Assembly (NCBI GenBank): GCA_025057015.1
Contig: JANWYG010000008.1
Location: forward strand, 88,722-152,721
Length of the DNA: 64,000 nucleotides
Source of the DNA: Blastocatellia bacterium
Lineage (GTDB): Bacteria > Acidobacteriota > Blastocatellia > Chloracidobacteriales > JADJPF01
Direction of reading: 5' to 3'
In this document: positions 1 through 64,000 of the stretch, one piece after another
Numbering within the stretch: position 1 is the first letter of the stretch
How the letters are laid out: every line of letters starts with the position of its first letter
Made by a program: the position numbers and the translations under genes
The notes under the pieces: generated by a model
Databases searched by the model: none
What the model saw: the letters and a program-made list of their open reading frames with translations, nothing else
Told to the model about the DNA's origin: nothing

Positions 1-2
1 CA

Positions 3-602
3 GACCGCTATGATCCTGAGACAAAAGTTACTTTGATGACAGTTCACAGCGCAAAGGGGCTTGAGTTTCCTGTGGTCTTTCTAGTGGGGCTGGAGCAAGG
101 TTTATTTCCAAACGGTCGCGCTATGAGTAGCTTTGCTGAGCTGGAAGAGGAGCGGCGGCTTTGCTACGTGGGTATAACTCGCGCAGAGCGATATCTCTAT
201 CTTACGCATGCCGCTGTGCGGCGCCTGTACGGCGATGTACGTCAATCTGAACCATCGCAATTTCTTGCCGAGATGCCCTTGGATTTACTTGAGGATTTTT
301 CTTATGGAGATAGTTGGTTGAAACAGCGGTTGCGCAAGGCTCATAGAGCGGCTATAAGAGCACAAATTTGCTCTTCAGCTGAAGAGCCTGTCAAGAGTGA
401 ACTAGGACAAGTAAGCGAAGGTGAGCCAGATCAGATAAGGAAGAGGTTTTCTCCTGGTACGTATGTCAGACATCCGAAGTATGGGTATGGTATGGTGCTA
501 AGGCGCGAAGGTGAAGGTGAGTCGGCCAAATTGCTGGTTTCTTTTTCTGGTTATGGTCAGAAGAAGCTAGTCGAGAAACTTGCAGATTTAGAAAAAGCTT
601 AG
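3..602 (+). CDS. UvrD/PcrA-family SF1 DNA helicase, C-terminal fragment (5' end outside window)
   Basis: Reading frame is open to the window edge. DRYDPETKVTLMTVHSAKGLEFPVVFLVG...RLCYVGITRAERYLYL matches helicase motifs V/VI of UvrD/Rep/PcrA. Stop at 600-602. Confidence 0.85.
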   Translation, partial: DRYDPETKVTLMTVHSAKGLEFPVVFLVGLEQGLFPNGRAMSSFAELEEERRLCYVGITRAERYLYLTHAAVRRLYGDVRQSEPSQFLAEMPLDLLEDFSYGDSWLKQRLRKAHRAAIRAQICSSAEEPVKSELGQVSEGEPDQIRKRFSPGTYVRHPKYGYGMVLRREGEGESAKLLVSFSGYGQKKLVEKLADLEKA

Positions 603-811
603 AGCTTTGGTCTTCATAAAGTATCTTTCTGGCATTAATGGCTGAAGAAGCCAAGGAGAGGAGTTTAAAGATTCTTATATCTACTTGCTGCTACTTGTTT
701 TAGCTGTTTGGTTTAGTAGGACTGAGCAGCTTTCATGGAGCAAGTCGGTACCGATGTGTAGCAGGTAGGCTGAAGAGTTTTTGCCAAATGAAGCAGTGGT
801 TTTGATTTGAG

Positions 812-1192
812 CTACTGCTGATCGAGTACTGGTACAGGGCGGCGGTTTTCATCTACTGCCACGTACACCACTTCAGCTTCGGTAACTTCTACTCGCTCGT
901 AGGCGCCTACAAGTCGTTCAGCTTCTACGTTGACTTTGACAGTAATCGAAGTACGCCCTATCTTCTTCGTTTCGGTATAAAAGCTTACTATGTCGCCTAC
1001 GAACACCGGTTTATGGAAGATGACTTCGCGCATCGCCACTGTGACTATTCGGTGGCGGGTGTGTTTTTGAGCTTCGATGCCGCCAGCAAGGTCAATATAG
1101 CTAAGTAGCACACCGCCGAAGATAGTGCCGAAGGCGTTTGTATCTCTCGGCATCATTGCAACGCGGATCGAGGGATTGCGGAAATTGGTCAA
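812..1192 (-). CDS. acyl-CoA thioesterase, YciA-like hotdog fold
   Basis: 126 aa. [26 protein letters not shown] and [18 protein letters not shown] align with the YciA/Acot family. Start lies 2 nt after the upstream AAA gene stop. Confidence 0.8.
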
Positions 1193-1194
1193 TT

Positions 1195-2973
1195 TTACCT
1201 CACATATGGACGTAGTTGTTCTATTCTTGCTGCTAATTCGGCAGCAGACATGTTTTTGTATGCTTCGGGCAACATTTCTTTTGAAGTTGATTCTCGCACA
1301 GCCACAAGAGTCTGATATTCTACGGCGGTTTCATCTCTTGCAGGGGTAAATTCTGAAGCGACGCTGTTAAGATCTTCTTGAGTGACTACTTTGCGGCCTG
1401 CGTTTCTGGCGACGCGTCTGCATCTGATGAGTATAGATTCTATGTCTGCGCCGGATAATCCTTGTGAGTTTTTAGTGATCGGTGTCCAGTCACTGATGGT
1501 ATGTTCTATCTTGTTTTTCTTTATCATAGCCTCAGTTATAGCTAGTCGATCTTCTTCAGTTTCTGGGTAGAAGAGCGAGATATGCTCTTCGCATCGGCCT
1601 TGCCTCTTCAAATCTATTGGAAGTAAGTCTGGTCGGCAGGTCATCAAGATCCAGAGAATCCTGCCTCGGTTTTCAGTATTGCCCATGGCATTGGCTATCT
1701 TTGAGAAGATCCGGGCGTCTACGCCACTATCACCGCCACCCGTATCGCGAGTTCCTAGTGTGGCGTCGGCTTCATCTATCAGCACTACTATAGGGGCTAA
1801 GGTTGTTAGCAGATTGAGGATCTTTTCGAGGTTAGCTTCGGTAGAGCCAACCCATTTTTCTCGGAAATTTTTGAACTCTATTACGTTCAGACCGCAATCT
1901 TTGGCAAAACATTCGGCTAAAAATGTCTTCCCTGTGCCGACAGGACCAGAGATCAGAATTCCCATTGGGGCTTCTTCGGTTATACCTTCTCGTATAATCT
2001 TAGCTATATTGCTTAGCATTTCCTTTGCCTTAGTCATTCCTCCCACGTGTTCTAGACCATACTTCGGAGTAACGAACTCTACTAGACCGACACACTCTCC
2101 CTCGATTATTTCCTTTTTCTTGTTACGGACTATCTCGTATGTCAGGCCTTCACGACTAGCTGAGGCACTGCGGATCATGGACTGGATATGTAGTCTGTTC
2201 AAGCCGGAGGACATGTGAGCTAGTTGCTCTTCGTTCATCTCGAAGTTGATGGCCGGATTCGTAGCTCTGAAGTAACGGATGTAGTTGAGTCGCTCGTTGA
2301 AGTCGGGGTAAGTAACTTCTATCTTAACGAGTCGGGGATTATCGCGTAATCGCGGGTTTATGTCGGAGACGTTTTCTGTGATAAAAATTATGAGGTTGTT
2401 TGCAGGTTTATCTTGAGTGGTAGTGATCCATTTCTGGAAAGTTACAAGGAGGTTTCTATCCTCACTTGACATATAGGCTACTTCGGTAGCGGGCATTATC
2501 GATTCTAGGAAGTTGATGACTATGGCACAATCGCCGAGCATATCTTGTTCGGACTTGTCATTTCTCCATTGTTCGTAGAAGAAGTATTCTAGGTAAGGTA
2601 TAGCTCTGCTGGGATCACGCGGCAAGACCGGGGGGAGAGTTTGTTGCTTTCGCTGTAGCGGATCGAGCACGCGTTGGTCGGCAACGAAAGCTCGTTCGAG
2701 TTCGAACAATAGTTCTTTCTTGCTCGGTTGTATGCCGTTACTACGATTATAAAGAAGGAAGTTTCTATCTTTTAGTAAATAACCTAAGAATGCTACGAGG
2801 TTGACATAACTGTTTTTGAGCCAGACATAGTCGTAGATGTTGTTGTATAGTAAAAAGCGGCTAGCTTCACCTGAATTGTACTTTTTAACAAGTTTAGCTG
2901 CCCAAGTGGGTAGCTGTCGAATTTCGTCCTCATTTCCGCCAAGCAACTTCTTGCGTTCTGCGAAGTTCATCAT
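1195..2973 (-). CDS. classical (SRH-type) AAA ATPase with a ~320-aa non-catalytic N-terminal region
   Basis: 592 aa. Walker [13 protein letters not shown] and Walker B VVLIDEAD are present. [22 protein letters not shown] resembles the FtsH/Cdc48/Vps4 second region of homology. No P-loop in the first ~320 aa. Confidence 0.85.
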
Positions 2974-2986
2974 CGCGAGCTCCTGA

Positions 2987-3811
2987 TTAACTAGCAGTTT
3001 GTCGGTATTGCCGATTAAGAGTAGGGTTACTTAGCTCTTTATCCATCGAGTTTAGTTTACCGATCATTGGGGAGGTTTCTTCGAGAATAGCTTTGGTGAA
3101 CTCTATGCTGGAGAGAAGGGACTCGAAGTCTAGCGAGGAGATATTTTCAGGAGTGGGCATAGTAACGACTTGATCATTTACTAATCCGAAGAAGTTTTCT
3201 ATTGACTGCAGTTGAGCTTCTACGTGTTTGATACTTTTTTCTATGTCGTCAAAAGTTTTCAAGCGCTGGCGCAGTATATCGAGATTGCGTTCAAGCAATT
3301 GGCGAGTAGTGTTGTCGCTTGATAGAAGCTGGCGTTCAATCTGCATTATCTGATTTTGGACTACTTGTCTGTTTATGCTGCGTAAGTGGTTTTTGCGTCT
3401 GCGGTACATGTCAAGAAGATCCACGAAGGCTTCCCACATAGTTTGCAAGTTAGACTCTATCTGTGGGGGCACATCTTTTGAGTTAGTAAATTTCTTGTAA
3501 TTCGAGCAGATCTGGCCGCGTAGCCAGCGCAGATACTCTACCGCTTCGCGCTCGCGAGGGTCGAACGTCTTTATCAGCTCTTGTCGTTGTAGCTCCCGTT
3601 GCTCGCGTAGTCTGTTGCGTTCGCGATTTTCCACGATACGCCTGTAAAATGAAGTTGTAGGTACTATGGCGAGGTATCCTACTTCTATTGCTGCTGCTAG
3701 TGCTAGAGGCGTGAGGTCTTGCATGTAGACCCCTACAGCTGTAAAAGCTACCATCGACCAGATGTTGATAGGCTCTTTCAGGGCCTCTTTGATGTAGTTG
3801 AACCTCTTCAT
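2987..3811 (-). CDS. membrane-anchored coiled-coil protein, family unknown
   Basis: 274 aa. Hydrophobic N-terminal segments (INIWSMVAFTAVGVY, LALAAAIEVGYLAIVP) are followed by a long charged helical region. It sits 7 nt after pspA and 13 nt before the AAA gene. Confidence 0.6.
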   Translation of the reverse strand: MKRFNYIKEALKEPINIWSMVAFTAVGVYMQDLTPLALAAAIEVGYLAIVPTTSFYRRIVENRERNRLREQRELQRQELIKTFDPREREAVEYLRWLRGQICSNYKKFTNSKDVPPQIESNLQTMWEAFVDLLDMYRRRKNHLRSINRQVVQNQIMQIERQLLSSDNTTRQLLERNLDILRQRLKTFDDIEKSIKHVEAQLQSIENFFGLVNDQVVTMPTPENISSLDFESLLSSIEFTKAILEETSPMIGKLNSMDKELSNPTLNRQYRQTAS

Positions 3812-3818
3812 ATCAGGT

Positions 3819-4544
3819 TTATTCTAAAGCTTTTGCGCGTTGTGGTGGAGCAAGCTGGCTTTCACTTAGACCGGGATCACTTATCAATCCCATTTGTCGT
3901 TTGTATGCTAGCAGTTGGTCTTGAGCTTGCATGTTGAGAGCCTCTTTTTCTATCTCCTGCATTTGTGCGTCGACGCTAGAGCTTGCCAGCTCCATCTTGG
4001 CACGGGCACGAGCTTCGCGTTCGGCTATCTTGTTGCGCATGTCTTCAAAAGTGCTTGCTGTATCGCCGACTTGGAAAGAGGTCATCATGCTGGCTATTTC
4101 TTCTTGCATCTTAGCGCGCTTACTTTCGTTAATCAATTGCATCGCTTCAGCCTGCCGGCGTCTCATCTCTAGCATGTAGTTATCGCGAAACTTGAGTGCT
4201 TGTTGGGAAGCTTTTTTGGCAACTTCAAGCTGCTCGCGAGCAGAATTTAGGGAGGCTTGTTTCTCTTGCATTATGGTTATATAGCTTGTAGCTATGTCAT
4301 CTCGTCCCATCTTGATAGCGGCCTTAATCTTGCTATCGAGGTCAACTACCTCGCGTTCAAGCTGCAAGACCTGCTTTTCTATCATCTTCTCTGTGGCCAT
4401 AACTTGCGCTACGTTATTGTTCATTTGTGGTATCTTGTCGCGCATGTCCCGAATGACCTGTTGCAAGATTAGCTCTGGATCCTCTGCCCTATCTACTATG
4501 CCGCCGAAAATAGACCTAAACAAGCGTTTAACCCTTTCCCACAT
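3819..4544 (-). CDS. pspA: PspA/IM30 family protein (phage shock protein A-like, ESCRT-III superfamily)
   Basis: 241 aa, all-helical. The N-terminus MWERVKRLFRSIFGGIVDRAEDPELILQQVIRDMRD parallels E. coli PspA (...[21 protein letters not shown]). GAGGAGG RBS lies 4-5 nt upstream. Confidence 0.85.
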   Translation of the reverse strand: MWERVKRLFRSIFGGIVDRAEDPELILQQVIRDMRDKIPQMNNNVAQVMATEKMIEKQVLQLEREVVDLDSKIKAAIKMGRDDIATSYITIMQEKQASLNSAREQLEVAKKASQQALKFRDNYMLEMRRRQAEAMQLINESKRAKMQEEIASMMTSFQVGDTASTFEDMRNKIAEREARARAKMELASSSVDAQMQEIEKEALNMQAQDQLLAYKRQMGLISDPGLSESQLAPPQRAKALE

Positions 4545-4569
4545 TATTCCTCCTCGATAGGCGAAATAG

Positions 4570-4575
4570 ATTATA
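4570..4575 (-). promoter_or_regulatory. candidate -10 box (TATAAT) for the pspA operon
   Basis: The minus strand reads TATAAT about 25 nt upstream of the pspA ATG. No convincing -35 box and no sigma-54 -24/-12 element in 4545-4622. Confidence 0.3.
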
Positions 4576-4622
4576 AGTCTAACATATAGAACTGGTCGAA
4601 ACTACTGAATTGTTGTATAAGA

Positions 4623-5894
4623 TTACCTTATTTCAGCTATGTCTTTTCTATAGTGCTTGCCTGGAAAGTCTATGGTACTTACTGCTTTATACGCCAGCTT
4701 TCTGGCTTCCTCGAGGGCTCTGTGCCTTGCTGTAACTGCAAGGACACGTCCTGCGGAAGTGACGTATCTGTTTTTTTCATCTAGCTTCGTGCCTGCATGA
4801 AAGATTCTAACTCCGTCTAGCTTTGTTGCTTCCTCTAGCCCTGAAATAATGTCCCCTGTGCGCGGCGTACCTGGATACCCTTCGGCGGCCATGACGACGC
4901 ACACAGTTGAGTCGCTGCTCCAGCAAGGCCTCACGGATTTAAGATCCTCATTCACTATAGCTTCTAGGATCTCCAGTAGGTCACTTTCTAGCCTCATCAG
5001 CACGGCTTGTGCTTCGGGGTCACCTAACCGGACGTTATACTCAAGCACGCGAGGACCTTCATCAGTGAGCATCAATCCTATGAAGAGCACTCCTCGGAAA
5101 GGTCTGCCTTCATCGGCCATGCCGGCAATTGTAGGCTCGGCTATTTTACTTATTATCTGCTCTAGGAGCTTGTCGGGTAGCATTCCTGCGGCAGAGTATG
5201 CTCCCATGCCGCCTGTATTTGGCCCTCTATTACCTTCGTAAGCTGCTTTATAGTCTTGAGCTAATGGCATAGGTAGGATGTCTTTGCCATCGCTGAAGAC
5301 TAGTAGTGATGCTTCTTGGCCTGAAAGATACTCTTCTATTACCAGCCTAGTACCTGCTGAGCCTAGACTTTTATCAATCATAAATCTTCGTATTGTAGCG
5401 AATGCTTCCTCGGCATCCTGAGCTATAACCACTCCTTTGCCAGCAGCAAGGCCATCAGCCTTTAGCACTACGGGGAAGCGGTATACTCCAGAGGAGATAA
5501 TGTCGAAGGCTGACTCGGGAGTCTCACAATAAGTGAAGTCCGCAGTAGGGATATGGTGTCTGGCCATGAATTCCTTTGCGAAGATCTTGCTTCCTTCTAG
5601 TTGTGCGGCGGCTTTTGTAGGACCTACTATACGGCGCTTACGGCGGCTGAAGGCATCTACTATCCCTGCTACGAGTGGGGCTTCAGGGCCTACTACCGTT
5701 AGGTCTATCTCTTCTTTGTCGGCAATTTCTGCTAGCTGGAGAGGATTTGAGGCGTCGACGTTAAGCAGAGTTGCTTGCTGAGCTATGCCGGCGTTTCCAG
5801 GGCTACAGTAGACTTTTGTTACGTTAGGGCTGGTTGCTAGCTTCCACACCAGGGCGTGTTCTCTTGCCCCTGAACCTATAACCAAGACTTTCAT
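4623..5894 (-). CDS. purD: phosphoribosylamine--glycine ligase
   Basis: 423 aa. MKVLVIGSGAREHALVWKL..., ATP-grasp core, full-length PurD architecture. Confidence 0.95.
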   Translation of the reverse strand: MKVLVIGSGAREHALVWKLATSPNVTKVYCSPGNAGIAQQATLLNVDASNPLQLAEIADKEEIDLTVVGPEAPLVAGIVDAFSRRKRRIVGPTKAAAQLEGSKIFAKEFMARHHIPTADFTYCETPESAFDIISSGVYRFPVVLKADGLAAGKGVVIAQDAEEAFATIRRFMIDKSLGSAGTRLVIEEYLSGQEASLLVFSDGKDILPMPLAQDYKAAYEGNRGPNTGGMGAYSAAGMLPDKLLEQIISKIAEPTIAGMADEGRPFRGVLFIGLMLTDEGPRVLEYNVRLGDPEAQAVLMRLESDLLEILEAIVNEDLKSVRPCWSSDSTVCVVMAAEGYPGTPRTGDIISGLEEATKLDGVRIFHAGTKLDEKNRYVTSAGRVLAVTARHRALEEARKLAYKAVSTIDFPGKHYRKDIAEIR

Positions 5895-5928
5895 AAAACC
5901 TCCCTGATACCGACTGGACGGCCCCTAG

Positions 5929-6813
5929 TTAAAGCTTCATAGGTACAGGGTTTTGAGGATCGGTATAGTCATAGAAGCCACGCCCGGTCTTTCGCCCATG
6001 CATTCCGGCTAGTACCATTCTTTTTAGCAGAGGCGGTGGAGCGAAGCGTTGTTCGCGAAACTCTTCAAACATTATTTCTGCTATGTAGTAGGTAGTATCT
6101 AGTCCGACAAAGTCCAGTAGCGTAAATGGGCCCATAGGATGCCCACATCCGAGCATCATACCGTTGTCTATATCTACAATTGATCCTACTCCTTCTTCGA
6201 GCGCACGTATTGCGTCAAGCAGATATGGTACCAGTAGCCGGTTTACTATGAATCCTGTTCTATCGGAAGTTCGTATGACAGTCTTGCCTATCTTGCTGCC
6301 AAAAGCTGCTACTTCGTCAAAGACCCCTTCATCAGTAACTAATGTCCTTACTGCTTCCAGAAGTTTCATAACTGGTACTGGATTGAAGAAATGTAGCCCT
6401 ACGAAGCGCTTCCTGCGTTCGGTGCCTACGGCCATCATCAGTTCAGTGATTGATAGCGAAGAGGTATTTGAAGCAAATATTGTTTCCGGTTTGCAGTAGC
6501 GGTCTAGCTTAGTAAACACTTCCTTCTTGGCATTTTTGTTTTCTATGATTGCTTCGATTATCAGATCGCAGTCGGAGAGTTCTTCAAGAGAAACAGTTCC
6601 TCGCAGGCGTGCCATCGTGGCTGACTTTCCTTCAGCGGAAAGTTTGCCTTTTTCTACAGACTTAGTAAGCGATTTGTCGATCGTGTTGAGCCCTTTGTCA
6701 AGTAGCTCTTGAGACATTTCGCAAACCGTAGTTTCATAGCCGGCTGTAGCACAAACCTGAGCTATGCCTGATCCCATAAGTCCGCAACCTATTACCCCTA
6801 TCTTGCTTATCAT
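5929..6813 (-). CDS. hbd: 3-hydroxyacyl/3-hydroxybutyryl-CoA dehydrogenase
   Basis: KIGVIGCGLMGSGIAQV Rossmann motif plus a 3HCDH C-terminal domain. I prefer the ATG at 6813 (GGAG 8 nt upstream) over the track start 6849, which would overlap the thiolase gene. Confidence 0.85.
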   Translation of the reverse strand: MISKIGVIGCGLMGSGIAQVCATAGYETTVCEMSQELLDKGLNTIDKSLTKSVEKGKLSAEGKSATMARLRGTVSLEELSDCDLIIEAIIENKNAKKEVFTKLDRYCKPETIFASNTSSLSITELMMAVGTERRKRFVGLHFFNPVPVMKLLEAVRTLVTDEGVFDEVAAFGSKIGKTVIRTSDRTGFIVNRLLVPYLLDAIRALEEGVGSIVDIDNGMMLGCGHPMGPFTLLDFVGLDTTYYIAEIMFEEFREQRFAPPPLLKRMVLAGMHGRKTGRGFYDYTDPQNPVPMKL

Positions 6814-6835
6814 ACCGATGTCTCCACATAAAAAG

Positions 6836-8020
6836 TTAAAGCGATTCAATTATTATGGCTATACCTTGGCCGCCACCTATGCAGGCAGTGGCAAGGCCAT
6901 AGCGGGCATTTCGCCGCTTGAGTTCATAAAGTAACGTCAGTATAAGACGAGCGCCAGATGCTCCCAGAGGGTGACCGAGCGCTATAGCACCGCCGTTGAC
7001 GTTTGTGCGTTCGCGTTCAAGTCCTAGTTCCTTTTCTACAGCTAAGTATTGTGCTGCAAATGCCTCGTTCACCTCGATAAGATCGATCTCGTCTAAGCGT
7101 AGACCAGCTTTTTCGAGCGCTTTTTTCGATGCTGGTACGGGCCCTATGCCCATTATTTGAGGATCAACACCAGCTACTGCCCAGGAGAGTATTCTACCCA
7201 TAGGCCGGTAGCCACGCTCGTCGGCAGTCTTTCTGGACGTGACTATCAGCGCACAGGCACCGTCTACTATTCCTGAAGCATTACCTGCCGTAACAAAACC
7301 GTCTTTTCCAAACGCCGGTTTGAGTTTAGCTAGAGCTTCTAGCGTAGTATCGGGGCGCATGTGGTCATCTTTGGCAAACAGTTCGACGCCTTTTTTGGTT
7401 TTTATCTCTACTGCAGAGATTTCTTCTTGAATACGGCCGCAAGCATAGCCGGCAGCTGCGCGCTGCTGGCTGAGTAGTGCGAACTCGTCTTGTTGTTCGC
7501 GCGTGATGCCGTATCTGCGAGCAAGATTTTCTGCCGTTTGGGCCATGTAATAACCGCAGTAGGAGTCAAACAAGGCTGCCATAAGAAGGTCTTCGAGTTG
7601 AGCATGACCGAGTCTATAGCCGCTTCGCGCTCCTCGCAATACATAAGGAGCTTGTGACATCGATTCCATGCCGCCGGCCAGAACCGTTGAAGCTTCTCCT
7701 AGCAAAATCAGTTGTGCGGCGCTGATGACTGCCTGAATGCCTGACCCGCACAGCCTATTGACCGTAAGTGCTGGTCTGTCAATAGGTATGCCAGCACGTA
7801 GTGCTACATGTCTTGCGCCGTATATAGCGTCTTGTGAAGTTTGAAGTGCGTTGCCGAAGATCGTATGGTCTATATGTTCGGCAGCTACGGAAGTTCTTTC
7901 TAAGGCTGCCCTTGCAGCCAACGCGCCTAGTTCGTTTGCGGTAAAGTCCTTGAACGCGCCGTTATACTCGGCCATAGGGGTTCTTGCACCGCCTATAAGT
8001 AGTACCTCTTTTTCCGGCAT
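6836..8020 (-). CDS. acetyl-CoA C-acetyltransferase / 3-ketoacyl-CoA thiolase (thiolase II)
   Basis: Active-site context [11 protein letters not shown]-terminal [17 protein letters not shown] and CIGGGQG. The [11 protein letters not shown] start at 8020 has a GGAG RBS. The track alternative is 8047. Confidence 0.9.
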
Positions 8021-8100
8021 AGCATGAGCTCCGATTTGGTTTTGCAATTCAAACTTATCAAAACAGTACGAATACGGTCAACCACGCAACCGCAGGGCTA

Positions 8101-8115
8101 TGGCAAAAAACTTGC
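8101..8115 (+). promoter_or_regulatory. candidate sigma-54 (-24/-12) promoter
   Basis: TGGCAAAAAACTTGC matches TGGCAC-N5-TTGC with exact GG-N10-GC spacing. It lies 54 nt upstream of the ATG at 8169, which has an AGGAG RBS at 8157-8161. Confidence 0.55.
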
Positions 8116-8168
8116 GGCTGGATCACGGCGTTTTGTAAAATAGGTTTAGATTCATTAGGAGCTTCCAT

Positions 8169-8540
8169 ATGGCAATCTGTCCTCAGTGCGGAGCTGAATA
8201 TCGCAAAGAGATACTACGTTGTGAGGATTGTGACAGGGACCTTGTTGAAGAACTCACGCCGGAAAATGCTATCTATGATACAAGCGAAGCGCGGTTTGTA
8301 GCTCTGAAAACCTTTGCTACCAGTGCAGAAGCCGAGATGGTGCAGGAGATCTTGACAAAAAATCAGGTGCGCTCTTTGTTACAGGGTGAGGCTTCTACTG
8401 ATATTTTTCCAAGTACAGCCGTGTCGGTTGTACTTCTTGTAGACGAACGAGATCTGGCTAAAGCTTCAGAACTCGTCGAAGCTTACTTTGAAACTGAGTT
8501 GGAAGAACCGCTTGATGGTAAGGAAGACCAAGAGACATGA
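8169..8540 (+). CDS. zinc-ribbon protein with a DUF2007-like (putative signal-transducing) domain
   Basis: 123 aa. CPQCGAEY...CEDCDRDL zinc ribbon followed by a small alpha/beta domain and an acidic tail. 4-nt ATGA overlap with cutA. Confidence 0.6.
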   Translation: MAICPQCGAEYRKEILRCEDCDRDLVEELTPENAIYDTSEARFVALKTFATSAEAEMVQEILTKNQVRSLLQGEASTDIFPSTAVSVVLLVDERDLAKASELVEAYFETELEEPLDGKEDQET

Positions 8541-8857
8541 AGGGGGAATTGGTAGTCTTTGTTACGATCGATAGTGAACAGGCTGCTGTTAGTATGGCTG
8601 AGACGTTAGTGAACGAACGCTTAGCTGCATGCGTTAACATTGTTGCCGTGAAGTCCGTCTATAGGTGGCAGGGGAATGTGGTTAAGGATGAGGAGTGGCT
8701 TCTAATCATCAAGACCGATGAAAAGCGCTACGAAAGACTTGAGAGTACTGTAAAAGGTTTGCATTCCTACACTACTCCGGAAGTTATAGCCTTGAGAATA
8801 GAAAAGGGCTCACAGCAGTATCTTGAATGGTTGAGGGATTCTCTTGAGGGAAAGTAG
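8537..8857 (+). CDS. cutA: divalent-cation tolerance protein CutA
   Basis: 106 aa. LAACVNIV...VKSVYRWQGNV...DEEWLLIIKT...LHSYTTPEVIAL...YLEWL is the CutA1 pattern. Confidence 0.85.
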   Translation: MKGELVVFVTIDSEQAAVSMAETLVNERLAACVNIVAVKSVYRWQGNVVKDEEWLLIIKTDEKRYERLESTVKGLHSYTTPEVIALRIEKGSQQYLEWLRDSLEGK

Positions 8858-9575
8858 GACAGGGCCATTATCAAACAGAACAACAGACGTCGAGGGTATG
8901 CTTCTTGATGTGGAGTTGCTTGTCAAGTACCGGTTCATAGACCGAGCTATCAGTACCCTCGAGTACGCACTGCAATTTTATCCAAAGAACGTAGCGTTGC
9001 GGGAAAAGCTATGTGAAATCTGTATAGATAATAACCTCGTTGAGAAGGCGGCTGAACACCTGGTAGCGCTGTCGACAATTTACGCCGAGAACGGCGATTT
9101 AGAGCAGGCTAACTCTTACTTGGTACAGGCTAAAGCTCTCAGCCCGCATGCTTCATCAATAGTAGCTAGAGTAGAAGCTCTACGGCGTGTTGCTGTTCGT
9201 AGCAGGATAGCAGCGGAGCCACAGCCGCAAGATCAATCAATCAAGGTGCTTGCCGGAGATTTGTCGAGCATCAGTTTGTTTGATGTAATTCAGATTATAG
9301 AAAATAGCCGCCTGAACTGTGTTTTAAACATCGAGTCTGACAAATCTGTGGGGCAGATATATTTCAATTCCGGACAAATAGCTGATGCAAGGATAGAGGA
9401 TCTGTGTGGAAATGCTGCTTTTCGGCAGTTTTGTCAGCTTGAAGGTGGTAGGTTTGAAGTTGAACGTTCCTTTGTAGAATTCAAACAGACAATTACTGCT
9501 CCAAACAATACTAACCTGATATTAGATATGCTACGTGAAATAGATGAAGAAAGACGCGACAGAGGGTTGTTCTAA
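8844..9575 (+). CDS. DUF4388 (PatA-N-like) domain protein with a TPR-like N-terminal region
   Basis: GDLSSISLFDVIQIIENSRLNCVLNI...GQIYFNSGQIADA...GNAAFRQF is the DUF4388 signature. The TTG start at 8844 has GAGGG 6 nt upstream. Alternative ATG at 8898. Confidence 0.7.
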   Translation: MRESRTGPLSNRTTDVEGMLLDVELLVKYRFIDRAISTLEYALQFYPKNVALREKLCEICIDNNLVEKAAEHLVALSTIYAENGDLEQANSYLVQAKALSPHASSIVARVEALRRVAVRSRIAAEPQPQDQSIKVLAGDLSSISLFDVIQIIENSRLNCVLNIESDKSVGQIYFNSGQIADARIEDLCGNAAFRQFCQLEGGRFEVERSFVEFKQTITAPNNTNLILDMLREIDEERRDRGLF

Positions 9576-9638
9576 CAGCTTTCTTGGTCGTGTTGTTGCG
9601 TAGGCAGAGCAGCTTGCTGATGACTTAGCGGTGTTCCC

Positions 9639-9667
9639 TTGACAAGGACGGAGAAGGAGCTAAGAAT
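9639..9667 (+). promoter_or_regulatory. candidate sigma-70 promoter for the clpA-like gene
   Basis: TTGACA (9639-9644), 16-17 nt spacer, then TAAGAAT (9661-9667). About 95 nt upstream of the ATG at 9761. Confidence 0.4.
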
Positions 9668-9760
9668 TTTAATCAAGCAAAGTACCTAATCTGACTGATT
9701 TCGTAGAAGTTAGTGCCTTGTGTGACCTTCTGGTAGCCTTGGGCAAGGAAGGGAGGCGGT

Positions 9761-12025
9761 ATGTACGAATTTGGTGATTTTGCTGAGAGATTTAGTGAGA
9801 GCGGACAGAGAGTGATGAGGCGGGCAATAGAGGAGTCTCGTAAGCGTGATCATAACTTTATCTCACCCGAGCACATATTCGTAGCTATTTCGGAAGTCGA
9901 AAAGGCCTTCTTCAATGAGGTTATGCAGAGCCTCAATCTTGATCCGCAAGCTATATTGAAAGAGATAGAAATGAAGTTGTCGGTGCCTAAGCAGTACACT
10001 GGCAAACGTATAAAGCTTTCGGAAGCAACAAGAGAGCTGCTTACACAGGGACTCCGCAAGGCACGGCAGGCAGGGCGTCAAACTATAGACGCTACCGATT
10101 TGTTTCAATCTATCTTCGAGGATAAAAACAGCGAGCCTGTGATGGTTTTGCGCAAATTCGGTGCTGATCCAGATATGGTGCTGGCTAAGATAGCTACTCG
10201 GCTCAAATCTAGAGAGGAACGTGAAGATAGGCTACGTAAGAAGTATGAGCTGCCGCCCTATCTAAGACACTTTGGAGTAAGCCTGAATAAACAGGCACGA
10301 CAGGATAAGTTGCCACCTGTGATAGGTAGAGAGCGCGAAATACGTCAGATAATAGAGATTCTCTGTCACAAAGAGCGAGCGAATTCGCCTATGCTCGTCG
10401 GCGAAGCCGGAGTAGGTAAGACGGCCGTAGTAGAAGGGTTGGCACGAATGATAGAGCTTGAACCTGAGAAAGTGCCTGCAAGGCTTAGAAATGCTCACAT
10501 AGTTAATCTGCAGATCTCAGGCGTGGTCGCTGGAACGATGCTGCGCGGCATGTTCGAAGAACGTATCCAAGGGATTATCAATGAAGTCAAGGAGCGCGAA
10601 AACATCATCCTCTTCATAGATGAAGCTCATATGATTATAGGAGCTGGATCTGCTCTTGGGGCAAGTTCTGACGCAGCGAATATGTTTAAGTCAGCTCTAG
10701 CAAGAGGTGAGCTGCGAATAATCGGCGCGACTACGATGACCGAATATAAAGAATACATAGCAGAAGATGAAGCGCTTGCTCGTCGCTTCCGACTTGTGAA
10801 GATAGAAGAACCGAACATAGAGCAGACAAGAAAGATACTGCAGGGCTTAAGACCGCGGCTTGAGAGCAATTACTCGGTGACCATTACCAAAGAAGCTATG
10901 GAAACTGCCCTTGAGCTCGCACCCCGTTATATGAGAAGTTTGCACATGCCCGATAAAGTGATCGGCTGGTTAGATACCGCTTCAGTGAAGGTTGAGATAA
11001 ATAACCCTGAAAAGCCGCTCGTGCTGCCAGAGCACGTGATAGACGTCATCTCACAAGAATCGAGTATCCCGCGAGATATGATCTTTCGTGATGTAAACGA
11101 AAGGTTTAAGTCGATAGAGCAAGAACTGTCGGCTCGCGTCATAGGTCAACAGGAGGCTGTAAGTGCCGTAGCAAGACGTTTGAGGCTCAATAAAGGGCCA
11201 CTTAAAGAAAATTTCTACAAGCCTGACGGCGTGCTGCTTTTCCTAGGTCCTACTGGCGTTGGTAAAACAGAGCTCGCAAAAGCGGTAGCACATTTTATGT
11301 TCGGCGACGAACGTAAGATGGTCAGAATTGATATGTCTGAATATCAAGATGGCACTATAGCTGTTGAAAAACTGATAGGTATGCCGCGTGGTATAGTAGG
11401 CTCAGAGCGGGGTGGTATATTGACCGAGAAGCTGCGGGATAATCCGTATACAGTGTTGTTGCTGGATGAGATAGAAAAAGCATCACCCTACCTGCTAAGC
11501 CTATTTTTGCAAGCTTTCGATGAGGGATGGTTGACCGATGGGCGCGGTAAGAAGGTCTATCTCTCGGATGCGATAGTTATAATGACGTCCAACCTTGGCA
11601 GCGATAACTTTAAGAAGTATATGAAGCCTCTCGGCTTTGGAACCAAAACTACTATGGAAATCGAGCAGATAAAGCGTGAGGTGATTAAAGCTGCCGAAGA
11701 GCGTTTCTCACCTGAGTTTCGCAATAGGATAGACGAGATAGTGGTCTTTTCCCCTCTGACGCGTGACGAAGTAAAGCAGATAGCAGAGATGTACATAAAC
11801 GGAATTAATAGACAAGCCCAGAAGCATGCAAAGCAGATCAATGTCTCAGAAGACGCCCTGAATTTGCTCGTCGAGCAAGGCTTTAGCCCCGCTTATGGAG
11901 CTCGTTTCCTCAAGCGTACCATAGATGAGAAAGTGAAACTCCCAGTGACTATGATGTGGAAAGAGTCCGACGTCTTTTACGTTTTTGTCGAAAAGGGTGA
12001 AGTGAAGGTAGCCACCGGAAGCTAG
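9761..12025 (+). CDS. ClpA/ClpC-like two-ring AAA+ unfoldase (Clp protease ATP-binding subunit)
   Basis: 754 aa. Clp_N repeats. D1 has GEAGVGKTA and ILFIDEAH. D2 has GPTGVGKTELAK and LLLDEIEKA. KPLGFGTK sits at the position of the ClpA IGL ClpP-docking loop. No long ClpB-type M-domain. Confidence 0.85.
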   Translation: MYEFGDFAERFSESGQRVMRRAIEESRKRDHNFISPEHIFVAISEVEKAFFNEVMQSLNLDPQAILKEIEMKLSVPKQYTGKRIKLSEATRELLTQGLRKARQAGRQTIDATDLFQSIFEDKNSEPVMVLRKFGADPDMVLAKIATRLKSREEREDRLRKKYELPPYLRHFGVSLNKQARQDKLPPVIGREREIRQIIEILCHKERANSPMLVGEAGVGKTAVVEGLARMIELEPEKVPARLRNAHIVNLQISGVVAGTMLRGMFEERIQGIINEVKERENIILFIDEAHMIIGAGSALGASSDAANMFKSALARGELRIIGATTMTEYKEYIAEDEALARRFRLVKIEEPNIEQTRKILQGLRPRLESNYSVTITKEAMETALELAPRYMRSLHMPDKVIGWLDTASVKVEINNPEKPLVLPEHVIDVISQESSIPRDMIFRDVNERFKSIEQELSARVIGQQEAVSAVARRLRLNKGPLKENFYKPDGVLLFLGPTGVGKTELAKAVAHFMFGDERKMVRIDMSEYQDGTIAVEKLIGMPRGIVGSERGGILTEKLRDNPYTVLLLDEIEKASPYLLSLFLQAFDEGWLTDGRGKKVYLSDAIVIMTSNLGSDNFKKYMKPLGFGTKTTMEIEQIKREVIKAAEERFSPEFRNRIDEIVVFSPLTRDEVKQIAEMYINGINRQAQKHAKQINVSEDALNLLVEQGFSPAYGARFLKRTIDEKVKLPVTMMWKESDVFYVFVEKGEVKVATGS

Positions 12026-12027
12026 TT

Positions 12028-12507
12028 ATGGAATTGATACTGATACGACACGCCATAGCTGAAGACAGAGAGAAATGGTCTGGTGACGATGACTCCAGGC
12101 CGTTGACGCAAGAAGGTATTGCTCGCATGGAACAAGTGAGCAGAGGGCTAAAAGGGCTCTTAGAGGACTTTGATGCTGTTTATTCTAGTCCTTTAAAACG
12201 AGCTCGGCAGACAGCCGAGATCTTGCTGAAGGTTTATAAAAGTACTTGCCCTTTGTACGTAGTTGAAGAATTGCGGCCGGAAGCCGAACCAAAAGATTTC
12301 TTGAAGGTCATAGACTATAGTCTACGCAGGGTAGTTGCCGTAGGACACGAACCACACGTTGGGCATCTAGCCGGCTTGCTGATAGGTAGTACTGTGCCTT
12401 TTTCTTTCAAAAAGGCGGCCGCAGCTTGTTTCGAGTTTTTAGAGCCGCAGGCTCGAAATTCTGCTCGCTTACTTTGGTTCGTTCCTCCTAAACTCCTCAG
12501 AAAATGA
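12028..12507 (+). CDS. sixA: phosphohistidine phosphatase SixA-like (histidine phosphatase superfamily)
   Basis: 159 aa. LILIRHAIAE..., SSPLKRARQTAEIL, VGHEPHVGHL. Starts 2 nt after the clpA-like gene. Confidence 0.75.
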   Translation: MELILIRHAIAEDREKWSGDDDSRPLTQEGIARMEQVSRGLKGLLEDFDAVYSSPLKRARQTAEILLKVYKSTCPLYVVEELRPEAEPKDFLKVIDYSLRRVVAVGHEPHVGHLAGLLIGSTVPFSFKKAAAACFEFLEPQARNSARLLWFVPPKLLRK

Positions 12508-13211
12508 TATTTTTCCTGTTTCTTCTTTTGCCACAACAAGCAGGAGACATTATTGCCCAAGCAGTTCAAGCAATGGGGGGCGAACATTACTTGGCGGTGC
12601 AGACCGAGCGTTCCAAAGGACTGGTTACTGCCTATCGAAATGGCGAACCAGAGCGCAGCATTACTACATTCGTTAATTATGTGGTGCTGCCGGCTAGGGA
12701 AAGAGTGGAAACTAAAAGTAAGGATGGGCATTATGTCGAGGTTATAGATGGAGATAGAGGCTGGCTTTATTCTTCTCTGTCTAAGATAACTAGAGACCTA
12801 GATTCTACGGAAATGCTTAGAGCAAAGCAGAGCCGACTTTATCAGATTGACAGCCTTCTTAGGGGTGGTTGGAGGCAGGCAAAAGAAGCTAGGTATTTGC
12901 CGGCAAAGGAACTGTGGCGCGGCCAGCGGGCCGATGCCGTGCTTCTAGTATTTCCTGATAATAGTGAAGTTAGCATTTACTTCGACTTCACGACACGCCT
13001 GCCAGTAGCGCTTAGGTTTCCGGCAATTAGGGAAGGTGCCAAGATCGTACGGGCTGAAAACCGTTTCTATAGATATGTAAAACAGCAACAGCTTCAAGTA
13101 CCTTATGTGGTAGATCTCTACGAGAACGATTTGCAGGTCTTGCGTGTATCTTATGAGTCGCGCGAATTTAATGTGCGAATAGATGAAAAGCTTTTTGCGA
13201 GGCCAAAGTGA
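12504..13211 (+). CDS. hypothetical secreted protein (LolA-like/lipoprotein-sorting-like fold suspected)
   Basis: 235 aa. Short hydrophobic N-terminus MIFFLFLLLP, beta-rich composition. ATGA overlap with sixA. The family call is a guess. Confidence 0.5.
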   Translation: MIFFLFLLLPQQAGDIIAQAVQAMGGEHYLAVQTERSKGLVTAYRNGEPERSITTFVNYVVLPARERVETKSKDGHYVEVIDGDRGWLYSSLSKITRDLDSTEMLRAKQSRLYQIDSLLRGGWRQAKEARYLPAKELWRGQRADAVLLVFPDNSEVSIYFDFTTRLPVALRFPAIREGAKIVRAENRFYRYVKQQQLQVPYVVDLYENDLQVLRVSYESREFNVRIDEKLFARPK

Positions 13212-13250
13212 ATCTGTCTAGATTTTAGATAACTTAGTTTTGGAGGGAGT

Positions 13251-13430
13251 ATGTCTGAAAATGAGATCACTTATAACGCTGTAGAGAAAGATGGCGTAGT
13301 TACTGCGATTTGGGAAATGAGGGGGCGAAAGCACGTAAGGACAATAGATCCTCGCAGCAAAGAAGGTCAGCAGTTGCTTGTGGGTTATAAGCCTGCTCAA
13401 CAAGAAGAGAACAAGGCTAAGAAAGAATAG
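13251..13430 (+). CDS. small hypothetical protein (59 aa), absent from the supplied ORF track
   Basis: ATG at 13251 is preceded by GGAGGGAG (13242-13249). Translation: MSENEITYNAVEKDGVVTAIWEMRGRKHVRTIDPRSKEGQQLLVGYKPAQQEENKAKKE. The opposite-strand 61-aa ORF (13218-13403) has no RBS and an odd composition. Confidence 0.5.
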   Translation: MSENEITYNAVEKDGVVTAIWEMRGRKHVRTIDPRSKEGQQLLVGYKPAQQEENKAKKE

Positions 13431-13431
13431 C

Positions 13432-14577
13432 TCAGTCTTCGTTTTTAGCTGAAGCTACTTTTCGGGTAGTGGTGAGCGAACCTTTTTCGGCGGTTATTAG
13501 AGAAGCGTATTCTCCAGCTGCTCCGCCTACCAGTGCTCCGCCCACTTCTTTACTGAAAACTAGTTTACCTTCCTGGCTGTCGAACTCGACTACTACCAAA
13601 TCTCCCGTACTTACCTGCTGTGTAGCTACGATGTTGGAAAGTGGGTAGACTAGAAAACGCTCTATAGCTCGCTTGAGGTGTCTTGCGCCATATTTATAGT
13701 CTATGCCTTCGTCTAGTAGAAACTTTTTGGCTTCAGGTGAGCAAGTGAAGACGAATTTTTGTGCGGTTCCTTTCATTATTCTATCCTGCACGGCTTTGAG
13801 TTCTAGATCCAATATTTGGTGCAGGTGATGCTCTTTGAGTGACCGGAAAACGACGACTTTGTCGATGCGATTCATAAATTCTGGTGAGAACTTGCGCTTT
13901 GCAGCCTCAAGTGCCGTGCGATAGATCTTCTGATCTAGTTCGCTGTCGTGCTCTACTGGCCTGATGCGAGCCGGAGCAAATCCTATGGAACCGGAGATGA
14001 GCTCTGACATCTCTTTTGCACCAAGATTTGACGTCATGAAAATCATCGCTTTTGAAAAATCCACGCGACGGTTATCGCCTAGTGTCAACGTGGCTTTGTC
14101 GAGTATACCTAAAAGTAGCTGCCAAAGCGCATCGGAAGCTTTCTCTATCTCATCAAAGAGTACGAAGCTTATCTGGTCACGCTCGTTGTGATAGCGATCA
14201 AGGTTCTCTTGGGTCAACATAGGCGAGGTTTCGCGGTGACCTAGATAACCTGGAGGAGAGCCTATGAGCTTTGCTATCTCATGGCTATGCTGGAACTCTG
14301 CGCAGTCTATTTTGATAACTGCGTTGGGGTCATTGTAGAGGACCTCTGCGGCAGCTTCGACGACTCTGGTCTTGCCTGAACCAGTAGGACCTAGGAAAAG
14401 CATAGTGCCTACGGGACGTCCAGGATTTGCGAGCCCTGCAAGATGAATTTGGTACAGATTGGCGATCCGTCTGACGGCTCTCTCCTGGCCTACTATACGT
14501 GCCATGAGCTTACTTTCGAACTCGCTTGCACGGGGACTTTTTAGATCTGGATTGAGCTTGATTCTTTGAGCTGTCAT
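13432..14577 (-). CDS. single-module ClpA/ClpB-D2-type AAA+ ATPase with an IGF loop
   Basis: 381 aa. Walker A LFLGPTGSGKT, Walker B FVLFDEIEKA, FMTSNLG, KIDCAEFQHSHEIAKLIGSPPGYLGH, GARHLKR, and a ClpB_D2-small-like C-terminus. GSIGFAP sits at the ClpA IGL-loop position. No N-domain, D1 or zinc finger. Confidence 0.8.
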   Translation of the reverse strand: MTAQRIKLNPDLKSPRASEFESKLMARIVGQERAVRRIANLYQIHLAGLANPGRPVGTMLFLGPTGSGKTRVVEAAAEVLYNDPNAVIKIDCAEFQHSHEIAKLIGSPPGYLGHRETSPMLTQENLDRYHNERDQISFVLFDEIEKASDALWQLLLGILDKATLTLGDNRRVDFSKAMIFMTSNLGAKEMSELISGSIGFAPARIRPVEHDSELDQKIYRTALEAAKRKFSPEFMNRIDKVVVFRSLKEHHLHQILDLELKAVQDRIMKGTAQKFVFTCSPEAKKFLLDEGIDYKYGARHLKRAIERFLVYPLSNIVATQQVSTGDLVVVEFDSQEGKLVFSKEVGGALVGGAAGEYASLITAEKGSLTTTRKVASAKNED

Positions 14578-14678
14578 AGCTTTTCCTCAGTACCTTTTGT
14601 CTTAAGAAATTCAACTTTACTGCTGTCTCTTACTATGCTAGTCGAGCATCTTCTACCTGACAACATGATACGCTGGCA

Positions 14679-15560
14679 TCAAGAAGATGTATTTGCCCTA
14701 CCATCTGAATTGTTCGCATCAGGCCTCCGCTTAGGAAAGGCTAGTGTTGCTGCTGAAAGCCCCAGAATGACTGTAGCTGGCAGACTTGCCTCTATACCAT
14801 AGCATCCGCCGGTAAGCAACTGTTGGCCGTTATACTTAGCAGCAAGGAAAGAACTTTGGCTGAAAGCGTCTATACCACTTACGTTGATCCCAAATACAGA
14901 AGCTAGCGCGAAGTTCCATCCTAAATGTAGCCCCGTTGCTAGCCATAGGTTGTTTGTTTTGAAGTATGCTGCACACAACCAGAGGCCTGCTAGGAGGGTA
15001 TTAATGTTAGCAAAAAGTGTATGGCAAGGATTATCGGTATGTACCAGAGCAAACGGTACAGACATAATCAGTGCAGAGGGAAGCCGGCCTAACGACGCCG
15101 CTAATTCTTGTAGCGGATATCCTCGAAAGAGCAATTCTTCAAGTGATGCAGCTATTAGTAAAAAGATCCAGCAAGAGAGTATCTGCAGCGGGCTAAAAGT
15201 TTCATTCATCGAGAACGTGAATCCGCCTGATATCCATCCTGGTATTACCGCTAGTGCTACCATACAGAATGCTATACCTTGCCCAATGAGAAAGTGCTTC
15301 CACCATCTCGGTCTGAGAGCATAAGCGGAGAAGCTGGTGCCTGAAAGCAACCTGCTAGAGACTGCTGAAGAGAATGCCACTGATATGAGCATAAGTGTCC
15401 TTTGTAAGCCATCGCCTATCTCTCGTTTGAAGGAAAGAGCTATAGAGAAAAGCAAGATTTGCACTATTGCTGTAAACAGCAGAAAAATGATGATCTTCCA
15501 GCCGCTGCGTAGCTTCCTCGGCTCGGCGCTAGAAAACAAAATAGTTGATATGCTGAGCAT
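14679..15560 (-). CDS. CPBP family intramembrane glutamic endopeptidase (CAAX protease/Abi-like)
   Basis: 293 aa, polytopic. Motifs SLEELLFRGY, FALVH and GLHLGWN. Confidence 0.8.
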   Translation of the reverse strand: MLSISTILFSSAEPRKLRSGWKIIIFLLFTAIVQILLFSIALSFKREIGDGLQRTLMLISVAFSSAVSSRLLSGTSFSAYALRPRWWKHFLIGQGIAFCMVALAVIPGWISGGFTFSMNETFSPLQILSCWIFLLIAASLEELLFRGYPLQELAASLGRLPSALIMSVPFALVHTDNPCHTLFANINTLLAGLWLCAAYFKTNNLWLATGLHLGWNFALASVFGINVSGIDAFSQSSFLAAKYNGQQLLTGGCYGIEASLPATVILGLSAATLAFPKRRPDANNSDGRANTSS

Positions 15561-15622
15561 ATCGTAGATAGTTGCAGAAGTCTAATCGCTTTTCAAGCAA
15601 GTCAAGAAGCAACCTGCTTGGA

Positions 15623-15651
15623 TGGACAGTATGCAAGGTTGATGTTACAAT
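15623..15651 (+). promoter_or_regulatory. candidate sigma-70 promoter for the polyprenyl synthase operon
   Basis: TGGACA (15623-15628), 17 nt spacer, TACAAT (15646-15651). About 50 nt upstream of the ATG at 15705. Confidence 0.45.
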
Positions 15652-15704
15652 GCCGATAGCTTTTTTGCGAGAGAGGGCGAGAGGACTGTCTAGCAGTTCA
15701 TAGT

Positions 15705-16712
15705 ATGTTAAGTGCGCAGCAATCCGAATATCTGTCCGTAGCTGATGTCTACGAGCTAATCAAGCCAGAATTAACCTGCGTTGAAAAGCAATTTCTCTCG
15801 CAGATAGAATCGGATGTAAAGCTTGTTCAGCAAATAGGTAAGTATCTACATCTCTCAGGCGGAAAGCGGATCCGGCCAGCACTGCTCATTCTTTCAGCGA
15901 GAGTTCTCGGCGCTGAGTGCCTAGAAAATGTAATAAGAATGGCAACAGTGGTAGAGTTCCTTCATACCGCTACGCTTATTCACGACGACATCATAGACGA
16001 CTGCGATGTTCGCCGAGGCAGGCCTTCGGTACGCTCTCGATGGGGCAACGATATAGCCGTACTGTCAGGAGACTGGCTTTATATGCTGGCTTTTGAAAAT
16101 AGCCTCAAGGAGCGTAATTTTGAGATCCTGGATATACTGACTAGGGTAACCCGTCAGATGACCGAAGGGGAACTTATACAGCTAGAACTGCGCGGAAGGT
16201 TAGATATTACCGAACAGGAGTATCTAGAAATAGTACATCGTAAGACGGCATTTCTTATCAGCGCCTGTTGCGAGATAGGAGCCATACTTGCCTCAGCTTC
16301 TTACCGAGAACAAGCTCTTATGCGTGAGTTTGGTTTCAGAATAGGAACTGCTTTTCAATTAGCAGACGACTTGCTCGATTTCACCTCTTCGACGGAAAAA
16401 CTGGGTAAGCCAGCGGCAAACGATCTGCGCGAAGGCAAAATCACTCTTCCTTTGATATATCTGCGTGAGCAAGCGCGGGAGGATGTGATGGAAAAGTTGC
16501 GTTGCGCTATGAACAACAGTGACTTAGCAAGCAACACGAGCAGAGACGAGCTACTTGGTATGGTTGAGTCAAGCGGAGTGCTTGTGAGGGTTCGTGCAGA
16601 ACTTTCTCGATACGCAGCCGAAGCTCAACAGCTGCTGACCTCGCTTACGGACTCAGTCTATAAGCGTGCCCTCTATAGCATATCCAACTTCATAATAGGC
16701 CGTGAGAACTAA
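15705..16712 (+). CDS. polyprenyl diphosphate synthase (IspB/hepta-octaprenyl type)
   Basis: 335 aa. First DDxxD motif LIHDDIIDD and second QLADDLLD. Confidence 0.85.
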   Translation: MLSAQQSEYLSVADVYELIKPELTCVEKQFLSQIESDVKLVQQIGKYLHLSGGKRIRPALLILSARVLGAECLENVIRMATVVEFLHTATLIHDDIIDDCDVRRGRPSVRSRWGNDIAVLSGDWLYMLAFENSLKERNFEILDILTRVTRQMTEGELIQLELRGRLDITEQEYLEIVHRKTAFLISACCEIGAILASASYREQALMREFGFRIGTAFQLADDLLDFTSSTEKLGKPAANDLREGKITLPLIYLREQAREDVMEKLRCAMNNSDLASNTSRDELLGMVESSGVLVRVRAELSRYAAEAQQLLTSLTDSVYKRALYSISNFIIGREN

Positions 16713-16714
16713 TT

Positions 16715-17347
16715 ATGACCACTGTAAAAAATATAGAAATAGAGGTCAAAATTCCTTGTGATGACATAAAGATACTTGAAAAAATAGGCCAATTGATGTG
16801 CCATAAGCCGAGGCATTTCGAAGATAACTGGATGCTAGATAATGCTGGTGTGCTAGCAGCAAAGCAGGAAGCCTTGCGCTTACGCGTAGTCGATGGGAAA
16901 GCTACACTGACGTTTAAAGGTCTTTCGGATATGCCTAGCGATTTTAAGTCACGCCTGGAGTATGAAACTGAAGTAGCTGACCCAAAGCAGATGTTGTCGA
17001 TACTCGCAAGGCTTGGCTATAGACCTTTCTTCCGCTACCAGAAATACCGAACCATATACATCCTGCTGCTTGAAAGTGGTCTGAGCTTACAAGCGATGTT
17101 TGACGAAACGCCTATGGGTAACTTTTTGGAGCTCGAAGGTTGCGAACTTGCAGTAAGACAGGCTATCGAGGCCTTGGCGCTTACACAAGATGAGTACATC
17201 ACTACCACTTACATACAGATGCAGGCAGATAGGTGCAGTAGGCTGGGATTACCCTTACGCGATCTGGTGTTCAGCGAACAAGAAGATGAAGGCGATGATT
17301 CTTGCGGCGGGCTTTGGGACAAGGCTGTGGCCGCTAACAATCGATAG
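16715..17347 (+). CDS. CYTH domain protein (class IV adenylate cyclase / triphosphatase family)
   Basis: N-terminal IEIEVKI (ExExK signature). 210 aa. The last ~20 codons overlap the next gene out of frame. Confidence 0.7.
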   Translation: MTTVKNIEIEVKIPCDDIKILEKIGQLMCHKPRHFEDNWMLDNAGVLAAKQEALRLRVVDGKATLTFKGLSDMPSDFKSRLEYETEVADPKQMLSILARLGYRPFFRYQKYRTIYILLLESGLSLQAMFDETPMGNFLELEGCELAVRQAIEALALTQDEYITTTYIQMQADRCSRLGLPLRDLVFSEQEDEGDDSCGGLWDKAVAANNR

Positions 17348-18233
17348 GACTAAACCTGCTGTCCCATTTCTCAATAAGCCGCTTATTGTCTATTCTGTAG
17401 AGTACTTGAGAAGCTTCGGCGTGGACGAAATAATAGTGAACCTTCACCATCAAGCTGAATCTATAGTGGCCATCTTGGGTGATGGCAGCAGCTTCTCTGT
17501 AAGAATAAGCTATAGCTATGAAAGTGTAATAATGGGCACTTCGGGAGCGCTTGACCTGGTCCGAGAACTGCTTCAAGATGGTACTTTCATAGTGATGAAC
17601 GGCAAGCTAGTAACTAACATTGACCTAGCAGCAGCTATGCAGCTACATCGTAGTCGCAATGCGCTGGCTACACTAGTGCTTAAGCAGAATGTGGCTCGCG
17701 AAAAGTTCTCTAAGGTCTTTGTAGATACAGAAGGCAACATCCTAGGCTTCGGGGCGTACCCAGAAGCCTCAGAAGAGCCAGTACCGCTGATGTTTACCGG
17801 AATACAGATAATGGAGCCGGAAATATTGAAGTATGTACCGCGGGGAGTGTTTTCACATTCCACTATAGATGTGTATCCGAAGGCGATAGCTTGTGGTGAG
17901 CGCATAGCCTCGTACGTGGCTGAAGGAGAATGGCACGAGCTGAGCACTCTCAGACGTTACCTAGATGCTAGTTTGCAGTTGCTTTCAAAGAGCGGTAAAG
18001 ACATCGTGCTGGGCGAGGGATGTTCGATAGAGCCTACGGCACATGTGCGTAACTCGGTCTTGTGGAAGAACGTAACGGTTGGAAAAGCAGCAAGGTTGAA
18101 TCGCGTGGTGATAGGCGACGAAGTGACTGTTCCGCCTGGCACTGTGCTGAGCGACGCTGTCATAGTCAAGTATAGAGACTACAAGATAGAGCGTGGACAG
18201 GTAGTAGATGGAAATCTGATCGTAGCGTTATAG
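17286..18233 (+). CDS. sugar-phosphate nucleotidyltransferase with a C-terminal left-handed beta-helix
   Basis: MKAMILAAGFGTRLWPLT...KPAVPF is the NTP-transferase G-rich loop, so the start must be 17286 or 17295, not the track start 17190. C-terminal hexapeptide-like repeats. Confidence 0.8.
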   Translation: MKAMILAAGFGTRLWPLTIDRTKPAVPFLNKPLIVYSVEYLRSFGVDEIIVNLHHQAESIVAILGDGSSFSVRISYSYESVIMGTSGALDLVRELLQDGTFIVMNGKLVTNIDLAAAMQLHRSRNALATLVLKQNVAREKFSKVFVDTEGNILGFGAYPEASEEPVPLMFTGIQIMEPEILKYVPRGVFSHSTIDVYPKAIACGERIASYVAEGEWHELSTLRRYLDASLQLLSKSGKDIVLGEGCSIEPTAHVRNSVLWKNVTVGKAARLNRVVIGDEVTVPPGTVLSDAVIVKYRDYKIERGQVVDGNLIVAL

Positions 18234-18235
18234 GA

Positions 18236-18278
18236 GTGGCCTTCTAGTTGAAACGAAGGCCACAGGGGGCTTGTTTTT
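18236..18278. terminator. hairpin between convergent genes (putative terminator)
   Basis: Perfect 9-bp stem GTGGCCTTC (18236-18244) / GAAGGCCAC (18255-18263) with a 10-nt loop. A T-run follows at 18274-18278 but is 10 nt from the stem, so this is not a textbook intrinsic terminator. Confidence 0.4.
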
Positions 18279-19236
18279 AGTGATGGCCTTCTTTAGAAGC
18301 TAACCATCTTTCGGCAGAAATCGCAGCCATGCAGCCGAAGCCGGCCGCCGTAACTGCTTGTCTATAATGCTTGTCATGAACATCTCCTGCGGCAAAGACT
18401 CCTTCGATATTGGTTTCTACGTTGTTGCGTGTGATGATATAGCCTTGTTCATCTAAGTCTATGATTCCTTTGACAAAATCTGTCATAGGCTGGTGTCCTA
18501 TAGCTACGAATACGCCACGTATCGGCTGTAATTTTTCCTCGCCGGTGATGGTATTCTTTATGCGCACGGCTTCTAATGAGTCGCTGCCAAGATATTCGAC
18601 GATCGTCGAATTCCACAGGAATTCAATTTTGGGATTTGACATAGCACGTAGTTGCATTACTTTGCTTGCCCTTAGTTTATCTCTGCGGTGTACTATCGTG
18701 ACTTTAGCTGCGAATTTAGTCAGGAAAAGTGCTTCTTCCATGGCGGTATCGCCTCCACCTACGACGATGAGGTGAGAGTTACGAAAGTAGGGAAGGGGCC
18801 CGTCGCAGGTAGCGCAAGCCGAAACACCGCCCTTTGCTCTGAATTCTTCTTCTCCGGGAACACCGAGCCATTTTGCTCTTGCTCCCATAGCAAGTATGAC
18901 CGATTTAGCCGTGAACCACTCTTGCCCGACAAGAAGTCGGAACGGGCCACCTTGGGGAAAATCTGCTTGTGTAGCTTCAGCATTGAGGATTTCTGTTCCG
19001 AAGCGCTTTGCTTGCTCAAAGAAGCGGTGCATCATTTCCGGCCCCTGAATTCCTTCCGGAAAGCCGGGATAGTTTTCGACGTCTGTTGTAAGCATCAGTT
19101 GTCCACCGGGTAAGGTAGTGTGTCGGACTTCGCCGGCTGCTACTAGAGGATTTAGTCCTGCCCTTGCAGCGTATATAGCTGCCGTGAGTCCAGCAGGGCC
19201 TGAACCTACTATTATTATTTCTCTCTGCTTTTCCAT
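18277..19236 (-). CDS. trxB: thioredoxin-disulfide reductase
   Basis: 319 aa. GSGPAGLTAAIYAAR FAD motif, redox-active CATCDG, NADPH motif VVGGGDTAMEEA. Confidence 0.95.
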   Translation of the reverse strand: MEKQREIIIVGSGPAGLTAAIYAARAGLNPLVAAGEVRHTTLPGGQLMLTTDVENYPGFPEGIQGPEMMHRFFEQAKRFGTEILNAEATQADFPQGGPFRLLVGQEWFTAKSVILAMGARAKWLGVPGEEEFRAKGGVSACATCDGPLPYFRNSHLIVVGGGDTAMEEALFLTKFAAKVTIVHRRDKLRASKVMQLRAMSNPKIEFLWNSTIVEYLGSDSLEAVRIKNTITGEEKLQPIRGVFVAIGHQPMTDFVKGIIDLDEQGYIITRNNVETNIEGVFAAGDVHDKHYRQAVTAAGFGCMAAISAERWLASKEGHH

Positions 19237-19245
19237 CTGAGCTCC

Positions 19246-19680
19246 TTAGCCAAAAAGTGGTGGTGGTACTACACCAGCGATCCTAATATAAGTGTACAGT
19301 TGACCTCTATGGTGTATTTCATGTTCTAGCATGGTGTAAAGTAACATCTTCTTCTGCAACGTCTTAGGGCCTAGCGTAACAGACTCCTCGAGTGTTTTGT
19401 CATCGAGAGTTGCAACAATTTCCTTAGCAGCTTCATGAATCCTGTCAAACTCGGCCACTAGCTCTTGCGCTGAGTTTTTGTTCTCTAGGTCAGTGTTTAT
19501 CTTTATTCCTGAAACAAGCTCTACTATGAGCGCTTCTGCACTTGGCAGGTGGCGCATTAGCTCGCCCAAGGTCATAGCACTTTCTACTGGTCGCCAGTCA
19601 AATTTTTCTGCTGGAGCTACGGCCATCACCTTTGTAGACTGTGCATGTATTCGATCCCAATTATTGAAGAAGTCTTGCAT
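19246..19680 (-). CDS. DinB-family (four-helix bundle metalloenzyme-like) protein
   Basis: 144 aa. C-terminal HEIHHRGQL is typical of the DinB/YfiT superfamily. Confidence 0.7.
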   Translation of the reverse strand: MQDFFNNWDRIHAQSTKVMAVAPAEKFDWRPVESAMTLGELMRHLPSAEALIVELVSGIKINTDLENKNSAQELVAEFDRIHEAAKEIVATLDDKTLEESVTLGPKTLQKKMLLYTMLEHEIHHRGQLYTYIRIAGVVPPPLFG

Positions 19681-19682
19681 GT

Positions 19683-20087
19683 TTATCCTCCGTTATTTTT
19701 TTCTGTCCTTTTGAGGAATTCTCTGAATCGCTCCTCTTCTACTGATTCATTCATATATTCCTTGATAGTAGCTTGAAAAGTTGCCCGCATGTCTATCAGT
19801 GCTAGTACTATCAGAGCGAAAGCCATAAGTATACAGGAAAGCCAGTAGATACCAAAAAACCAAGGTCTATCTATAAAGAAGGCTTTATTGGTATAGCCAA
19901 AATATGTCATTGCGAGGATGCATACAAGTACAAAAGAACAGAGTATTCGGCGCACCAATCTTTTCTTGGTAACCGTTGGGTCGGTTTGTCTGTTTACTTT
20001 TGCCAGGAAATATCTTCGTACTTCGTGACGAACTAGGAGAAAGACTATCAAAAGTGAGGCCAGAAAGAGCAGATCTAGTTTCCACAT
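19683..20087 (-). CDS. hypothetical membrane protein
   Basis: 134 aa with 3-4 hydrophobic helices. Stop lies 2 nt before the DinB-like gene start. No recognised family. Confidence 0.5.
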   Translation of the reverse strand: MWKLDLLFLASLLIVFLLVRHEVRRYFLAKVNRQTDPTVTKKRLVRRILCSFVLVCILAMTYFGYTNKAFFIDRPWFFGIYWLSCILMAFALIVLALIDMRATFQATIKEYMNESVEEERFREFLKRTEKNNGG

Positions 20088-20116
20088 TTGCGGCTAGTAT
20101 AACTAGCGCGCAGGTT

Positions 20117-20159
20117 AAACAAAAGAGGATTGTGCAACATGCACGACCCTCTTTTGTTT
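20117..20159 (-). terminator. putative intrinsic terminator downstream of the OmpA-family gene
   Basis: Perfect 12-bp inverted repeat AAACAAAAGAGG (20117-20128) / CCTCTTTTGTTT (20148-20159) with a 19-nt loop. The 3' arm on the minus strand ends in a U-rich run. Begins 8 nt after the stop at 20167. Confidence 0.5.
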
Positions 20160-20166
20160 GAGTAGT

Positions 20167-22314
20167 TTACTGAGGTCTTGTAGCACCTTGCGGGACGATG
20201 TGGATTGTTACTCGGCGATTCATCTTGCGGTCGCCAGACTCATGTGGGCGAGTGTCATCATAGGAGCGTATCTCAACACGATTGATATCGACTTTGCGTT
20301 CGTTGACTAGGTAGTCTCGTACGCGTTCAGCTCGGCGGCGAGCTGTGCCCTTCTTCTCGCCTTTATCGGAGTGGCCATCAAGAATGAGTGTTGCAGATGG
20401 ATCGCTTTGCAGCCTTGAGGCGACATCGTCAAGGACTCGCTTACAGGCATTATCTGGGCGGGTATCGTTTGCTGTGCGATAGGTGCTGCAAGCGGTAGTG
20501 AATACGGATGGAAGCTTCGGCTTAGGCGTAATCGTTACAGTGATGCTTTCCGTAGCTGGGCATTGGCCATCGGTGACGCTTACCTTAACGGTGATCTGGC
20601 CGGCTGATAGACCTGTCGTATCGAGCTTCTTAGAAGTATCTGTACCGGTTAAAGATCCTTTAGAGGTGGTCCAGCTGTACTGCAGTTTGTCGCCGTCAGG
20701 ATCGTCACCAGTTGCCGTGAAGACGAAAGACTGATCACTGCCCTCTTGTATAGACGTAGTTGAAGCTTTCAAGCTTACCGTCGGGCAGCGATTGGCTTTC
20801 TCTACGGTGACTACGCGGGAATCGGTAGCTTTGTTATTGCATACGTCGGTGGCAGTGACTGTGATGCGGTAGTCTCCTGGAGCTAGGCCGGTGCTGTTCC
20901 AGCTGACGCTGTTGCCGGTACCGCTGATACTTCCACCGGAGGCTTCCCAAGAATAGGTTAATTGATCATTATCAGGATCGGTTACGGAAGCTGTTAAAGA
21001 GACACTCTCGCCGGAACGCTCTTTTACGGCTAGTTTGTTAGCGCTCAAGCTGATCGAAGGGCCGCGGTTTGCTGCACAGGGGTCTTTTGCTGGAGCTGCG
21101 GCTACCTTACGGTACCCTAGAGTTAGGTTGGCGACAAAACCGTGGTAATCAGCAGTAGGCCGATTTTGGCCTGGGCGAAGCCTGTTGCGTAATGCTTCGC
21201 GCTCTGCGCCAGAGTTATTTAGCAAGTAGCGGTAGCCTCCGCCGAAGGACATCATGAACTTGCTGTTGGTGCGCTTGCCAAAGGGATAGAAACGTGCTCC
21301 GACGACGAATTCGAACGGATCGATTCTGTCGAGTGAGGGTGTATGTGCCGCCACGTAGCGCGTCCAAGTTGTTTCGCCTATGACCTGGAAGTAGTTAGTA
21401 AAAGGTACATCGATGCCAGCAGAGAGTATCAGCTCATCAGATCTATCTAGCAGTTCAAATCCTCGTGTTTCAGGATCGCCATTGTGCATGTAGCCTACGT
21501 TGAGGTGCGTACTTACTATGCCGAAGCGAGGGCTGATTACGAGGAAGCCACCAAAATCGTTCGTTCCAGCACCTGCACCTCGTACAAGCCGTCCGCCAAA
21601 AGCGTCATCTACTAGCTTGCCGGCAAATATAGTGGGTATACGTGCTAGTATCACAGCTGCCACGCCTACGCGGGCATCATGGCTAGTGAAGCGAATTTTG
21701 CCGCCGGCGGTAACGTTGCCAAGCGTATGTCCCCCTCTGCCAAAGAATGGATAGTTATTCAGGTATCCCGGCAGCCGACCTACGAACTTTGTAGTAGTAC
21801 CATCAACTACTCTAAAACCGCCACTTTGCGGCAGACCTGGAAGTATTCCGCCCACTAATGCTCCGCTGACGTTTGAGCCAGCCAGTGGGAAGAACCCTGG
21901 ACCATCTCTTTCAGTGCCGCCTATAGGGCCGAAATCGAACGTAGAACGCTGTTGCTGCGAGAGCTTAGGAAAGAGCGAGCCGCTTAGCTCAAAAAGAGCG
22001 CCGCTTGTAAGCTTTTGGTCAGCATCTACGTTGACAAACAGTTCGATATTGTCTGTAACTCCTATGGCAAAATTGACCGGTAGGGTCATTATGTCTACAT
22101 CTCCCGGATCGCGGTCAAAGTTGTTTGCAAAGAATCCGAAGTTATATTCGGTTTTTCTCAGCGTTGAAGCGTCATACACGGTGAACAGGCCCGTAGCACC
22201 AGTCACGGTTGGGGCTGTAGTACGACGTTGCTCACGCTCTGTCTCCTGAGCGGTGACGACAAATGCCAGCAGCAAGATCAGCGGTAAAGCGCTTATCGTT
22301 CTCGCCAGCTTCAT
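20167..22314 (-). CDS. OmpA-family outer-membrane protein with an N-terminal beta-rich domain and two PKD/Ig-like repeats
   Basis: 715 aa. Signal peptide MKLARTISALPLILLLAFVVTAQ. Two ~87-aa repeats (nt 20797-21060 and 20524-20784) share ...DPD.D.L.YSW..S.GS..GT... C-terminal OmpA_C motif LILDGHSD...RRAERVRDYL...NRRVTI. Confidence 0.85.
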   Translation of the reverse strand: MKLARTISALPLILLLAFVVTAQETEREQRRTTAPTVTGATGLFTVYDASTLRKTEYNFGFFANNFDRDPGDVDIMTLPVNFAIGVTDNIELFVNVDADQKLTSGALFELSGSLFPKLSQQQRSTFDFGPIGGTERDGPGFFPLAGSNVSGALVGGILPGLPQSGGFRVVDGTTTKFVGRLPGYLNNYPFFGRGGHTLGNVTAGGKIRFTSHDARVGVAAVILARIPTIFAGKLVDDAFGGRLVRGAGAGTNDFGGFLVISPRFGIVSTHLNVGYMHNGDPETRGFELLDRSDELILSAGIDVPFTNYFQVIGETTWTRYVAAHTPSLDRIDPFEFVVGARFYPFGKRTNSKFMMSFGGGYRYLLNNSGAEREALRNRLRPGQNRPTADYHGFVANLTLGYRKVAAAPAKDPCAANRGPSISLSANKLAVKERSGESVSLTASVTDPDNDQLTYSWEASGGSISGTGNSVSWNSTGLAPGDYRITVTATDVCNNKATDSRVVTVEKANRCPTVSLKASTTSIQEGSDQSFVFTATGDDPDGDKLQYSWTTSKGSLTGTDTSKKLDTTGLSAGQITVKVSVTDGQCPATESITVTITPKPKLPSVFTTACSTYRTANDTRPDNACKRVLDDVASRLQSDPSATLILDGHSDKGEKKGTARRRAERVRDYLVNERKVDINRVEIRSYDDTRPHESGDRKMNRRVTIHIVPQGATRPQ

Positions 22315-22479
22315 AATTTCCTCCTCCCTGTACCCTCGTTTTCAGCCGGTTTGCCGAGATTCTGCAAGAGCGAATTAAACCAGCACAGTATTATACACGC
22401 TTGACTGTATAGTCAACACAACTAGCCTCTTACACTTGGAATCCGAGATGGATTTTTCAAGTACTTATGTGAAGGTTTT

Positions 22480-23763
22480 TCAGGCATATATACCGCGCAG
22501 TTTTAGGTCATATGCGACGCGGTCAATAGCCAGCATATATGCCGCTATCCTCATATTCACGCCGTGTTTCTCTGCGTAACGATTAACTGACCAGAAGCTT
22601 TCTACCATCGTGTCCTTAAGCCTTGAGTTAACTTCATCTTCGCGCCAGAAGAAGCCCATACGGTCTTGTACCCACTCAAAGTAGCTAACTGTTACACCGC
22701 CGGCGTTAGCTAAGATGTCTGGGATTACGTAAATCCCTTTGTCATAAAGTATCTGGTCGGCTGCTGCTGTCGTCGGGCCGTTTGCTCCTTCACTTAGGAT
22801 CTTGCATTTGATCTTGTCAGCATTTGCCGAAGTAATCTGGTTTTCCGTAGCTGCGGGAACAAGGACATCGCATTCGAGTTCCAGTAGCTCGGCGTTAGTG
22901 ATAAAGTCAGCTTCTTTGTAGCCTTCGTAAGTCTTGTTCTGCTTAAGGTATTCTAGAGCATCGTTTACATCTATCCCGTTGGGATTGTATATACCGCCCT
23001 TGATTTCAGAAATGGCTATTATCTTGTAGCCTTCTTTTTGCATAAGCTGTGCCCCTATGCCGCCTACGTTCCCAGAACCTTGTACGACGACGCGGGTTTT
23101 GGAGATATCCATGTTAAATTTCTTGCAGGCTTCGTTAGTAACAAATAAAATGCCTCGGCCTGTAGCTTCACGCCTTCCACGAGATCCGCCTATCTCTATC
23201 GGCTTACCAGTAACTACGGCGGTGACTGTGTGACGTGCATGCATAGAGAACGTGTCCATTATCCAAGCCATCACTTGTTCGTTGGTATTCATATCTGGTG
23301 CTGGTACATCCTTTTCCGGCCCGAGGAAGTCCAGTAGCTCAGCCGTATAGCGGCGTGTCATGCGCTCTAGCTCTCCTATAGACATCTTTTGTGGATCACA
23401 AACGATACCACCCTTAGCACCTCCAAAGGGTACGTTGACTACGGCACACTTCCAAGTCATCCAAGCTGCTAGGGCACGAACTTCATCAAGTGACACGTCT
23501 GGAGCGTAGCGTATACCGCCCTTGGCAGGACCGCGTACAAAACTGTGTTGTACTCTATAGCCAGTAAATACCTCTATTCGCCCATCATCCATAAAAGTCG
23601 GTATGTAGACGGTGATCTCACGGCTAGGCGAGCGAAGTATCTTGTAGATGTTCGGGTCCAAGTTGATCAGCCTTGCGGCTTCATCAAATCTAGACATCAT
23701 TGATTCAAAAGGATTTGTTTCCTTAAATGACATCGCATCGTCGGCGTAAGGATGGGTTGTCAT
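22480..23763 (-). CDS. gdhA: glutamate dehydrogenase (Glu/Leu/Phe/Val dehydrogenase family)
   Basis: [10 protein letters not shown] catalytic-Lys motif and GSGNVG NAD(P) motif. The ATG at 23763 has a GTGAGGT RBS. The track start 23832 is a TTG without an RBS. Confidence 0.9.
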
Positions 23764-23834
23764 AAGCTTAACCTCACTTAAATCAGTTCCTTGAGTAGCG
23801 GCTATTATACAAATCGTCTTAAAAAGAGGCAAAC

Positions 23835-24773
23835 TTAAGAATTCGATGCTTGTAATATTTCTTTGATTTCAGGAACATTGCCTTCCCATACCTTCCTTGT
23901 TTCTCCATTCCTAAGCAAGAAGAGCCTTGGTGTCATGCCGTTTCCCAACAACTTCAGGAATTCGGCCTCAGTAATTCGCCCGATAGGAAACTCAGCGTTG
24001 AAGTCCTTCCGAAACTTCGTTACTTCTTGTTCGGTATTAAGGCACAAAGCTAAGAGTGGCAATGATTGTCTGAACAAGGTGTTTAGTGCAGGTACGGCAG
24101 CTTGACAGTGGTCACAACCTGTATCTATCAGCACTACTAGATGAGTACCAGTTGAGAAGTCTGGCCTTTCTGATAAACCCTCTATCTTTAGTCCGTCGAA
24201 GATAGACTTTGTCTTAATCTGCAACTTGACCTCGGAAGCTGCTTTTGAGTTTTCATAAACTGCGAAGCTAAGTCCGCTAAGAGTAATTAGCGTGACGGCA
24301 GCATAGCGCTGCACTTGTAGCGTTGAGGTTTCTTCTCGGTCAAGTATATACGCCACAAGCATCCCAAAGATTAGGACAAGGTCCTCAACTAATGCTTCGG
24401 CAGGACTGCGCTTTACCGCCGTACCAAAGCAGCCACAATCTTCAGCAGAGCCTGTTACCCAAGCCCACAGCAAAGCTACGCAGAAGGCGACGAAAAGACC
24501 GAAAGTTGCGGGTAAAAAGATTTTTCTCTTAAGCCCTACCAGTAAGGCCGCACCGAACAGGTACTCTAGTACTATGAATATCCAAGCGAGTATCAGAGTT
24601 ATCTTGAGTGAAGTGATAATTCCAAAGGCTGCTATCTGCCTGCTGAAGTAGGCTGTGTCCCAAGACTTGGTATAAGCTGCATATATGAGTATGCTACCTA
24701 CTATGCATTCGAGACTGCGAGCAAGAATCTTGCGCCATCCTTTTATGTTCTGTGTTACTAAATTTGCCTGCAT
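23835..24773 (-). CDS. MauE/DoxX-like membrane domain fused to a thioredoxin-like (TlpA-type) domain
   Basis: 312 aa. Four or five N-terminal TM helices with a CGCFG motif, then a C-terminal domain with a CDHC redox motif ([12 protein letters not shown]). Confidence 0.65.
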
Positions 24774-24830
24774 ACGCTACAGACTAACATACCAGAGTTT
24801 TTCTGATAAGTACGTTTTGGAGATAAGGAA

Positions 24831-25805
24831 TTACCGAGATTCGGATAGAAAACAGGCAACCGAATGATCTTTGCCAGCTAGAGTCGGTTGTAAGCTGCGG
24901 CATTTGTCGAATGCATATGGACAGCGGGGATGGAAGTGACATCCAGGAGGCATAAAGAAAGGCTCGGGTGGTTCGCCTCGCAGCTTTATCCTTTCGCTTC
25001 TTGCCTTTGGATCTGGCGCTGGTAGCGCAGAGATAAGTGCCTGTGTGTATGGATGCTGTGGGCGTTCATATACCTCGGCTGCAGGACCAAGCTCTACTAT
25101 CTTGCCTAGGTACATAACGGCTATTCGGTCGCTTATATATCTTACCGCACGCAGATCATGAGATATGAACAGAAAGGCTATGCCAAGCTTCTTTTGAAGC
25201 TCTTTTAGCAGGTTTATTATCTGAGCTTGTACTGATACGTCGAGTGCTGCTATGGGCTCGTCAGCTACGATAAATTCTGGTCTTAGTGCTAGAGCTCGGG
25301 CTATACCTATGCGTTGGCGTTGTCCACCGGAAAATTCATGTGGATAACGATCGATATGCTCTGGAGCTAGTCCTACTTCTTCCATCAGCTGCTCTACTTG
25401 TTTTCTGAGTTCTTTATTGCGCTTTGCACCAAAATTCAGCAGTGGCTCGGCTATGATGTCACCTACGGTCATTCTAGGATTAAGCGAAGAGTAGGGATTT
25501 TGGAAGATTATTTGCAGGTGACGTCTGTAGGGTCTCAATTCGCTTTCGCTAAGCGATGCTAGGTCTTTGCCTTTGTAGAGAATCTTTCCCGAGGTCGGTT
25601 TGATAAGCCTTAGCATAGCTCGACCAGTAGTAGATTTGCCGCTGCCAGACTCACCGACTAGGCCTAGTATTTCTCCTGTCCTGATATCGAACGAGATATT
25701 ATCTACTGCCTTGATTAGTTTTTCTTTGCCGAAGAGTCTCGCAATCAAACCAGATTCTTTCGTAAAGTACACCTTTAGCTGCTGTAGCTCTATAAGTGCA
25801 GTCAT
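24831..25805 (-). CDS. oligopeptide/dipeptide-type ABC transporter ATP-binding protein (OppF/DppF-like)
   Basis: Walker A GESGSGKST, signature FSGGQRQR, Walker B FIVADEP, C-terminal cysteine-rich oligo_HPY tail. The start at 25805 forms an ATGA overlap with the upstream gene. The track N-terminal extension is rejected. Confidence 0.85.
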   Translation of the reverse strand: MTALIELQQLKVYFTKESGLIARLFGKEKLIKAVDNISFDIRTGEILGLVGESGSGKSTTGRAMLRLIKPTSGKILYKGKDLASLSESELRPYRRHLQIIFQNPYSSLNPRMTVGDIIAEPLLNFGAKRNKELRKQVEQLMEEVGLAPEHIDRYPHEFSGGQRQRIGIARALALRPEFIVADEPIAALDVSVQAQIINLLKELQKKLGIAFLFISHDLRAVRYISDRIAVMYLGKIVELGPAAEVYERPQHPYTQALISALPAPDPKARSERIKLRGEPPEPFFMPPGCHFHPRCPYAFDKCRSLQPTLAGKDHSVACFLSESR

Positions 25806-26740
25806 CGGTTTAACCAACAGACGTAATAGTAGCTGCTGTCCAACTGGCGCAAGGGAGGGGGAGTCTGGCTGCATCTTGGCTCGGCGTAGGGACATCTCGG
25901 AGCAAAGGCACATCCCGGCGGAAGGTTGGACAAGCTCGGTGGTTGCCCGCCTATTTGAAACAGCTTCGTCGTTCTATTTGGATCGGGTATAGATTTGAGC
26001 AAACCTTCTGTATACGGATGCAGAGGGTTGGAAAATAAGTCTGCTGTGGGTCTATACTCGACTATTCGTCCAGCATACATTACTGCCACGAAGTCTGTTG
26101 CAGTTGCCACTATGCCTAGGTCATGAGTTATCAGTATGAGCGAGCTGTTGGCTCTTAGCTCACTAAGTAAGTCTAGAATTTGTGCTTGTACGGTTACGTC
26201 TAGTGCCGTAGTAGGTTCGTCAGCTATGATAAGTTCGGGGTGGCAAGCGATTGCTGCTGCTATCATAACACGCTGGCGCATTCCACCTGAGAACTGGTGT
26301 GGGTAGTCGTCAGCACGGGCAGCAGGTATTCCTACCTTTTCTAAAATCTCTATAGCGGCAGCTCTAGCAGCGTTCCGGTTGAGCTGTTTATGTGTACTGA
26401 AGACTTCTGCAACCTGAGTGCTTACCCGCAGATAAGGATTGAGTGAGGTCATAGGGTCTTGGAAGATCATAGCTATGCGTTTGCCTCGCAGCTGCCTCAT
26501 TTGCTTTTCGGAGAGTTCTAACAAGTCTACTCCGTCAAAGATTATCTTCCCTCCAACTATCTTTCCCGGCGTCGGTACCAGTCTTAGGATTGATAAGCTA
26601 CAGACGGATTTACCACAACCCGACTCACCTACTATCGCAAGCGAAGCTCCCTTGGCAAGATCGAAAGATACTCCGTCTACAGCCTTGATTACTGTACTAT
26701 CAGTGTAAAAGTAGGTCTTTAGTTGCTGCACACGAAGCAT
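25802..26740 (-). CDS. oligopeptide/dipeptide-type ABC transporter ATP-binding protein (OppD/DppD-like)
   Basis: Walker A GESGCGKS, signature FSGGMRQR, Walker [19 protein letters not shown] start at 26740. The 86-aa upstream extension in the track has non-protein-like composition. Confidence 0.85.
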
Positions 26741-26829
26741 AGTAAGACTGTATATTGAAGGCTTGAGCGGAGTCAACCTACTGAGCGCACACCTGCTTGT
26801 TGTGAGGCATCGAATTGTTGGAGGTTGGG

Positions 26830-27954
26830 ATGAAAGTCTGTCTCGTTTGTCAGAAAAAGTATCCCGATAACCTGCAGTTCTGTAGCCGCGACGGCTCCTT
26901 GCTGAAAGATAGTTCCGACGCAAGCTACTGTAAGCTCTGTGATAAGTTCTACACTGCGGCAACAAGAGTGTGTCCGGTACATGGCGAGCCAATTTCACAA
27001 GTTCCCTCCGAGGGCTGGTCTAAGCGAACGAGGAAGATGGGCTCTTTTGTTCCACTTAGTCACTATGACCGCATGGTAGTCTCTAGGCTAGCCATAGCTG
27101 CTACTCTTGTGGTGGCGGTGTTTTATGGGTACTCGCTCTTTCTTACTCGTAAGAAAGCTCAGACACAGCAGCAGTTGGAAGCTGTCTCTGTTGGACAGTA
27201 CATAGATCTTGCCGAACAGCAGTCAGAAATTAATTCTGAGCCTAAGGAAGTGACGAGCTCGACCGAGCATGGATCAAGTGAGAGTAAGCTTCGACAAGAC
27301 GGTAGTCCGGTGGCGTCGACTGCGGCAACAAGCAGCAGCCAACAAGCTGCGTACGCAGCTTCTAGGATGCGGCCGGACTTGGCTTCTTTACCGGAAGTAA
27401 GCTCGATACCTTCGAAAAGTGAAAGAGCTAAACCGGATATGTTGCCAAATGAGAGCGTTAAATCAAGCCATCGGGTGAAAGTAGGAACGCAAATGCCGGC
27501 AGCAGAAACTACAGAAGCTTTATCTCGGGAGGCAACTGAAGCTTCTAGAGTAGCTGTGCCGGATGATAGCAGGCGCTCTGTTCAGTCCCAGACTGAGCGG
27601 CTACAAGCTAAGCCTCAAGTACTTATCATGAACAAGCGCAGGCAGATTCTTAAGGATGGATATGTCTATGAGTTTGATTTGTTGATCGATGAGGCATACG
27701 GGGTGCGATGGCAGTCCATATCTGGATTGAAAGTCACTTATGGGGGCCATAGTACATCGCTTAGTTCTCAAAGACTTGAGCCGACCAGTGATGGTAGGCT
27801 GCGCTGTCACGTTACAGTAAAGCTGGAGGGACAATCCGTAGAAGATCACTATGGACAGCTTTATATTACCGTTCTCGGAATAGATATCGGAAACAGGAAT
27901 ATTAGATTTGACACCGAGGTGCTCTTAGACGATAGCTTTCCTATGTCATATTGA
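26830..27954 (+). CDS. double zinc-ribbon membrane protein, unknown function
   Basis: MKVCLVCQKKY...FCSRDG...CKLCDKFY...VCPVHG, one TM helix (LAIAATLVVAVFYGYSLFL), a Ser/Ala/Glu-rich linker and a ~110-aa C-terminal beta-rich domain. GGAGG lies 6 nt before the ATG at 26830. Confidence 0.6.
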   Translation: MKVCLVCQKKYPDNLQFCSRDGSLLKDSSDASYCKLCDKFYTAATRVCPVHGEPISQVPSEGWSKRTRKMGSFVPLSHYDRMVVSRLAIAATLVVAVFYGYSLFLTRKKAQTQQQLEAVSVGQYIDLAEQQSEINSEPKEVTSSTEHGSSESKLRQDGSPVASTAATSSSQQAAYAASRMRPDLASLPEVSSIPSKSERAKPDMLPNESVKSSHRVKVGTQMPAAETTEALSREATEASRVAVPDDSRRSVQSQTERLQAKPQVLIMNKRRQILKDGYVYEFDLLIDEAYGVRWQSISGLKVTYGGHSTSLSSQRLEPTSDGRLRCHVTVKLEGQSVEDHYGQLYITVLGIDIGNRNIRFDTEVLLDDSFPMSY

Positions 27955-28882
27955 CCTTCTTATGCTTAGAGATGCAGACTCTATTGCGACCTGTTTGCTT
28001 TGCTTCATAGAGTGCCTTGTCAGCAGCATCGATTAGGGAAGTGAAATTGTTGCCGTCGCTGGGGAATTCTGCGACGCCTATACTGATTGTGATTTGTTGT
28101 TTTTTAGATTCATCTGTCATTGATGCTGGGAAACGGTAGCGTTCGATGGCTTCGCGTACTCTTTCGCCTGCTTCTACGCCTTTGTGCTTAGGAGTTTCTG
28201 GCAACAGAGCTACAAACTCTTCGCCACCATATCTGGCTACACTGTCGGAGTCTCGCAGCGTGTCTCTTATCACCTTGGCGGTTAAACGTAGCACTTCGCT
28301 TCCTACCAGATGACCGTAGGTATCGTTTACGCGTTTAAAGAAGTCTAGATCCATCATTAAGATACAAAATTCATGTTTGTGGCGCTGCGAACGTGCTACT
28401 TCACGCTCGACTTCGAGGGAGAAACTCTTGCGAGTAAGTAAGCCGGTCAAATCGTCATGGACGATAAGTTCATGTACTCGCTCCTGGTACTCTACTTCCA
28501 CTTCGTCTAGCAGGGCGAATTTGAGCAGCTGTCGGCCTATTTTTATCTTGTCTCCGTCTCGTAGAAGCTGCGGTTGATGGGCTACAAGCAGCTGGCCGTT
28601 TAATATAGTGCCGTTTGTGCTTCCGAGATCTAAAAACCAGAAAGTCTTTTCACCCGTATCTGTCTCTTTGATAAATATCTGAGCGTGCACTCGGGAGGCA
28701 ACGTCGTCGTCTAAGGGAATGTCTACAGCTTCGCTATCTCGTCCTATTAGTAGGCTGGGTTTGTCTATCTTTATAGCTGTGCCGAGCTTGTTGCCACATA
28801 GAAAGATCAATGCCGGGAAACACTTCTTAGGTGCGAAGATACCGGTGATTCTTAGTCTTTGTGTTTTGTTGCTGTCGTCCAC
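27941..28882 (-). CDS. FHA domain-containing diguanylate cyclase (FHA-GGDEF)
   Basis: 313 aa, GTG start. FHA motifs LIGRDSEA...SRVHAQI...DLGSTNGT. GGDEF domain with RYGGEEF and an I-site-like RDSD. Confidence 0.85.
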   Translation of the reverse strand: MDDSNKTQRLRITGIFAPKKCFPALIFLCGNKLGTAIKIDKPSLLIGRDSEAVDIPLDDDVASRVHAQIFIKETDTGEKTFWFLDLGSTNGTILNGQLLVAHQPQLLRDGDKIKIGRQLLKFALLDEVEVEYQERVHELIVHDDLTGLLTRKSFSLEVEREVARSQRHKHEFCILMMDLDFFKRVNDTYGHLVGSEVLRLTAKVIRDTLRDSDSVARYGGEEFVALLPETPKHKGVEAGERVREAIERYRFPASMTDESKKQQITISIGVAEFPSDGNNFTSLIDAADKALYEAKQTGRNRVCISKHKKVNMT

Positions 28883-29014
28883 AGAAGTCTAAGTTTGGCT
28901 AGAAGTTTTCATAATAATAAGATTTATTCTGTTGATTGTGCAAGCACGACGCACAAGGTAGATGCGCACTCTGTGTTTTCTACAGAACGGATCCTTGCGC
29001 GCAAGTGCTTGCAG

Positions 29015-30418
29015 TTAGCGCCTCACGTATTCAAAGTCTATAGGCTTTTGGTTAATACCTCTGGTTGGCGGGGCAATCCAGTTGGCGATTTTGCCGCGTT
29101 CATAGACTGGTGTCATAAGTGAACTGACGTAAGCATAATCTTCTTGTGTGGGTAGCCACTGATTGCTTCTTGATTTAAATTCGGACTCGGAAATTATCTT
29201 TCCTTCCGGAGTGAAATAATGGCTGCTGAATACGCCTATACGGCGGTTGAAACGCTGTGAAGGAAGTTTCAATCGATAGCTAAGGCCAGCTTTTTCCAGG
29301 ATTTCGTTCCAGCGTCTCAAGGCTCTTTCGCAATCCTCTATGTATGCGTCTTGTAGCTGGATGTTCATAGCCCGTCTTAATGGAATGCTACGTTCTACAA
29401 GGTGACCGTTTTCATCTGGAACTTCGAGCTTATAGCTTCCTTCAAGTGCTAGGTGATCGCTGTAACGCTCTGCCTCACGGTAACGGCCTTTAAGTCCTGC
29501 GCCGAAGAAGGTGGCTGCATTTGAGGAATCTTCGCTGCCGAATAGATCTAGCGACGCACTGAACCATTCGTTTATGTATTTCTGTATGATATCAAGCGGT
29601 ATACCACCCAGTTCAGTGACGTCTTCGTTTGGTGAGAGTTTCATTAGTTCTGCTGTCCTTTTTACGATCCGAGCTATTCCAGTTTCGCCTACAAACAAGT
29701 GATGAGCTTCTTCAGTAAGCATGAACTTAGTGCTTCTTGCCAAAGGATCGAAGGCGCTTTCAGCAAGTGCAGCAAGCTGATATTTCCCATCTCGGTCAGT
29801 AAACATAGTGAAGGCAAAGAACGCCAACCAGTCTCGCACAGGTTTGTTGAACGCTTCTAGTATACGAGGTGTATCTTTGTGGCCGCTGCGACGTGTGAGA
29901 AGGTCTTCAGCTTCCTCACGTCCGTCACGCCCAAAGAACTGGTGTAGTAGATAAACCATGGCCCAGAGATGGCGGCCTTCCTCTACGTTTACCTGAAACA
30001 GATTGCGTAAGTCATAAAGGCTCGGGGTAGTGTGGCCAAGAAGACGTTGTTGTTCGACCGAAGCGGGTTCGGTATCGCCTTGAGTGACTATTATTCTACG
30101 AAGCTCTTTGCGAAATTCGCCAGGTACGTCGTTCCATACCGGTTCGCCTATATGATCACCGAAGTGTATCTTCCGGTCAGGTTCGGCAGGAACAAGGAAT
30201 ATTCCCCATCTGTAGTCTGGCATCTTGACGTAATCGAACTGTGCCCAGCCGTTGGAGTCAACGCTTATGGCTGTGCGTAGGTATACCTCATCTTGTTGAA
30301 ACCCTTCCGGGCCCATCTCCATCCACCAGCGAATGAAGTTTGGTTGCCATTGCTCTAGAGCTCGCTGTAGCCGTTTGTTCTCTGAAAGGTTGACGTTATT
30401 TGGAATCTTCTCAAACAT
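29015..30418 (-). CDS. boxB: benzoyl-CoA 2,3-epoxidase, oxygenase component BoxB
   Basis: 467 aa. N-terminus EKIPNNVNLSENKRLQRALEQWQPNFIRWWMEMGPEGF is characteristic of BoxB di-iron oxygenases. 1-nt overlap with boxC. Confidence 0.85.
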   Translation of the reverse strand: MFEKIPNNVNLSENKRLQRALEQWQPNFIRWWMEMGPEGFQQDEVYLRTAISVDSNGWAQFDYVKMPDYRWGIFLVPAEPDRKIHFGDHIGEPVWNDVPGEFRKELRRIIVTQGDTEPASVEQQRLLGHTTPSLYDLRNLFQVNVEEGRHLWAMVYLLHQFFGRDGREEAEDLLTRRSGHKDTPRILEAFNKPVRDWLAFFAFTMFTDRDGKYQLAALAESAFDPLARSTKFMLTEEAHHLFVGETGIARIVKRTAELMKLSPNEDVTELGGIPLDIIQKYINEWFSASLDLFGSEDSSNAATFFGAGLKGRYREAERYSDHLALEGSYKLEVPDENGHLVERSIPLRRAMNIQLQDAYIEDCERALRRWNEILEKAGLSYRLKLPSQRFNRRIGVFSSHYFTPEGKIISESEFKSRSNQWLPTQEDYAYVSSLMTPVYERGKIANWIAPPTRGINQKPIDFEYVRR

Positions 30419-32037
30419 TAGGTTCTCCTCCAGTCAAAGCGTGGCCTACTTGCTTTTCCGTACATGACTAACGCTCCATGCTCGCCTACCGCATTGGGAC
30501 GTTGAAAGATCCAGTTTTGCCAGGCTGAAAGTCGTCCGAAAATCTTCGTTTCAAGAGTTTCAGGTCCTGCAAACCTTAGACTTGCTTCAAGACCTGTCAG
30601 TGCATCTGGCGAAAGTGAAGTTCTCTCTTCGACTGCTAGACGGATTTCATCGTCCCAATCGAGCTCGTCTACGGCTACTGTGGCTAGTCCTGCAGCTTCT
30701 GCCTGTCCAGCATCGAATGTTTCAGAACTGTTCATGAGTTCTGCTAGTAGGCGCGGCTCTCCTAATAGCTTCGTAGCGAGCCGCGAAAGGCCGTTTCCCA
30801 TAGGAAGCAGACCACGGTTTAGGTCACTCAGCGCCACCTCTACGCCAGGTTTGTCCAACATATATGTCCGGTCTGCAGCCAGAGCCAGTTCTAAGTAACT
30901 ACCTGCAAAACAAGAACCCTCGTCTATCAGCGCAAAGAAGCTTTTTGCCGAAACGTCCATTCGCTTGAGTACTCGCTTTGCGAGCAACAGAACTTCCCTT
31001 ACGAACCAGTCCTGTTTGTGTGCGCTCAGCTGTGCATCCATCTTAAGCACGTTGGACAGCTTACCTCTAGTTTGTATGAGCACGAGGCCTATCTCGGGAT
31101 AGTTGAACCTTAGTCGTAGTAGAGCGTCGTCTAGTTCTCTAAACACACGTAATGGCAAAAAGTCAGCTCCGGCAGCGGCGGGATCTTTCTCTATGACAAA
31201 ATCATCTGGAGGACCTTCGATAATTAATCGTGCTAACCGTGCTTCGGGACCTAGCTTTAACCGGACATACCTGTAGCGTATCTCTGTGTCAGTTTCTGTT
31301 GGATTGAGGTAGTCAAGCCGAATGCCCGTTGGATTTCGGTGTTCGACTGCGAGCTTGCGGGCTCGCTCCATCACAGAATCGGCGAAACGTGAAGGGGGAA
31401 AGACAGCATCTACTAGCCCCCATTCTGCCGCTCTGTTACCTTTGATACCTTCGGCAAGGGTGACAAATATATCTGCACGATCGCGCCTTACCTTGCGTTT
31501 GTCTACGAGCCTAGTCAGTCCACCAGTGCCAGGCAGCACGCCTAGATATGGGACTTCAGGTAGGCTCACAGCAGAACGCCGATCGTCGACAAGGTATATC
31601 TCTTTGCAGGCAAGAGGCAGTTCGTACCCACCGCCGCTTGCTGTTCCGTTAAGCGCTGCTATGTAGACCTGACCACTGTGATCTGTAGCATCTTCTATTG
31701 CCAGTCTGGTCTCGTTGGTAAATTTGCAGAAGTTTACCTTGAATTCGTGAGATGAACTGCCAAGCATGAAAATGTTTGCACCGGCAGAAAAAATTCCATC
31801 TCGCTTGCTCGAAATTATTACTACTTCTACTTCGGGGTGTTCGAACCTTAATCGCTGTACGGCATCTGCTAGCTCTATATCTACTCCCAGGTCGTACGAA
31901 TTCATTTTCAATAAATATCCCGGCCTTAGACCTGCTTCTTCTTTCACGTCGAGCCACAAGGTAGCTATCGGACTTTCTACTTCAAGCACCCAATGCTTGT
32001 AGTTGCAAGGATCTGTTTCAAATCTGATCGCCTCCAC
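30418..32037 (-). CDS. boxC: 2,3-epoxybenzoyl-CoA dihydrolase BoxC (crotonase superfamily)
   Basis: 539 aa, GTG start with a GAGGAG RBS. GLRPGYLLKMNSYDLGVDIELADAVQRLRFEHPEV is the BoxC-specific N-terminal pattern. Confidence 0.85.
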   Translation of the reverse strand: MEAIRFETDPCNYKHWVLEVESPIATLWLDVKEEAGLRPGYLLKMNSYDLGVDIELADAVQRLRFEHPEVEVVIISSKRDGIFSAGANIFMLGSSSHEFKVNFCKFTNETRLAIEDATDHSGQVYIAALNGTASGGGYELPLACKEIYLVDDRRSAVSLPEVPYLGVLPGTGGLTRLVDKRKVRRDRADIFVTLAEGIKGNRAAEWGLVDAVFPPSRFADSVMERARKLAVEHRNPTGIRLDYLNPTETDTEIRYRYVRLKLGPEARLARLIIEGPPDDFVIEKDPAAAGADFLPLRVFRELDDALLRLRFNYPEIGLVLIQTRGKLSNVLKMDAQLSAHKQDWFVREVLLLAKRVLKRMDVSAKSFFALIDEGSCFAGSYLELALAADRTYMLDKPGVEVALSDLNRGLLPMGNGLSRLATKLLGEPRLLAELMNSSETFDAGQAEAAGLATVAVDELDWDDEIRLAVEERTSLSPDALTGLEASLRFAGPETLETKIFGRLSAWQNWIFQRPNAVGEHGALVMYGKASRPRFDWRRT

Positions 32038-32135
32038 TTCGGAATCTCTCCTCGATTTCCTCTACTTTGCTAAAAATATGCTATCTCATTTCTCAATCGT
32101 TAGCAAGCAACATACTTCTTCTTTATAAATAGATT

Positions 32136-33005
32136 ATGCATTATACTGCGTTCAAGATGAGTAACAGGGAAGAATTTCTAAGGCGTTTGGGTCAGCGCGT
32201 CAGATGCTACAGAAAACAACGAGGAATGACGCTGAAGGAGTTGTCATCTGCTACTGGCTTAAGCGTAAGATTTCTGACACAGTTAGAGGCAGGTCAGGGG
32301 AATATAGCAGTAGGACGTTTGGCGATGATAGCAGAGGCGCTACAGATAGACATAGGCACTTTTGTTTCTGAGCCTGGCATGTTAGACGTCTCAGTACAGC
32401 TAGAGCAAGTGCTTAAGGGGCGTAGTGAAGCGGAGCTTAGGAGAGCGCTGAGGATACTTGAGACTGTTTTTGGTAGTAGGCAGCGCAAGGTAATAGGGCT
32501 TTTGGGATTGCGTGGAGCCGGCAAGACCACTATAGGTGGACTACTTGCTCGTCAGCTTAGTGTGCCTTTTTGGGAGTTAGATGATCGAATAGAGGAGCTG
32601 GCGGGCTTGAGCCTGTCGGAGATCTTTGCGCTACACGGTGAGAGCTATTACCGAAGGTTGGAAGCGCAGGCTTTGGTCGAAGTCTTAAGCGAGCATAGGC
32701 GGTGTGTTTTGGCTTTGCCTGGTGGCATAGTAAGCAATAGCGATAGCTTTGAAATTGTGAGGTTGAACTGCTTTACAGTCTGGTTAAAAGCTTATCCTGA
32801 AGATCATATGTACCGTGTGCTGATGCAGGGCGATCGAAGGCCTATGGCAAACAGGCCCGATGCTCTAGCAGAACTGAAAGCCATTTTGGCAGCAAGAGAA
32901 CCGTTCTATCAGATGGCTGAGTTGCACGTACATACCAGTCAGTTAGGTCTGGAAAAGAGCGTGGAGTTTATCGTTACTGAGCTTGAGAAGCGAGGCTGGC
33001 GCTAA
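32136..33005 (+). CDS. boxR: BoxR/BzdR-type regulator (XRE HTH fused to a shikimate-kinase-like domain)
   Basis: 289 aa. HTH MTLKELSSATGLSVRFLTQLEAGQGN, then a P-loop LGLRGAGKTTIGGLLARQL with an SKI-like fold. Divergent from boxCB. Confidence 0.75.
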   Translation: MHYTAFKMSNREEFLRRLGQRVRCYRKQRGMTLKELSSATGLSVRFLTQLEAGQGNIAVGRLAMIAEALQIDIGTFVSEPGMLDVSVQLEQVLKGRSEAELRRALRILETVFGSRQRKVIGLLGLRGAGKTTIGGLLARQLSVPFWELDDRIEELAGLSLSEIFALHGESYYRRLEAQALVEVLSEHRRCVLALPGGIVSNSDSFEIVRLNCFTVWLKAYPEDHMYRVLMQGDRRPMANRPDALAELKAILAAREPFYQMAELHVHTSQLGLEKSVEFIVTELEKRGWR

Positions 33006-33006
33006 A

Positions 33007-33750
33007 CTATTTCTTTGCTTTATTTTCTAAGTATGTAGCTATTCTGGCTCGCGTTAGTTCTGATGTCCAAAGCTGTATTTCTTCGCTGCTGGGATCCTGC
33101 AACCGTGCTGCTACCGGGCGGCGTAGCGACTGTTTTGTTAGGATGAATGCTTCACTGGGCAATCCTACGAGTTTAGTTGCTAGCTGTTGAGCTAGCTCAA
33201 GTAGCTTTTCTGCGGGCACTGCTTCGTCTATAAGGCTGTGACGTTGAGCTTCTGCTGCTGACCAGACGGCACCTGTGTAGATAAGTTGCCGAACCTTGTC
33301 AAGAGGTAGTGTAAATCTAAGGATCTCAATTACTACTGCTGGAAACGGTAAGCCAACTGATATGCCGGGCATGCCTATTTTAGCTTCGTTGTTTGCCATC
33401 AACCGATAGTCACAGGTAAGTGCTAGCACACAGCCGCCGGCAATAGCATGTCCGTTGATGGCTGCTACTGTGGGCTTAGGGAATAGGAATAGCTTTGTGA
33501 ATATGCTGCAAAGTAGTTGAAGGAACTTCTCGACGTAGCTGGTGTCTTCGCACAGTATCCTAGAAAGGTCTACTCCGGCAGAAAAGGTTTTTCCTTTGCC
33601 AGTAATTATCAGTGCTCTAGTGTCTTGCGAAGATGCTAGGTATTCTAGCTTTCCTTCTAGGGCTTGCAGTAGCTCTATGTCTAGCGCGTTTACCTTGCCA
33701 TGAGCAAGTCTTATTGTTGTTATTTGTTGGCTAGTGTCTACTTGTATCAT
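33007..33750 (-). CDS. enoyl-CoA hydratase/isomerase family protein
   Basis: Crotonase motifs FSAGVDL and INGHAIAGGCVLAL. MIQVDTSQQ start at 33750 is preferred over the track start 33810. Confidence 0.8.
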   Translation of the reverse strand: MIQVDTSQQITTIRLAHGKVNALDIELLQALEGKLEYLASSQDTRALIITGKGKTFSAGVDLSRILCEDTSYVEKFLQLLCSIFTKLFLFPKPTVAAINGHAIAGGCVLALTCDYRLMANNEAKIGMPGISVGLPFPAVVIEILRFTLPLDKVRQLIYTGAVWSAAEAQRHSLIDEAVPAEKLLELAQQLATKLVGLPSEAFILTKQSLRRPVAARLQDPSSEEIQLWTSELTRARIATYLENKAKK

Positions 33751-34075
33751 TCTGTAGAGCTTTTTCGTGTATTTTATTCTAAACTTTTCTACTTTGCTAA
33801 GAGCAAGCACGAGTGGCGAAGTTGGTTTTCAGCGATCTTTTCTGTAAGGTAGCTGACGGCGCAATACAAAGCCTTGCTGGGGCTATTAAGGATTTGCGCT
33901 ATCTTTGCGAGTAAGAAGGCCTGAAAGGAAATACTTTCGCTTCAAAGCTGATTGAGAAGTTGTACAGGTATGGAGCTACTCAGCTTGCAGACAATGTTGT
34001 CTATTTGCTTTAGTGCTAATGAGTTTGATATTCTCGTGTTTTGAATGATTGCACCACCGCTCTGCTTTTGAGTAG

Positions 34076-34101
34076 GGTAAGGCGTATAGGTAAGGCGTAT
34101 A
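34076..34101. repeat. 13-nt perfect tandem duplication (GGTAAGGCGTATA x2)
   Basis: Read directly: 34076-34088 is identical to 34089-34101. It lies 15-40 nt beyond the tmRNA 3' end. Confidence 0.9.
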
Positions 34102-34115
34102 GGATGGGTCATTGA

Positions 34116-34470
34116 TGGAGGTGAAGGGAATCGAACCCTTGTCCGAAAGTCTTCAGCGTCGGAGTCTACATACATAGCCGCTTCCTTTGAAAGCAGCCTT
34201 GGGCGGAGTGGAAGCGGCAAGCACCGCACCGCAGCTCACCCTCGACGCTCTTCGCCGCTTTGCCTGAGGGTATGGCTTAACGGCTAGCCTGCTTTAGTGC
34301 CGCCTTTAACAGTTCCGCAGGCAGGAGCTGTTAAAGACGCTAGCTGCAACTACGCAGCCAGTGCCAACTGCTCAGTGTCTGCAGTTATTTTTTCCATGCA
34401 GTTTACGGGTTACATGGTTCCCGGTATGCATCCGTACGCCTCACTACTCCCGTCGAAACCTAGCACCCCC
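34116..34470 (-). ncRNA. ssrA: tmRNA (SsrA), one-piece
   Basis: 5' GGGGGUGCUAGGUUUCGACGGGAGU and 3' GGACAAGGGUUCGAUUCCCUUCACCUCCA. The 7-bp acceptor stem has a G3:U70 alanine identity pair. T-arm AAGGG-UUCGAUU-CCCUU. CCA is not encoded. Confidence 0.9.
34350..34382 (-). other. tmRNA tag reading frame, predicted tag (A)ADTEQLALAA
   Basis: GCA GAC ACU GAG CAG UUG GCA CUG GCU GCG UAG follows an AAAAAAUAACU leader. The C-terminal LAA is the canonical degron ending. Confidence 0.7.
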
Positions 34471-34582
34471 CTTGGGACTTTAAGCTGTCCTCCTAAGCAG
34501 TAAATACCGCAGGTTATTGATGTTGTCAATACATTTTTTAAGTTTGACCGGAAGATGTAGAGAGACTTATACTCTCCACAGG

Positions 34583-34996
34583 ATGCGATTAATGGCAATA
34601 GATTATGGAGAGAAGCGGTTGGGGATTGCGTTGAGTGATGAGTTAGGATGGGGTGTACGACCATTGGTCACTTTGCAACGATTACCTAAGGAGCGTAGTT
34701 TTCGAGCTATAGCTGCGCTAGTTGATGAGTATTCTGTGGCTCGGGTAGTTGTGGGTATACCTTTTAGGCTGGATGGTAGCATTGGCGAAGCTGCGCTGCG
34801 AGCTATGCGTTTTGCTGATGAACTGCGTTCGAAGGTTTGCTGTGAGGTTGAGCTTTGGGATGAAAAGCTCACTTCGGTAGAAGCTGAAGAACGTATGCGT
34901 GCCCAAGGGCTTAAGCTAGCTAAACGAAACCAGCAAATCGACCAGTATGCCGCAAAGGTTCTGCTCGAGGATTATATTAGCTCAAAGGGTATGTAG
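34583..34996 (+). CDS. ruvX: Holliday junction resolvase-like protein RuvX/YqgF
   Basis: MRLMAIDYGEKRLGIALSD (RNase H-like YqgF N-terminus). Alternative ATG at 34592. The track start 34517 is rejected because it lies next to the tmRNA promoter side. Confidence 0.85.
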   Translation: MRLMAIDYGEKRLGIALSDELGWGVRPLVTLQRLPKERSFRAIAALVDEYSVARVVVGIPFRLDGSIGEAALRAMRFADELRSKVCCEVELWDEKLTSVEAEERMRAQGLKLAKRNQQIDQYAAKVLLEDYISSKGM

Positions 34997-34997
34997 A

Positions 34998-36014
34998 ATG
35001 CGGTTGATCTGGAAGTGTGGGCTTGGTTTAGCAGTTGCTGTTATTTTTACTTGCTTGGGTTTGTATTTGTGGGTAGATGCTGCCATGAAGCGCCCGCATT
35101 TTCATACAGTAAGCGAGGTATTGGTAATAGAGCCGGGCTTGGGGCGTAAAGCAATAGTAAAGCGGTTGGTAGAAGCTGGAGTGTTGACTAACAGGATTGC
35201 AGTGTTGCTCTATCTTACGCTCAAACCGCAGAACTTGCAAGCTGGTGAGTATAAATTCGAGTCGCCGATTACACCGCTAGCAGTGCTAGAGAAGTTGCGT
35301 CGTGGTGAAATAACTACTGAGCAGGTGACTATTCCCGAAGGAAGTGACATTTACGACGTGGAGGTCTTGCTTACTGGCATAAACGGAGCGACTCGCTCTG
35401 AAGTTCGCAGGGCGTTGAGGAAGGTTGATCTGATTGCTGATATCGACCCAGCAGCCGAGACGCTGGAAGGTTATCTCTATCCTGACACGTATAGTTACAC
35501 GACCAAGACTACGCCTCAGCAGCTAGTAGCGGCAATGGTACGGCGTTTTCGGCAGATCTGGCATGGTGAAAGAAGGAGCAAAGCCGCGGCGCTTGGCTTG
35601 ACTACGCGGCAGGTAATAACACTTGCGTCGTTAATAGAGGAGGAAGCTAAGGTTGATGAAGAGAGAGCCTTGATTTCGGCGGTTTTTCATAACCGATTGA
35701 AGCGCGGTATGAAGCTAGACTGCGATCCTACGTTTATATACGCTGCAAAACTTGAGGAGGTGTGGGATGGCCAGGTAAACAATCCTCTTCACCGCAGGCG
35801 TAACTCTCCGTACAATACGTACCTTTTTTCTGGCTTACCGCCGGGGCCTATCTCCTCTCCACAAGATAAGTCGATAGATGCAGCACTCAATCCTGCTAGT
35901 GTTGATTATCTTTACTTTGTCGTAAGCGGCAGCGAAGGTCGACACAAGTTTTCACGAACTATGTCGGAACATATAGCTGCCGTTGCTGAATATAGGAAAC
36001 GGAAAAACGATTGA
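34998..36014 (+). CDS. mltG: endolytic murein transglycosylase MltG (YceG-like)
   Basis: N-terminal TM helix, then YceG motifs TIPEG, EGYLYPDTY, ASLIEEEA and NTYLFSGLPPGPI. Start lies 1 nt after the ruvX stop. Confidence 0.9.
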   Translation: MRLIWKCGLGLAVAVIFTCLGLYLWVDAAMKRPHFHTVSEVLVIEPGLGRKAIVKRLVEAGVLTNRIAVLLYLTLKPQNLQAGEYKFESPITPLAVLEKLRRGEITTEQVTIPEGSDIYDVEVLLTGINGATRSEVRRALRKVDLIADIDPAAETLEGYLYPDTYSYTTKTTPQQLVAAMVRRFRQIWHGERRSKAAALGLTTRQVITLASLIEEEAKVDEERALISAVFHNRLKRGMKLDCDPTFIYAAKLEEVWDGQVNNPLHRRRNSPYNTYLFSGLPPGPISSPQDKSIDAALNPASVDYLYFVVSGSEGRHKFSRTMSEHIAAVAEYRKRKND

Positions 36015-36039
36015 TTGCACCGCTGCCGAGCTATATAAT
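36011..36039 (+). promoter_or_regulatory. candidate sigma-70 promoter for the 36077-39435 operon
   Basis: TTGATT (36011-36016), 17 nt spacer, TATAAT (36034-36039). About 38 nt upstream of the ATG at 36077. Confidence 0.5.
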
Positions 36040-36076
36040 CAGCTCTTGGCCGTAAATAGATGCTTACGTAGATAAA

Positions 36077-37540
36077 ATGAGCACAACAACAGCCCAAGCT
36101 ATCATAAAGCGATACAACGATAGTGCACGTCGGTTCAAAATACTTTTCGTGCTGAGCCGTAACCTGCAAAACATGGACCTTGGCGAAATGCCTGTTTCGC
36201 CTGTGGATTTGAATCAAGTTTATGGCAAGATAAACGTGCTGCGCAAGATGTTAGAAAATCCCCAGCCCGAGCAAGTTCTGCCCGTAGTGGAAGAGCTAGA
36301 ACAGCAGATAGCAGCGGCCTGGCGATGGTATGAGGCAGCGGACCGCAAGATAACTCCGTTTATTCTACGTTCTTACTGTGAGCGTACACCTGAGCTAGCT
36401 GGCGACCAGATAATCTTAATGCTACAGTTCCTGCTAGATAAGTCGGAGCATGACGAGCTTGATCAGGCAAAGATAGACTATCTATTGACACAAGCTTTTT
36501 GTGTTACCGACTCGGCAACAGGGATGATCAAGCTAAAAGTGGCATCAGAGCAGGATCTTTACAAGCAGATAGAGGCACTTTCTCCTGCTAAGGTATACGG
36601 ACCACAGGTCGAGCAAGCTGTACGCGAACTGGCGACGTTAATTTCAGAAATCTATGGTCTATCGACCTTCGAAGGTCTTATCTCTGGTGATTATATCAAC
36701 CGAGGTCGCAAGCTAAAGGCATCGCTTGGCGAAACTTTCTATCACCCTATGGTCTTGACCAAGTGTGTTCAGCTGAACGCCTTGCTCAGGCAGAAGTTCT
36801 TGCAGCTTTACAAAGCAGAGAGCGAAGAGATAAGGAAGTTCAGTCAGATGCTAATTGACACAGGAAAAAGTCAGATAGGCACGGAGGAAGGTGTTCTGTC
36901 AATTGCGTCGGCGTTGGAGTTTAGCGAGAACACTAGCCAGCTGATCAATGCTGACTATGGTACGAACAGTGAGCGGTTAAAAACTTTCATTAGAATACGC
37001 GAGATGTTAACCAGAGCAGTCAGGTCCTATGGCCCTGATCCGAAGCATGCTTCTACAGTAGAGGCCGTAGACCTGCAAGAGTCGAGTCTTGCCGCTAGAC
37101 TGCAAAAACGCCAGGAGCAGATCAAGCAACTGTTACTTGAAACTGTACAGCAGAAATTTGCTACCGCACTTCAGATACTAGATCTGGAACGCTCGCGACT
37201 GGTTGTTTCTGCCTGGGAAAAAGAGGCTTTGTTGCGGGGCGACAAAGAGACTGATCCAGCTAAGCGTGCCATATATGGGCTACTGGCTCGTTCTGTGGCA
37301 CTGATATCAGAAATAAATGAAAGTTATGCCTATTATCGCTCACAGAGTGCTATAGCACCCCATCTTTCGGATACACATTTAATGGCGGTAAATTATTACA
37401 TAATGCAAGCCCATCAGTTAGCAAACGAACTTGAGCAGATGAGCCGTCGGTTACAAGAGGCTGGCAGTATAGATAGAGCGGCTGATCTGTCTGCTACGCG
37501 CTATAAGCTGCTCGATACTTGTTGGAAAATCAAAGTGTAG
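36077..37540 (+). CDS. hypothetical all-helical cytoplasmic protein (487 aa), no recognised family
   Basis: Long ORF with normal composition, no TM helix or signal peptide and no motif I recognise. 12 nt upstream of the histidine kinase gene. Confidence 0.6.
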   Translation: MSTTTAQAIIKRYNDSARRFKILFVLSRNLQNMDLGEMPVSPVDLNQVYGKINVLRKMLENPQPEQVLPVVEELEQQIAAAWRWYEAADRKITPFILRSYCERTPELAGDQIILMLQFLLDKSEHDELDQAKIDYLLTQAFCVTDSATGMIKLKVASEQDLYKQIEALSPAKVYGPQVEQAVRELATLISEIYGLSTFEGLISGDYINRGRKLKASLGETFYHPMVLTKCVQLNALLRQKFLQLYKAESEEIRKFSQMLIDTGKSQIGTEEGVLSIASALEFSENTSQLINADYGTNSERLKTFIRIREMLTRAVRSYGPDPKHASTVEAVDLQESSLAARLQKRQEQIKQLLLETVQQKFATALQILDLERSRLVVSAWEKEALLRGDKETDPAKRAIYGLLARSVALISEINESYAYYRSQSAIAPHLSDTHLMAVNYYIMQAHQLANELEQMSRRLQEAGSIDRAADLSATRYKLLDTCWKIKV

Positions 37541-37552
37541 GAGAAAAACGAA

Positions 37553-38272
37553 ATGTCGCAAGAAGATGCTGCGGCGGTTGCCGTGGTGAAGCTGCGTAGC
37601 TTGGTTGAACAAAATGCCAAGCTTTTTTTCCTAGGCCGCATTATGGGAGCACTGTTGCACGATTTGAATAATCCGTTAACTAGTATCAGTGGTAACATCG
37701 AGCTTTTGCTGCTTAACCCTGCCCTCCAAGACGTTAAGCTACAAAAGCGACTTGACTCTGTGCACGCGTCAGCTAGAAAAATGGCTGATAAACTGCGTTC
37801 TATGCAACTGCTTACGCTTTCCAGTAAGTTAGAAGAGCGTTTTGACCTGAACGAGCTTGTACGTGAAGTGGTTACCATAGCTGAAATTATTCCTAGGTAT
37901 GCCAAATATCCAATAAAGTACTCGGCTTATTCTGAACCAATCTACTGTTATGGTAACTCTAGTAAGCTTGGCCTTGCGCTAATTGCCTTGATAGATAACG
38001 CTATTGATGCCATAGGAGACCGACATCATCCAAACTTGGCCGTGACTGTAGGCAAGGCTGAAATGGCTACCGTTGCGGTATCGGACAATGGCGGAGGTGT
38101 GGAAATTTCTATAAAGGAAAAAATCTTCGAGCCGTTCTTTACTACTAAGGAAGGTAGGTTTGGACTAGGGCTATACCAGTCGGCAAGGTATGTTGCTGAA
38201 AATCGAGGTAGCCTAAGTTTTGAAACTTGTGAATCTGGATCGACTTTTGTTATATCTTTGCCAATAGCTTAA
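37553..38272 (+). CDS. soluble histidine kinase (HisKA + HATPase_c only)
   Basis: 239 aa. H-box LLHDLNNPLTSISGNIELL, N-box LIDNAIDA, G1 DNGGGV, G2 GLGLY. No TM helix or sensor domain. Confidence 0.85.
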   Translation: MSQEDAAAVAVVKLRSLVEQNAKLFFLGRIMGALLHDLNNPLTSISGNIELLLLNPALQDVKLQKRLDSVHASARKMADKLRSMQLLTLSSKLEERFDLNELVREVVTIAEIIPRYAKYPIKYSAYSEPIYCYGNSSKLGLALIALIDNAIDAIGDRHHPNLAVTVGKAEMATVAVSDNGGGVEISIKEKIFEPFFTTKEGRFGLGLYQSARYVAENRGSLSFETCESGSTFVISLPIA

Positions 38273-39435
38273 TGCTGGATGCAGCGTACTGGTTCGAGCA
38301 TGCAGTGGAAAAGCTGCTTCGCTTGCATAATTTTCTGTTTCTCAAAAAACCCGGCCAGCTGCCCGAGCCGAATAGCGTCAAGCGGATACTGATTTGTGCC
38401 TATCACGGCATAGGTAACTTCATACTTTATACCCCTACTATCGAGGCACTTAGACGCCATTTTCATAACGCAGTTTTCGATCTGCAAGTAGGTAACCGAA
38501 CGGGTTGTGAGGAAGTGCTTTCCGGTTCAGGTTACTTTGAGCAAGTTTATGATATACCTACGGATGCTCCCTGGAGGGATTGGATAGAGCATATAAGCCA
38601 TATTCGAAGTGTCGGCTATGATATTGTTATAAACGAGTTTCACAGTAACTCTTACGCACTAGCGACGATGGTTACTTGTAGCGGTATTCCTTATCGTGTA
38701 GGGCATGTACGAAGCCCTGGTTGGCCAGATCGCTACGGTTTTGTCTATAACATTCCCGTAACCATGCAAGAGGCACAGCACGAAATCGATAGGTACTATG
38801 CTTTGGCACTTGCTCTTGGAGTAGAGCCTCCTGTGCCACCTGTGGAGCCGTTTATATACCTTAGGCCAGAAGATAGAGCGTTTGCTGCTGACTTTCTGAA
38901 TAGACATGCTGCAAGAGGTGCAAAAATTATAGGTATTCAGATGGGTACTTCTGAAAACATGCGCTGGAAACAATGGCAAGGCTATAGGGAGCTTGCAGAG
39001 CTGTTACTTGAGGATCCACAGGTCTGGCTGCTAATGCTTGGCTCTAAGACTGAAGCTGCTATGATCAGAGCTGCTGTAGAAGGATTAGGGCAGCGCGTCA
39101 TAGTTGCCGCTGGGCTTACTACGCTCAAACAGGCAGCAGCGCTCATAGAACGTTGCTTGTTGCTATGTTGTAACGATAGCGGTTTGATGCACGTAGCTGT
39201 GGCAGTAAAAACTCCTGTAGTGGCTGTCTATGGGCCTACAGATTACCGTCGCACGGCACCACTTGCAGACATACACACTATAGTCAGGAAAGGTCTTGCC
39301 TGCAGCCCTTGTTTTAAACTTGAAGGTGACGCTGCAGTCAAAGCTTGTTCTCATCGTAACTGTCTAAATACCCTACAAGTTGAGGAAGTTTATTCTGCTG
39401 TAAGAAGAGTGTTGTCTTCTAGAATATCTAGTTGA
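38272..39435 (+). CDS. glycosyltransferase family 9 (heptosyltransferase-like)
   Basis: 387 aa. ILICAYHGIGNFILYTPTIEAL, CNDSGLMHVAVAVKTPVVAVYGPT. 1-nt overlap with the kinase stop. Confidence 0.8.
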   Translation: MLDAAYWFEHAVEKLLRLHNFLFLKKPGQLPEPNSVKRILICAYHGIGNFILYTPTIEALRRHFHNAVFDLQVGNRTGCEEVLSGSGYFEQVYDIPTDAPWRDWIEHISHIRSVGYDIVINEFHSNSYALATMVTCSGIPYRVGHVRSPGWPDRYGFVYNIPVTMQEAQHEIDRYYALALALGVEPPVPPVEPFIYLRPEDRAFAADFLNRHAARGAKIIGIQMGTSENMRWKQWQGYRELAELLLEDPQVWLLMLGSKTEAAMIRAAVEGLGQRVIVAAGLTTLKQAAALIERCLLLCCNDSGLMHVAVAVKTPVVAVYGPTDYRRTAPLADIHTIVRKGLACSPCFKLEGDAAVKACSHRNCLNTLQVEEVYSAVRRVLSSRISS

Positions 39436-39555
39436 TCCAATAACTGGTGCTCTCTGGCAAAGTCAATGGCTTTTGTTTAAGCTAGGGCATGGCTCTTGGT
39501 AGTTACATGAGCTGTTGATCTATACGCTTAGAAGAAAGGTTTTAGGGAGGAGCGT

Positions 39556-40695
39556 ATGAAAGTACTGGTGCTAGGTGCAGGTCGTATGGGGTACGGTGTA
39601 ACTTTTGACTTGCTTCGTAGTCCGGATATAGAGGTCACCTTGGCGGATGTAGATGCCAGAAGGCTCGATTTGATAAGGGATAAGCTTGATGCTAGTGGCA
39701 GACTGACTACCGTTTGCATGGATATTTCCAATAAGGCTGAAGTACTGCGCTTGATGCGGGAACGGACTGTGGCAGTAGGCTGTGTAAGCTACGAGTATAA
39801 CCTTATGTTGACAGAGGTTGCTATAGAAGCAGGGGTGAGTTTTTGCGATCTGGGAGGAAACAATACAGTAGTAGATGCTCAATTTTCTTTAGATGAGCAG
39901 GCACAAGCTGCTGGGGTAACTATCATACCTGATTGCGGTCTAGCACCTGGCATGGTCTGTGTGCTTGTAGCAGACGCTACAAAGGCATTTGATGAGCTTG
40001 ACAGTATCAAAATACGCGTCGGTGGTTTGCCTGTTAATCCCAAACCGCCGCTCGACTATCAGATAGTGTTTTCCGTAGAGGGATTGATAAACGAGTATGT
40101 AGAACCGGTCAGGGCAATACGTAACGGCCAACTAGTTGAACTTGAGCCGATGACTGAGCTAGAGGAGCTGGAGTTTGAGGCAATAGGAAGACTCGAAGCG
40201 TTTAATACATCGGGCGGGCTTTCTACTTTGGTGAAGACTTTTGGCAGCAAAGTGCGTGAGATGGATTACAAGACAATCCGTTACCCGGGTCACTGTCAGA
40301 AATTCAAGCTACTGATAGATCTAGGGCTTGCTTCTGCTCATGTGTTAGATCTAGGCTCAGTGAAAGTCGCACCTCGTAAGGTACTTGCTCGTTGTTTGCT
40401 TGACCGACTGCCTAAGGATGAGCCTGATATCGTGTTGATACGGTTGACTGTGATGGGTAACAAGGATGGACAGCGACGTTGCCTTACTTATGAGCTAGTA
40501 GATAGATATGATGAGCAGAGTGGACTCAGTGCTATGATGCGAACTACTGCGTTTCCTGCTTCGATAATAGCCCAGATGATGGCCAGGGGTAAGGTTTGTA
40601 AAGGAGTAGTGCCTCAGGAATTGGCCATCCCGTCGGGAGAATTTGTGGCTGAGCTTGAGAAGAGAGGGCTAGTGATTACTAAGTTATGGAGATAG
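39556..40695 (+). CDS. saccharopine dehydrogenase-family NAD(P)-binding protein
   Basis: MKVLVLGAGRMGYGVTFDLL Rossmann N-terminus plus a Sacchrp_dh C-terminal-like region. GGGAGGAG RBS. Confidence 0.7.
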   Translation: MKVLVLGAGRMGYGVTFDLLRSPDIEVTLADVDARRLDLIRDKLDASGRLTTVCMDISNKAEVLRLMRERTVAVGCVSYEYNLMLTEVAIEAGVSFCDLGGNNTVVDAQFSLDEQAQAAGVTIIPDCGLAPGMVCVLVADATKAFDELDSIKIRVGGLPVNPKPPLDYQIVFSVEGLINEYVEPVRAIRNGQLVELEPMTELEELEFEAIGRLEAFNTSGGLSTLVKTFGSKVREMDYKTIRYPGHCQKFKLLIDLGLASAHVLDLGSVKVAPRKVLARCLLDRLPKDEPDIVLIRLTVMGNKDGQRRCLTYELVDRYDEQSGLSAMMRTTAFPASIIAQMMARGKVCKGVVPQELAIPSGEFVAELEKRGLVITKLWR

Positions 40696-43559
40696 GTACT
40701 CTTGCAAACAAGGTCTCTTCGATCAGCGTTGTCGAAGCAGTAGCTCAGCTTCGCAAAAGGCTGACTGACGCGCTTCAACCTGACTTAGAGTATCAGCTTC
40801 GGAGCGCTCTTGTTGATTTGTTACAGGAGCAAGGACAGCTGGAAGAGGCACTGCAAGCCGTCCAGGTTTATGAAAATGAGGAGTACAGAAACCGTCTGTC
40901 TGAGGCGGTTAGGTCTCTTGCTTTGCTGGTGCTTGCGCGTTGCTATATCGCTACAGATCTGCCAAAAGCGATAGCTTTGCTTAATCAAGCAATCAGTGAG
41001 TGTAAGGAGACAGGGCAGCTTGCAGGTGTTGCGGAAGGGTACTATCTGCTAGGTGAATCATATTTGCGGATACAAGAAACTAGCGTTGCGCGTGACTATT
41101 TTCAGGAGGTACTAAAGCAGCGGCCGCGCGAAGCACGTCTCAAGGTGCTTACCTATCTACAGCTCGGACTTGTGGAGCATAGGGAAGGAGATAGCTTTAC
41201 CGCTAGAAAGTACTTTGAGGAAGCGATGCAAGCTGCTCAGGCCTGTGATGATACTGCTGTTGTCGGTAAGCTCTACTTAACTGTTGGCAAGATATGTTTC
41301 GAAAGGTGTGAGACAGAGGATGCGAAGCGGTATCTAAGGTTTTCTGTAGAGTACTTGCAGGACAGGAGCAGCAGATTACTTGCTTTGGCATATGTGTACT
41401 ATGCACAGGTACTCTGTCGTTTTGGGGAGTGGCAGGAAGCTTTTCAAAAACTTGACGAAGCACTACTTATTGCTAGACAGACTGTCAGCAGGTACGAGGA
41501 AGCGTTAGCGCTAAGTACGCTAGGTGTGGTTGAGTATAGAGTAGGCAAGTTACAAGATGCGAAAAGAGATTTACAAGCTGCTGCAACGCTCTTTGAACAG
41601 CTGGGAGTTAGGCTGGAGCTTGTGGACTGCTTCAGGTATCTAGCTTTGGTTTTTGGAACGCTGCGGCAAGAGGAGGAAGCTTTTGACTACGCAAAACGTG
41701 CTTTGCAGCTTACCTTTGTCGAAAGGACGCCTGCTCAAGCGGCTGGGTCATATCTGGTGCTTGCTGAGCTACATCTACGCCGTAGAGAGTACAAAGTAGC
41801 AGAAGACTTTCTCAATATGGTTCGTGTAATACTTGACGAGCAAGTAGATTTAGAGCTGTTGGGTATAGCTCTACGGTTACTTGGAAAGATAAAAGTTATA
41901 CAAGATCAGATTACGGCAGCTCGTTCCGCACTTTCAAAGAGCATATCTCATCTGCGTACGGCAAGAAGCGACTACCATCTTGCTATAGCTGAGCTGGAAA
42001 TGGGTAAGCTACTTCTTCGGCTGGATGAGAAAGCACAAGCAAAAGAAAGTTTACAACGTGCTGAAGTGCTTTTTGCGCGGTTACAACTGGAAACATTGCG
42101 CCGGCAGGCCGAGTCTTTGCTGAAGCTGCCACAGCTAAAGGTAATTGAAGGTGGATACAGTCGTGTCAGCTTTGACAGTGCTGTTGAACGGATACTAGAT
42201 GTTCCGCCACAGACAGAACTGTTGCTGCGGGAACTGCTGACTATGGCTTATGAGTTAGTTCAAGCAAGATTGGGGATAGTATTTGAGCAAAGTCCTGGAG
42301 CAGAGCTTGTACCTGTATTGACGCAGGGGGAGCAGGTACGAGACATGGCGCAACTGTGCTTGCGTTTGAAGCTACAGATAGACGGTGGCTTGCTGACAGC
42401 TCCTAACACGGTGATTATGAAGATAAGGACGCCCGGGATGCGGGATAAGGTGCTTTATTTAGTAGCAAATGAGCGTCCTGAAGAGGGGCAGCTTCGACAG
42501 TTAAAGACGCTCGTCAGGCTAGTTGAGCATAGTCTAGAGCTGTTTAGTTTACGCGAGCGCACTAAGCAATCGAAAGCATTTGACTTTACTCAGACATTAT
42601 CGTCTATTCCTGGATTTATAGTAGCCAGTGCAGCAATGAGAACCGTGCTGGAGCAGGTGTGTAAGATTCGTTCTAGCAAGCTCACAGTATTGATTACTGG
42701 CGAATCGGGGACGGGTAAGGAACTGGTTGCTAAGGCTATACATCTGGAAAGTGAGCGTCGTGAGAAGCCTTTTGTGCCGTTTAACTGTGCTGCTGTAGCT
42801 AAAGAGATAGTAGAAAGCCGACTTTTTGGTCATCGCAAGGGAGCTTTTACGGGAGCTGCTTATGACCAACTTGGGGTCATTCGAGCGGCGGAAGGTGGGA
42901 CGATATTCCTCGATGAAATAGGCGAGTTACCGCTTGAAATACAGCCTAAGCTGCTACGTTTCTTACAAGAAGGTGAGATTCATCCTTTGGGTGAAGATCG
43001 GCCTGTTCGAATCGATGTGCGGATCGTTGCGGCTACGAATCGTGATCTGGGGACGTTGGTAGAGCAAGGTAAGTTTCGAGAGGACCTCTTTCACCGGCTC
43101 AACGTGATACGTATACATATTCCTCCGCTTAGGGAGCGACGCGAAGAAATACTGCCGCTTGCTGAGAGTTTTCTTATATCTTTCTGTGAGCGTTTAGGTA
43201 AGCGAGTTGTGCTTTCTGACGCTGCCATAGAGAAGCTCATCAAGTATGATTGGCCGGGCAATGTTCGGCAGCTCAAGAACGAGCTTGAGCGCATAGTTGC
43301 CTATGCAGAAAATGATCACGTAGTGACGCCTGACGACTTATCTTCGGAGATAATTTCTGGGACTACTGGAAAGCAGCTGTCGGGTAAGTGCCTTTTGGTT
43401 CCGACAGATCTGGAGCTTGCAGAAGCAGTGAGTTTTTTGGAAAGGCAGATGCTGATTGAAGCGCTTAAGAGGAATCAGGGTAATATCTCTCGGGCTGCGA
43501 AACAGCTAGGTTTGACTCGCAAGGGGCTATACATGAAGCGAGCTCGGCTTGGGGTATGA
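40686..43559 (+). CDS. sigma-54-dependent transcriptional activator with a long TPR N-terminus and a GAF-like domain
   Basis: 957 aa. ~480 aa of TPR-like repeats and a GAF-like segment. AAA+ module has ITGESGTGKELVAKAIH, GAFTGA, FLDEIGE and PGNVRQL. C-terminal Fis HTH ISRAAKQLGLTRKGLY. No receiver domain. 10-nt overlap with the upstream gene. Confidence 0.9.
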   Translation: MEIGTLANKVSSISVVEAVAQLRKRLTDALQPDLEYQLRSALVDLLQEQGQLEEALQAVQVYENEEYRNRLSEAVRSLALLVLARCYIATDLPKAIALLNQAISECKETGQLAGVAEGYYLLGESYLRIQETSVARDYFQEVLKQRPREARLKVLTYLQLGLVEHREGDSFTARKYFEEAMQAAQACDDTAVVGKLYLTVGKICFERCETEDAKRYLRFSVEYLQDRSSRLLALAYVYYAQVLCRFGEWQEAFQKLDEALLIARQTVSRYEEALALSTLGVVEYRVGKLQDAKRDLQAAATLFEQLGVRLELVDCFRYLALVFGTLRQEEEAFDYAKRALQLTFVERTPAQAAGSYLVLAELHLRRREYKVAEDFLNMVRVILDEQVDLELLGIALRLLGKIKVIQDQITAARSALSKSISHLRTARSDYHLAIAELEMGKLLLRLDEKAQAKESLQRAEVLFARLQLETLRRQAESLLKLPQLKVIEGGYSRVSFDSAVERILDVPPQTELLLRELLTMAYELVQARLGIVFEQSPGAELVPVLTQGEQVRDMAQLCLRLKLQIDGGLLTAPNTVIMKIRTPGMRDKVLYLVANERPEEGQLRQLKTLVRLVEHSLELFSLRERTKQSKAFDFTQTLSSIPGFIVASAAMRTVLEQVCKIRSSKLTVLITGESGTGKELVAKAIHLESERREKPFVPFNCAAVAKEIVESRLFGHRKGAFTGAAYDQLGVIRAAEGGTIFLDEIGELPLEIQPKLLRFLQEGEIHPLGEDRPVRIDVRIVAATNRDLGTLVEQGKFREDLFHRLNVIRIHIPPLRERREEILPLAESFLISFCERLGKRVVLSDAAIEKLIKYDWPGNVRQLKNELERIVAYAENDHVVTPDDLSSEIISGTTGKQLSGKCLLVPTDLELAEAVSFLERQMLIEALKRNQGNISRAAKQLGLTRKGLYMKRARLGV

Positions 43560-43577
43560 CTTTGCAGAAAACACGGC

Positions 43578-43606
43578 TTGACAAAGTAATTCTAAACAGT
43601 GATAAT
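43578..43606 (+). promoter_or_regulatory. sigma-70 promoter of the tRNA-Lys/tRNA-Glu operon
   Basis: TTGACA (43578-43583), 17 nt spacer, GATAAT (43601-43606). About 30 nt upstream of the tRNA-Lys 5' end. Confidence 0.6.
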
Positions 43607-43638
43607 TTTTTCTTCTTTGGGAGACTTCCCGAAGTGGC

Positions 43639-43711
43639 GGGCCGTTAGCTCAGTTGGTAGAGCATTTGGCTTTTAACCAAAGGGTCGCTGGTTCGAGCCC
43701 AGCACGGCTCA
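43639..43711 (+). tRNA. tRNA-Lys (anticodon UUU)
   Basis: Cloverleaf folded by hand: acceptor GGGCCGT/ACGGCUC, D arm GCUC-AGUUGGU-AGAGC, anticodon stem UUUGG/CCAAA with loop CUUUUAA, T arm GCUGG-UUCGAGC-CCAGC. Confidence 0.9.
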
Positions 43712-43721
43712 TAGACTCTCT

Positions 43722-43796
43722 GTCTCGTTCGTCTAGCCCGGCCTAGGACACCGCCCTTTCACGGCGGCAACACGGGTTCAAATCCCGTACGAGACG
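43722..43796 (+). tRNA. tRNA-Glu (anticodon UUC)
   Basis: Acceptor GUCUCGU/ACGAGAC, anticodon stem CCGCC/GGCGG with loop CUUUCAC, T arm ACGGG-UUCAAAU-CCCGU. Confidence 0.9.
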
Positions 43797-43804
43797 CTTT
43801 AAAT

Positions 43805-43842
43805 AGCCGGCTTGCTCAACAAGCAGCCGGCTTGTTTGTTTT
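43805..43842 (+). terminator. rho-independent terminator after the tRNA operon
   Basis: Stem AGCCGGCT(T)GCT / AGCAGCCGGCT (11 bp with one bulge), 5-nt loop CAACA, followed by TGTTTGTTTT. Confidence 0.7.
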
Positions 43843-43856
43843 CTGGAGACATGCTT

Positions 43857-45476
43857 ATGCGATCGCTTCTTCTGATTCTAATCATCTTTATCTCTTCAGT
43901 GATTACTGTGGCAGAGGAAGTGATACTTGTATTGCCGTTTGAGAATACCTCGCAGGATAGTGAGTACAACTGGATGGGCGAAGGATTTGCCCTCGTGCTG
44001 GCTAACATACTTGTGGAAGCTGGGCTAAATGTCATAGACCGTCAAGAGCGTGATCTGGCGTATGAAAAGCTGGGACTGCAGCCTTCGGTGCTACTTACTC
44101 GTGCTGCTGCTCTGAAAGTTGCATCGAAGGCAGGGGCAGATCTTTTGGTAGTAGGTAGCTACAGTATAGAGGGGGCTACTGGTTCGCAGATTGTCTCGGT
44201 GTCAGCACGAATAATCGATGTCAAGCGGATGCATATGAGCAGTGAACTGAACTTTGCGGGCTCGGTCTCTAAACTCCAGTGGATACAAGGACAGCTGGCT
44301 AGCGAGATCCTGCGCCGTTTTAATCCCTCACTGGATAGCGACAGCTTTATCGCTCAGATTAGCGCCATACCGCTTCCTGCATTTGAGAGTTATACCAAAG
44401 CCCTGCTTTCAGCTAATCATGAGGATAAGGTAAGATTTCTTTTCAAGGCGATAACCGAATATCAGAAACAAACTTCGGGACAATACACACAAGCTGTTTT
44501 CGAGTTGGCGAGACTTTACTATGCTGACAAAAAGTGGCGTGAGGCTCTGGTCTGGTTTGGCAAACTGCCCGGAGATTCTACTCATTATCTTGAGTCAAGG
44601 TTTTATTCCGGTGTGTGTGCTCTTCAGTTGTCTTCTGCTGAGGCTGCTATGTATTTACGGCAGCTACTACCATTGCTGCCAGTTTGCGAAGTTTACAACA
44701 ATCTGGCTCTGGCGGAGTTGCGACAAGGTAACTTGGAAGAGGCTATACGCCTTCTAGGTTTGGCTGTGCAGATGCAACCAGATAGCGATACACTGTTTAA
44801 CTATGGTTATGCATTGTGGCGCGCCGGGCAGTATCAGGCTGCAGCTAATCAGTTCAACAAGCTTGTTCGCATCAATCCTAACGACGGACAGGCACTATAT
44901 TTCCTAGCAAAAAGTTTGCAGAAGATTGACCAACACCTAGAGGCTACAGCTGCGCTTGATGGGGCTAAGAAATATCTGCCTGACTTTGCAAAGTGGGAAG
45001 TGGGGAAGATATCAGTCTCTGTAGACCGCATAAAAGAGTGTTTTGCTCGCTCGACTTTCCTGCGACTAAAAAAAGTAGTAGCAACGCGCGGACAACAGCG
45101 TATGGAAGCTGATACAAAGGCAGCAGCCTCGAATGTCAAGCTACGTCGAGCTACTGAACTATTTCAGGCAGGTCGTGATACAGAAGCGTTAGAGCAGCTT
45201 GTGGCGCACTTACGTGACTTTCCCGATGATGCGGAAGCTCATTTGCTTGTGGGGCGTATAAGAGAGCGTCGAGGACAAATTGAAGCTGCTATTAACTCGC
45301 TTAAAGTGGCTGTGTTCTGGAATCCGAAACTTGTGCCAGCTCACCTTTTGCTAGGTAAGCTCTATTTGCAGCAAAATAAGCGGGAGGAAGCTGAGCTTTG
45401 TCTTCATACTGCCTTACAACTAGAGCCAGAGAATCCGGAAGTACTGGCTTTCAGCCAGATGCTGCAAAGACGATGA
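43857..45476 (+). CDS. secreted TPR-repeat protein with an N-terminal LpoB/CsgG-like domain
   Basis: Signal peptide MRSLLLILIIFISSVITVAEE. VILVLPFENTSQDSEYNWMGEGFA N-terminal domain, then multiple TPRs. The start at 43857 (GGAG 8 nt upstream) is chosen because the track start 43812 lies inside the terminator hairpin. Confidence 0.75.
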   Translation: MRSLLLILIIFISSVITVAEEVILVLPFENTSQDSEYNWMGEGFALVLANILVEAGLNVIDRQERDLAYEKLGLQPSVLLTRAAALKVASKAGADLLVVGSYSIEGATGSQIVSVSARIIDVKRMHMSSELNFAGSVSKLQWIQGQLASEILRRFNPSLDSDSFIAQISAIPLPAFESYTKALLSANHEDKVRFLFKAITEYQKQTSGQYTQAVFELARLYYADKKWREALVWFGKLPGDSTHYLESRFYSGVCALQLSSAEAAMYLRQLLPLLPVCEVYNNLALAELRQGNLEEAIRLLGLAVQMQPDSDTLFNYGYALWRAGQYQAAANQFNKLVRINPNDGQALYFLAKSLQKIDQHLEATAALDGAKKYLPDFAKWEVGKISVSVDRIKECFARSTFLRLKKVVATRGQQRMEADTKAAASNVKLRRATELFQAGRDTEALEQLVAHLRDFPDDAEAHLLVGRIRERRGQIEAAINSLKVAVFWNPKLVPAHLLLGKLYLQQNKREEAELCLHTALQLEPENPEVLAFSQMLQRR

Positions 45477-45721
45477 CCGTGCTTATTTTCGCGTTGTTCT
45501 TGCTGTTACTACTTATTCTGTCGCTACGTAAGCGTCGTTGCCGAGTGATATCGGTTTTTGGCAGTAGAGGGATTGCTGAAACGGAACTCTCTCCTGAAGG
45601 CATAGTACTGATAGACGGAGAAGCGTTCTTAGCTCGTTCTTCAGTTGAGCTGCCAAGAGGGACTTGTGTAACTGTAGTGGGAACTGACGGCCCACTGCTA
45701 CTTGTGCAGCAAGAAGGTTAG
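45473..45721 (+). CDS. NfeD-like small membrane protein (OB-fold C-terminal domain)
   Basis: 82 aa. TM helix MTVLIFALFLLLLLIL, then GIAETELSPEGIVLIDGEAFLARS...GTCVTVVGTDGPLLLV. ATGA overlap with the TPR gene. Confidence 0.6.
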   Translation: MTVLIFALFLLLLLILSLRKRRCRVISVFGSRGIAETELSPEGIVLIDGEAFLARSSVELPRGTCVTVVGTDGPLLLVQQEG

Positions 45722-45860
45722 TTGAAAGCAGGGCGCATTGACCTCAGAGTTTGTGTGCGACGCCTGCGTGCAAGAGGAAGATATCTAGTGCTACACTGGC
45801 TTTTAGGATTAAGCTAGCCGCAAAGAGCGGTCATTTTTATTTGAGGAAGCGATACTAGTG

Positions 45861-48497
45861 ATGATTACCGGACATGAAATAAGAAAATCGTTTCTTGATT
45901 ACTTCGCAAGACATGGTCATACGATAGTAAGAAGTTCTCCGCTTCTTCCAGCAAACGATCCAACGTTACTTTTCGCAAATGCTGGTATGAACCAGTTCAA
46001 GGACGTCTTTCTTGGGCTTGAAAAGAGAGACTATACGAAAGCTGCGTCTTCGCAGAAGTGTATCCGAGCAGGAGGCAAGCATAACGATCTCGAAGAGGTA
46101 GGTAAGACTGCTCGTCACCATACTTTTTTTGAGATGCTGGGCAATTTCTCTTTTGGAGACTATTTCAAAGAAGAAGCTATAGTTTATGCTTGGGAGTTTC
46201 TGCTGAAAGAACTTAAGCTTCCACTCGAACGGCTATGGTTTACAGTTTATTGTGAAGATGACGAAGCAGCCGAGCTATGGAAGAAAGTGGGCGCGCCACA
46301 GGATCGAATATTGCGTTTTGATGAAAAGGATAATTTCTGGCAGATGGGTGAAACAGGCCCTTGCGGGCCTTGCACGGAGATACACTACTACACGGGAGAA
46401 GATCTAAACCGGCAAGGACCGGAGCTGGTGAACGGCCATGGAGATGATTGCATAGAGATTTGGAATCTTGTCTTTATGCAGTTTAATCGCGATGAAACTA
46501 GAAAACTTACGCCGCTTCCAAAGCCTTCAGTAGACACTGGCATGGGGCTTGAGCGTATCACTGCTGTAATGCAGGGCGTAAAGAGCAATTATGACACGGA
46601 CTTGATATTGCCCATAGTGCAGTATGTGTCAGAACTCTGTGGCCGTAGGTATGATTATAGTTCGTCTGATGGGATGTCTATGCGCGTCATAGCTGACCAT
46701 GCGCGGGCTACTGCCTTTGCTATTGCCGATGGGATCTTACCTGGTAATGATGGTCGTAGCTATGTACTTCGTAAGATAATGCGCCGGGCTATCTACCACG
46801 GCAGTCATCGGTTGGGAATGAGGGATCTGTTCTTTCATAAAGTCACTGACTTTGTGGCTCACCTTATGGCTGTACCTTATCCGGAGTTACTTGCTTCTAG
46901 AAACTTTTGTGAAAAGGTAGTCGAGGGTGAGGAGCGACGCTTCCGGCATACCTTGGAGACTTGCCTACCACGGTTTTATGACCTGATGGAAAGAAGCGGT
47001 GGCCAAATGCCTAAGTATAAAGATCTTGCCCGGCTTTATGATACCTACGGACTGCCTCCCGATCTGATGAAAGTGATGTTACAGCAACAGGGATATACTT
47101 TCGATCAGCAGTGTTTTGATGAAGCTATAGCAGAGCTTCAGAATGCTCAAGCTGTAGCTTATACGGCTGTTACGCGAACACGCGAGATCTATCAAAAACT
47201 TGCTGAGCGATTGCCGAAGACCGAGTTTACAGGCTATGAGACGACCGAAACTCTCGCAGCAAAGGTGCTGACGATAGTTTCCAATGACAAAGAGGTAGAA
47301 GTTCTATCCGAGGGACAGCAAGGAGAAGTGGTGCTTTCTAAAACTCCCTTTTATGCCGAATCGGGTGGACAGATAGGTGATAGCGGAGTTTTAGAGAATG
47401 CTAATACTGTAGTTGCAGTGGTAGACACTGTGTCGCCGGTTTCTGGTTTGATTGTTCATAAGGTAAAGGTGAAGCAGGGGAGTTTGAATGTAGGTGATGA
47501 AGTAGCTGCTTTAGTAGACAGCGAGCGCCGCCGGCGGATAATGCTTAACCATACGGCGACACACCTACTTCACGCTGCGCTCAAAGAGGTGTTGGGGAAT
47601 CACGTTAAGCAAGCCGGTAGTCTGGTTGCGCCAGATAGGTTGAGATTCGATTTCACACATACTGCAGCGCTGACCCAGGAGGAGATAACGGAAATCGAGC
47701 GTTTGGTAAATGAACAAATTCAGCGCAATGTTACTGTGACCAAGCAAGAGATGGAGCTCGAGCAGGCTCTATCTAGCGGAGCAGTGGCGCTGTTTGGCGA
47801 GAAATACTCCTCGCGTGTGAGAGTTGTGACCGTGCCGGGCTTCAGCAAAGAGCTATGTGGTGGTACTCATGTGGCATATACCGGTGAGATAGGTCTGTTT
47901 AAGCTCATAAGTGATAGTTCTATCTCTGCTGGTGTACGCCGCATAGAAGCTGTGACCGGACCTGTGGCGATCGAGCGTTACCAGCAAGCGAGCGAGATTC
48001 TGGACGGTTTGGCACATACTTTCAAGGTCAGTTGGAGCGATCTCCAGACTCAAATAGAGAAACTGCAGCAGCAACTGAAGCAGGCTGAAGCGGAAGTGAG
48101 CGCTCTTAAGTTGAAGCTTGCAGAAAAGCAACTGGCGGATGCTGCTGAAAGTGCACTTAGTATCAACGGGATTAAGGTCTTAGCTCGCCGCGTAGAACAG
48201 CTCGAGCGTTCGGCTATGCGCCGACTTGCAGATGAACTCAGTCATAAGCTTGGTAGTAGCGTTGTCGTGCTTGGTATGGAAGATGATGGCAAAGCTGCCC
48301 TCGTAGTTCGTGTGTCTTCTGACCTGAACCAAAAGATACATGCTGGTAAGATAGTCAAGCAACTAGCAGCAATAGTTGGCGGCGGTGGTGGTGGCAGACC
48401 GGATCTAGCTGAAGCAGGTGGACGCGAGGTAGCAAAACTTGACGACGCTTTGCAAGCTGCTTATGCCACTGTAGAAGCTATGTTGTCGCAAGGTTAG
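45861..48497 (+). CDS. alaS: alanine--tRNA ligase
   Basis: ~878 aa. EIRKSFLDYFARHGH, FANAGMNQFK, editing-domain HTATHLLH and CGGTH, C-terminal GGGGGGRPD DHHA1 motif. GTG at 45858 is an alternative start. Confidence 0.95.
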   Translation: MITGHEIRKSFLDYFARHGHTIVRSSPLLPANDPTLLFANAGMNQFKDVFLGLEKRDYTKAASSQKCIRAGGKHNDLEEVGKTARHHTFFEMLGNFSFGDYFKEEAIVYAWEFLLKELKLPLERLWFTVYCEDDEAAELWKKVGAPQDRILRFDEKDNFWQMGETGPCGPCTEIHYYTGEDLNRQGPELVNGHGDDCIEIWNLVFMQFNRDETRKLTPLPKPSVDTGMGLERITAVMQGVKSNYDTDLILPIVQYVSELCGRRYDYSSSDGMSMRVIADHARATAFAIADGILPGNDGRSYVLRKIMRRAIYHGSHRLGMRDLFFHKVTDFVAHLMAVPYPELLASRNFCEKVVEGEERRFRHTLETCLPRFYDLMERSGGQMPKYKDLARLYDTYGLPPDLMKVMLQQQGYTFDQQCFDEAIAELQNAQAVAYTAVTRTREIYQKLAERLPKTEFTGYETTETLAAKVLTIVSNDKEVEVLSEGQQGEVVLSKTPFYAESGGQIGDSGVLENANTVVAVVDTVSPVSGLIVHKVKVKQGSLNVGDEVAALVDSERRRRIMLNHTATHLLHAALKEVLGNHVKQAGSLVAPDRLRFDFTHTAALTQEEITEIERLVNEQIQRNVTVTKQEMELEQALSSGAVALFGEKYSSRVRVVTVPGFSKELCGGTHVAYTGEIGLFKLISDSSISAGVRRIEAVTGPVAIERYQQASEILDGLAHTFKVSWSDLQTQIEKLQQQLKQAEAEVSALKLKLAEKQLADAAESALSINGIKVLARRVEQLERSAMRRLADELSHKLGSSVVVLGMEDDGKAALVVRVSSDLNQKIHAGKIVKQLAAIVGGGGGGRPDLAEAGGREVAKLDDALQAAYATVEAMLSQG

Positions 48498-48686
48498 GGT
48501 TTCATTCGAAGCAGGCTTTTCGCGTATTAGCAAGCCTGCTAGATCGCCTCTCTGCTTGTTAAAACTCAGGCACTTAGCATCTTCTGTAGACCGTCCCAAG
48601 TACTTACAGAGAAGGCGGCTAAGCGAGCTCTCGAAAACCTTATAGACAAACATTGAGCAGCTTAGTTGTTGTGTGAGAAGTAAAGC

Positions 48687-49964
48687 TTAGATTTCGAGCA
48701 GTCTACTGGCTATATCTCTAGCTATGCGTTTTATCTTCTTGCGATCGCAGCCACGTTCTTGGGCTCTGCTGAGTGCAGCGTAGAGGCGTTCAGCTGCAGC
48801 AGCAATATCTGCTTCGGGCCTATCGCTGAAATCTGGGTTTGAGGGATCTATTTTTAACGCTGTACGGACTGCATCTAACATCTCTTGACAACTACTATAG
48901 CGTTTGTTGCGGTCTTTAGCCGTGGCTTTTGCTATTGCTAGAGAGAAATCTATAGGTACGTCTTTGTGCAATAAGTGTAGTGGTGTAATCTTGAATTCGT
49001 CAGACCAGGCGAGAAACCTCTCAGATTTGGTCAGCTCTTCAGGGAGACGCCCGTTAACAAGCTCGTAGAAAATCAAACCGAGACTATAGATGTCGGTACG
49101 TTCATCTATTTCTTCATTTTCCCATTGCTCAGGAGACATATATTGCGGCGTTCCTACTGCTAGTCCTGTGGCAGTCATAGATAGCATTCCGGTTCTGCGC
49201 TGGCCTTCTTTATTCAGAAACTTGGCGATACCTAAATCTAAAAGTTTAATCGTAGGTGTGCCGTCTATGGTCTTCCCTACTATGATGTTGCTTGGCTTGA
49301 GATCTCGATGTACGACGCCTATCGAGTGTGCTGCGCTTAGAGCACTTGCTACTGGGCTTAGTGTTTCAAAGGCTTCTTTAGGCGAGAATCTTTTGCGTTT
49401 TGCTAGTTCTTCTTTGAGCGTATGTCCATCGACATATTCTAGAACTATATAGAGCGTTCCATCATTGCTTTCGCGTAGGTCATGTACGGCTACGATGTTA
49501 GGATGGTTAAAAAGTGTCATAGCGCGCCCTTCGCGCATCAACAGCTTTTTGTATTCGGGATTGCTTCCGAGATGTCTCCTGAGTACTTTTATTGCTATCA
49601 GATGGTTAAGTAGGCTGTGTCGGGCGCGGTATACTACACCTATGCCCCCTTGGCCGAGAAGTGCTTCGATGCGATACTGGTTATCAAACAGTTTTCCTAC
49701 TAGGTTCTCTTCTTCTGTAGAAGCGTTTTCTGCATTATTGCTTTCTGCTGCGTGGGAATGGATTATGTCTCTTGCGGCTCGTGCTATGCCTTCGGAAAGG
49801 ATAGCCTCTTCACATTCGTAGTATTCAAGCAGTGATTCGACCTCTTTGCGCAAAGCGATATCGTCGCCGCAGTACGTTTCGATTAACGCCGAACGCTCGC
49901 TAGGGACTTTGTCCGCAATGTCCTCTAGGATGCTTTTTATCTTTTGCCATTGTTCTGGATTCAT
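48687..49964 (-). CDS. soluble Ser/Thr protein kinase with an ECF-sigma-associated N-terminal region
   Basis: 425 aa. Kinase motifs GQGGIGVVYRA, AIKVL, HRDLKPSNI, DLGIAK and GTPQYMSPE. The N-terminal ~60 aa (W..IK..L...........CGDD..LRKEVESLL) is typical of kinases paired with TIGR02999-type sigma factors. No TM helix. Confidence 0.85.
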   Translation of the reverse strand: MNPEQWQKIKSILEDIADKVPSERSALIETYCGDDIALRKEVESLLEYYECEEAILSEGIARAARDIIHSHAAESNNAENASTEEENLVGKLFDNQYRIEALLGQGGIGVVYRARHSLLNHLIAIKVLRRHLGSNPEYKKLLMREGRAMTLFNHPNIVAVHDLRESNDGTLYIVLEYVDGHTLKEELAKRKRFSPKEAFETLSPVASALSAAHSIGVVHRDLKPSNIIVGKTIDGTPTIKLLDLGIAKFLNKEGQRRTGMLSMTATGLAVGTPQYMSPEQWENEEIDERTDIYSLGLIFYELVNGRLPEELTKSERFLAWSDEFKITPLHLLHKDVPIDFSLAIAKATAKDRNKRYSSCQEMLDAVRTALKIDPSNPDFSDRPEADIAAAAERLYAALSRAQERGCDRKKIKRIARDIASRLLEI

Positions 49965-50530
49965 GGATTGTTCCTTAATTCTCTAAAGAGCCAGGCCTTA
50001 GCAGTAGAAAGCTCTCGGCGGACAGTTGAGACGGATATCTTCATGACGTCGGCTACTTCTTCATAGGTCAACCCACCGAAGTACTTCAGTTCGACTATCT
50101 TTGCTTGTCGTGCGTCTAGTTTTTCTAGAGCACATAGTGCAGAGTCTAGAGCTTGTATGTCAAAGTCTAGTTCGTTTTGGGGGTGGTGAGGTAACTCTTC
50201 TATGGATACTTTGAAGTTACCAGCACCGCGCTTCTTTGCTGAGTGGCTGCGGGCATAGTCAACTAAGATGTTGCGCATCACTGAGGCAGCCACAGCTAGG
50301 AATTGGGTTCTATTTTGCCAGTCGACTCCCTTCCAATTTGCAAATCGGATATACATTTCGTTTACTAGTGCTGTTGGCTGAAGCGTATGATCAGAACGTT
50401 CGCTTCTGAGTTTTTTTTCGGCAAGACGGCGTAACTCGCCGTAGAGAACCTGGATGAGCTTGTCTAGTGCTTCGCGATTACCTTTTGTCCATTCCTTAAG
50501 TAGCAAGGTCACTTCTTGAGGTTCAGACAT
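49961..50530 (-). CDS. ECF-type RNA polymerase sigma factor (TIGR02999-like)
   Basis: 189 aa. EVTLLLKEWTKGNREALDKLIQVLYGELRRLA...HTLQPTALVNEMYIRF, region 4 HTH LTYEEVADVMKISVSTVRRELSTAKAWL. ATGA overlap with the kinase gene. Confidence 0.85.
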   Translation of the reverse strand: MSEPQEVTLLLKEWTKGNREALDKLIQVLYGELRRLAEKKLRSERSDHTLQPTALVNEMYIRFANWKGVDWQNRTQFLAVAASVMRNILVDYARSHSAKKRGAGNFKVSIEELPHHPQNELDFDIQALDSALCALEKLDARQAKIVELKYFGGLTYEEVADVMKISVSTVRRELSTAKAWLFRELRNNP

Positions 50531-50647
50531 GTTAAACTCTGAGAGATTGAAAGCTTTTTCGACGCTTGAAGTATATAGAAATTATAAGACCAAGTTCTGG
50601 GGCAGGACAACCGTTATAAGAACAAGGTTAGAACTATGTTATTTGGG

Positions 50648-51796
50648 TTAGATTTCAGCACGCTTGATCTTTTCTAAAGCGGCTATGAGGCGGTCGATGT
50701 CGCTTTGATCGTTGTAAAAATGAGGAGATATCCTCAGGCTGCCGCACCTATAAGCCGTTATGATCTTTTCCCTTTCAAGTTGCCTACATAAGTTTTCGGC
50801 AGAAAGCACTTTATGTTTGCAGCAGACTATTGAAGAAGCTTCTTTGCGATTGCGGGGTGCAGCTACTATTTCGAAGCCTATTTCTTGTAATCTGGTTGAC
50901 AAGTAGGCGCATAGATCTAGCAGATAGTCTTCTATCTTCTGTGGCCCTACTTCTAGGATTAACTGGACGGCAGCTTCTGCGCCGAAAGCGCCTAGGGTAT
51001 TTGGTGTGCCGCATTCGAAACGAAGTGCGTTGGGAAGTAGCTCCATTCTATATTTGAAATCCTCGTCAAAGCATCGCCACCAGTCTTTGACTGACATCCA
51101 CCCGACAATGCTAGGGGTCACTTTCTGCATAGCTCTGTCTGAGAGGTAAAGTATTCCTAATCCTTCGGGGCCCATCAGGAACTTGTGAGCATCTGCTGCA
51201 AAGGCATCAATACAAGCAGCTTCTACATCCAGTTTGAGCGCCCCTAGGCCTTGTATGGCATCTAGGACGAACAGTATTTCTCGAGCTCTACAGAATCGGC
51301 CTATGGTGGCTATATCTGCTCGGAAACCTGAAGAGTATTGTACCCAGCTAAGAGATACGACACGAGTGCGTTCGTCGATCAACTCGAAAACGTCCTCAGC
51401 CTCTATGCGACCGTCTCTTGACTTCGCTAGTCTGAGTTCTACTCCCTTGCTAGCAAGATTCATCCAAGGGTAGATATTGGCAGGAAACTCTATATCACAG
51501 CTGACTACGTTATCGCCTTTCTTCCAATTAAACCCGTTAGCTATGGCTGATATCCCATCAGAAGTATTGCGCACGAATGCTATTTGCCCGTCTTTTGCTC
51601 CTACTAATTCGGCATACAGCTTGCGACAGCGCTTTAAAGTTTCTGTCCAACTATGCCAATTGACTGAACCATTTACAGTGATATCATCTACTAAGCGGCG
51701 AATAGCATCGACTACTCTGGTAGAGTAAGGTGCTACAGCAGCATGGTTGAGGTAAATATAGTTGCGGGTTATCGGGAATAGTTCTCGCACATTCAT
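50648..51796 (-). CDS. class V aminotransferase / cysteine desulfurase-like PLP enzyme
   Basis: IYLNHAAVAP, DAIQGLG and AADAHKFLMGPEG (PLP lysine). ATG at 51796 is preferred. The GTG at 51838 (track) would overlap the divergent gene. Confidence 0.8.
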   Translation of the reverse strand: MNVRELFPITRNYIYLNHAAVAPYSTRVVDAIRRLVDDITVNGSVNWHSWTETLKRCRKLYAELVGAKDGQIAFVRNTSDGISAIANGFNWKKGDNVVSCDIEFPANIYPWMNLASKGVELRLAKSRDGRIEAEDVFELIDERTRVVSLSWVQYSSGFRADIATIGRFCRAREILFVLDAIQGLGALKLDVEAACIDAFAADAHKFLMGPEGLGILYLSDRAMQKVTPSIVGWMSVKDWWRCFDEDFKYRMELLPNALRFECGTPNTLGAFGAEAAVQLILEVGPQKIEDYLLDLCAYLSTRLQEIGFEIVAAPRNRKEASSIVCCKHKVLSAENLCRQLEREKIITAYRCGSLRISPHFYNDQSDIDRLIAALEKIKRAEI

Positions 51797-51827
51797 AGAT
51801 TCGTAATCTATTTTAGGGGTCAGCAAA

Positions 51828-53750
51828 GTGCTAAACACAATATACTATCTTGCAGGGCATGGGCTAGAGCGGTTGGTAAGTAGTTTGAATGACACATACA
51901 ACCTAGTGGCCGTAAGTGACGAGCATCAGGCAGCAGAGGTAGACGGGCTGCTCTTTGCATCAGCAGACAGGTTGGGTGATTCCTCTCCGCTGTTTAACTT
52001 TACTGCGAAATGCTTTTTGGTACTGGTAGCAGATGATGAACAACTAAAGAGGTTGTCTCAACGAGCTATGTCTGCTTCAGGCACTATAATCTCTCCACAT
52101 TCGCCGGTACCGGTATTACGTAAGCGTGTCCAGAACATACTTGATCTGTTTGACATGCGTGCAACTACCGAGACGGCACAGATAAGCTTGCGCAAGAAGA
52201 CTAACGTGACGAAAGAGCTCAATAAAATAGGAATAGCTCTGTCGAGCCAGCGTGATCCGCAAAAACTGCTTAATCTCATAGTCGAAAAGGCTATGGAACT
52301 GACCTCTTCAGATGCTGCAAGCCTCTACTTAGTAGAAAAAGGGGAGGACGGTAAAGATCGGCTTAGGTTTAAGTACACCAAGAATTACAGCATCGAGGTA
52401 GGTTTTCAGGAATTTACCATTCCTATTTCGAACGCTTCTATAGCGGGTTTTGTGGCTGAAGTAGGGATACCGCTTGCCATAGATGATGTCTATTGTTTGC
52501 CTGCTGAAGCTCCTTATGCTTTCAACAAGTCGTTTGATGAGAAGACTGGGTATATAACCCGTTCGATGCTCGTCGTACCGATGCTGAACGCTTTTAACAG
52601 CGTCATGGGCGTGCTTCAGCTTATCAATCACAAGACTGATCCGCAAGCGATCATAAATAGCAAAGAAGCTGCAGATCTTTATGTTAGACCTTACTCGGAA
52701 GAGCTTACCGAGATAGCAAGCTCGCTTGCATCGCAGGCCGCTGTAGCATTAGAGAATTTCTTGCTTTATCAAAACATCAAGCAGTTGTTTGAAGGTTTTG
52801 TCAATGCTTCTGTAATAGCGATAGAGCAGCGTGATCCTACGACTTCGGGACATTCGTTTCGCGTAGCAGATCTGACAGTAGCGCTTGCCAAGGTCGTGGA
52901 TCGCGTTGAAGTTGGCAAATTTGCTTCTGTCAAGTTTACGCCTGATCAGATCACTGAGATAAAGTATGCTTCCCTGCTGCATGATTTTGGCAAAGTGGGT
53001 GTTCGTGAAGAAGTGCTGGTCAAGGCGAAGAAACTCTATCCGCTACAGTTTGAGGTCATTAAATGGAAGTTCGATTTTTATAAACTCTCGCTTCAACTCA
53101 AGGCATCACAACGTAAACTGAAATATTTGATGGAAAAAGGGCTAGAAGACTATCTGCGTAAACTATCCGAGATGGACTCAGAGCTTGAAGCCGAATTGCA
53201 GAGAGTGTCCCGCATGTGGGATTTGGTGATACGCAGTAACGAGCCTACGGTGTTGCCTGAAGGCTCGTTCGATCAGCTAAACGAGATAGGTCTTGTGGAG
53301 TTCTTCGATCTTGAGGGTCGATCTGTACCGCTGCTTTCTAGATCTGAAATCAAGACTTTGTCTATACCTAAAGGCTCGCTTAATGAGGAAGAGCGCAGGG
53401 AAATAGAACAGCATGCGTATCACACTTTTGTGTTTTTGTCTCAAATACCCTGGACTGAAGAGTGGAAGAATATTCCGTTAATAGCTGGTTACCATCACGA
53501 GAAGCTCGACGGTAGCGGCTACCCTTATCGTCTCAGAGGAAATGAAATACCTATACAATCTCGCATGATGACCATATCGGATATCTTCGATGCGCTAACA
53601 GCTTCTGACCGTCCATATAAGCGCGCTGTACCTGTACCAAAGGCACTGGACATACTTCAACAATCAGTGAAGGATGGACATATAGATGGTGATCTTTATG
53701 AGCTGTTTGTAGAGGCAAAAATTTACGAGTTGGTAAGTAAACCGAAATAG
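51828..53750 (+). CDS. HD-GYP domain c-di-GMP phosphodiesterase with a GAF domain
   Basis: 640 aa, GTG start. GAF-like region (DAASLYLVE...), HD motif LLHDFGKVGV, HHEKLDGSGYPYRL (GYP). The N-terminal ~120 aa resembles a degenerate receiver. Confidence 0.85.
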   Translation: MLNTIYYLAGHGLERLVSSLNDTYNLVAVSDEHQAAEVDGLLFASADRLGDSSPLFNFTAKCFLVLVADDEQLKRLSQRAMSASGTIISPHSPVPVLRKRVQNILDLFDMRATTETAQISLRKKTNVTKELNKIGIALSSQRDPQKLLNLIVEKAMELTSSDAASLYLVEKGEDGKDRLRFKYTKNYSIEVGFQEFTIPISNASIAGFVAEVGIPLAIDDVYCLPAEAPYAFNKSFDEKTGYITRSMLVVPMLNAFNSVMGVLQLINHKTDPQAIINSKEAADLYVRPYSEELTEIASSLASQAAVALENFLLYQNIKQLFEGFVNASVIAIEQRDPTTSGHSFRVADLTVALAKVVDRVEVGKFASVKFTPDQITEIKYASLLHDFGKVGVREEVLVKAKKLYPLQFEVIKWKFDFYKLSLQLKASQRKLKYLMEKGLEDYLRKLSEMDSELEAELQRVSRMWDLVIRSNEPTVLPEGSFDQLNEIGLVEFFDLEGRSVPLLSRSEIKTLSIPKGSLNEEERREIEQHAYHTFVFLSQIPWTEEWKNIPLIAGYHHEKLDGSGYPYRLRGNEIPIQSRMMTISDIFDALTASDRPYKRAVPVPKALDILQQSVKDGHIDGDLYELFVEAKIYELVSKPK

Positions 53751-53760
53751 TGTAGGTTAG

Positions 53761-55005
53761 TTAACTCGAGCTGAATCTATACTCATTGCCTCCGCCGGCT
53801 TTTGCTATGTACATTGCAGCGTCAGCTTTGTCTATAAGTTCATTGGCTGTTAACCCGTCACTCGGATAGATGCTTATGCCTATGCTGATACCTATCTGGA
53901 AAAGCAGACCTTCTATGAGAAAGGGCTGTGTGATAACTTGTATTATTTTTTCTGCAGCTTTAGCGGCATCCTGAGGCTTTTTGAGACTAGTAATTAGAAC
54001 GAGAAACTCATCTCCTCCTATTCTAGCTACTGTGTCTTCCTCTCTAACACAGCTTTGTAGCCGTTCGGCTGTAGCTTGTAATAGCAGATCACCTAAATGG
54101 TGGCCATGGACGTCGTTTACGGGTTTAAACTTGTCTAAGTCTAGGAAAAGAACGGCTATTTTGGTCTTTTCCTTTTCTGCTCTTGCTATAGCCATTTTAA
54201 ATCTATCGTAGAAGAGGGTTCTATTGGGTAGTCCAGTAAGCGCGTCATGATTGGCAAGATATTGTAGTTTTGACTCTGAAAGTTTAAGCGCAGTGATGTC
54301 GGAGAAGATGGCGACGTAGTGCGTAACCGTATCGCCTTCGCGTATAGCGCTTATGCTAAGCCATTCGGGATAGATCTCGCCGCTTTTGCGTCTGTTCCAA
54401 ACTTCACCTGACCAGTGGCCTGTGGATATCAGTTGTGACCACATTTGCTTGTAAAATTCTTGGTCATGTCTGCCTGATTTGAGTATTTGCGGGGTCTTAC
54501 CGACTACTTCTTCCGGCTCATAACCTGTGACTGCCGTAAAGGCCGGATTGACTAGCTTTATAACGCTGCGCGAGTCAGTAATCATCAAACCTTCTTGCAT
54601 AGTATCAAACACCTTTTCAAGCAGCACGAGCGCTTGTTCTGTCTTTAGAGTCTGTATTGGCCGACAAATGCTGCATAAGTAAAGCTTTCCTTGTAATCTG
54701 TAAGTCATTAGTAACTGATAAACTATCTGTTCTTGCTGGGCAGGATCTAAAATAGCGCTGATGCTTGCCCAACTCCCATGTTCGAGAGCTGCAGCGAGGC
54801 CTTTGCCAAGAATTATCTTTCTTGCCCAATCAGGCATAAAGTCGCCTATTTTAGGCAAAAGATTAGAGTTTTCAACTTGGAACAAGTTCCTAGCAGCGGC
54901 ATTAAAGTAGACGCCTTTTCCATAACTGTCATAGACAGCCACATAGTCTGGTAGTTCTTCAATGAGTTTTGTAAGAATATCCGTAATGCTGGGATCAAGG
55001 TTCAT
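53761..55005 (-). CDS. PAS-domain diguanylate cyclase (PAS-PAS-GGDEF)
   Basis: 414 aa. PAS core NPAFTAVTGYEPEEVVGKTP...W.GE.WNRRKSGE. GGDEF domain with RIGGDEF. Confidence 0.85.
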   Translation of the reverse strand: MNLDPSITDILTKLIEELPDYVAVYDSYGKGVYFNAAARNLFQVENSNLLPKIGDFMPDWARKIILGKGLAAALEHGSWASISAILDPAQQEQIVYQLLMTYRLQGKLYLCSICRPIQTLKTEQALVLLEKVFDTMQEGLMITDSRSVIKLVNPAFTAVTGYEPEEVVGKTPQILKSGRHDQEFYKQMWSQLISTGHWSGEVWNRRKSGEIYPEWLSISAIREGDTVTHYVAIFSDITALKLSESKLQYLANHDALTGLPNRTLFYDRFKMAIARAEKEKTKIAVLFLDLDKFKPVNDVHGHHLGDLLLQATAERLQSCVREEDTVARIGGDEFLVLITSLKKPQDAAKAAEKIIQVITQPFLIEGLLFQIGISIGISIYPSDGLTANELIDKADAAMYIAKAGGGNEYRFSSS

Positions 55006-55131
55006 GATAGTCTCCGCTAAGATATCGTCAACGAACCCGTTTATGTTGTACTCGGGTGTGTCTCAACAGTACTCTAAGAGATTAAGGGTAGTTAGCTTCA
55101 TCTGTCGACTATTTTTCGGAGATTGTGTTTG

Positions 55132-56793
55132 ATGCGGCTAGCAGCAATAGACATAGGTTCGAATTCTATACACCTAGTACTTGTAGAAGTAGAGAGCGGG
55201 GGCAGGTTTAACATTCTCGCTCGTGAGAAGGAAATGGTGCGTCTTGCAGCTGGGGCTATGTCAACTCATCATCTATCTCGTTCGAGGATAGAGAGCGCGC
55301 TGGAGGTGATAGCGCGTTACGTGAGTTTTTCTAGAGCTAGAGGAGCTGAGCAGATACTTGCAACTGCTACAAGCGCAGTACGCGAAGCAAGTAATAGAAA
55401 CTATTTTGTGGAGCGAGTCAGGGCATTGACGGGTGTAAATGTAGAGATCCTGTCTGGGGTGGAAGAAGCTAGGCTAATCTCGCTTGCTGTGGCAGAGGCT
55501 ATGCACCTTGAGCGACGTAAGGCGTTGATAATAGATATTGGGGGAGGTTCAACAGAGTTTATTGTTACCGATGGCCGACAGCCTCTGCTGCTACGGTCGA
55601 TGCGGCTGGGTGCTGTGAGGCTTGCCGAACAAGAACGCCTGAGCGATCCTGTCAAGAAGAAGGAGCTGGCGAGGATGCGTGCAAACCTACGTGCTGACCT
55701 AGCGCGTACGGCACAAGAAATAATCGAACTAGGCTACGATATAGTCATAGGTACTTCTGGAACTATATTGAATCTTGTAGCTCTAGCCACTAGGTTACAG
55801 TCGCAAAGAAGCGAGCAGGCTTTCGCTAATTTTAGCGCTACTGCTAGCTTGGAACAAATAGAGCAGATAAACGAGCGATTAGCAAAGATGACTGAGCGTG
55901 AAAGGCGGGCTGTTCCTGGGCTCGATCCTGATCGCGCAGACATAATTGTTCCGGGTGGACAGATACTCGAGGCCATACTTCGCTCGGTTGGCGCAAGGGC
56001 GATAACTACTTGTGATTGGGCTCTTAGGGAAGGTATCTTGCTTGATTACATAGCCAAGCATGCAGATTTGCCTCATGCGGATCTGGGGCTAGTAACTGAT
56101 GAAAAAGTGCTTGACGTACGCGATAAAAGCATACTTGCGCTTGCTCGGCGATATGAGTATCAGCCTGTACACGCTCATCAGGTAGCGAAGTTAGCTGGGC
56201 AGCTTTTTGATGGGATGAAAACTTTGCACTGCCTATCGGATGAAGACCGAGTGCTGTTGCAGTATGCAGCGATACTACATGACATTGGCTATCATATTTC
56301 GCATACCGGACATCACCGCCATGGTTACTATATGATACAGAATGCTGAGCTTCCGGGCTTTAGTTCTTCGGAAGCAGCTCTGGTTGCCGCCTTGGTTCGT
56401 TTTCATAGAGGCGCACGACCTAGCAAAACTAAACATCCTGAGTATGCTGCACTGCCTAAGAAGGACCGTCAGCGGGTACTTAAGCTTTCGGCGTTGCTGC
56501 GGCTGGCTGATGGGCTAGATCGCTCGCATAGAGCGATCGTAGACAAAGTAGTACCGAAGAAATTAGGCAGGGGCTGGGAGATAGAAATCTATTCGCAACA
56601 AGACTGCGAGCTAGAGATGTGGTATGCCGGTAGAATGATCAAGTACTTTGAGCGAATCTTTGGTACTAAACTTTATCTGGTACGCAGTGAACCTCAGCCT
56701 CCGAATAGCGATTACATAGACGACAAAGGTTGCTCTGGTTCTACTATTTCGGATTCAGGACTTGTTGAGGCTGCTTTATCGCGTTCATCGTAG
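55132..56793 (+). CDS. ppx: exopolyphosphatase / pppGpp phosphohydrolase (Ppx/GppA) with a C-terminal HD domain
   Basis: MRLAAIDIGSNSIHLV, DIGGGSTE, and an HD region LHDIGYHISHTGHHRHGYY. GGAG RBS lies 10 nt before the ATG at 55132. Confidence 0.85.
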   Translation: MRLAAIDIGSNSIHLVLVEVESGGRFNILAREKEMVRLAAGAMSTHHLSRSRIESALEVIARYVSFSRARGAEQILATATSAVREASNRNYFVERVRALTGVNVEILSGVEEARLISLAVAEAMHLERRKALIIDIGGGSTEFIVTDGRQPLLLRSMRLGAVRLAEQERLSDPVKKKELARMRANLRADLARTAQEIIELGYDIVIGTSGTILNLVALATRLQSQRSEQAFANFSATASLEQIEQINERLAKMTERERRAVPGLDPDRADIIVPGGQILEAILRSVGARAITTCDWALREGILLDYIAKHADLPHADLGLVTDEKVLDVRDKSILALARRYEYQPVHAHQVAKLAGQLFDGMKTLHCLSDEDRVLLQYAAILHDIGYHISHTGHHRHGYYMIQNAELPGFSSSEAALVAALVRFHRGARPSKTKHPEYAALPKKDRQRVLKLSALLRLADGLDRSHRAIVDKVVPKKLGRGWEIEIYSQQDCELEMWYAGRMIKYFERIFGTKLYLVRSEPQPPNSDYIDDKGCSGSTISDSGLVEAALSRSS

Positions 56794-57953
56794 AGTAGCT
56801 TCAGTAGCGGCGGTGCTATGAGCGTAGTAGCCACAGCCATAAAGACTACCATAGCATAGCTAGCCTTGCTAAGTACTCCCATGCCAAGGCCTAGCTGAGC
56901 GACTATTATACCGACCTCGCCGCGTGGCATCATGCCGACTCCTATTTGCAGGGCTGCCCGCAGACCAAGAGGTAGCGCTGCTGCTCCACATCCTAATAGT
57001 TTGGTAGCTATTGCTATTGTAGTAAGGATTAGCGACATAATTACCATTTGCTTATCAGTAAATACAGACAGGTCTACTTGCAGCCCTATGCCTACGAAGA
57101 AGAAAGGCACGAGGAATTCCATTACTGCAGAAGTCTGGTTGTGCATGGTTGTGTGCTCGCTTATCTCGGCAAGAGCCATACCGGCCAAGAAGGCACCTAC
57201 TATAGCTGCCATACCTATGTAGGTTGCTAGCACTGAGAAGCCTAGGCAGAGTATTAGCCCGCCTACGAAATAGGCATGACCAATTCTCAATCGCTCTAGC
57301 GAAGGACTTGCGCGTTTTACTATTTTCGTACCTACAAGAGCGACAAACAGTGTAAAGCCTATTGACACGGCTGCTGTGGTTAGTATCTCGCCGTATTTGA
57401 TTTGCCCTTTGGCTATACTTGTTACGATGCTTAACACTAGTAACCCTAGTATGTCGTCTATTACTGCTGCCCCAAGTATGATTTGGCTGGATTTAGCCGA
57501 CAGCATCCTCATTCCTGAAAGCACTCGCGCTGTAATGCCTACGCTAGTAGCTACTAGTGCAGCGCCTAAGAAGATGGCTTCGGCTGTGTTGCCGCCGGTA
57601 TAGTGCATGAAAAAATAGCCTGCTATAAACGGTAGTACTACCCCACAGACTGCTACAAGCAGTGAGATAGTGCCTACTCTGAATAGGGCGCGGGAATTTA
57701 CCTCTAGGCCGACAGTGAATAGCAGCAGCATTACGCCCATTTCCGACAGAGCGTGTGTTAGTTCTGTGTGGTGGATCAGTTTGAATACAGAAGGACCGAT
57801 TATTATACCTGCAAGTATTTCGCCTACGACGGGTGGCTGCCGTATCCTTTCAAAGAACTCGGCGCTTAGCTTTGCAGCTGCGAAGATGATAAATAGCGAT
57901 AGCAGTAGCGAATCTGCCCCTGTTGGACTAAAGAAAAGTAGTTCTGGTTGCAC
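56712..57953 (-). CDS. cation:proton antiporter (CPA2/Kef-NapA type)
   Basis: 413 aa, ~12 TM helices. N-terminus QPPVVGEILAGIIIGPS is typical of the Na_H_Exchanger family. Confidence 0.85.
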   Translation of the reverse strand: MQPELLFFSPTGADSLLLSLFIIFAAAKLSAEFFERIRQPPVVGEILAGIIIGPSVFKLIHHTELTHALSEMGVMLLLFTVGLEVNSRALFRVGTISLLVAVCGVVLPFIAGYFFMHYTGGNTAEAIFLGAALVATSVGITARVLSGMRMLSAKSSQIILGAAVIDDILGLLVLSIVTSIAKGQIKYGEILTTAAVSIGFTLFVALVGTKIVKRASPSLERLRIGHAYFVGGLILCLGFSVLATYIGMAAIVGAFLAGMALAEISEHTTMHNQTSAVMEFLVPFFFVGIGLQVDLSVFTDKQMVIMSLILTTIAIATKLLGCGAAALPLGLRAALQIGVGMMPRGEVGIIVAQLGLGMGVLSKASYAMVVFMAVATTLIAPPLLKLLYDERDKAASTSPESEIVEPEQPLSSM

Positions 57954-57954
57954 T

Positions 57955-58929
57955 TTAACCCTTTCTTAGTCTTGTAAGTATTTGGGTATGGTTAAGTCTG
58001 AGGTATTCAGAGTTTCTCAGTAACTCACACTCCTCTTTTAGAAGACGTATAAGATATCTCAACCGTCCGTTTTCAGTCCACTTGTGCACGTATGTGAGGT
58101 GGTAATTTGGAGTTATATGGAGCTGCTTATCTGGGGAAACATCTAGAGTGAGGTCTACTATTACGCCTATATCTTTGCCATCTCCGCGTTGGTTGGAGAT
58201 AAAGTTACCCATAGAGAAGATCGCGTAGCGGCTGGCGTCAGGCGAAAGGATTGGTTGTTGGACTATGTGAGGGTGACTGCCAAGAACTATGTCTATACCA
58301 AGGGATTGAAATTTCTCTACTGCGGCTTTCTGTGTTTCGTCAGGGCAAGTTGAATATTCTGTACCTATGTGAAGCATGCTGAGGATGACATCTGCACCGG
58401 CAGCTCTACAGGCAGCTACATCTAGGGCTACTTTTTCATAATCTATGAGGTTAACCATGTATTCTTCAGCCACGGGGATATCGTTTGTGCCGTAGGTATA
58501 GGCGGTAATAGCGATACGGATTTTGTTACGAGTCACGATGAGGGGTGTGTTGCGTTCTTTCTGTGATCTTGCTGTGCCGGTATGGAGAAGACCTGCTTCG
58601 TCGAGCCGGTCGAGGGTAGAGAAGATACCTGCTTCGCCGTAGTCTGCAGCATGGTTGTTAGCTGTAGTAAGCACATCGAATCCTACAAGTTTTAGTTCTT
58701 TGGCAAGTATTTCTGGAGCGTTAAAGCGCGGGTAGCCGGTATAGCCTTTTTCCTTGCCTGCGAAGGTAGTTTCCAAATTACCGATTACGAGATCAGCTTG
58801 TGAGAACAGCTCTCTTACTTCTTCAAAACACGAGCTGAACGAATAGCTATGAGATACTTCGTCATAGGCAGCATTGATTTGGTCTTGGTGAATGATAATG
58901 TCACCTACGGCCATAACTCTTGCTTTCAT
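57955..58929 (-). CDS. CapA-family metallophosphoesterase-like protein (poly-gamma-glutamate capsule synthesis family)
   Basis: 324 aa. VMAVGDIIIHQ, GNLETTF, TANNHAADYG, LHIGTEY and LGSHPHIVQ. Confidence 0.8.
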   Translation of the reverse strand: MKARVMAVGDIIIHQDQINAAYDEVSHSYSFSSCFEEVRELFSQADLVIGNLETTFAGKEKGYTGYPRFNAPEILAKELKLVGFDVLTTANNHAADYGEAGIFSTLDRLDEAGLLHTGTARSQKERNTPLIVTRNKIRIAITAYTYGTNDIPVAEEYMVNLIDYEKVALDVAACRAAGADVILSMLHIGTEYSTCPDETQKAAVEKFQSLGIDIVLGSHPHIVQQPILSPDASRYAIFSMGNFISNQRGDGKDIGVIVDLTLDVSPDKQLHITPNYHLTYVHKWTENGRLRYLIRLLKEECELLRNSEYLRLNHTQILTRLRKG

Positions 58930-58992
58930 GGGCTAGTATTTTAGCAGACTTTGTGTTGATATGTTCCTAAAGCGGTTGTGTAGTGTTTGATG

Positions 58993-59022
58993 TTGACGAG
59001 AATGAAGGTTGTTTTCTATAAT
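58993..59022 (+). promoter_or_regulatory. candidate sigma-70 promoter of the rplU operon
   Basis: TTGACG (58993-58998), 18 nt spacer, TATAAT (59017-59022). About 50 nt upstream of the rplU start. Confidence 0.55.
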
Positions 59023-59071
59023 TTGAAACTTTCTTACTTAATCTCGTGGAGTAATCTTAGAGCCGGAGGTA

Positions 59072-59377
59072 ATGGTTTTGTACGCAGTAATTAGGACAGG
59101 TGGGAAACAATATCGTGTGACTGAAGGACAGACTTTGCGCGTACCGAGCATAGATGCTGAAGTTGGTGCTACGATTGAGCTAGAGACGTTGGCTAAGGGT
59201 GAGGCTGAGCAGTTACAAGTTGGGGCGCCGGTGCTTGCTGATAAAGTCAAGGCTAAAGTGGTGGAGCACGGGCGGGGAGAAAAGATAATAGTCTTCAAAT
59301 TCAAGCGTCGCAAGCAGTACAAACGCAAGCGAGGACATCGTCAAGGCTTTACTGCTATAAAGATCGAATCGATATGA
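59072..59377 (+). CDS. rplU: 50S ribosomal protein L21
   Basis: YAVIRTGGKQYRV..., 101 aa. GGAGG RBS. An alternative TTG start at 59078 gives MYAVIR. Confidence 0.95.
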   Translation: MVLYAVIRTGGKQYRVTEGQTLRVPSIDAEVGATIELETLAKGEAEQLQVGAPVLADKVKAKVVEHGRGEKIIVFKFKRRKQYKRKRGHRQGFTAIKIESI

Positions 59378-59389
59378 TGAGAGGGGGAT

Positions 59390-60662
<1,273 letters not shown>

Positions 60663-60663
<1 letters not shown>

Positions 60664-61034
60664 TGACTGAGAATACGACGCTGATAGAGGGTATAAGTGA
60701 TGCGAGGCTTGAAACTGTAGTAGCATGTGCTGGAGATAAGAAGGCTGTTGACATAGTGATTCTGGACCTCAGAGAGGTAGCTCAATTTACTGATTATTTT
60801 GTCATTTGCAATGGTCGTAGCAACAGACAAGTGCAGGCAATATGCGAGCAGATAGAGGAAAAACTTTCGCAGCGGGGTGTTAGGCCTTTACATATAGAGG
60901 GTTTTGAAGCTGCTCGATGGATACTTATGGACTATGGTGACTTTATAGTTCATATCTTTGACGAGGAAGCAAGGAAGTTTTACGAGTTAGAGAGACTTTG
61001 GCGGGATGCGCCGCGGATAGAGATAAAGGGTTGA
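60663..61034 (+). CDS. rsfS: ribosome silencing factor RsfS (iojap)
   Basis: 123 aa. DKKAVDIVILDLREVAQFTDYFVICNGRSNRQVQAI...W.LMDYGDFIVHIF. Confidence 0.9.
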
Positions 61035-61966
61035 TGGATGCTGTTGAGGTAGTGGCTGTCTGTCCTAAGATGCGCTATCTCCTTGGGCTGCTCGACAGGG
61101 TGGCAAGAACCGATGCTACGCTGGTTATATATGGCGAGTCAGGTACGGGTAAGGATCTTTTTGCTCGACTTGCGCATGAAAAGAGTCGTAGAAGTGGGGC
61201 CGCTCTAGTAAAGATCGATTTTTCGACGTTTCCAAGTGAGCTGCTGGAAAGTGAACTTTTTGGCTATGAGAAAGGAGCTTTTTCCGGTGCGTTTAGTAGC
61301 AAGCCTGGCAGATTAGAGGCTGCAACTGGTGGTACGCTAGTACTTGATGAGTTGATTCATCTAAGCCCTCAAAGCCAGGCTAAACTGCTAAGGATAATAG
61401 AAGACCGAGAGTTTATGCGCCTCGGTGCCGTGACAAAGACTCCACTTGATGTGCGCTTGATAGTGCTATCAAGTATCAAACTGATTGAGGCCGTAAATGC
61501 CGGACTGCTCAGAGTAGATCTTTTTCACCGTCTGAACATAGTGTCTTTAGAGTTGCCCCCCCTTAGAGAACGTCGACCCGACTTAGAGGTACTTTTAGAC
61601 CTCTGCCTGAAGAGAGCAGCTAGGTTGCATCGTAAAAGCGTCAAGACGATAAGCGACGAAGCCAAAAGGCTGTTGTTGGAATATGAGTATCCCGGCAACG
61701 TACGGGAGCTTCAAAATATTCTTGAACGTGCTGTGATCTTAGCTGCAAGCGAGACTATACAAGTAGAACATCTGCCTGACTACATGGTTTCTATACGGCG
61801 ATTTGTTGATGGACGCAAGATGACCCTTGCTGAAGTGGAGGCGCTGTACATAAGAGAGGTGCTGCTTGAGACTCGAGGGCATAAGACAAAAGCAGCAAAG
61901 ATACTTGGTATCAGTAGGAAAAACCTGTACGAGAAGATGAAGAAGTACTCGATAAAAGTTAACTAG
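61034..61966 (+). CDS. sensor-less sigma-54-dependent activator (AAA+ sigma-54 interaction domain plus Fis HTH; PspF-like architecture)
   Basis: 310 aa. Walker A YGESGTGKD, GAFSGA (GAFTGA variant), Walker B LVLDEL, FHRLNIVSLELPPLRERRPD, PGNVRELQN, C-terminal HTH TKAAKILGISRKNLYEK. No receiver, PAS or GAF domain. The start overlaps the rsfS stop by 1 nt. Confidence 0.85.
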   Translation: MDAVEVVAVCPKMRYLLGLLDRVARTDATLVIYGESGTGKDLFARLAHEKSRRSGAALVKIDFSTFPSELLESELFGYEKGAFSGAFSSKPGRLEAATGGTLVLDELIHLSPQSQAKLLRIIEDREFMRLGAVTKTPLDVRLIVLSSIKLIEAVNAGLLRVDLFHRLNIVSLELPPLRERRPDLEVLLDLCLKRAARLHRKSVKTISDEAKRLLLEYEYPGNVRELQNILERAVILAASETIQVEHLPDYMVSIRRFVDGRKMTLAEVEALYIREVLLETRGHKTKAAKILGISRKNLYEKMKKYSIKVN

Positions 61967-61977
61967 CCAGAAAAGGA

Positions 61978-62412
61978 ATGAAATTCTACTTTGTTTGGAT
62001 AGGTAAAACAAGAAATCCTCATTTGGAAGCGCTTGTAGAAGAGTACTTGCGCCGCCTTGGTCGTTATGCAAGGTATGAGCTGCGAGAGCTAAAAGATGCT
62101 AGAAACGAAGATCAGACTATACTTTCGGCGCTCGAAAGAGATATCTATACCATAGTTTTGGATGAGCTAGGCGAGCAGTGGACTTCGCGCGAGCTGGCTT
62201 CGGCACTAGAGAAGTGGCAGTTACAGTCGATCAAAGGGTTGGCTTTCGTCGTAGGTGGTGCTGAAGGACTTGGTAAGCAAGTCAAAGCTAGAGCAAACAG
62301 GCTATGGTCATTGTCAAAACTGACGTTTACTCATGAAATGGTACGGGTGTTGCTTTTAGAGCAACTCTATAGAGCGTGTACGATCATTCACGGCCATCCA
62401 TATCAAAAGTGA
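61978..62412 (+). CDS. rlmH: 23S rRNA (pseudouridine1915-N3)-methyltransferase RlmH
   Basis: 144 aa SPOUT/YbeA pattern: ...LDE.G...S.E.A........G....F..GGA.G......A....SLS..TF.H...R..L.EQ.YRA..I..G.PY. Confidence 0.9.
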   Translation: MKFYFVWIGKTRNPHLEALVEEYLRRLGRYARYELRELKDARNEDQTILSALERDIYTIVLDELGEQWTSRELASALEKWQLQSIKGLAFVVGGAEGLGKQVKARANRLWSLSKLTFTHEMVRVLLLEQLYRACTIIHGHPYQK

Positions 62413-62433
62413 TGGTCAAGGGGGAAATCAAGG

Positions 62434-62802
62434 ATGGAAAAAGCGAAGCTAGAATACTACAAAGCTAAGTTACTAGAAAGGCGTACTGTCCTGACTGGTA
62501 TGGTGGAAAGGACAGAAAACTATGGCCGTGAAGCAGATACAGAGCTTACTCAAGATCCTGCGGATAAAGCTTCCAACGCGTATACCAAGGAACTGCTTTT
62601 CAGTCAGAGCACCAACGATCGGTTTATTCTGAACCTCATAGCTGAGGCGCTAGAACGCATCGAAGATGGTACTTACGGTTTATGCGTGTATTGTAACAGG
62701 GAGATTCAGCCTAAGAGGCTAGAAGCTGTACCTTGGGCGCGACATTGCATTACTTGTCAGGATCTACAAGAGCGCGGATTACTTGACGAAGAGGAACAGT
62801 AG
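62434..62802 (+). CDS. DksA/TraR-family C4 zinc-finger protein
   Basis: 122 aa. Coiled-coil N-terminus, then [26 protein letters not shown]. Confidence 0.8.
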
Positions 62803-63518
62803 TGTGGTTGCTTTTAGATAAATGTGCGAAGGGCTTGCTAAGCGTAGTCTTGCCGGTTAGCTGCGCTTGCTGTGGCTGTGCTGTAGGTGGACTGGCGGAA
62901 GGAAGTGTGTGCGAGTCCTGTTGGCAAAAGGTGCGTCGGCCTGACTTCAGGAGAGCCTGCTGCAGACGATGCACTAAGCCTTATCCTGTTGAAATCGCTG
63001 AATGCGATTTATGTAAGGATTTGGCTTTCCGGAAGGCAGTCTATTGTGGTGTGTATGAAGGTGCCATACGTAACGTAGTTTTGGAACTCAAAACTTTGCC
63101 TCATTTACCGAAAAAGGCTAAACAGCTGCTTTTCGATACTTATTTAGAAGCTTCGCTTTCTTGTGACGTCATAGTGCCTGTACCGCTTCATCCTGATAGA
63201 CTTAAGGAACGTGGCTATAATCAAGCAGAAGTTATAGCAAAAGCCCTGTCGCAGATGACGGGAATAGAAGTAGACTCGATCTCTTTGATAAGAGTTAGAA
63301 AAACTGTGAAAAACCGCGCTTGGGCTACTCGAACTGACCGTATTAGGGAATTGAAAGGGGCTTTTAGAATCTGCAAACCTCGCCGGATTGCCAACCGCAG
63401 CGTGCTTCTTATCGACGATCTGTATACTACAGGGAGCACCGCTACAGCTTGTGCACAAGCACTGCTTGATAGCGGTGCAAAGGATGTTTCCGTAATTACA
63501 TTGGCTAGGCGACTCTAG
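62802..63518 (+). CDS. ComF-family protein (phosphoribosyltransferase domain with an N-terminal zinc-ribbon)
   Basis: 238 aa, GTG start overlapping the previous stop by 1 nt. Cys-rich N-terminus. PRTase motif VLLIDDLYTTGSTA. Confidence 0.8.
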   Translation: MWLLLDKCAKGLLSVVLPVSCACCGCAVGGLAEGSVCESCWQKVRRPDFRRACCRRCTKPYPVEIAECDLCKDLAFRKAVYCGVYEGAIRNVVLELKTLPHLPKKAKQLLFDTYLEASLSCDVIVPVPLHPDRLKERGYNQAEVIAKALSQMTGIEVDSISLIRVRKTVKNRAWATRTDRIRELKGAFRICKPRRIANRSVLLIDDLYTTGSTATACAQALLDSGAKDVSVITLARRL

Positions 63519-64000
63519 CGTTCTTGAATATCTTCTTCGTCTTCCTCCTCTTCGTCTTCTTCTTCGCTGCGTAGGTCGAGCTCGTCAAGTTTTCTAGCTG
63601 TTAGGGATAGCTTTGGGCGATCGCCAAAATAAGCGGCAATCTCGTTGTATATTTGTCCTGCAAACACTGACGTCTGTGAACCACGTTCTGAAGATCCTGT
63701 GGTTATGACTACAGCTACTAGGTCGGGTTTTTCAGGGCTAAAGAAAGAGGCAAAAAGCCCGAGTTTTGATTCCTGACCAGTACAACTTCCTGTCTTACCT
63801 GCGACTCCTAGATGTGCTGCGCCACATCGCCGGGCAGAACCAAATGTGACTGCTCCTAGCATCCCTTCTATTAGCTTTTGCCGTGCTTTTTCGTCCATAC
63901 GCACCGTGCGCAAAAGCCGAGGCTGGAATTCTGCTTCCTCGCGCTCGCTTCTTACTATTTGTGGTTGGTAGATCTTGCCACCGTTGGCAATTGCAGCAGT
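63515..64000 (-). CDS. penicillin-binding protein (PBP2/FtsI-type transpeptidase), C-terminal fragment; 5' end outside window
   Basis: Frame is open to the window edge (TAAIANGGKIYQPQIV...). KTG box in GVAGKTGS. Ends with an acidic tail SEEEDEEEEDEEDIQER. Confidence 0.7.
   Translation of the reverse strand, partial: TAAIANGGKIYQPQIVRSEREEAEFQPRLLRTVRMDEKARQKLIEGMLGAVTFGSARRCGAAHLGVAGKTGSCTGQESKLGLFASFFSPEKPDLVAVVITTGSSERGSQTSVFAGQIYNEIAAYFGDRPKLSLTARKLDELDLRSEEEDEEEEDEEDIQER

Follow-up and report, generated by a model that had tools for sequence, protein, structure and literature searches.

Does the pspA locus of a soil acidobacterium encode, together with a polymer of the membrane-repair protein PspA, a membrane anchor and an ATPase that recycles the polymer, as originally predicted by analogy with ESCRT-III and Vps4? 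The literature treats the identity of the PspA disassembly factor as open, and such a trio would be a candidate for the ESCRT-III/Vps4 counterpart that is "missing" from bacteria. We analyzed the locus in a 64,000-nucleotide stretch of a Blastocatellia genome (the window), focusing on the products of its four genes and on the persistence of their linkage.

A compact gene cluster headed by pspA

The coordinates of the four close-set minus-strand genes were verified, as were the gaps of 7, 13, and 2 nt that separate pspA, the gene for a 274-aa helical protein (TMcc), the AAA ATPase gene, and a thioesterase gene (Table 1). Independent assemblies of the same organism contain an identical operon. 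Both the ribosome-binding site and the TATAAT box announced upstream of pspA are present, the latter as part of a candidate promoter only; the number of promoter-like sites in the region did not exceed the expectation from shuffled sequence, so that its position alone is suggestive. No sigma-54 −24/−12 element was seen by eye upstream of pspA.

Table 1. Coordinates of genes, predicted domains, and signals in the window.
Feature	Position	Strand	Basis
pspA, 241 aa	3819-4544	minus	open reading frame at these coordinates
TMcc gene, 274 aa	2987-3811	minus	open reading frame at these coordinates
AAA ATPase gene, 592 aa	1195-2973	minus	open reading frame at these coordinates
Thioesterase gene, 126 aa, TTG start	812-1192	minus	open reading frame at these coordinates
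Ribosome-binding site GAGGAGG	4549-4555	minus	five nt 5' of the pspA ATG, read from sequence
Sigma-70-like promoter candidate TCGACC-18 nt-TATAAT	4570-4599	minus	10/12 positions match; in the purD-pspA gap (78 nt)
PspA C-terminal tail, aa 217-241, ISDPGLSESQLAPPQRAKALE	3822-3896	minus	beyond the end of the PspA_IM30 domain; alignment
TMcc hydrophobic helical hairpin (predicted), aa 15-52	3656-3769	minus	Kyte-Doolittle, flanking charges, AlphaFold2 helices
ATPase D1, degenerate AAA, aa ~36-295	2089-2868	minus	domain profile, fold alignment, family alignment
ATPase D2, classical AAA cassette, aa ~296-540	1354-2088	minus	PF00004 (E 8.6e-28), Cdc48 D2 alignment, motif scan
ATPase C-terminal helical extension, aa 541-592	1198-1353	minus	invariant columns, model helices

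PspA and its predicted membrane partner

The first gene product had been assigned to PspA/IM30, and its match to Pfam PspA_IM30 (PF04012; E 1.1e-27; 97.6 bits against a cutoff of 33.9; profile positions 3-216 of 220) bears this out, identifying it by sequence as a member of this family and hence of the ESCRT-III superfamily. It did not reach the NCBIfam equivalog cutoff for either E. coli PspA or LiaH. Residues 1 to 18, which form an N-terminal amphipathic helix, have the highest hydrophobic moment of the protein (0.67). At the other end, the PspA proteins linked to the ATPase have a variable tail (~31 aa) in which an E(K/R)T(L/I)G motif is conserved; it occurs in 74 of the 77 linked sequences, whereas 1.4 would be expected in shuffled tails. 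This motif, which we take not to fit the MIM consensus, is the kind of element that an unfoldase or an adaptor could recognize. The tail of the window's own PspA aligns with those of its relatives, and its motif is degenerate (SESQL), which counts against PspA being the substrate of the ATPase.

TMcc had been described as hydrophobic at its N terminus and then as one long helix, and the AlphaFold2 model (pLDDT 83) is indeed all-helical. The two N-terminal helices (aa about 14 to 30 and 34 to 52) are moderately hydrophobic, with a Kyte-Doolittle maximum of 1.78; this value is borderline, and membrane insertion is thus a prediction. Positive charges on both flanks of the hairpin predict an N-in/C-in topology, and Glu43, in the second helix, is invariant or nearly so among homologues. 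The family is large (783 clusters at 50% identity), and TMcc matched no Pfam family and none of PspB, PspC, LiaI, and LiaF. Whether it resembles ESCRT-III had been posed as a question, and the comparisons that we ran detected no such similarity.

A tandem AAA ATPase related to Cdc48/p97

Profiles, motifs, and a structural model indicate that the ATPase is a tandem (type II) AAA protein in which a degenerate D1 is followed by an active D2 and then by a conserved extension at the C terminus. The original prediction had seen the C-terminal AAA module with its Walker A and B motifs and second region of homology (SRH), and an N-terminal half devoid of a P-loop. All this holds, yet the N-terminal half is itself a degenerate AAA domain: its profile matches D1 and D2 of Cdc48/p97 (E about 1e-8), and the model aligns to D1-D2 of p97/Cdc48/Rix7 over about 580 to 620 columns. 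The enzyme therefore pairs an inactive D1 with an active D2, a layout that resembles that of the Pex1/Pex6 unfoldase. D1, which is preceded by a conserved helix motif (LPxWAxxLxxxY, aa 21 to 32), lacks Walker A and B and has invariant N45, D48, and E200.

The motif scan returned one Walker A (GPVGTGKT, 343 to 350) and one Walker B (VVLIDE, 396 to 401), both in D2, and no second P-loop. D2 also contains a KWVG pore loop (373 to 376), an SRH at 445 with R457 and R460, and a lid with SGAD (507 to 510). The Walker motifs, W374-V375-G376, R457/R460, and the SGAD motif are invariant in 61 homologues, and these sequences support a full motif set, as expected of a classical AAA enzyme that is active and threads its substrate. 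The C-terminal extension has its own invariant positions (F542, P544-D547, Q554, V557, A558, and E561) and two modeled helices (548 to 561 and 577 to 591).

The label of Vps4-class ATPase did not survive this analysis. A domain search found neither MIT nor Vps4_C, the N-terminal half consists of a degenerate D1, and the protein scored 97 bits against CDC48, 92 against PAN, and 78 against FtsH but 55 against CdvC. To the question of which AAA family is closest, from among Vps4, spastin, and Cdc48, both profile scores and fold alignment answer Cdc48/p97, although 97 bits against a TIGR01243 cutoff of 803 means that the ATPase is not a CDC48 orthologue.

Conservation of the three-gene linkage

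We then looked at gene neighborhoods from two independent directions. The ATPase-based sample comprised 80 loci from reference genomes, with 67 informative genomes, 47 of which had PspA and TMcc upstream and 2 more PspA alone. In Blastocatellia, both genes preceded the ATPase gene on the same strand in 40/44 informative loci; they were also upstream in both of the unclassified metagenome-assembled genomes and in four of five Bryobacterales-type loci. Sericytochromatia contributed one locus with both partners and two (L055 and L075) with PspA directly upstream of the ATPase and no TMcc. In the TMcc-based sample, a distant subfamily ~25% identical to the window's protein, PspA was upstream in 36/38 loci and the same ATPase family was downstream in 21/25, despite interposed unrelated genes. 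The order of the genes is rearranged while three components stay constant, which points to selection for co-expression. The three proteins have diverged in parallel between the window and the linked distant lineages, with identities of 36 to 39% for PspA, about 25 to 26% for TMcc, and about 38 to 41% for the ATPase.

These observations support a conserved module of PspA, a membrane coiled-coil protein, and an AAA ATPase in several bacterial lineages. The expected association of the ATPase with pspA is therefore real in most informative genomes, but it breaks down in a Myxococcota-like clade, where none of 13 ATPase loci had pspA nearby. The ATPase likewise has no pspA in its vicinity in the cultured Chloracidobacterium aggregatum and in four genomes of Blastocatellia, two of which are those of the window's closest relatives. 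These unlinked cases are a point against PspA as the substrate.

Relation to described systems

The original prediction allowed that surveys might already have listed this operon, and this is the case. Ravi, Anantharaman, Aravind, and Gennaro (mSystems 2024; PMC11237479, Text S2.2 and Table S3) listed "PspA + inactive-AAA+AAA ± TM-Snf7" and proposed ATP-dependent membrane remodeling comparable to Snf7/Vps4, that is, the same analogy. The window is a further member of this published class, and the association itself is already known; the three components are the same. The order that these authors gave for Handelsmanbacteria (PspA, PBPB+OmpA, permease, ABC ATPase, TM-Snf7, and inactive-AAA+AAA) recurs gene for gene around Bryobacterales orthologues of the window's proteins, whereas the window has a compact PspA-TMcc-AAA arrangement, without the transporter and with the thioesterase added. 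TMcc is predicted to be the membrane-anchored coiled-coil partner in the slot of their "SIG+TM+Snf7" protein, for which we did not reproduce the Snf7 assignment. Our literature search found no experimental work on the association.

As in ESCRT-III/Vps4 (CdvB/CdvC), a polymer gene of the ESCRT-III superfamily adjoins that of a classical AAA ATPase that has an SRH and whose pore loop is aromatic, and the disordered C-terminal tail of the polymer subunit has a short conserved motif. Unlike Vps4, the ATPase is a tandem D1-D2 protein rather than a single cassette, has no β-domain in addition to lacking MIT and Vps4_C, and is more distant from CdvC than from Cdc48, PAN, or FtsH; moreover, linkage in the window's module is not universal. 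In sequence (E about 1e-43, D2) and in the fold of both domains, the ATPase comes closest to Cdc48/p97/VAT and the further type II AAA unfoldases Rix7 and Pex1/Pex6, but it has about 35 aa of N-terminal helices and no double-psi-barrel N domain, and D1 is fully devoid of Walker A and B. The canonical PspFABC and LiaIH systems resemble the window's module in combining a PspA-family effector, a small membrane partner encoded beside it, and an AAA+ protein, but their membrane proteins do not match TMcc, and PspF is a transcription factor of the bEBP type; the ATPase has neither an HTH nor a sigma-54 module. In Chlamydomonas, HSP70B-CDJ2-CGE1 disassembles VIPP1 oligomers, a case in which a chaperone uses ATP to assemble and disassemble a PspA-family polymer, but with another chaperone class (Hsp70) and unlinked genes. 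Chaperone-driven PspA turnover is discussed in the literature, and there are other published routes for handling PspA and Vipp1 polymers (Hsp70 chaperones or nucleotide hydrolysis by the polymers themselves), which counts against PspA as the ATPase substrate.

Possible roles of the module

Most likely, the trio uses ATP to extract or recycle PspA polymers at the membrane. We give about an even chance to a reading in which the locus encodes a self-powered, PspA-based module for membrane maintenance, with the ATPase disassembling, recycling, or remodeling the polymer; every physical contact between the proteins, what the ATPase acts on, and the direction of its effect on the polymer are what we infer here. 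On the cytoplasmic side of the stressed inner membrane, PspA would polymerize by means of its N-terminal amphipathic helix. TMcc, anchored by its short hairpin and displaying a cytoplasmic helical bundle, may work at the membrane as an adaptor, a nucleator, or a sensor for PspA and the ATPase. The latter would form a hexamer in which the D1 ring is a noncatalytic scaffold and the D2 ring is active, and would thread PspA subunits through the KWVG pore, possibly from the disordered C-terminal tail, so that the polymer would be disassembled, recycled, or remodeled. The outcome would be a functional analogue of Vps4 acting on ESCRT-III, with a Cdc48/Pex1-6-like architecture and without MIT/MIM recognition. 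The proposed set of polymer, anchor, and recycling ATPase keeps its conserved three-gene module but loses its Vps4 class.

The ATPase might instead act on TMcc or on damaged membrane proteins, as an extraction or quality-control unfoldase similar to Cdc48, Msp1, or FtsH, with PspA merely co-induced to seal the membrane. TMcc directly precedes the ATPase in the window, in Bryobacterales-type loci (where PspA is 4 kb further upstream), and in L052; p97/Cdc48, the closest structural relatives, extract membrane and complex-bound proteins, and envelope-linked genes (TonB_C, OmpA, and ABC transporter) are inserted into the cluster. We nevertheless consider this unlikely: PspA-ATPase pairs devoid of TMcc occur in the two Sericytochromatia loci and, according to Ravi et al. 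(PMC11237479), in Clostridium, and in the distant subfamily TMcc adjoins PspA and is 2.4 to 6.8 kb from the ATPase. An equally improbable role is that of a general housekeeping unfoldase or chaperone of the cytoplasm, placed in the pspA operon of some lineages for co-regulation only and having no direct interaction. A clade of full-length ATPase orthologues (36 to 37% identity) has neither pspA nor TMcc within 8 kb, at least two of its loci have apparent rplU and obg genes just 3' of the ATPase gene, and in Chloracidobacterium the neighbors are tdk and ispF. The LPxWA helix and D1 are conserved equally in linked and unlinked clades, so that no PspA-specific recognition domain is visible, which also weighs against PspA as the substrate. 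However, the trio persists through heavy rearrangement across deep lineages from both sampling directions, co-regulation alone rarely keeps a specific partner across about 60% sequence divergence, and unlinked genomes may encode PspA and TMcc elsewhere.

Very unlikely, in our view, is the reverse relationship, in which PspA regulates the ATPase and the latter becomes the effector once membrane damage titrates PspA away. Published work shows that E. coli PspA binds and inhibits the AAA+ domain of PspF, and the operon has no other obvious regulator. Yet the domain search found no DNA-binding or sigma-54 interaction domain in the ATPase, which groups with the classical SRH clade and not with the bEBPs, and the operon encodes no candidate target except TMcc.

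The fourth gene product is a YciA-like 4HBT hotdog thioesterase (PF03061, E 1.4e-16; 89 bits against PRK10694, under the cutoff of 162). Although present in the operon as predicted, it is no conserved member of the module: it adjoins the ATPase in only 2 of the 80 loci (L001 and L002, the two closest relatives) and is probably a lineage-specific co-transcribed passenger.

Operon layout and the PspA protein

The operon consists of four minus-strand genes whose coordinates and intergenic gaps (7, 13, and 2 nt in the window sequence) are exactly those of the original prediction. The ribosome binding site predicted before pspA was located as GAGGAGG five nt 5' of the ATG, and the predicted TATAAT box as a TCGACC-18-TATAAT site in the 78-nt gap between purD and pspA, such sites not being enriched in number in the region. 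No RNA element was detected in the operon region at Rfam gathering thresholds. Copies of the operon identical to that of the window are present on independent assemblies. Blastocatellia (Acidobacteriota) MAGs supply the best matches to both the ATPase and the 274-aa protein, which we term TMcc, a helical protein with an N-terminal hydrophobic hairpin.

Features of the pspA operon and its surroundings (window coordinates)
Feature	Position	Strand	Basis
YciA-like hotdog thioesterase, 126 aa	812-1192	minus	ORF call and profile matches
Tandem AAA ATPase, 592 aa	1195-2973	minus	ORF call and PF00004
ATPase C-terminal extension, aa 541-592	1198-1353
TMcc, 274 aa	2987-3811	minus	ORF call
Glu43 codon of TMcc	3683-3685
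pspA, 241 aa	3819-4544	minus	ORF call and PF04012
PspA tail	3822-3896
purD with 3-hydroxyacyl-CoA dehydrogenase and thiolase genes	4623-8047
13-bp tandem repeat	34076-34103
tmRNA gene	34116-34470	minus

The predicted PspA/IM30 identity of the first gene was confirmed by PF04012, which covers the full domain (profile positions 3 to 216 of 220) far above its cutoff (97.6 bits versus 33.9; E, 1e-27). The strongest amphipathic segment of the protein is residues 1 to 18 (hydrophobic moment, 0.67), and the alignment shows that the N-terminal MWxRxKRLFRSIFG motif is kept, features predictive of the amphipathic membrane-binding helix α0. The E. coli PspA model TIGR02977 (52 bits, cutoff 243) and the B. 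subtilis LiaH model (17 bits, cutoff 380) were both tried as sources of an orthologous assignment. Since these NCBIfam equivalog cutoffs were missed, the PspA of the window belongs to the family without being orthologous to either model protein.

A tandem AAA ATPase with a degenerate first domain

The C-terminal half of the ATPase (D2) is an intact classical AAA cassette (PF00004; E, 8.6e-28) in which we located Walker A (GPVGTGKT), the pore loop (KWVG), Walker B (VVLIDE), sensor 1, the SRH with R457 and R460, and the lid (SGAD). These motifs are invariant across 61 homologues, and the alignment to the D2 domain of Cdc48 extends through the SRH, which places the module in the classical AAA clade, as anticipated.

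The N-terminal half (D1) had been described as an N-domain lacking a P-loop, with no family given. Neither a Walker A nor a Walker B motif was found in D1 by motif scan and alignment. A profile built from the first 300 residues of 26 diverse members of the family matches the AAA domains of Cdc48/p97 at an E value of ∼1e-8 (Cdc48, 1.3e-8), and the aligned stretch extends from the Walker-B strand, past sensor 1 and the SRH, to the lid. A single hhalign run of the N half against the C half with close homologues was not significant. The AlphaFold2 model (pLDDT 84.8) was aligned by Foldseek over 580 to 620 columns to p97, Cdc48, and Rix7, covering both D1 and D2 of these proteins, with a TM-score of up to 0.55-0.58. 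The fold alignment and the N-domain profile together identify a type II (tandem) AAA protein whose D1 is dead and whose D2 is live, and their agreement rules out a novel non-AAA N-domain. From its motifs, the enzyme is predicted to be catalytically competent through D2, with D1 noncatalytic.

We then compared the ATPase with named families. Bit scores decreased from CDC48 (97; TIGR01243 cutoff, 803) to PAN (92), FtsH (78), and CdvC (55; cutoff, 650), and because all of them lie far under the curated cutoffs, the protein is orthologous to no named family. On the question of its closest relative, raised by the original prediction, the nearest is Cdc48/p97 by score, by PDB matches (the top ones all being Cdc48/p97), and by Foldseek. 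The proposed Vps4-class assignment had to be abandoned: the protein has no MIT domain (no PF04212) and no Vps4_C/β-domain, it is a tandem and not a single cassette, and CdvC ranks below Cdc48, PAN, and FtsH. Given the failure of these tests of sequence and architecture, the module does not belong to the ESCRT-III/Vps4 system, though it may work likewise. Cdc48/p97 offers the closest overall architecture, as the tandem D1-D2 arrangement is common to Cdc48/p97/VAT and the window ATPase; however, the latter lacks both their N-terminal double-psi barrel (no CDC48_N match; ∼35 aa precede D1) and their nucleotide-binding D1. In its dead D1, it resembles Pex1/Pex6.

Two other assignments were rejected. 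A PspF-type bEBP is incompatible with the absence of Sigma54_activat and of any HTH or DNA-binding module (RtcR matched only at E 0.017). The IetAS/IteA anti-phage system was discarded since the IetA match (E, 7e-15) is no stronger than a generic AAA match, the IteA score is 49 bits versus 510, and the other three proteins have no PADLOC match.

Past the AAA lid, the C-terminal extension of the ATPase is strongly conserved, with ∼12 invariant residues. By analogy with the C-terminal helix of Vps4/katanin-type enzymes, it might act in oligomerization.

TMcc, a predicted membrane-anchored helical protein

The AlphaFold2 model of TMcc (pLDDT 83) is all-helical and begins with two moderately hydrophobic helices (aa 15 to 30 and 34 to 52) joined by a three-residue loop, in agreement with the hydrophobic N-terminal segments and helical remainder originally proposed. 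Positive charge on both flanks of the hairpin predicts an in-in topology. As modeled, TMcc is probably a membrane-anchored helical partner. Its predicted cytoplasmic domain comprises aa 54 to 274 and includes a conserved segment at aa 176 to 222 (NL.IL..RL...QL..IE....DQ..TM.P).

The TMcc family comprises 783 clusters at 50% identity (E ≤ 1e-3), and no Pfam or NCBIfam family matched the protein. Neither Snf7 nor PspA Pfam matches occurred in 43 close and 72 diverse members. A kinship with XpaC or TelA, which the original prediction had considered, found no match in the Pfam scans, and PspB, PspC, and LiaI/F were likewise without a match in these scans, of TMcc itself and of the 43 and 72 members. 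The family profile retrieved nothing relevant from the PDB, and Foldseek returned generic coiled coils only, with E values of at least 0.07. In hhalign, TMcc scored against PspA and Snf7 at the level of reversed controls, in a comparison of low power in which the PspA-versus-Snf7 positive control failed too.

Glu43 lies inside the second hydrophobic helix; it is invariant in close homologues and at least 90% conserved in the diverse family. A buried acidic residue at this position might sense the proton-motive force or bind lipid.

The three genes are linked across distant lineages

We evaluated the genetic architecture from two directions. On the ATPase side, 80 loci from one-genome-per-species reference genomes were scored with HMMs built for this analysis.

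Linkage of the ATPase gene to pspA and TMcc in the reference genomes
Lineage	PspA and TMcc upstream, same strand	Remark
Blastocatellia	40 of 44 informative loci
Unclassified MAGs	2 of 2
Bryobacterales-type	4 of 5
Sericytochromatia	1 locus	2 more with PspA directly upstream and without TMcc
Myxococcota-like clade	0 of 13	36-37% identity

On the TMcc side, we examined 79 metagenome loci of a subfamily ∼25% identical to the TMcc of the window. Of the 38 informative loci, 36 carry a same-strand PspA gene upstream, and of the 25 loci with at least 5 kb of sequence, 21 carry a member of this ATPase family (D1 profile E ∼1e-84) downstream. The linkage holds from both directions, and the three genes are inherited as a cluster across deep lineages. 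In a neighbor-joining tree, the unlinked loci form one large clade plus sporadic losses within Blastocatellia. Among these sporadic losses are the window's two closest reference relatives (L001, 7983-10174; L002, 4007-6192), which, with an ATPase 79 to 80% identical, retain only the ATPase-thioesterase pair and have no pspA or TMcc nearby, indicating that the operon was split or assembled recently in this lineage. In the cultured Chloracidobacterium aggregatum, the ATPase gene is elsewhere, adjoining tdk and ispF.

Gene order varies among the linked loci. The order is PspA-TMcc-AAA in the window. In many Blastocatellia, PspA and TMcc are followed by a TonB_C protein and then AAA, and in Bryobacterales PspA is followed by a 601-aa OmpA-domain protein, next by a permease and an ABC ATPase, and finally by TMcc and AAA (L057:2966-9758; also L058, L065, and L071), the TM protein of these last loci belonging to the TMcc family of the window (E, 3e-89). 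In the soil-metagenome TMcc subfamily, PspA and a PBP-like protein precede TMcc, which is followed either by a methyltransferase plus an enoyl-CoA hydratase or by an ABC transporter, then by a Ser/Thr kinase and lastly by AAA. Identities between the window and the distant lineages are 36 to 39% for PspA, ∼25 to 26% for TMcc, and ∼38 to 41% for the ATPase. Three components that stay constant while their order varies and that diverge in parallel show the pattern of a functional module. The original proposal of a PspA, membrane protein, and ATPase module therefore holds, together with its analogy to ESCRT-III/Vps4; the thioesterase does not belong to the core, as it adjoins the ATPase in only 2 of 80 loci.

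Several variants merit description. The TonB_C insert, which the window lacks, encodes a ∼350-aa secreted protein between TMcc and the ATPase (L024:6742-7797, L035:6737-7774, and L084:6915-8009) and suggests an envelope-spanning link of the module. One soil-type locus (L106:5076-14042) carries PspA, an NMT1/PBP-like protein, TMcc, an O-methyltransferase, an enoyl-CoA hydratase, a PEGA-domain Ser/Thr kinase, and AAA, and similar layouts were seen in L095, L110, L117, L128, and L165. In the inspected loci, the kinase is the gene next upstream of the ATPase, a position that hints at phospho-regulation. In two Sericytochromatia loci (L055:7265-9677 and L075:7241-9677), the gene next upstream of the ATPase is PspA and a TMcc gene is lacking, and a third locus, L052, has a TMcc shortened to 198 aa, so TMcc is dispensable in some lineages. 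In two unlinked Myxococcota-like loci (L069:7986-11559 and L077:7983-11477), the ATPase gene lies just upstream of apparent rplU and obg genes, as judged from N-terminal sequences, a context of housekeeping type with no pspA within 8 kb.

A short linear motif in the PspA tail

Comparison of the PspA of the window with those of loci L003 to L165 showed that module-linked PspAs have a canonical L.(Y/F)K..MG helix followed by a ∼31-aa tail that is variable in sequence and rich in Pro, Ala, Gly, and Ser. A short linear motif, E(K/R)T(L/I)G, occurs in 74 of the 77 linked tails versus 1.4 in shuffled tails, and it forms the extreme C terminus of PspA in Sericytochromatia. The copy in the PspA tail of the window is degenerate (SESQL). 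A threading unfoldase, or its adaptor, would need a disordered tail of this kind that bears a linear motif; the motif is a lead as a possible recognition element.

Relation to a described neighborhood class

The original prediction had allowed that surveys might already list the association, and Ravi et al. 2024 (mSystems, PMC11237479) had indeed described a neighborhood of PspA with an inactive-AAA+AAA protein (± TM-Snf7), longer operons adding an ABC ATPase, a permease, and a PBPB+OmpA protein. The window has pspA near an ATPase whose N-terminal classical AAA domain is inactive and whose C-terminal one is active and, via the Bryobacterales orthologues, a predicted membrane-anchored α-helical protein in the position of OGG56892.1. 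The Handelsmanbacteria context of that survey equals our Bryobacterales loci gene for gene, and this match in order ties the family of the window to theirs. The window is a new example of a published, uncharacterized neighborhood class; our literature searches turned up no experiments on an ATPase of the Cdc48, Ycf46, or unfoldase type associated with PspA. To the survey, we add linkage counts from two directions, the assignment of a dead p97-like D1, the PspA tail motif, and a map of the unlinked clades.

Possible function of the module

We propose that an ATPase hexamer would extract or unfold PspA subunits, recycling or remodeling the polymer at the membrane, and that TMcc would localize or gate this activity, a joint reading to which we give an even chance. 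The existence of the unlinked Myxococcota-like clade, and the fact that linked and unlinked clades conserve the N-terminal LPxWA helix and D1 equally well, would fit a general unfoldase that is merely co-regulated with pspA, an explanation that we consider unlikely. An ATPase acting on TMcc or on damaged membrane proteins seems to us improbable to the same degree. PspA regulates PspF, and a corresponding control of the ATPase by PspA is the least credible of these alternatives, with a very small chance of being right.

The action on PspA polymers admits a more specific form, which we put forward tentatively and with some doubt: a bacterial ESCRT-III-plus-ATPase machine, in which a Cdc48-like tandem unfoldase, recruited by the hairpin adaptor and by E(K/R)T(L/I)G in the PspA tail, would disassemble or remodel PspA polymers, whether as an independent invention of the Vps4 type or as a Cdc48-like relic. 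Archaeal Vps4 has itself been proposed to stem from a Cdc48-like state (Makarova et al. 2024).

PspA-type proteins form polymers, and the module touches the open question of which energy source serves to recycle or remodel those of PspA and Vipp1, both now accepted as bacterial ESCRT-III. A 2025 review has a Vps4-like ATPase seemingly missing from bacteria, reviews and primary papers that followed the 2024 survey still regard a bacterial counterpart of Vps4 as absent or unknown, and structural papers invoke unidentified chaperones for PspA/Vipp1. The module is a compact, widely distributed, and testable candidate, with three proteins, two of them soluble, good AlphaFold models, and a feasible in vitro reconstitution. 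Should the disassembly hypothesis fail, the locus would still be a useful case of a general unfoldase recruited into a stress operon.

Genomic surroundings

The remainder of the window looks like ordinary chromosome, with purD, hbd, and thiolase genes (judged from translations), two tRNAs, and a tmRNA. The purD gene lies directly upstream of pspA, and it is also nearby (1620-2906) in L084, a 54%-identity relative, so local synteny is conserved. Genes for a 3-hydroxyacyl-CoA dehydrogenase and a thiolase precede purD in the window. Together with the thioesterase of the operon and the enoyl-CoA hydratase of L106, these are acyl-CoA genes that recur around the module, perhaps by coincidence. The tmRNA encodes the tag ADTEQLALAA, and a perfect 13-bp tandem repeat of 2.2 copies lies 13 nt from its gene.

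Follow-up and report, generated by a model that had tools for sequence, protein, structure and literature searches.

The window (the whole stretch of DNA that was analysed, 64,000 nucleotides) carries a string of eight plus-strand genes in which the gene of a sensor-less sigma-54 enhancer-binding protein (bEBP) lies between rsfS and rlmH, behind a sigma-70 promoter and genes for two ribosomal proteins. The string consists of the following features:

58993-59022, plus strand: operon promoter, sigma-70, TTGACG-18-TATAAT (score 11/12)
59072-59377, plus strand: rplU, ribosomal protein L21 (Pfam Ribosomal_L21p, E = 6.3e-36)
59390-59653, plus strand: rpmA, ribosomal protein L27 (Pfam Ribosomal_L27, E = 9.7e-37)
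59656-60663, plus strand: obg, GTPase Obg/CgtA (Pfam GTP1_OBG, E = 3.6e-64, plus MMR_HSR1)
60663-61034, plus strand: rsfS, ribosome silencing factor (Pfam RsfS, E = 3.5e-37; TIGR00090, 128.7 bits vs a cut-off of 56.9)
61034-61966, plus strand: bEBP gene, sensor-less sigma-54 enhancer-binding protein of 310 aa (Pfam domains spanning residues 10-305)
61978-62412, plus strand: rlmH, 23S rRNA m3-pseudouridine1915 methyltransferase (Pfam SPOUT_MTase, E = 1.3e-45)
62434-62802, plus strand: dksA-type RNA polymerase-binding protein (Pfam zf-dskA_traR and DksA_N)
62802-63518, plus strand: comF-family phosphoribosyltransferase (NCBIfam ComF/GntX partial matches; Pfam DZR_2 and Pribosyltran)

A preliminary description of this DNA had reported eight genes separated by 12, 2, -1, -1, 11, 21 and -1 nt, a single promoter ahead of rplU and an overlap between the bEBP ATG and the rsfS stop. 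The coordinates agree with these gaps, Pfam and NCBIfam back each gene identity, the promoter was recovered at its place, and a direct reading of the junction showed ATGA, in which the stop of rsfS overlaps the start of the bEBP gene. The product of the dksA-type gene carries a DPADKA tip and a zinc finger formed by CVYC and CITC, and comF is the final gene of the string, being followed by a convergent ORF (63515-63913, minus strand). An internal promoter or terminator, which according to that description would uncouple the bEBP gene from its neighbours, was not encountered by sequence scanning: no terminator-like sites were found in 58800-63700 (the mean for shuffled sequence being 3.8) and no sigma-70-like site was found before the bEBP gene, the sole other plus-strand site lying inside comF (63193-63221). 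An Rfam search of the operon region found no RNA element. In all the related loci that include the region upstream of rplU (13/13), a promoter of the TTGACN-17/18-TATAAT type, scoring 10-12 of 12, was present 30-58 nt before this gene. Judged from these sequence features, the bEBP gene would be co-transcribed with the other genes of the operon.

The bEBP matched the Pfam domains Sigma54_activat (residues 10-172, E = 1.5e-51), AAA_lid_14 (residues 178-253) and HTH_8 (residues 264-305, E = 2.6e-14), in agreement with the earlier view of a protein made only of a sigma-54 AAA+ module and a Fis-type HTH. These domains fill residues 10-305 and therefore leave no space for a sensor domain; no N-terminal receiver domain was found, since the AAA+ match opens at residue 10 and rsfS runs up to the start codon. 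All the motifs quoted previously (GESGTGKD, GAFSGA, LVLDEL, LIVLSS and PGNVRELQN) were located in the protein, whose functional elements are distributed as follows:

61133-61156, plus strand: Walker A GESGTGKD, aa 34-41 (sequence read)
61217-61219, plus strand: Asp62, the glutamate-switch position equivalent to PspF Asn64, within the signature K-I-D-C/F (family alignments)
61274-61291, plus strand: L1 loop GAFSGA, aa 81-86, sigma-54 contact motif (family consensus GAFTGA)
61337-61354, plus strand: Walker B LVLDEL, aa 102-107, with D105 and E106 (sequence read and PspF alignment)
61457-61474, plus strand: sensor-1 strand LIVLSS, aa 142-147, with S146-S147 where most bEBPs have Thr-Asn (alignments)
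61511-61531, plus strand: arginine fingers R160 and R166 (RVDLFHR), family-invariant and aligned with PspF R162 and R168
61691-61717, plus strand: sensor-2 region PGNVRELQN, aa 220-228, R224 aligned with PspF R227
61823-61948, plus strand: Fis-type HTH DNA-binding domain, aa 264-305 (Pfam HTH_8)

Six Walker A residues (G34, S36, G37, G39, K40 and D41) and four sensor-2 residues (P220, G221, N222 and R224) were invariant in an alignment of 31 family members, all of which also carried GAF[TS]GA (31/31). Of the 131 highly conserved columns, 10 differ from the family consensus in the window protein, always by a conservative change. NCBI has an identical protein, from an Acidobacteriota MAG, under the annotation sigma-54 dependent transcriptional regulator; the HTH segment LGISRKNLYEK is nearly invariant among the Blastocatellia-type members. 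As read from these alignments, the catalytic and sigma-54-contact residues of the bEBP are intact. The concern previously raised about GAFSGA and the Ser-Ser pair was not sustained: GAFSGA is reported to be a natural variant compatible with activity, borne by proteins with assigned sigma-54 regulons in Desulfovibrio and Clostridiales (PMC4641369, PMC6615313), and was found three times within the family alignments, while the sensor-1 pair varies among members (SS, SR, TN or AN) and is Thr-His in ZraR. On this comparison both are tolerated variation. A degenerate or repurposed AAA+ protein that has lost sigma-54 activation, and is either a plain DNA-binding repressor or inactive through its variant motifs, could be argued from the coincidence in the window protein of GAFSGA, Ser-Ser, the switch Asp and a Phe at the Cys63 position (K-I-D-C/F signature), as well as from a distant member (P0190) in which Walker B reads Asp-Asn in place of Asp-Glu. 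We consider this very improbable in view of the intact Walker A, Walker B (DE), arginine fingers and sensor 2, the universal GAF[TS]GA and the documented regulons of GAFSGA proteins; besides, the columns of the family alignment are on average about 60% identical from end to end, which speaks for purifying selection on the entire protein.

The family to which the protein belongs comprises bEBPs of about 305-325 aa in which the AAA+ domain begins within some 10 residues of the N-terminus (the homologues listed are mostly 305-350 aa long). An Asp occupies the glutamate switch in 31/31 aligned members and in all 12 related loci compared, the equivalence of Asp62 and PspF N64 being taken from the alignment with PspF, whereas 66 of 81 other bEBPs have Asn there and five have Asp. 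This family-wide change probably alters the coupling of the ATP state to the sigma-54-binding loop. In a neighbour-joining tree all the 86 linked proteins fell inside one clade of 87, set off by a short internal branch with no bootstrap support. When species genomes were scanned with the family alignment, two of the 80 loci among the matches listed belonged to the family, and the others, unrelated bEBPs, were used as controls; the 78 nearest other bEBPs among these listed matches had, with the exception of one protein, 88 aa or more ahead of the AAA+ match (mostly about 140), and neither rsfS nor rlmH was found near any of them. The members bearing a taxon name came from Blastocatellia/Pyrinomonadaceae and from Candidatus Acidiferrum (Terriglobia), and the family is abundant, single clusters at 90% identity containing hundreds of soil sequences. 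It is rather likely that this is a distinct family of single origin, with Acidobacteriota as the source of every member that carries a taxon name.

The preliminary description had proposed looking for the rsfS-bEBP-rlmH arrangement in related genomes, and had considered that it might be unique to one of them. This is not the case. The bEBP gene directly follows rsfS in 15/15 contigs of relatives that were read, and rlmH comes next in 14/15; the proteins of these contigs are 43-66% identical, and the rsfS-linked order is kept although the outer flanks differ. Among 120 metagenome contigs selected by protein motif alone, the gene next upstream coded for RsfS in 85 of the 100 evaluable and the gene next downstream for RlmH in 60 of 74; both neighbours were present in 43 of 55. 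The order spans contigs down to 43% identity, and at least two classes of soil Acidobacteriota share the rsfS-linked placement in the loci read. With 3 nt separating rsfS from rlmH in E. coli, the bEBP gene is seen to sit within an otherwise widespread pair. Such deep conservation makes functional coupling more plausible than could be appreciated from one sequence.

The same observations bear on whether the bEBP is a passenger, inserted once and kept by inertia, with a regulon unrelated to the ribosome and an activity controlled in some unrelated way. The order rplU-obg-nadD-rsfS-rlmH is very stable across bacteria, and therefore any insert there may persist; no ribosome-related target was found either. 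Against this, the arrangement holds across the whole identity range and both classes in spite of the reshuffled flanks, the bEBP gene remains in the string in loci with other insertions (AbiEii in L089, heptamer repeats in L004), and its junctions are tight or overlapping in most related loci, with a start/stop overlap with rsfS in several. We regard the passenger explanation as unlikely. Further downstream the two branches differ, dksA being found after rlmH in every Blastocatellia-type locus that reaches that far and being absent from that position in the Acidiferrum-type loci.

Sigma-54 sites were searched for in the window and in the related loci. No rpoN gene or RpoN box was found in the 64-kb window, which contains a second, canonical bEBP (40686-43559), sensor-bearing and with GAFTGA; the latter points to a working sigma-54 system and makes an rpoN elsewhere in the genome likely. 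The best site was located within the operon itself:

62339-62354, plus strand: candidate sigma-54-like -24/-12 motif TGGTACGGGTGTTGCT in the rlmH 3' end, its GC 81 nt before the dksA ATG

This was the only match scoring at least 7 of 8 on both strands of the window (128 kb of strand searched), and a perfect TGGCACG-N4-TTGCT with different spacer bases occurs at the same site in the two closest relatives (L001 and L091). Intragenic sigma-54 binding sites have been reported to be widespread in E. coli (PMC4591121). On these grounds the bEBP could be a local regulator, driving a second transcript for DksA and ComF from a promoter inside rlmH. The candidate, striking at first, was rejected, given that the motif overlies the conserved RlmH peptide H-E-[LM]-A-R-V-[LMV]-L, encoded by xTG GCx CGx xxx xTG CTx, a codon string that provides most of the consensus bases, and that both the GG and the GC are kept in only 17 of 77 rlmH genes. 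Five of the seven best sigma-54 matches in 534 kb of related loci fell on this same codon string; the sister lineages L003 and L092 have TTA instead of TTG at the -12 position, and by codon-identity analysis the window, L001 and L091 represent only about two independent lineages. Moreover, the Acidiferrum-type loci have no dksA gene to be driven, and no enhancer-like inverted repeats or palindromes were conserved upstream of the motif in the relatives. According to these comparisons TGGTACGGGTGTTGCT is probably for the most part a coding by-product of the RlmH peptide, and local control of dksA and comF is improbable.

Another predicted site, TGGCAAAAAACTTGCG at 8101, is intergenic and lies 53 nt before a DUF2007 gene; no conserved k-mers were common to the regions upstream of it and of TGGTACGGGTGTTGCT. 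No sigma-54 site was conserved in position across the conserved block of 15 loci, and no target promoter or enhancer of the bEBP was found in the loci searched.

The explanation we favour, and hold to be somewhat more probable than all others together, is that of an active bEBP that varies in dose with the ribosomal operon and is possibly gated in trans as well. The gene would have occupied its place between rsfS and rlmH over a very long period, within an rplU-rpmA-obg-(nadD)-rsfS-X-rlmH operon, and synthesis of its product would parallel that of L21, L27, Obg and RsfS, so that its cellular dose would report the transcription strength of the ribosome-biogenesis operon. Free of any cis-acting inhibitor, the bEBP would form an active hexamer by default, constitutive activity being an assumption that may hold. 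Its Fis-type HTH, which is very conserved, would bind a putative enhancer, and ATP hydrolysis would serve to open sigma-54 promoters elsewhere in the genome, with no conserved target adjoining; a protein partner or a small molecule might add a further gate in trans.

PspF and HrpR/S, the two best-known domain-less bEBPs, are both restrained by trans-acting proteins, a point against constitutive activity. The anti-activators of bEBPs are usually encoded alongside them, as in NifL-NifA, PspA-PspF and HrpV-HrpS (see PMC3105312, PMC12998190). A product or signal of the operon itself could control the bEBP, either RsfS, titrated by free 50S subunits, or (p)ppGpp acting on the AAA+ core. The constancy of rsfS as a neighbour, greater than that of any other gene in both sets of contigs, is consistent with this proposal, as are the start/stop overlap in several loci, the presence in the operon of Obg and, in one branch, of DksA, both tied to the stringent response, and the switch residue altered throughout the family, given that the PspF glutamate-switch mutant N64S escapes trans inhibition (PMC4132715). 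However, no RsfS-bEBP fusion protein was found among about 360 homologues listed, and adjacency may merely mark the insertion point in a pre-existing rsfS-rlmH pair, and gating by ribosome status is rated as rather unlikely. If true, it would make the sigma-54 regulon responsive to the assembly or hibernation of ribosomes and not only to gene dose.

To our knowledge, bEBPs are the sole means of switching on sigma-54 promoters, and by the textbook rule the signal of each is defined by a sensor, either a part of the protein or a partner bound to it. The one constant feature of this sensor-less family is its position, between rsfS and the gene of a 23S rRNA methyltransferase, behind the promoter of L21, L27 and Obg. 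The rsfS-bEBP-rlmH placement suggests a link, so far undescribed, between sigma-54 gene control and ribosome production: in a full-text search no paper was found that ties a sigma-54 activator to rsfS or rlmH, nor any on bEBPs in Acidobacteria. Should the position prove functional, sigma-54 transcription would receive an input from growth rate, ribosome assembly or the stringent response by a directly testable route, applicable to Acidobacteriota, which are among the dominant and least studied phyla of soils. A more far-reaching version, which we offer as a speculation of rather low probability, is that much of this phylum wires part of the sigma-54 regulon to ribosome production and hibernation through an activator co-translated with RsfS and gated in trans by RsfS/free 50S or (p)ppGpp on an altered-switch AAA+ core; this would amount to a new input logic for bEBPs, in which translation status is the signal and no sensor domain is needed. 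The family also offers a natural Asn-to-Asp variant of the glutamate switch for work on the mechanism of AAA+ activators.

The protein had been called PspF-like, a term that stands for architecture and not for mechanism. As in PspF, an N-terminal regulatory domain is lacking and a sigma-54 AAA+ module is followed by an HTH at the C-terminus; the two proteins can be aligned at Walker A, Walker B, the arginine fingers and sensor 2. In contrast, identity with PspF is 34%, its match in a search of solved structures is far weaker than that of ZraR (E = 4e-42 vs 9e-72), Asp replaces the switch Asn64, and the gene lies inside a ribosomal operon and not beside a psp operon. The scores for the PspF equivalog TIGR02974 (212.2 bits vs a cut-off of 443.55) and for a second PspF model (172.5 vs 529) are well below threshold. 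Control of the PspF type, in which a PspA/IM30 homologue holds the bEBP inactive until membrane stress releases it, as in the E. coli Psp system, was suggested by this shared architecture and by a PspA/IM30 protein encoded within the window (3819-4544, minus strand; Pfam E = 1.1e-27). The identity of the latter is sound, but its gene is 57 kb from the bEBP gene, has no -24/-12 element upstream, as had been noted before, and has no counterpart near any of the related loci read. PspA docks on Y51, L52 and W56 of PspF, the YLW patch (PMC3791423); in the bEBP E, K and S occupy these positions, which are unconserved across the family alignment. Control by PspA was discarded on this comparison, and we attach hardly any probability to it.

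By AAA+ and HTH sequence the closest known proteins are ZraR, NtrC and AtoC (ZraR 1ojl; Aquifex NtrC4 and NtrC1), and partial NCBIfam matches of the bEBP include AtoC, NtrC, ZraR and RtcR. In the former group a receiver of about 120-140 aa and a linker control assembly, whereas the family described here begins at the AAA+ domain. HrpR and HrpS of Pseudomonas syringae are likewise domain-less bEBPs (PMC3105312). They differ in being an obligate paralogue pair, controlled by HrpV and encoded in a type III secretion cluster, while the bEBP is the product of a single gene in a housekeeping context, with no adjacent paralogue or HrpV-like neighbour. Another sigma-54 activator linked to the condition of the translation machinery is RtcR, which switches on the RNA-repair operon rtcBA (PMC9650030) and is also among the partial NCBIfam matches. 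RtcR, however, senses through an N-terminal CARF domain and adjoins its target operon, and the bEBP has neither a CARF domain nor an adjacent target. In Proteobacteria, rpoN is followed by hpf, the gene of the ribosome hibernation-promoting factor, an association between sigma-54 and ribosome silencing; no hpf was found in the 64-kb window. Both arrangements associate the sigma-54 system with ribosome silencing or hibernation factors, but there it is the sigma factor gene that accompanies hpf, and here it is the activator gene that accompanies rsfS, rlmH and obg.

The preliminary description placed the 310-aa activator, a sigma-54 enhancer-binding protein (bEBP), in a string of eight plus-strand genes, and both their order and spacing were borne out by the ORF coordinates, with identities assigned by Pfam and NCBIfam:

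59072-59377, plus strand, rplU
59390-59653, plus strand, rpmA
59656-60663, plus strand, obg
60663-61034, plus strand, rsfS, its stop overlapping the activator start (ATGA)
61034-61966, plus strand, the activator (bEBP)
61978-62412, plus strand, rlmH
62434-62802, plus strand, dksA, its product having a DxxDxA tip (DPADKA) and a C4 zinc finger
62802-63518, plus strand, comF

The ORFs flanking this string lie on the opposite strand. The single sigma-70 promoter proposed for the operon (TTGACG-18-TATAAT) was located at 58993-59022, and a strong sigma-70 promoter ahead of rplU was conserved in all the loci compared (n = 13/13). No terminator-like site was detected in 58800-63700, and the only other plus-strand promoter-like site lay within comF. 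Most of the rplU promoters compared also carried an (A/G)CTTT(T)C string 5-7 nt past the -10 hexamer, close to where transcription should begin (window 59023-59045 and its counterpart in the related loci L001, L003, L004, L008, L060, L088, L089 and L091). This string could represent a leader element or an initial transcribed sequence that has been conserved; Rfam gave no match at this region. Elsewhere in the window, a tmRNA gene was detected at 34113-34470 on the minus strand (Rfam, 170.9 bits), with the tag peptide ADTEQLALAA.

The activator was identical to an NCBI protein from an Acidobacteriota MAG, labelled sigma-54 dependent regulator, and had over 100 homologues sharing 51-66% identity, each of about 305-350 aa, the named ones belonging to Blastocatellia or Pyrinomonadaceae. 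The contigs of ten homologues were read, plus two more loci among the species-genome scan matches listed; the branch that includes the window is Blastocatellia-type. The order rplU-rpmA-obg-(nadD)-rsfS-bEBP-rlmH-dksA-comF was found in all twelve, with variable genes beyond the block, so that the synteny comparison proposed earlier showed the rsfS-bEBP-rlmH arrangement to recur in relatives rather than being unique to this genome. Between obg and rsfS, nadD was absent from the window and from L001 and L091, its closest relatives, and present in every other locus read (L003, L004, L006 and others), indicating a subclade-specific loss or relocation. Two loci carried additional sequence around the activator gene. 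In L089 an AbiEii-family toxin gene (4315-4944) lies between rsfS and the activator gene, the order and the activator-rlmH overlap being retained. In L004 tandem heptamers occupy the gaps on both sides (4860-5000 and 5940-6070), with (GGGATGA)n and an inverted copy, (TCATCCC)n, either side of a short spacer 5' of the gene and (ATCACGA)n 3' of it; the pattern suggests insertion of a small repeat element that left the gene order intact.

More distant members came from searching the representatives of 50%-identity clusters. Three short bEBPs (43-45% identity), with close relatives carrying the names Candidatus Acidiferrum or Candidatus Acidoferrales (class Terriglobia), were all encoded directly 3' of rsfS, followed by rlmH in two and by a TPR gene in one. 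In E. coli K-12 the order is nadD-cobC-rsfS-rlmH-mrdA with a gap of 3 nt between rsfS and rlmH, so the activator gene sits within an otherwise contiguous gene pair. Operon membership is conserved, with tight or overlapping junctions, and this surprising arrangement has clearly been selected.

A test independent of gene context was performed by scanning metagenome contigs for DNA encoding K-I-D-[CF]-x6-L-x-E-x-E-L-F-G-[YH]-E, which yielded 120 contigs. RsfS was encoded directly upstream in 85 of the 100 contigs with a judgeable upstream region, RlmH directly downstream in 60 of 74 evaluable contigs, and both together in 43 of 55; at least one link was present in 104/120. Among the 16 contigs with neither link, nine encoded an in-frame N-terminal extension of about 200-536 aa, identifying those proteins as multi-domain bEBPs. 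DksA followed rlmH in 17/60, in the Blastocatellia-type branch only. As a control, 78 other bEBPs (identity of 47% or less) among the species-genome scan matches listed were examined: all but one had 88 aa or more, in most cases around 140, ahead of the AAA+ module, and neither rsfS nor rlmH was near any of them. When 171 AAA+/HTH cores were clustered by neighbour joining, all the linked proteins (n = 86) fell in a single clade of 87, whose separating branch is short and carries no bootstrap value; the remaining member had no evaluable upstream sequence. Outside the family, an Acidobacteriota bEBP in locus L084 (5001-5909, 42% identity) has only 13 aa before the match and also seems to be without an N-terminal domain, its 443-aa ORF implying a C-terminal extension.

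Pfam domains fill the activator (Sigma54_activat, residues 10-172; AAA_lid_14, 178-253; HTH_8, 264-305) and rsfS ends at its start codon, leaving no room for a sensor domain, in agreement with the preliminary description, whose quoted motifs (GESGTGKD, GAFSGA, LVLDEL, LIVLSS and PGNVRELQN) were all present. Walker A residues G34, S36, G37, G39, K40 and D41, Walker B D105, arginine fingers R160 and R166, and sensor 2 R224 are invariant in the family, and E106 nearly so. The suspicion cast on GAFSGA and on the Ser-Ser of sensor 1 was not sustained: the sigma-54 contact loop reads GAFTGA in the family consensus, the GAFSGA variant recurs in the related proteins P0040 and P0190 and is compatible with activation according to two regulon studies (PMC4641369, PMC6615313), and sensor 1 varies in the family (SS, SR, TN or AN), being TH in ZraR, which is itself a genuine activator. 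Of 131 highly conserved columns, 10 differ from the consensus in the window protein, each by a conservative substitution. Judged from its sequence, the activator is an intact sigma-54 activator machine without a cis sensor.

At the position of PspF Asn64, Asp was found in 31/31 aligned family members and in all the related loci, versus 5/81 other bEBPs. In PspF, Asn64 pairs with the Walker B glutamate to form the glutamate switch, through which the sigma-54-binding loop responds to nucleotide state (PMC4132715); the Asp is a candidate adaptation to having no regulatory domain. P0190, a distant rsfS-linked member (L094, 5001-5975) with a TPR gene rather than rlmH downstream, has Walker B Asp-Asn for Asp-Glu and an atypical sensor-1 strand, and may be an ATPase-dead derivative.

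Production of the activator would scale with how strongly the L21/L27/Obg/RsfS operon is transcribed; the protein would form an active hexamer by default and would switch on distal sigma-54 promoters via a conserved enhancer. With such proportional expression and default activity, part of the sigma-54 regulon would track investment in ribosome biogenesis, a dose-coupling reading that we consider moderately probable. Additional gating in trans is possible, as rsfS is the most constant neighbour of the activator gene and the operon carries Obg and, in one branch only, DksA. Known anti-activators are usually encoded next to their bEBP. A passage in PMC3152329, with references cited there, has ppGpp and DksA promoting sigma-54-dependent transcription in Pseudomonas putida.

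As a search for target promoters, a -24/-12 scan of the whole window, scored out of 8, gave one match of at least 7/8, TGGTACGGGTGTTGCT at 62339-62354, within the 3' end of rlmH and with its GC 81 nt upstream of the dksA ATG. In the two nearest relatives the corresponding position carries a perfect TGGCACG-N4-TTGCT whose spacer bases differ. These matches would fit a local sigma-54 promoter driving dksA-comF, perhaps one recruited within this subclade alone, but such a promoter is quite improbable: the motif falls on a conserved RlmH peptide, H-E-[LM]-A-R-V-[LMV]-L, whose codons (xTG GCx CGx xxx xTG CTx) give most of the consensus, and the same codon string accounts for five of the seven best matches in 534 kb of related loci. 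Moreover, both GG and GC are retained in just 17 of 77 distinct rlmH genes, sister lineages have TTA at the critical Leu codon, the three positive loci represent about two independent lineages, and no conserved enhancer-like repeat lies upstream. No other positionally conserved -24/-12 site was found in the operon block across the related loci. Within the window, one intergenic candidate alone had a gene downstream, namely TGGCAAAAAACTTGCG at 8101-8116 on the plus strand, the site named in the preliminary description, which precedes:

8169-8540, a DUF2007 gene
next, a DUF4388/TPR gene
9761-12025, a ClpA-like ATPase gene

This site is not assignable to the rsfS-linked activator, because another sigma-54 activator, a 957-aa protein with a long N-terminal TPR region, a canonical GAFTGA and a Fis-type HTH, is encoded at 40686-43559 on the plus strand, directly followed by tRNA-Lys and tRNA-Glu (43639-43797).

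The label PspF-like held for architecture and failed for descent, since the best solved relatives were ZraR (E 9e-72), Aquifex NtrC4 and NtrC1, with PspF far behind (4e-42), and the PspF equivalog models were missed by a wide margin. PspA docks on PspF residues Y51, L52 and W56 (PMC3791423), which align with E, K and S in the activator and are variable across the family. The reported PspA/IM30 gene is real and unlinked to the activator, the scan likewise found no -24/-12 element upstream of it, and the related loci contained no counterpart. Control by PspA was rejected on these grounds as very unlikely.

A full-text literature search returned no account of this family and its placement, an absence that is no proof for the literature at large. 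New here are a large and, from its sequences, apparently monophyletic family of sensor-less bEBPs, acidobacterial in every named member, its fixed position between rsfS and rlmH in a ribosomal operon, and its family-wide Asp at the glutamate switch. The bEBP as a kind of component is known, and so are domain-less ones: PspF, which has the same architecture as the activator and differs by descent, and HrpR/S, which is domain-less as well.
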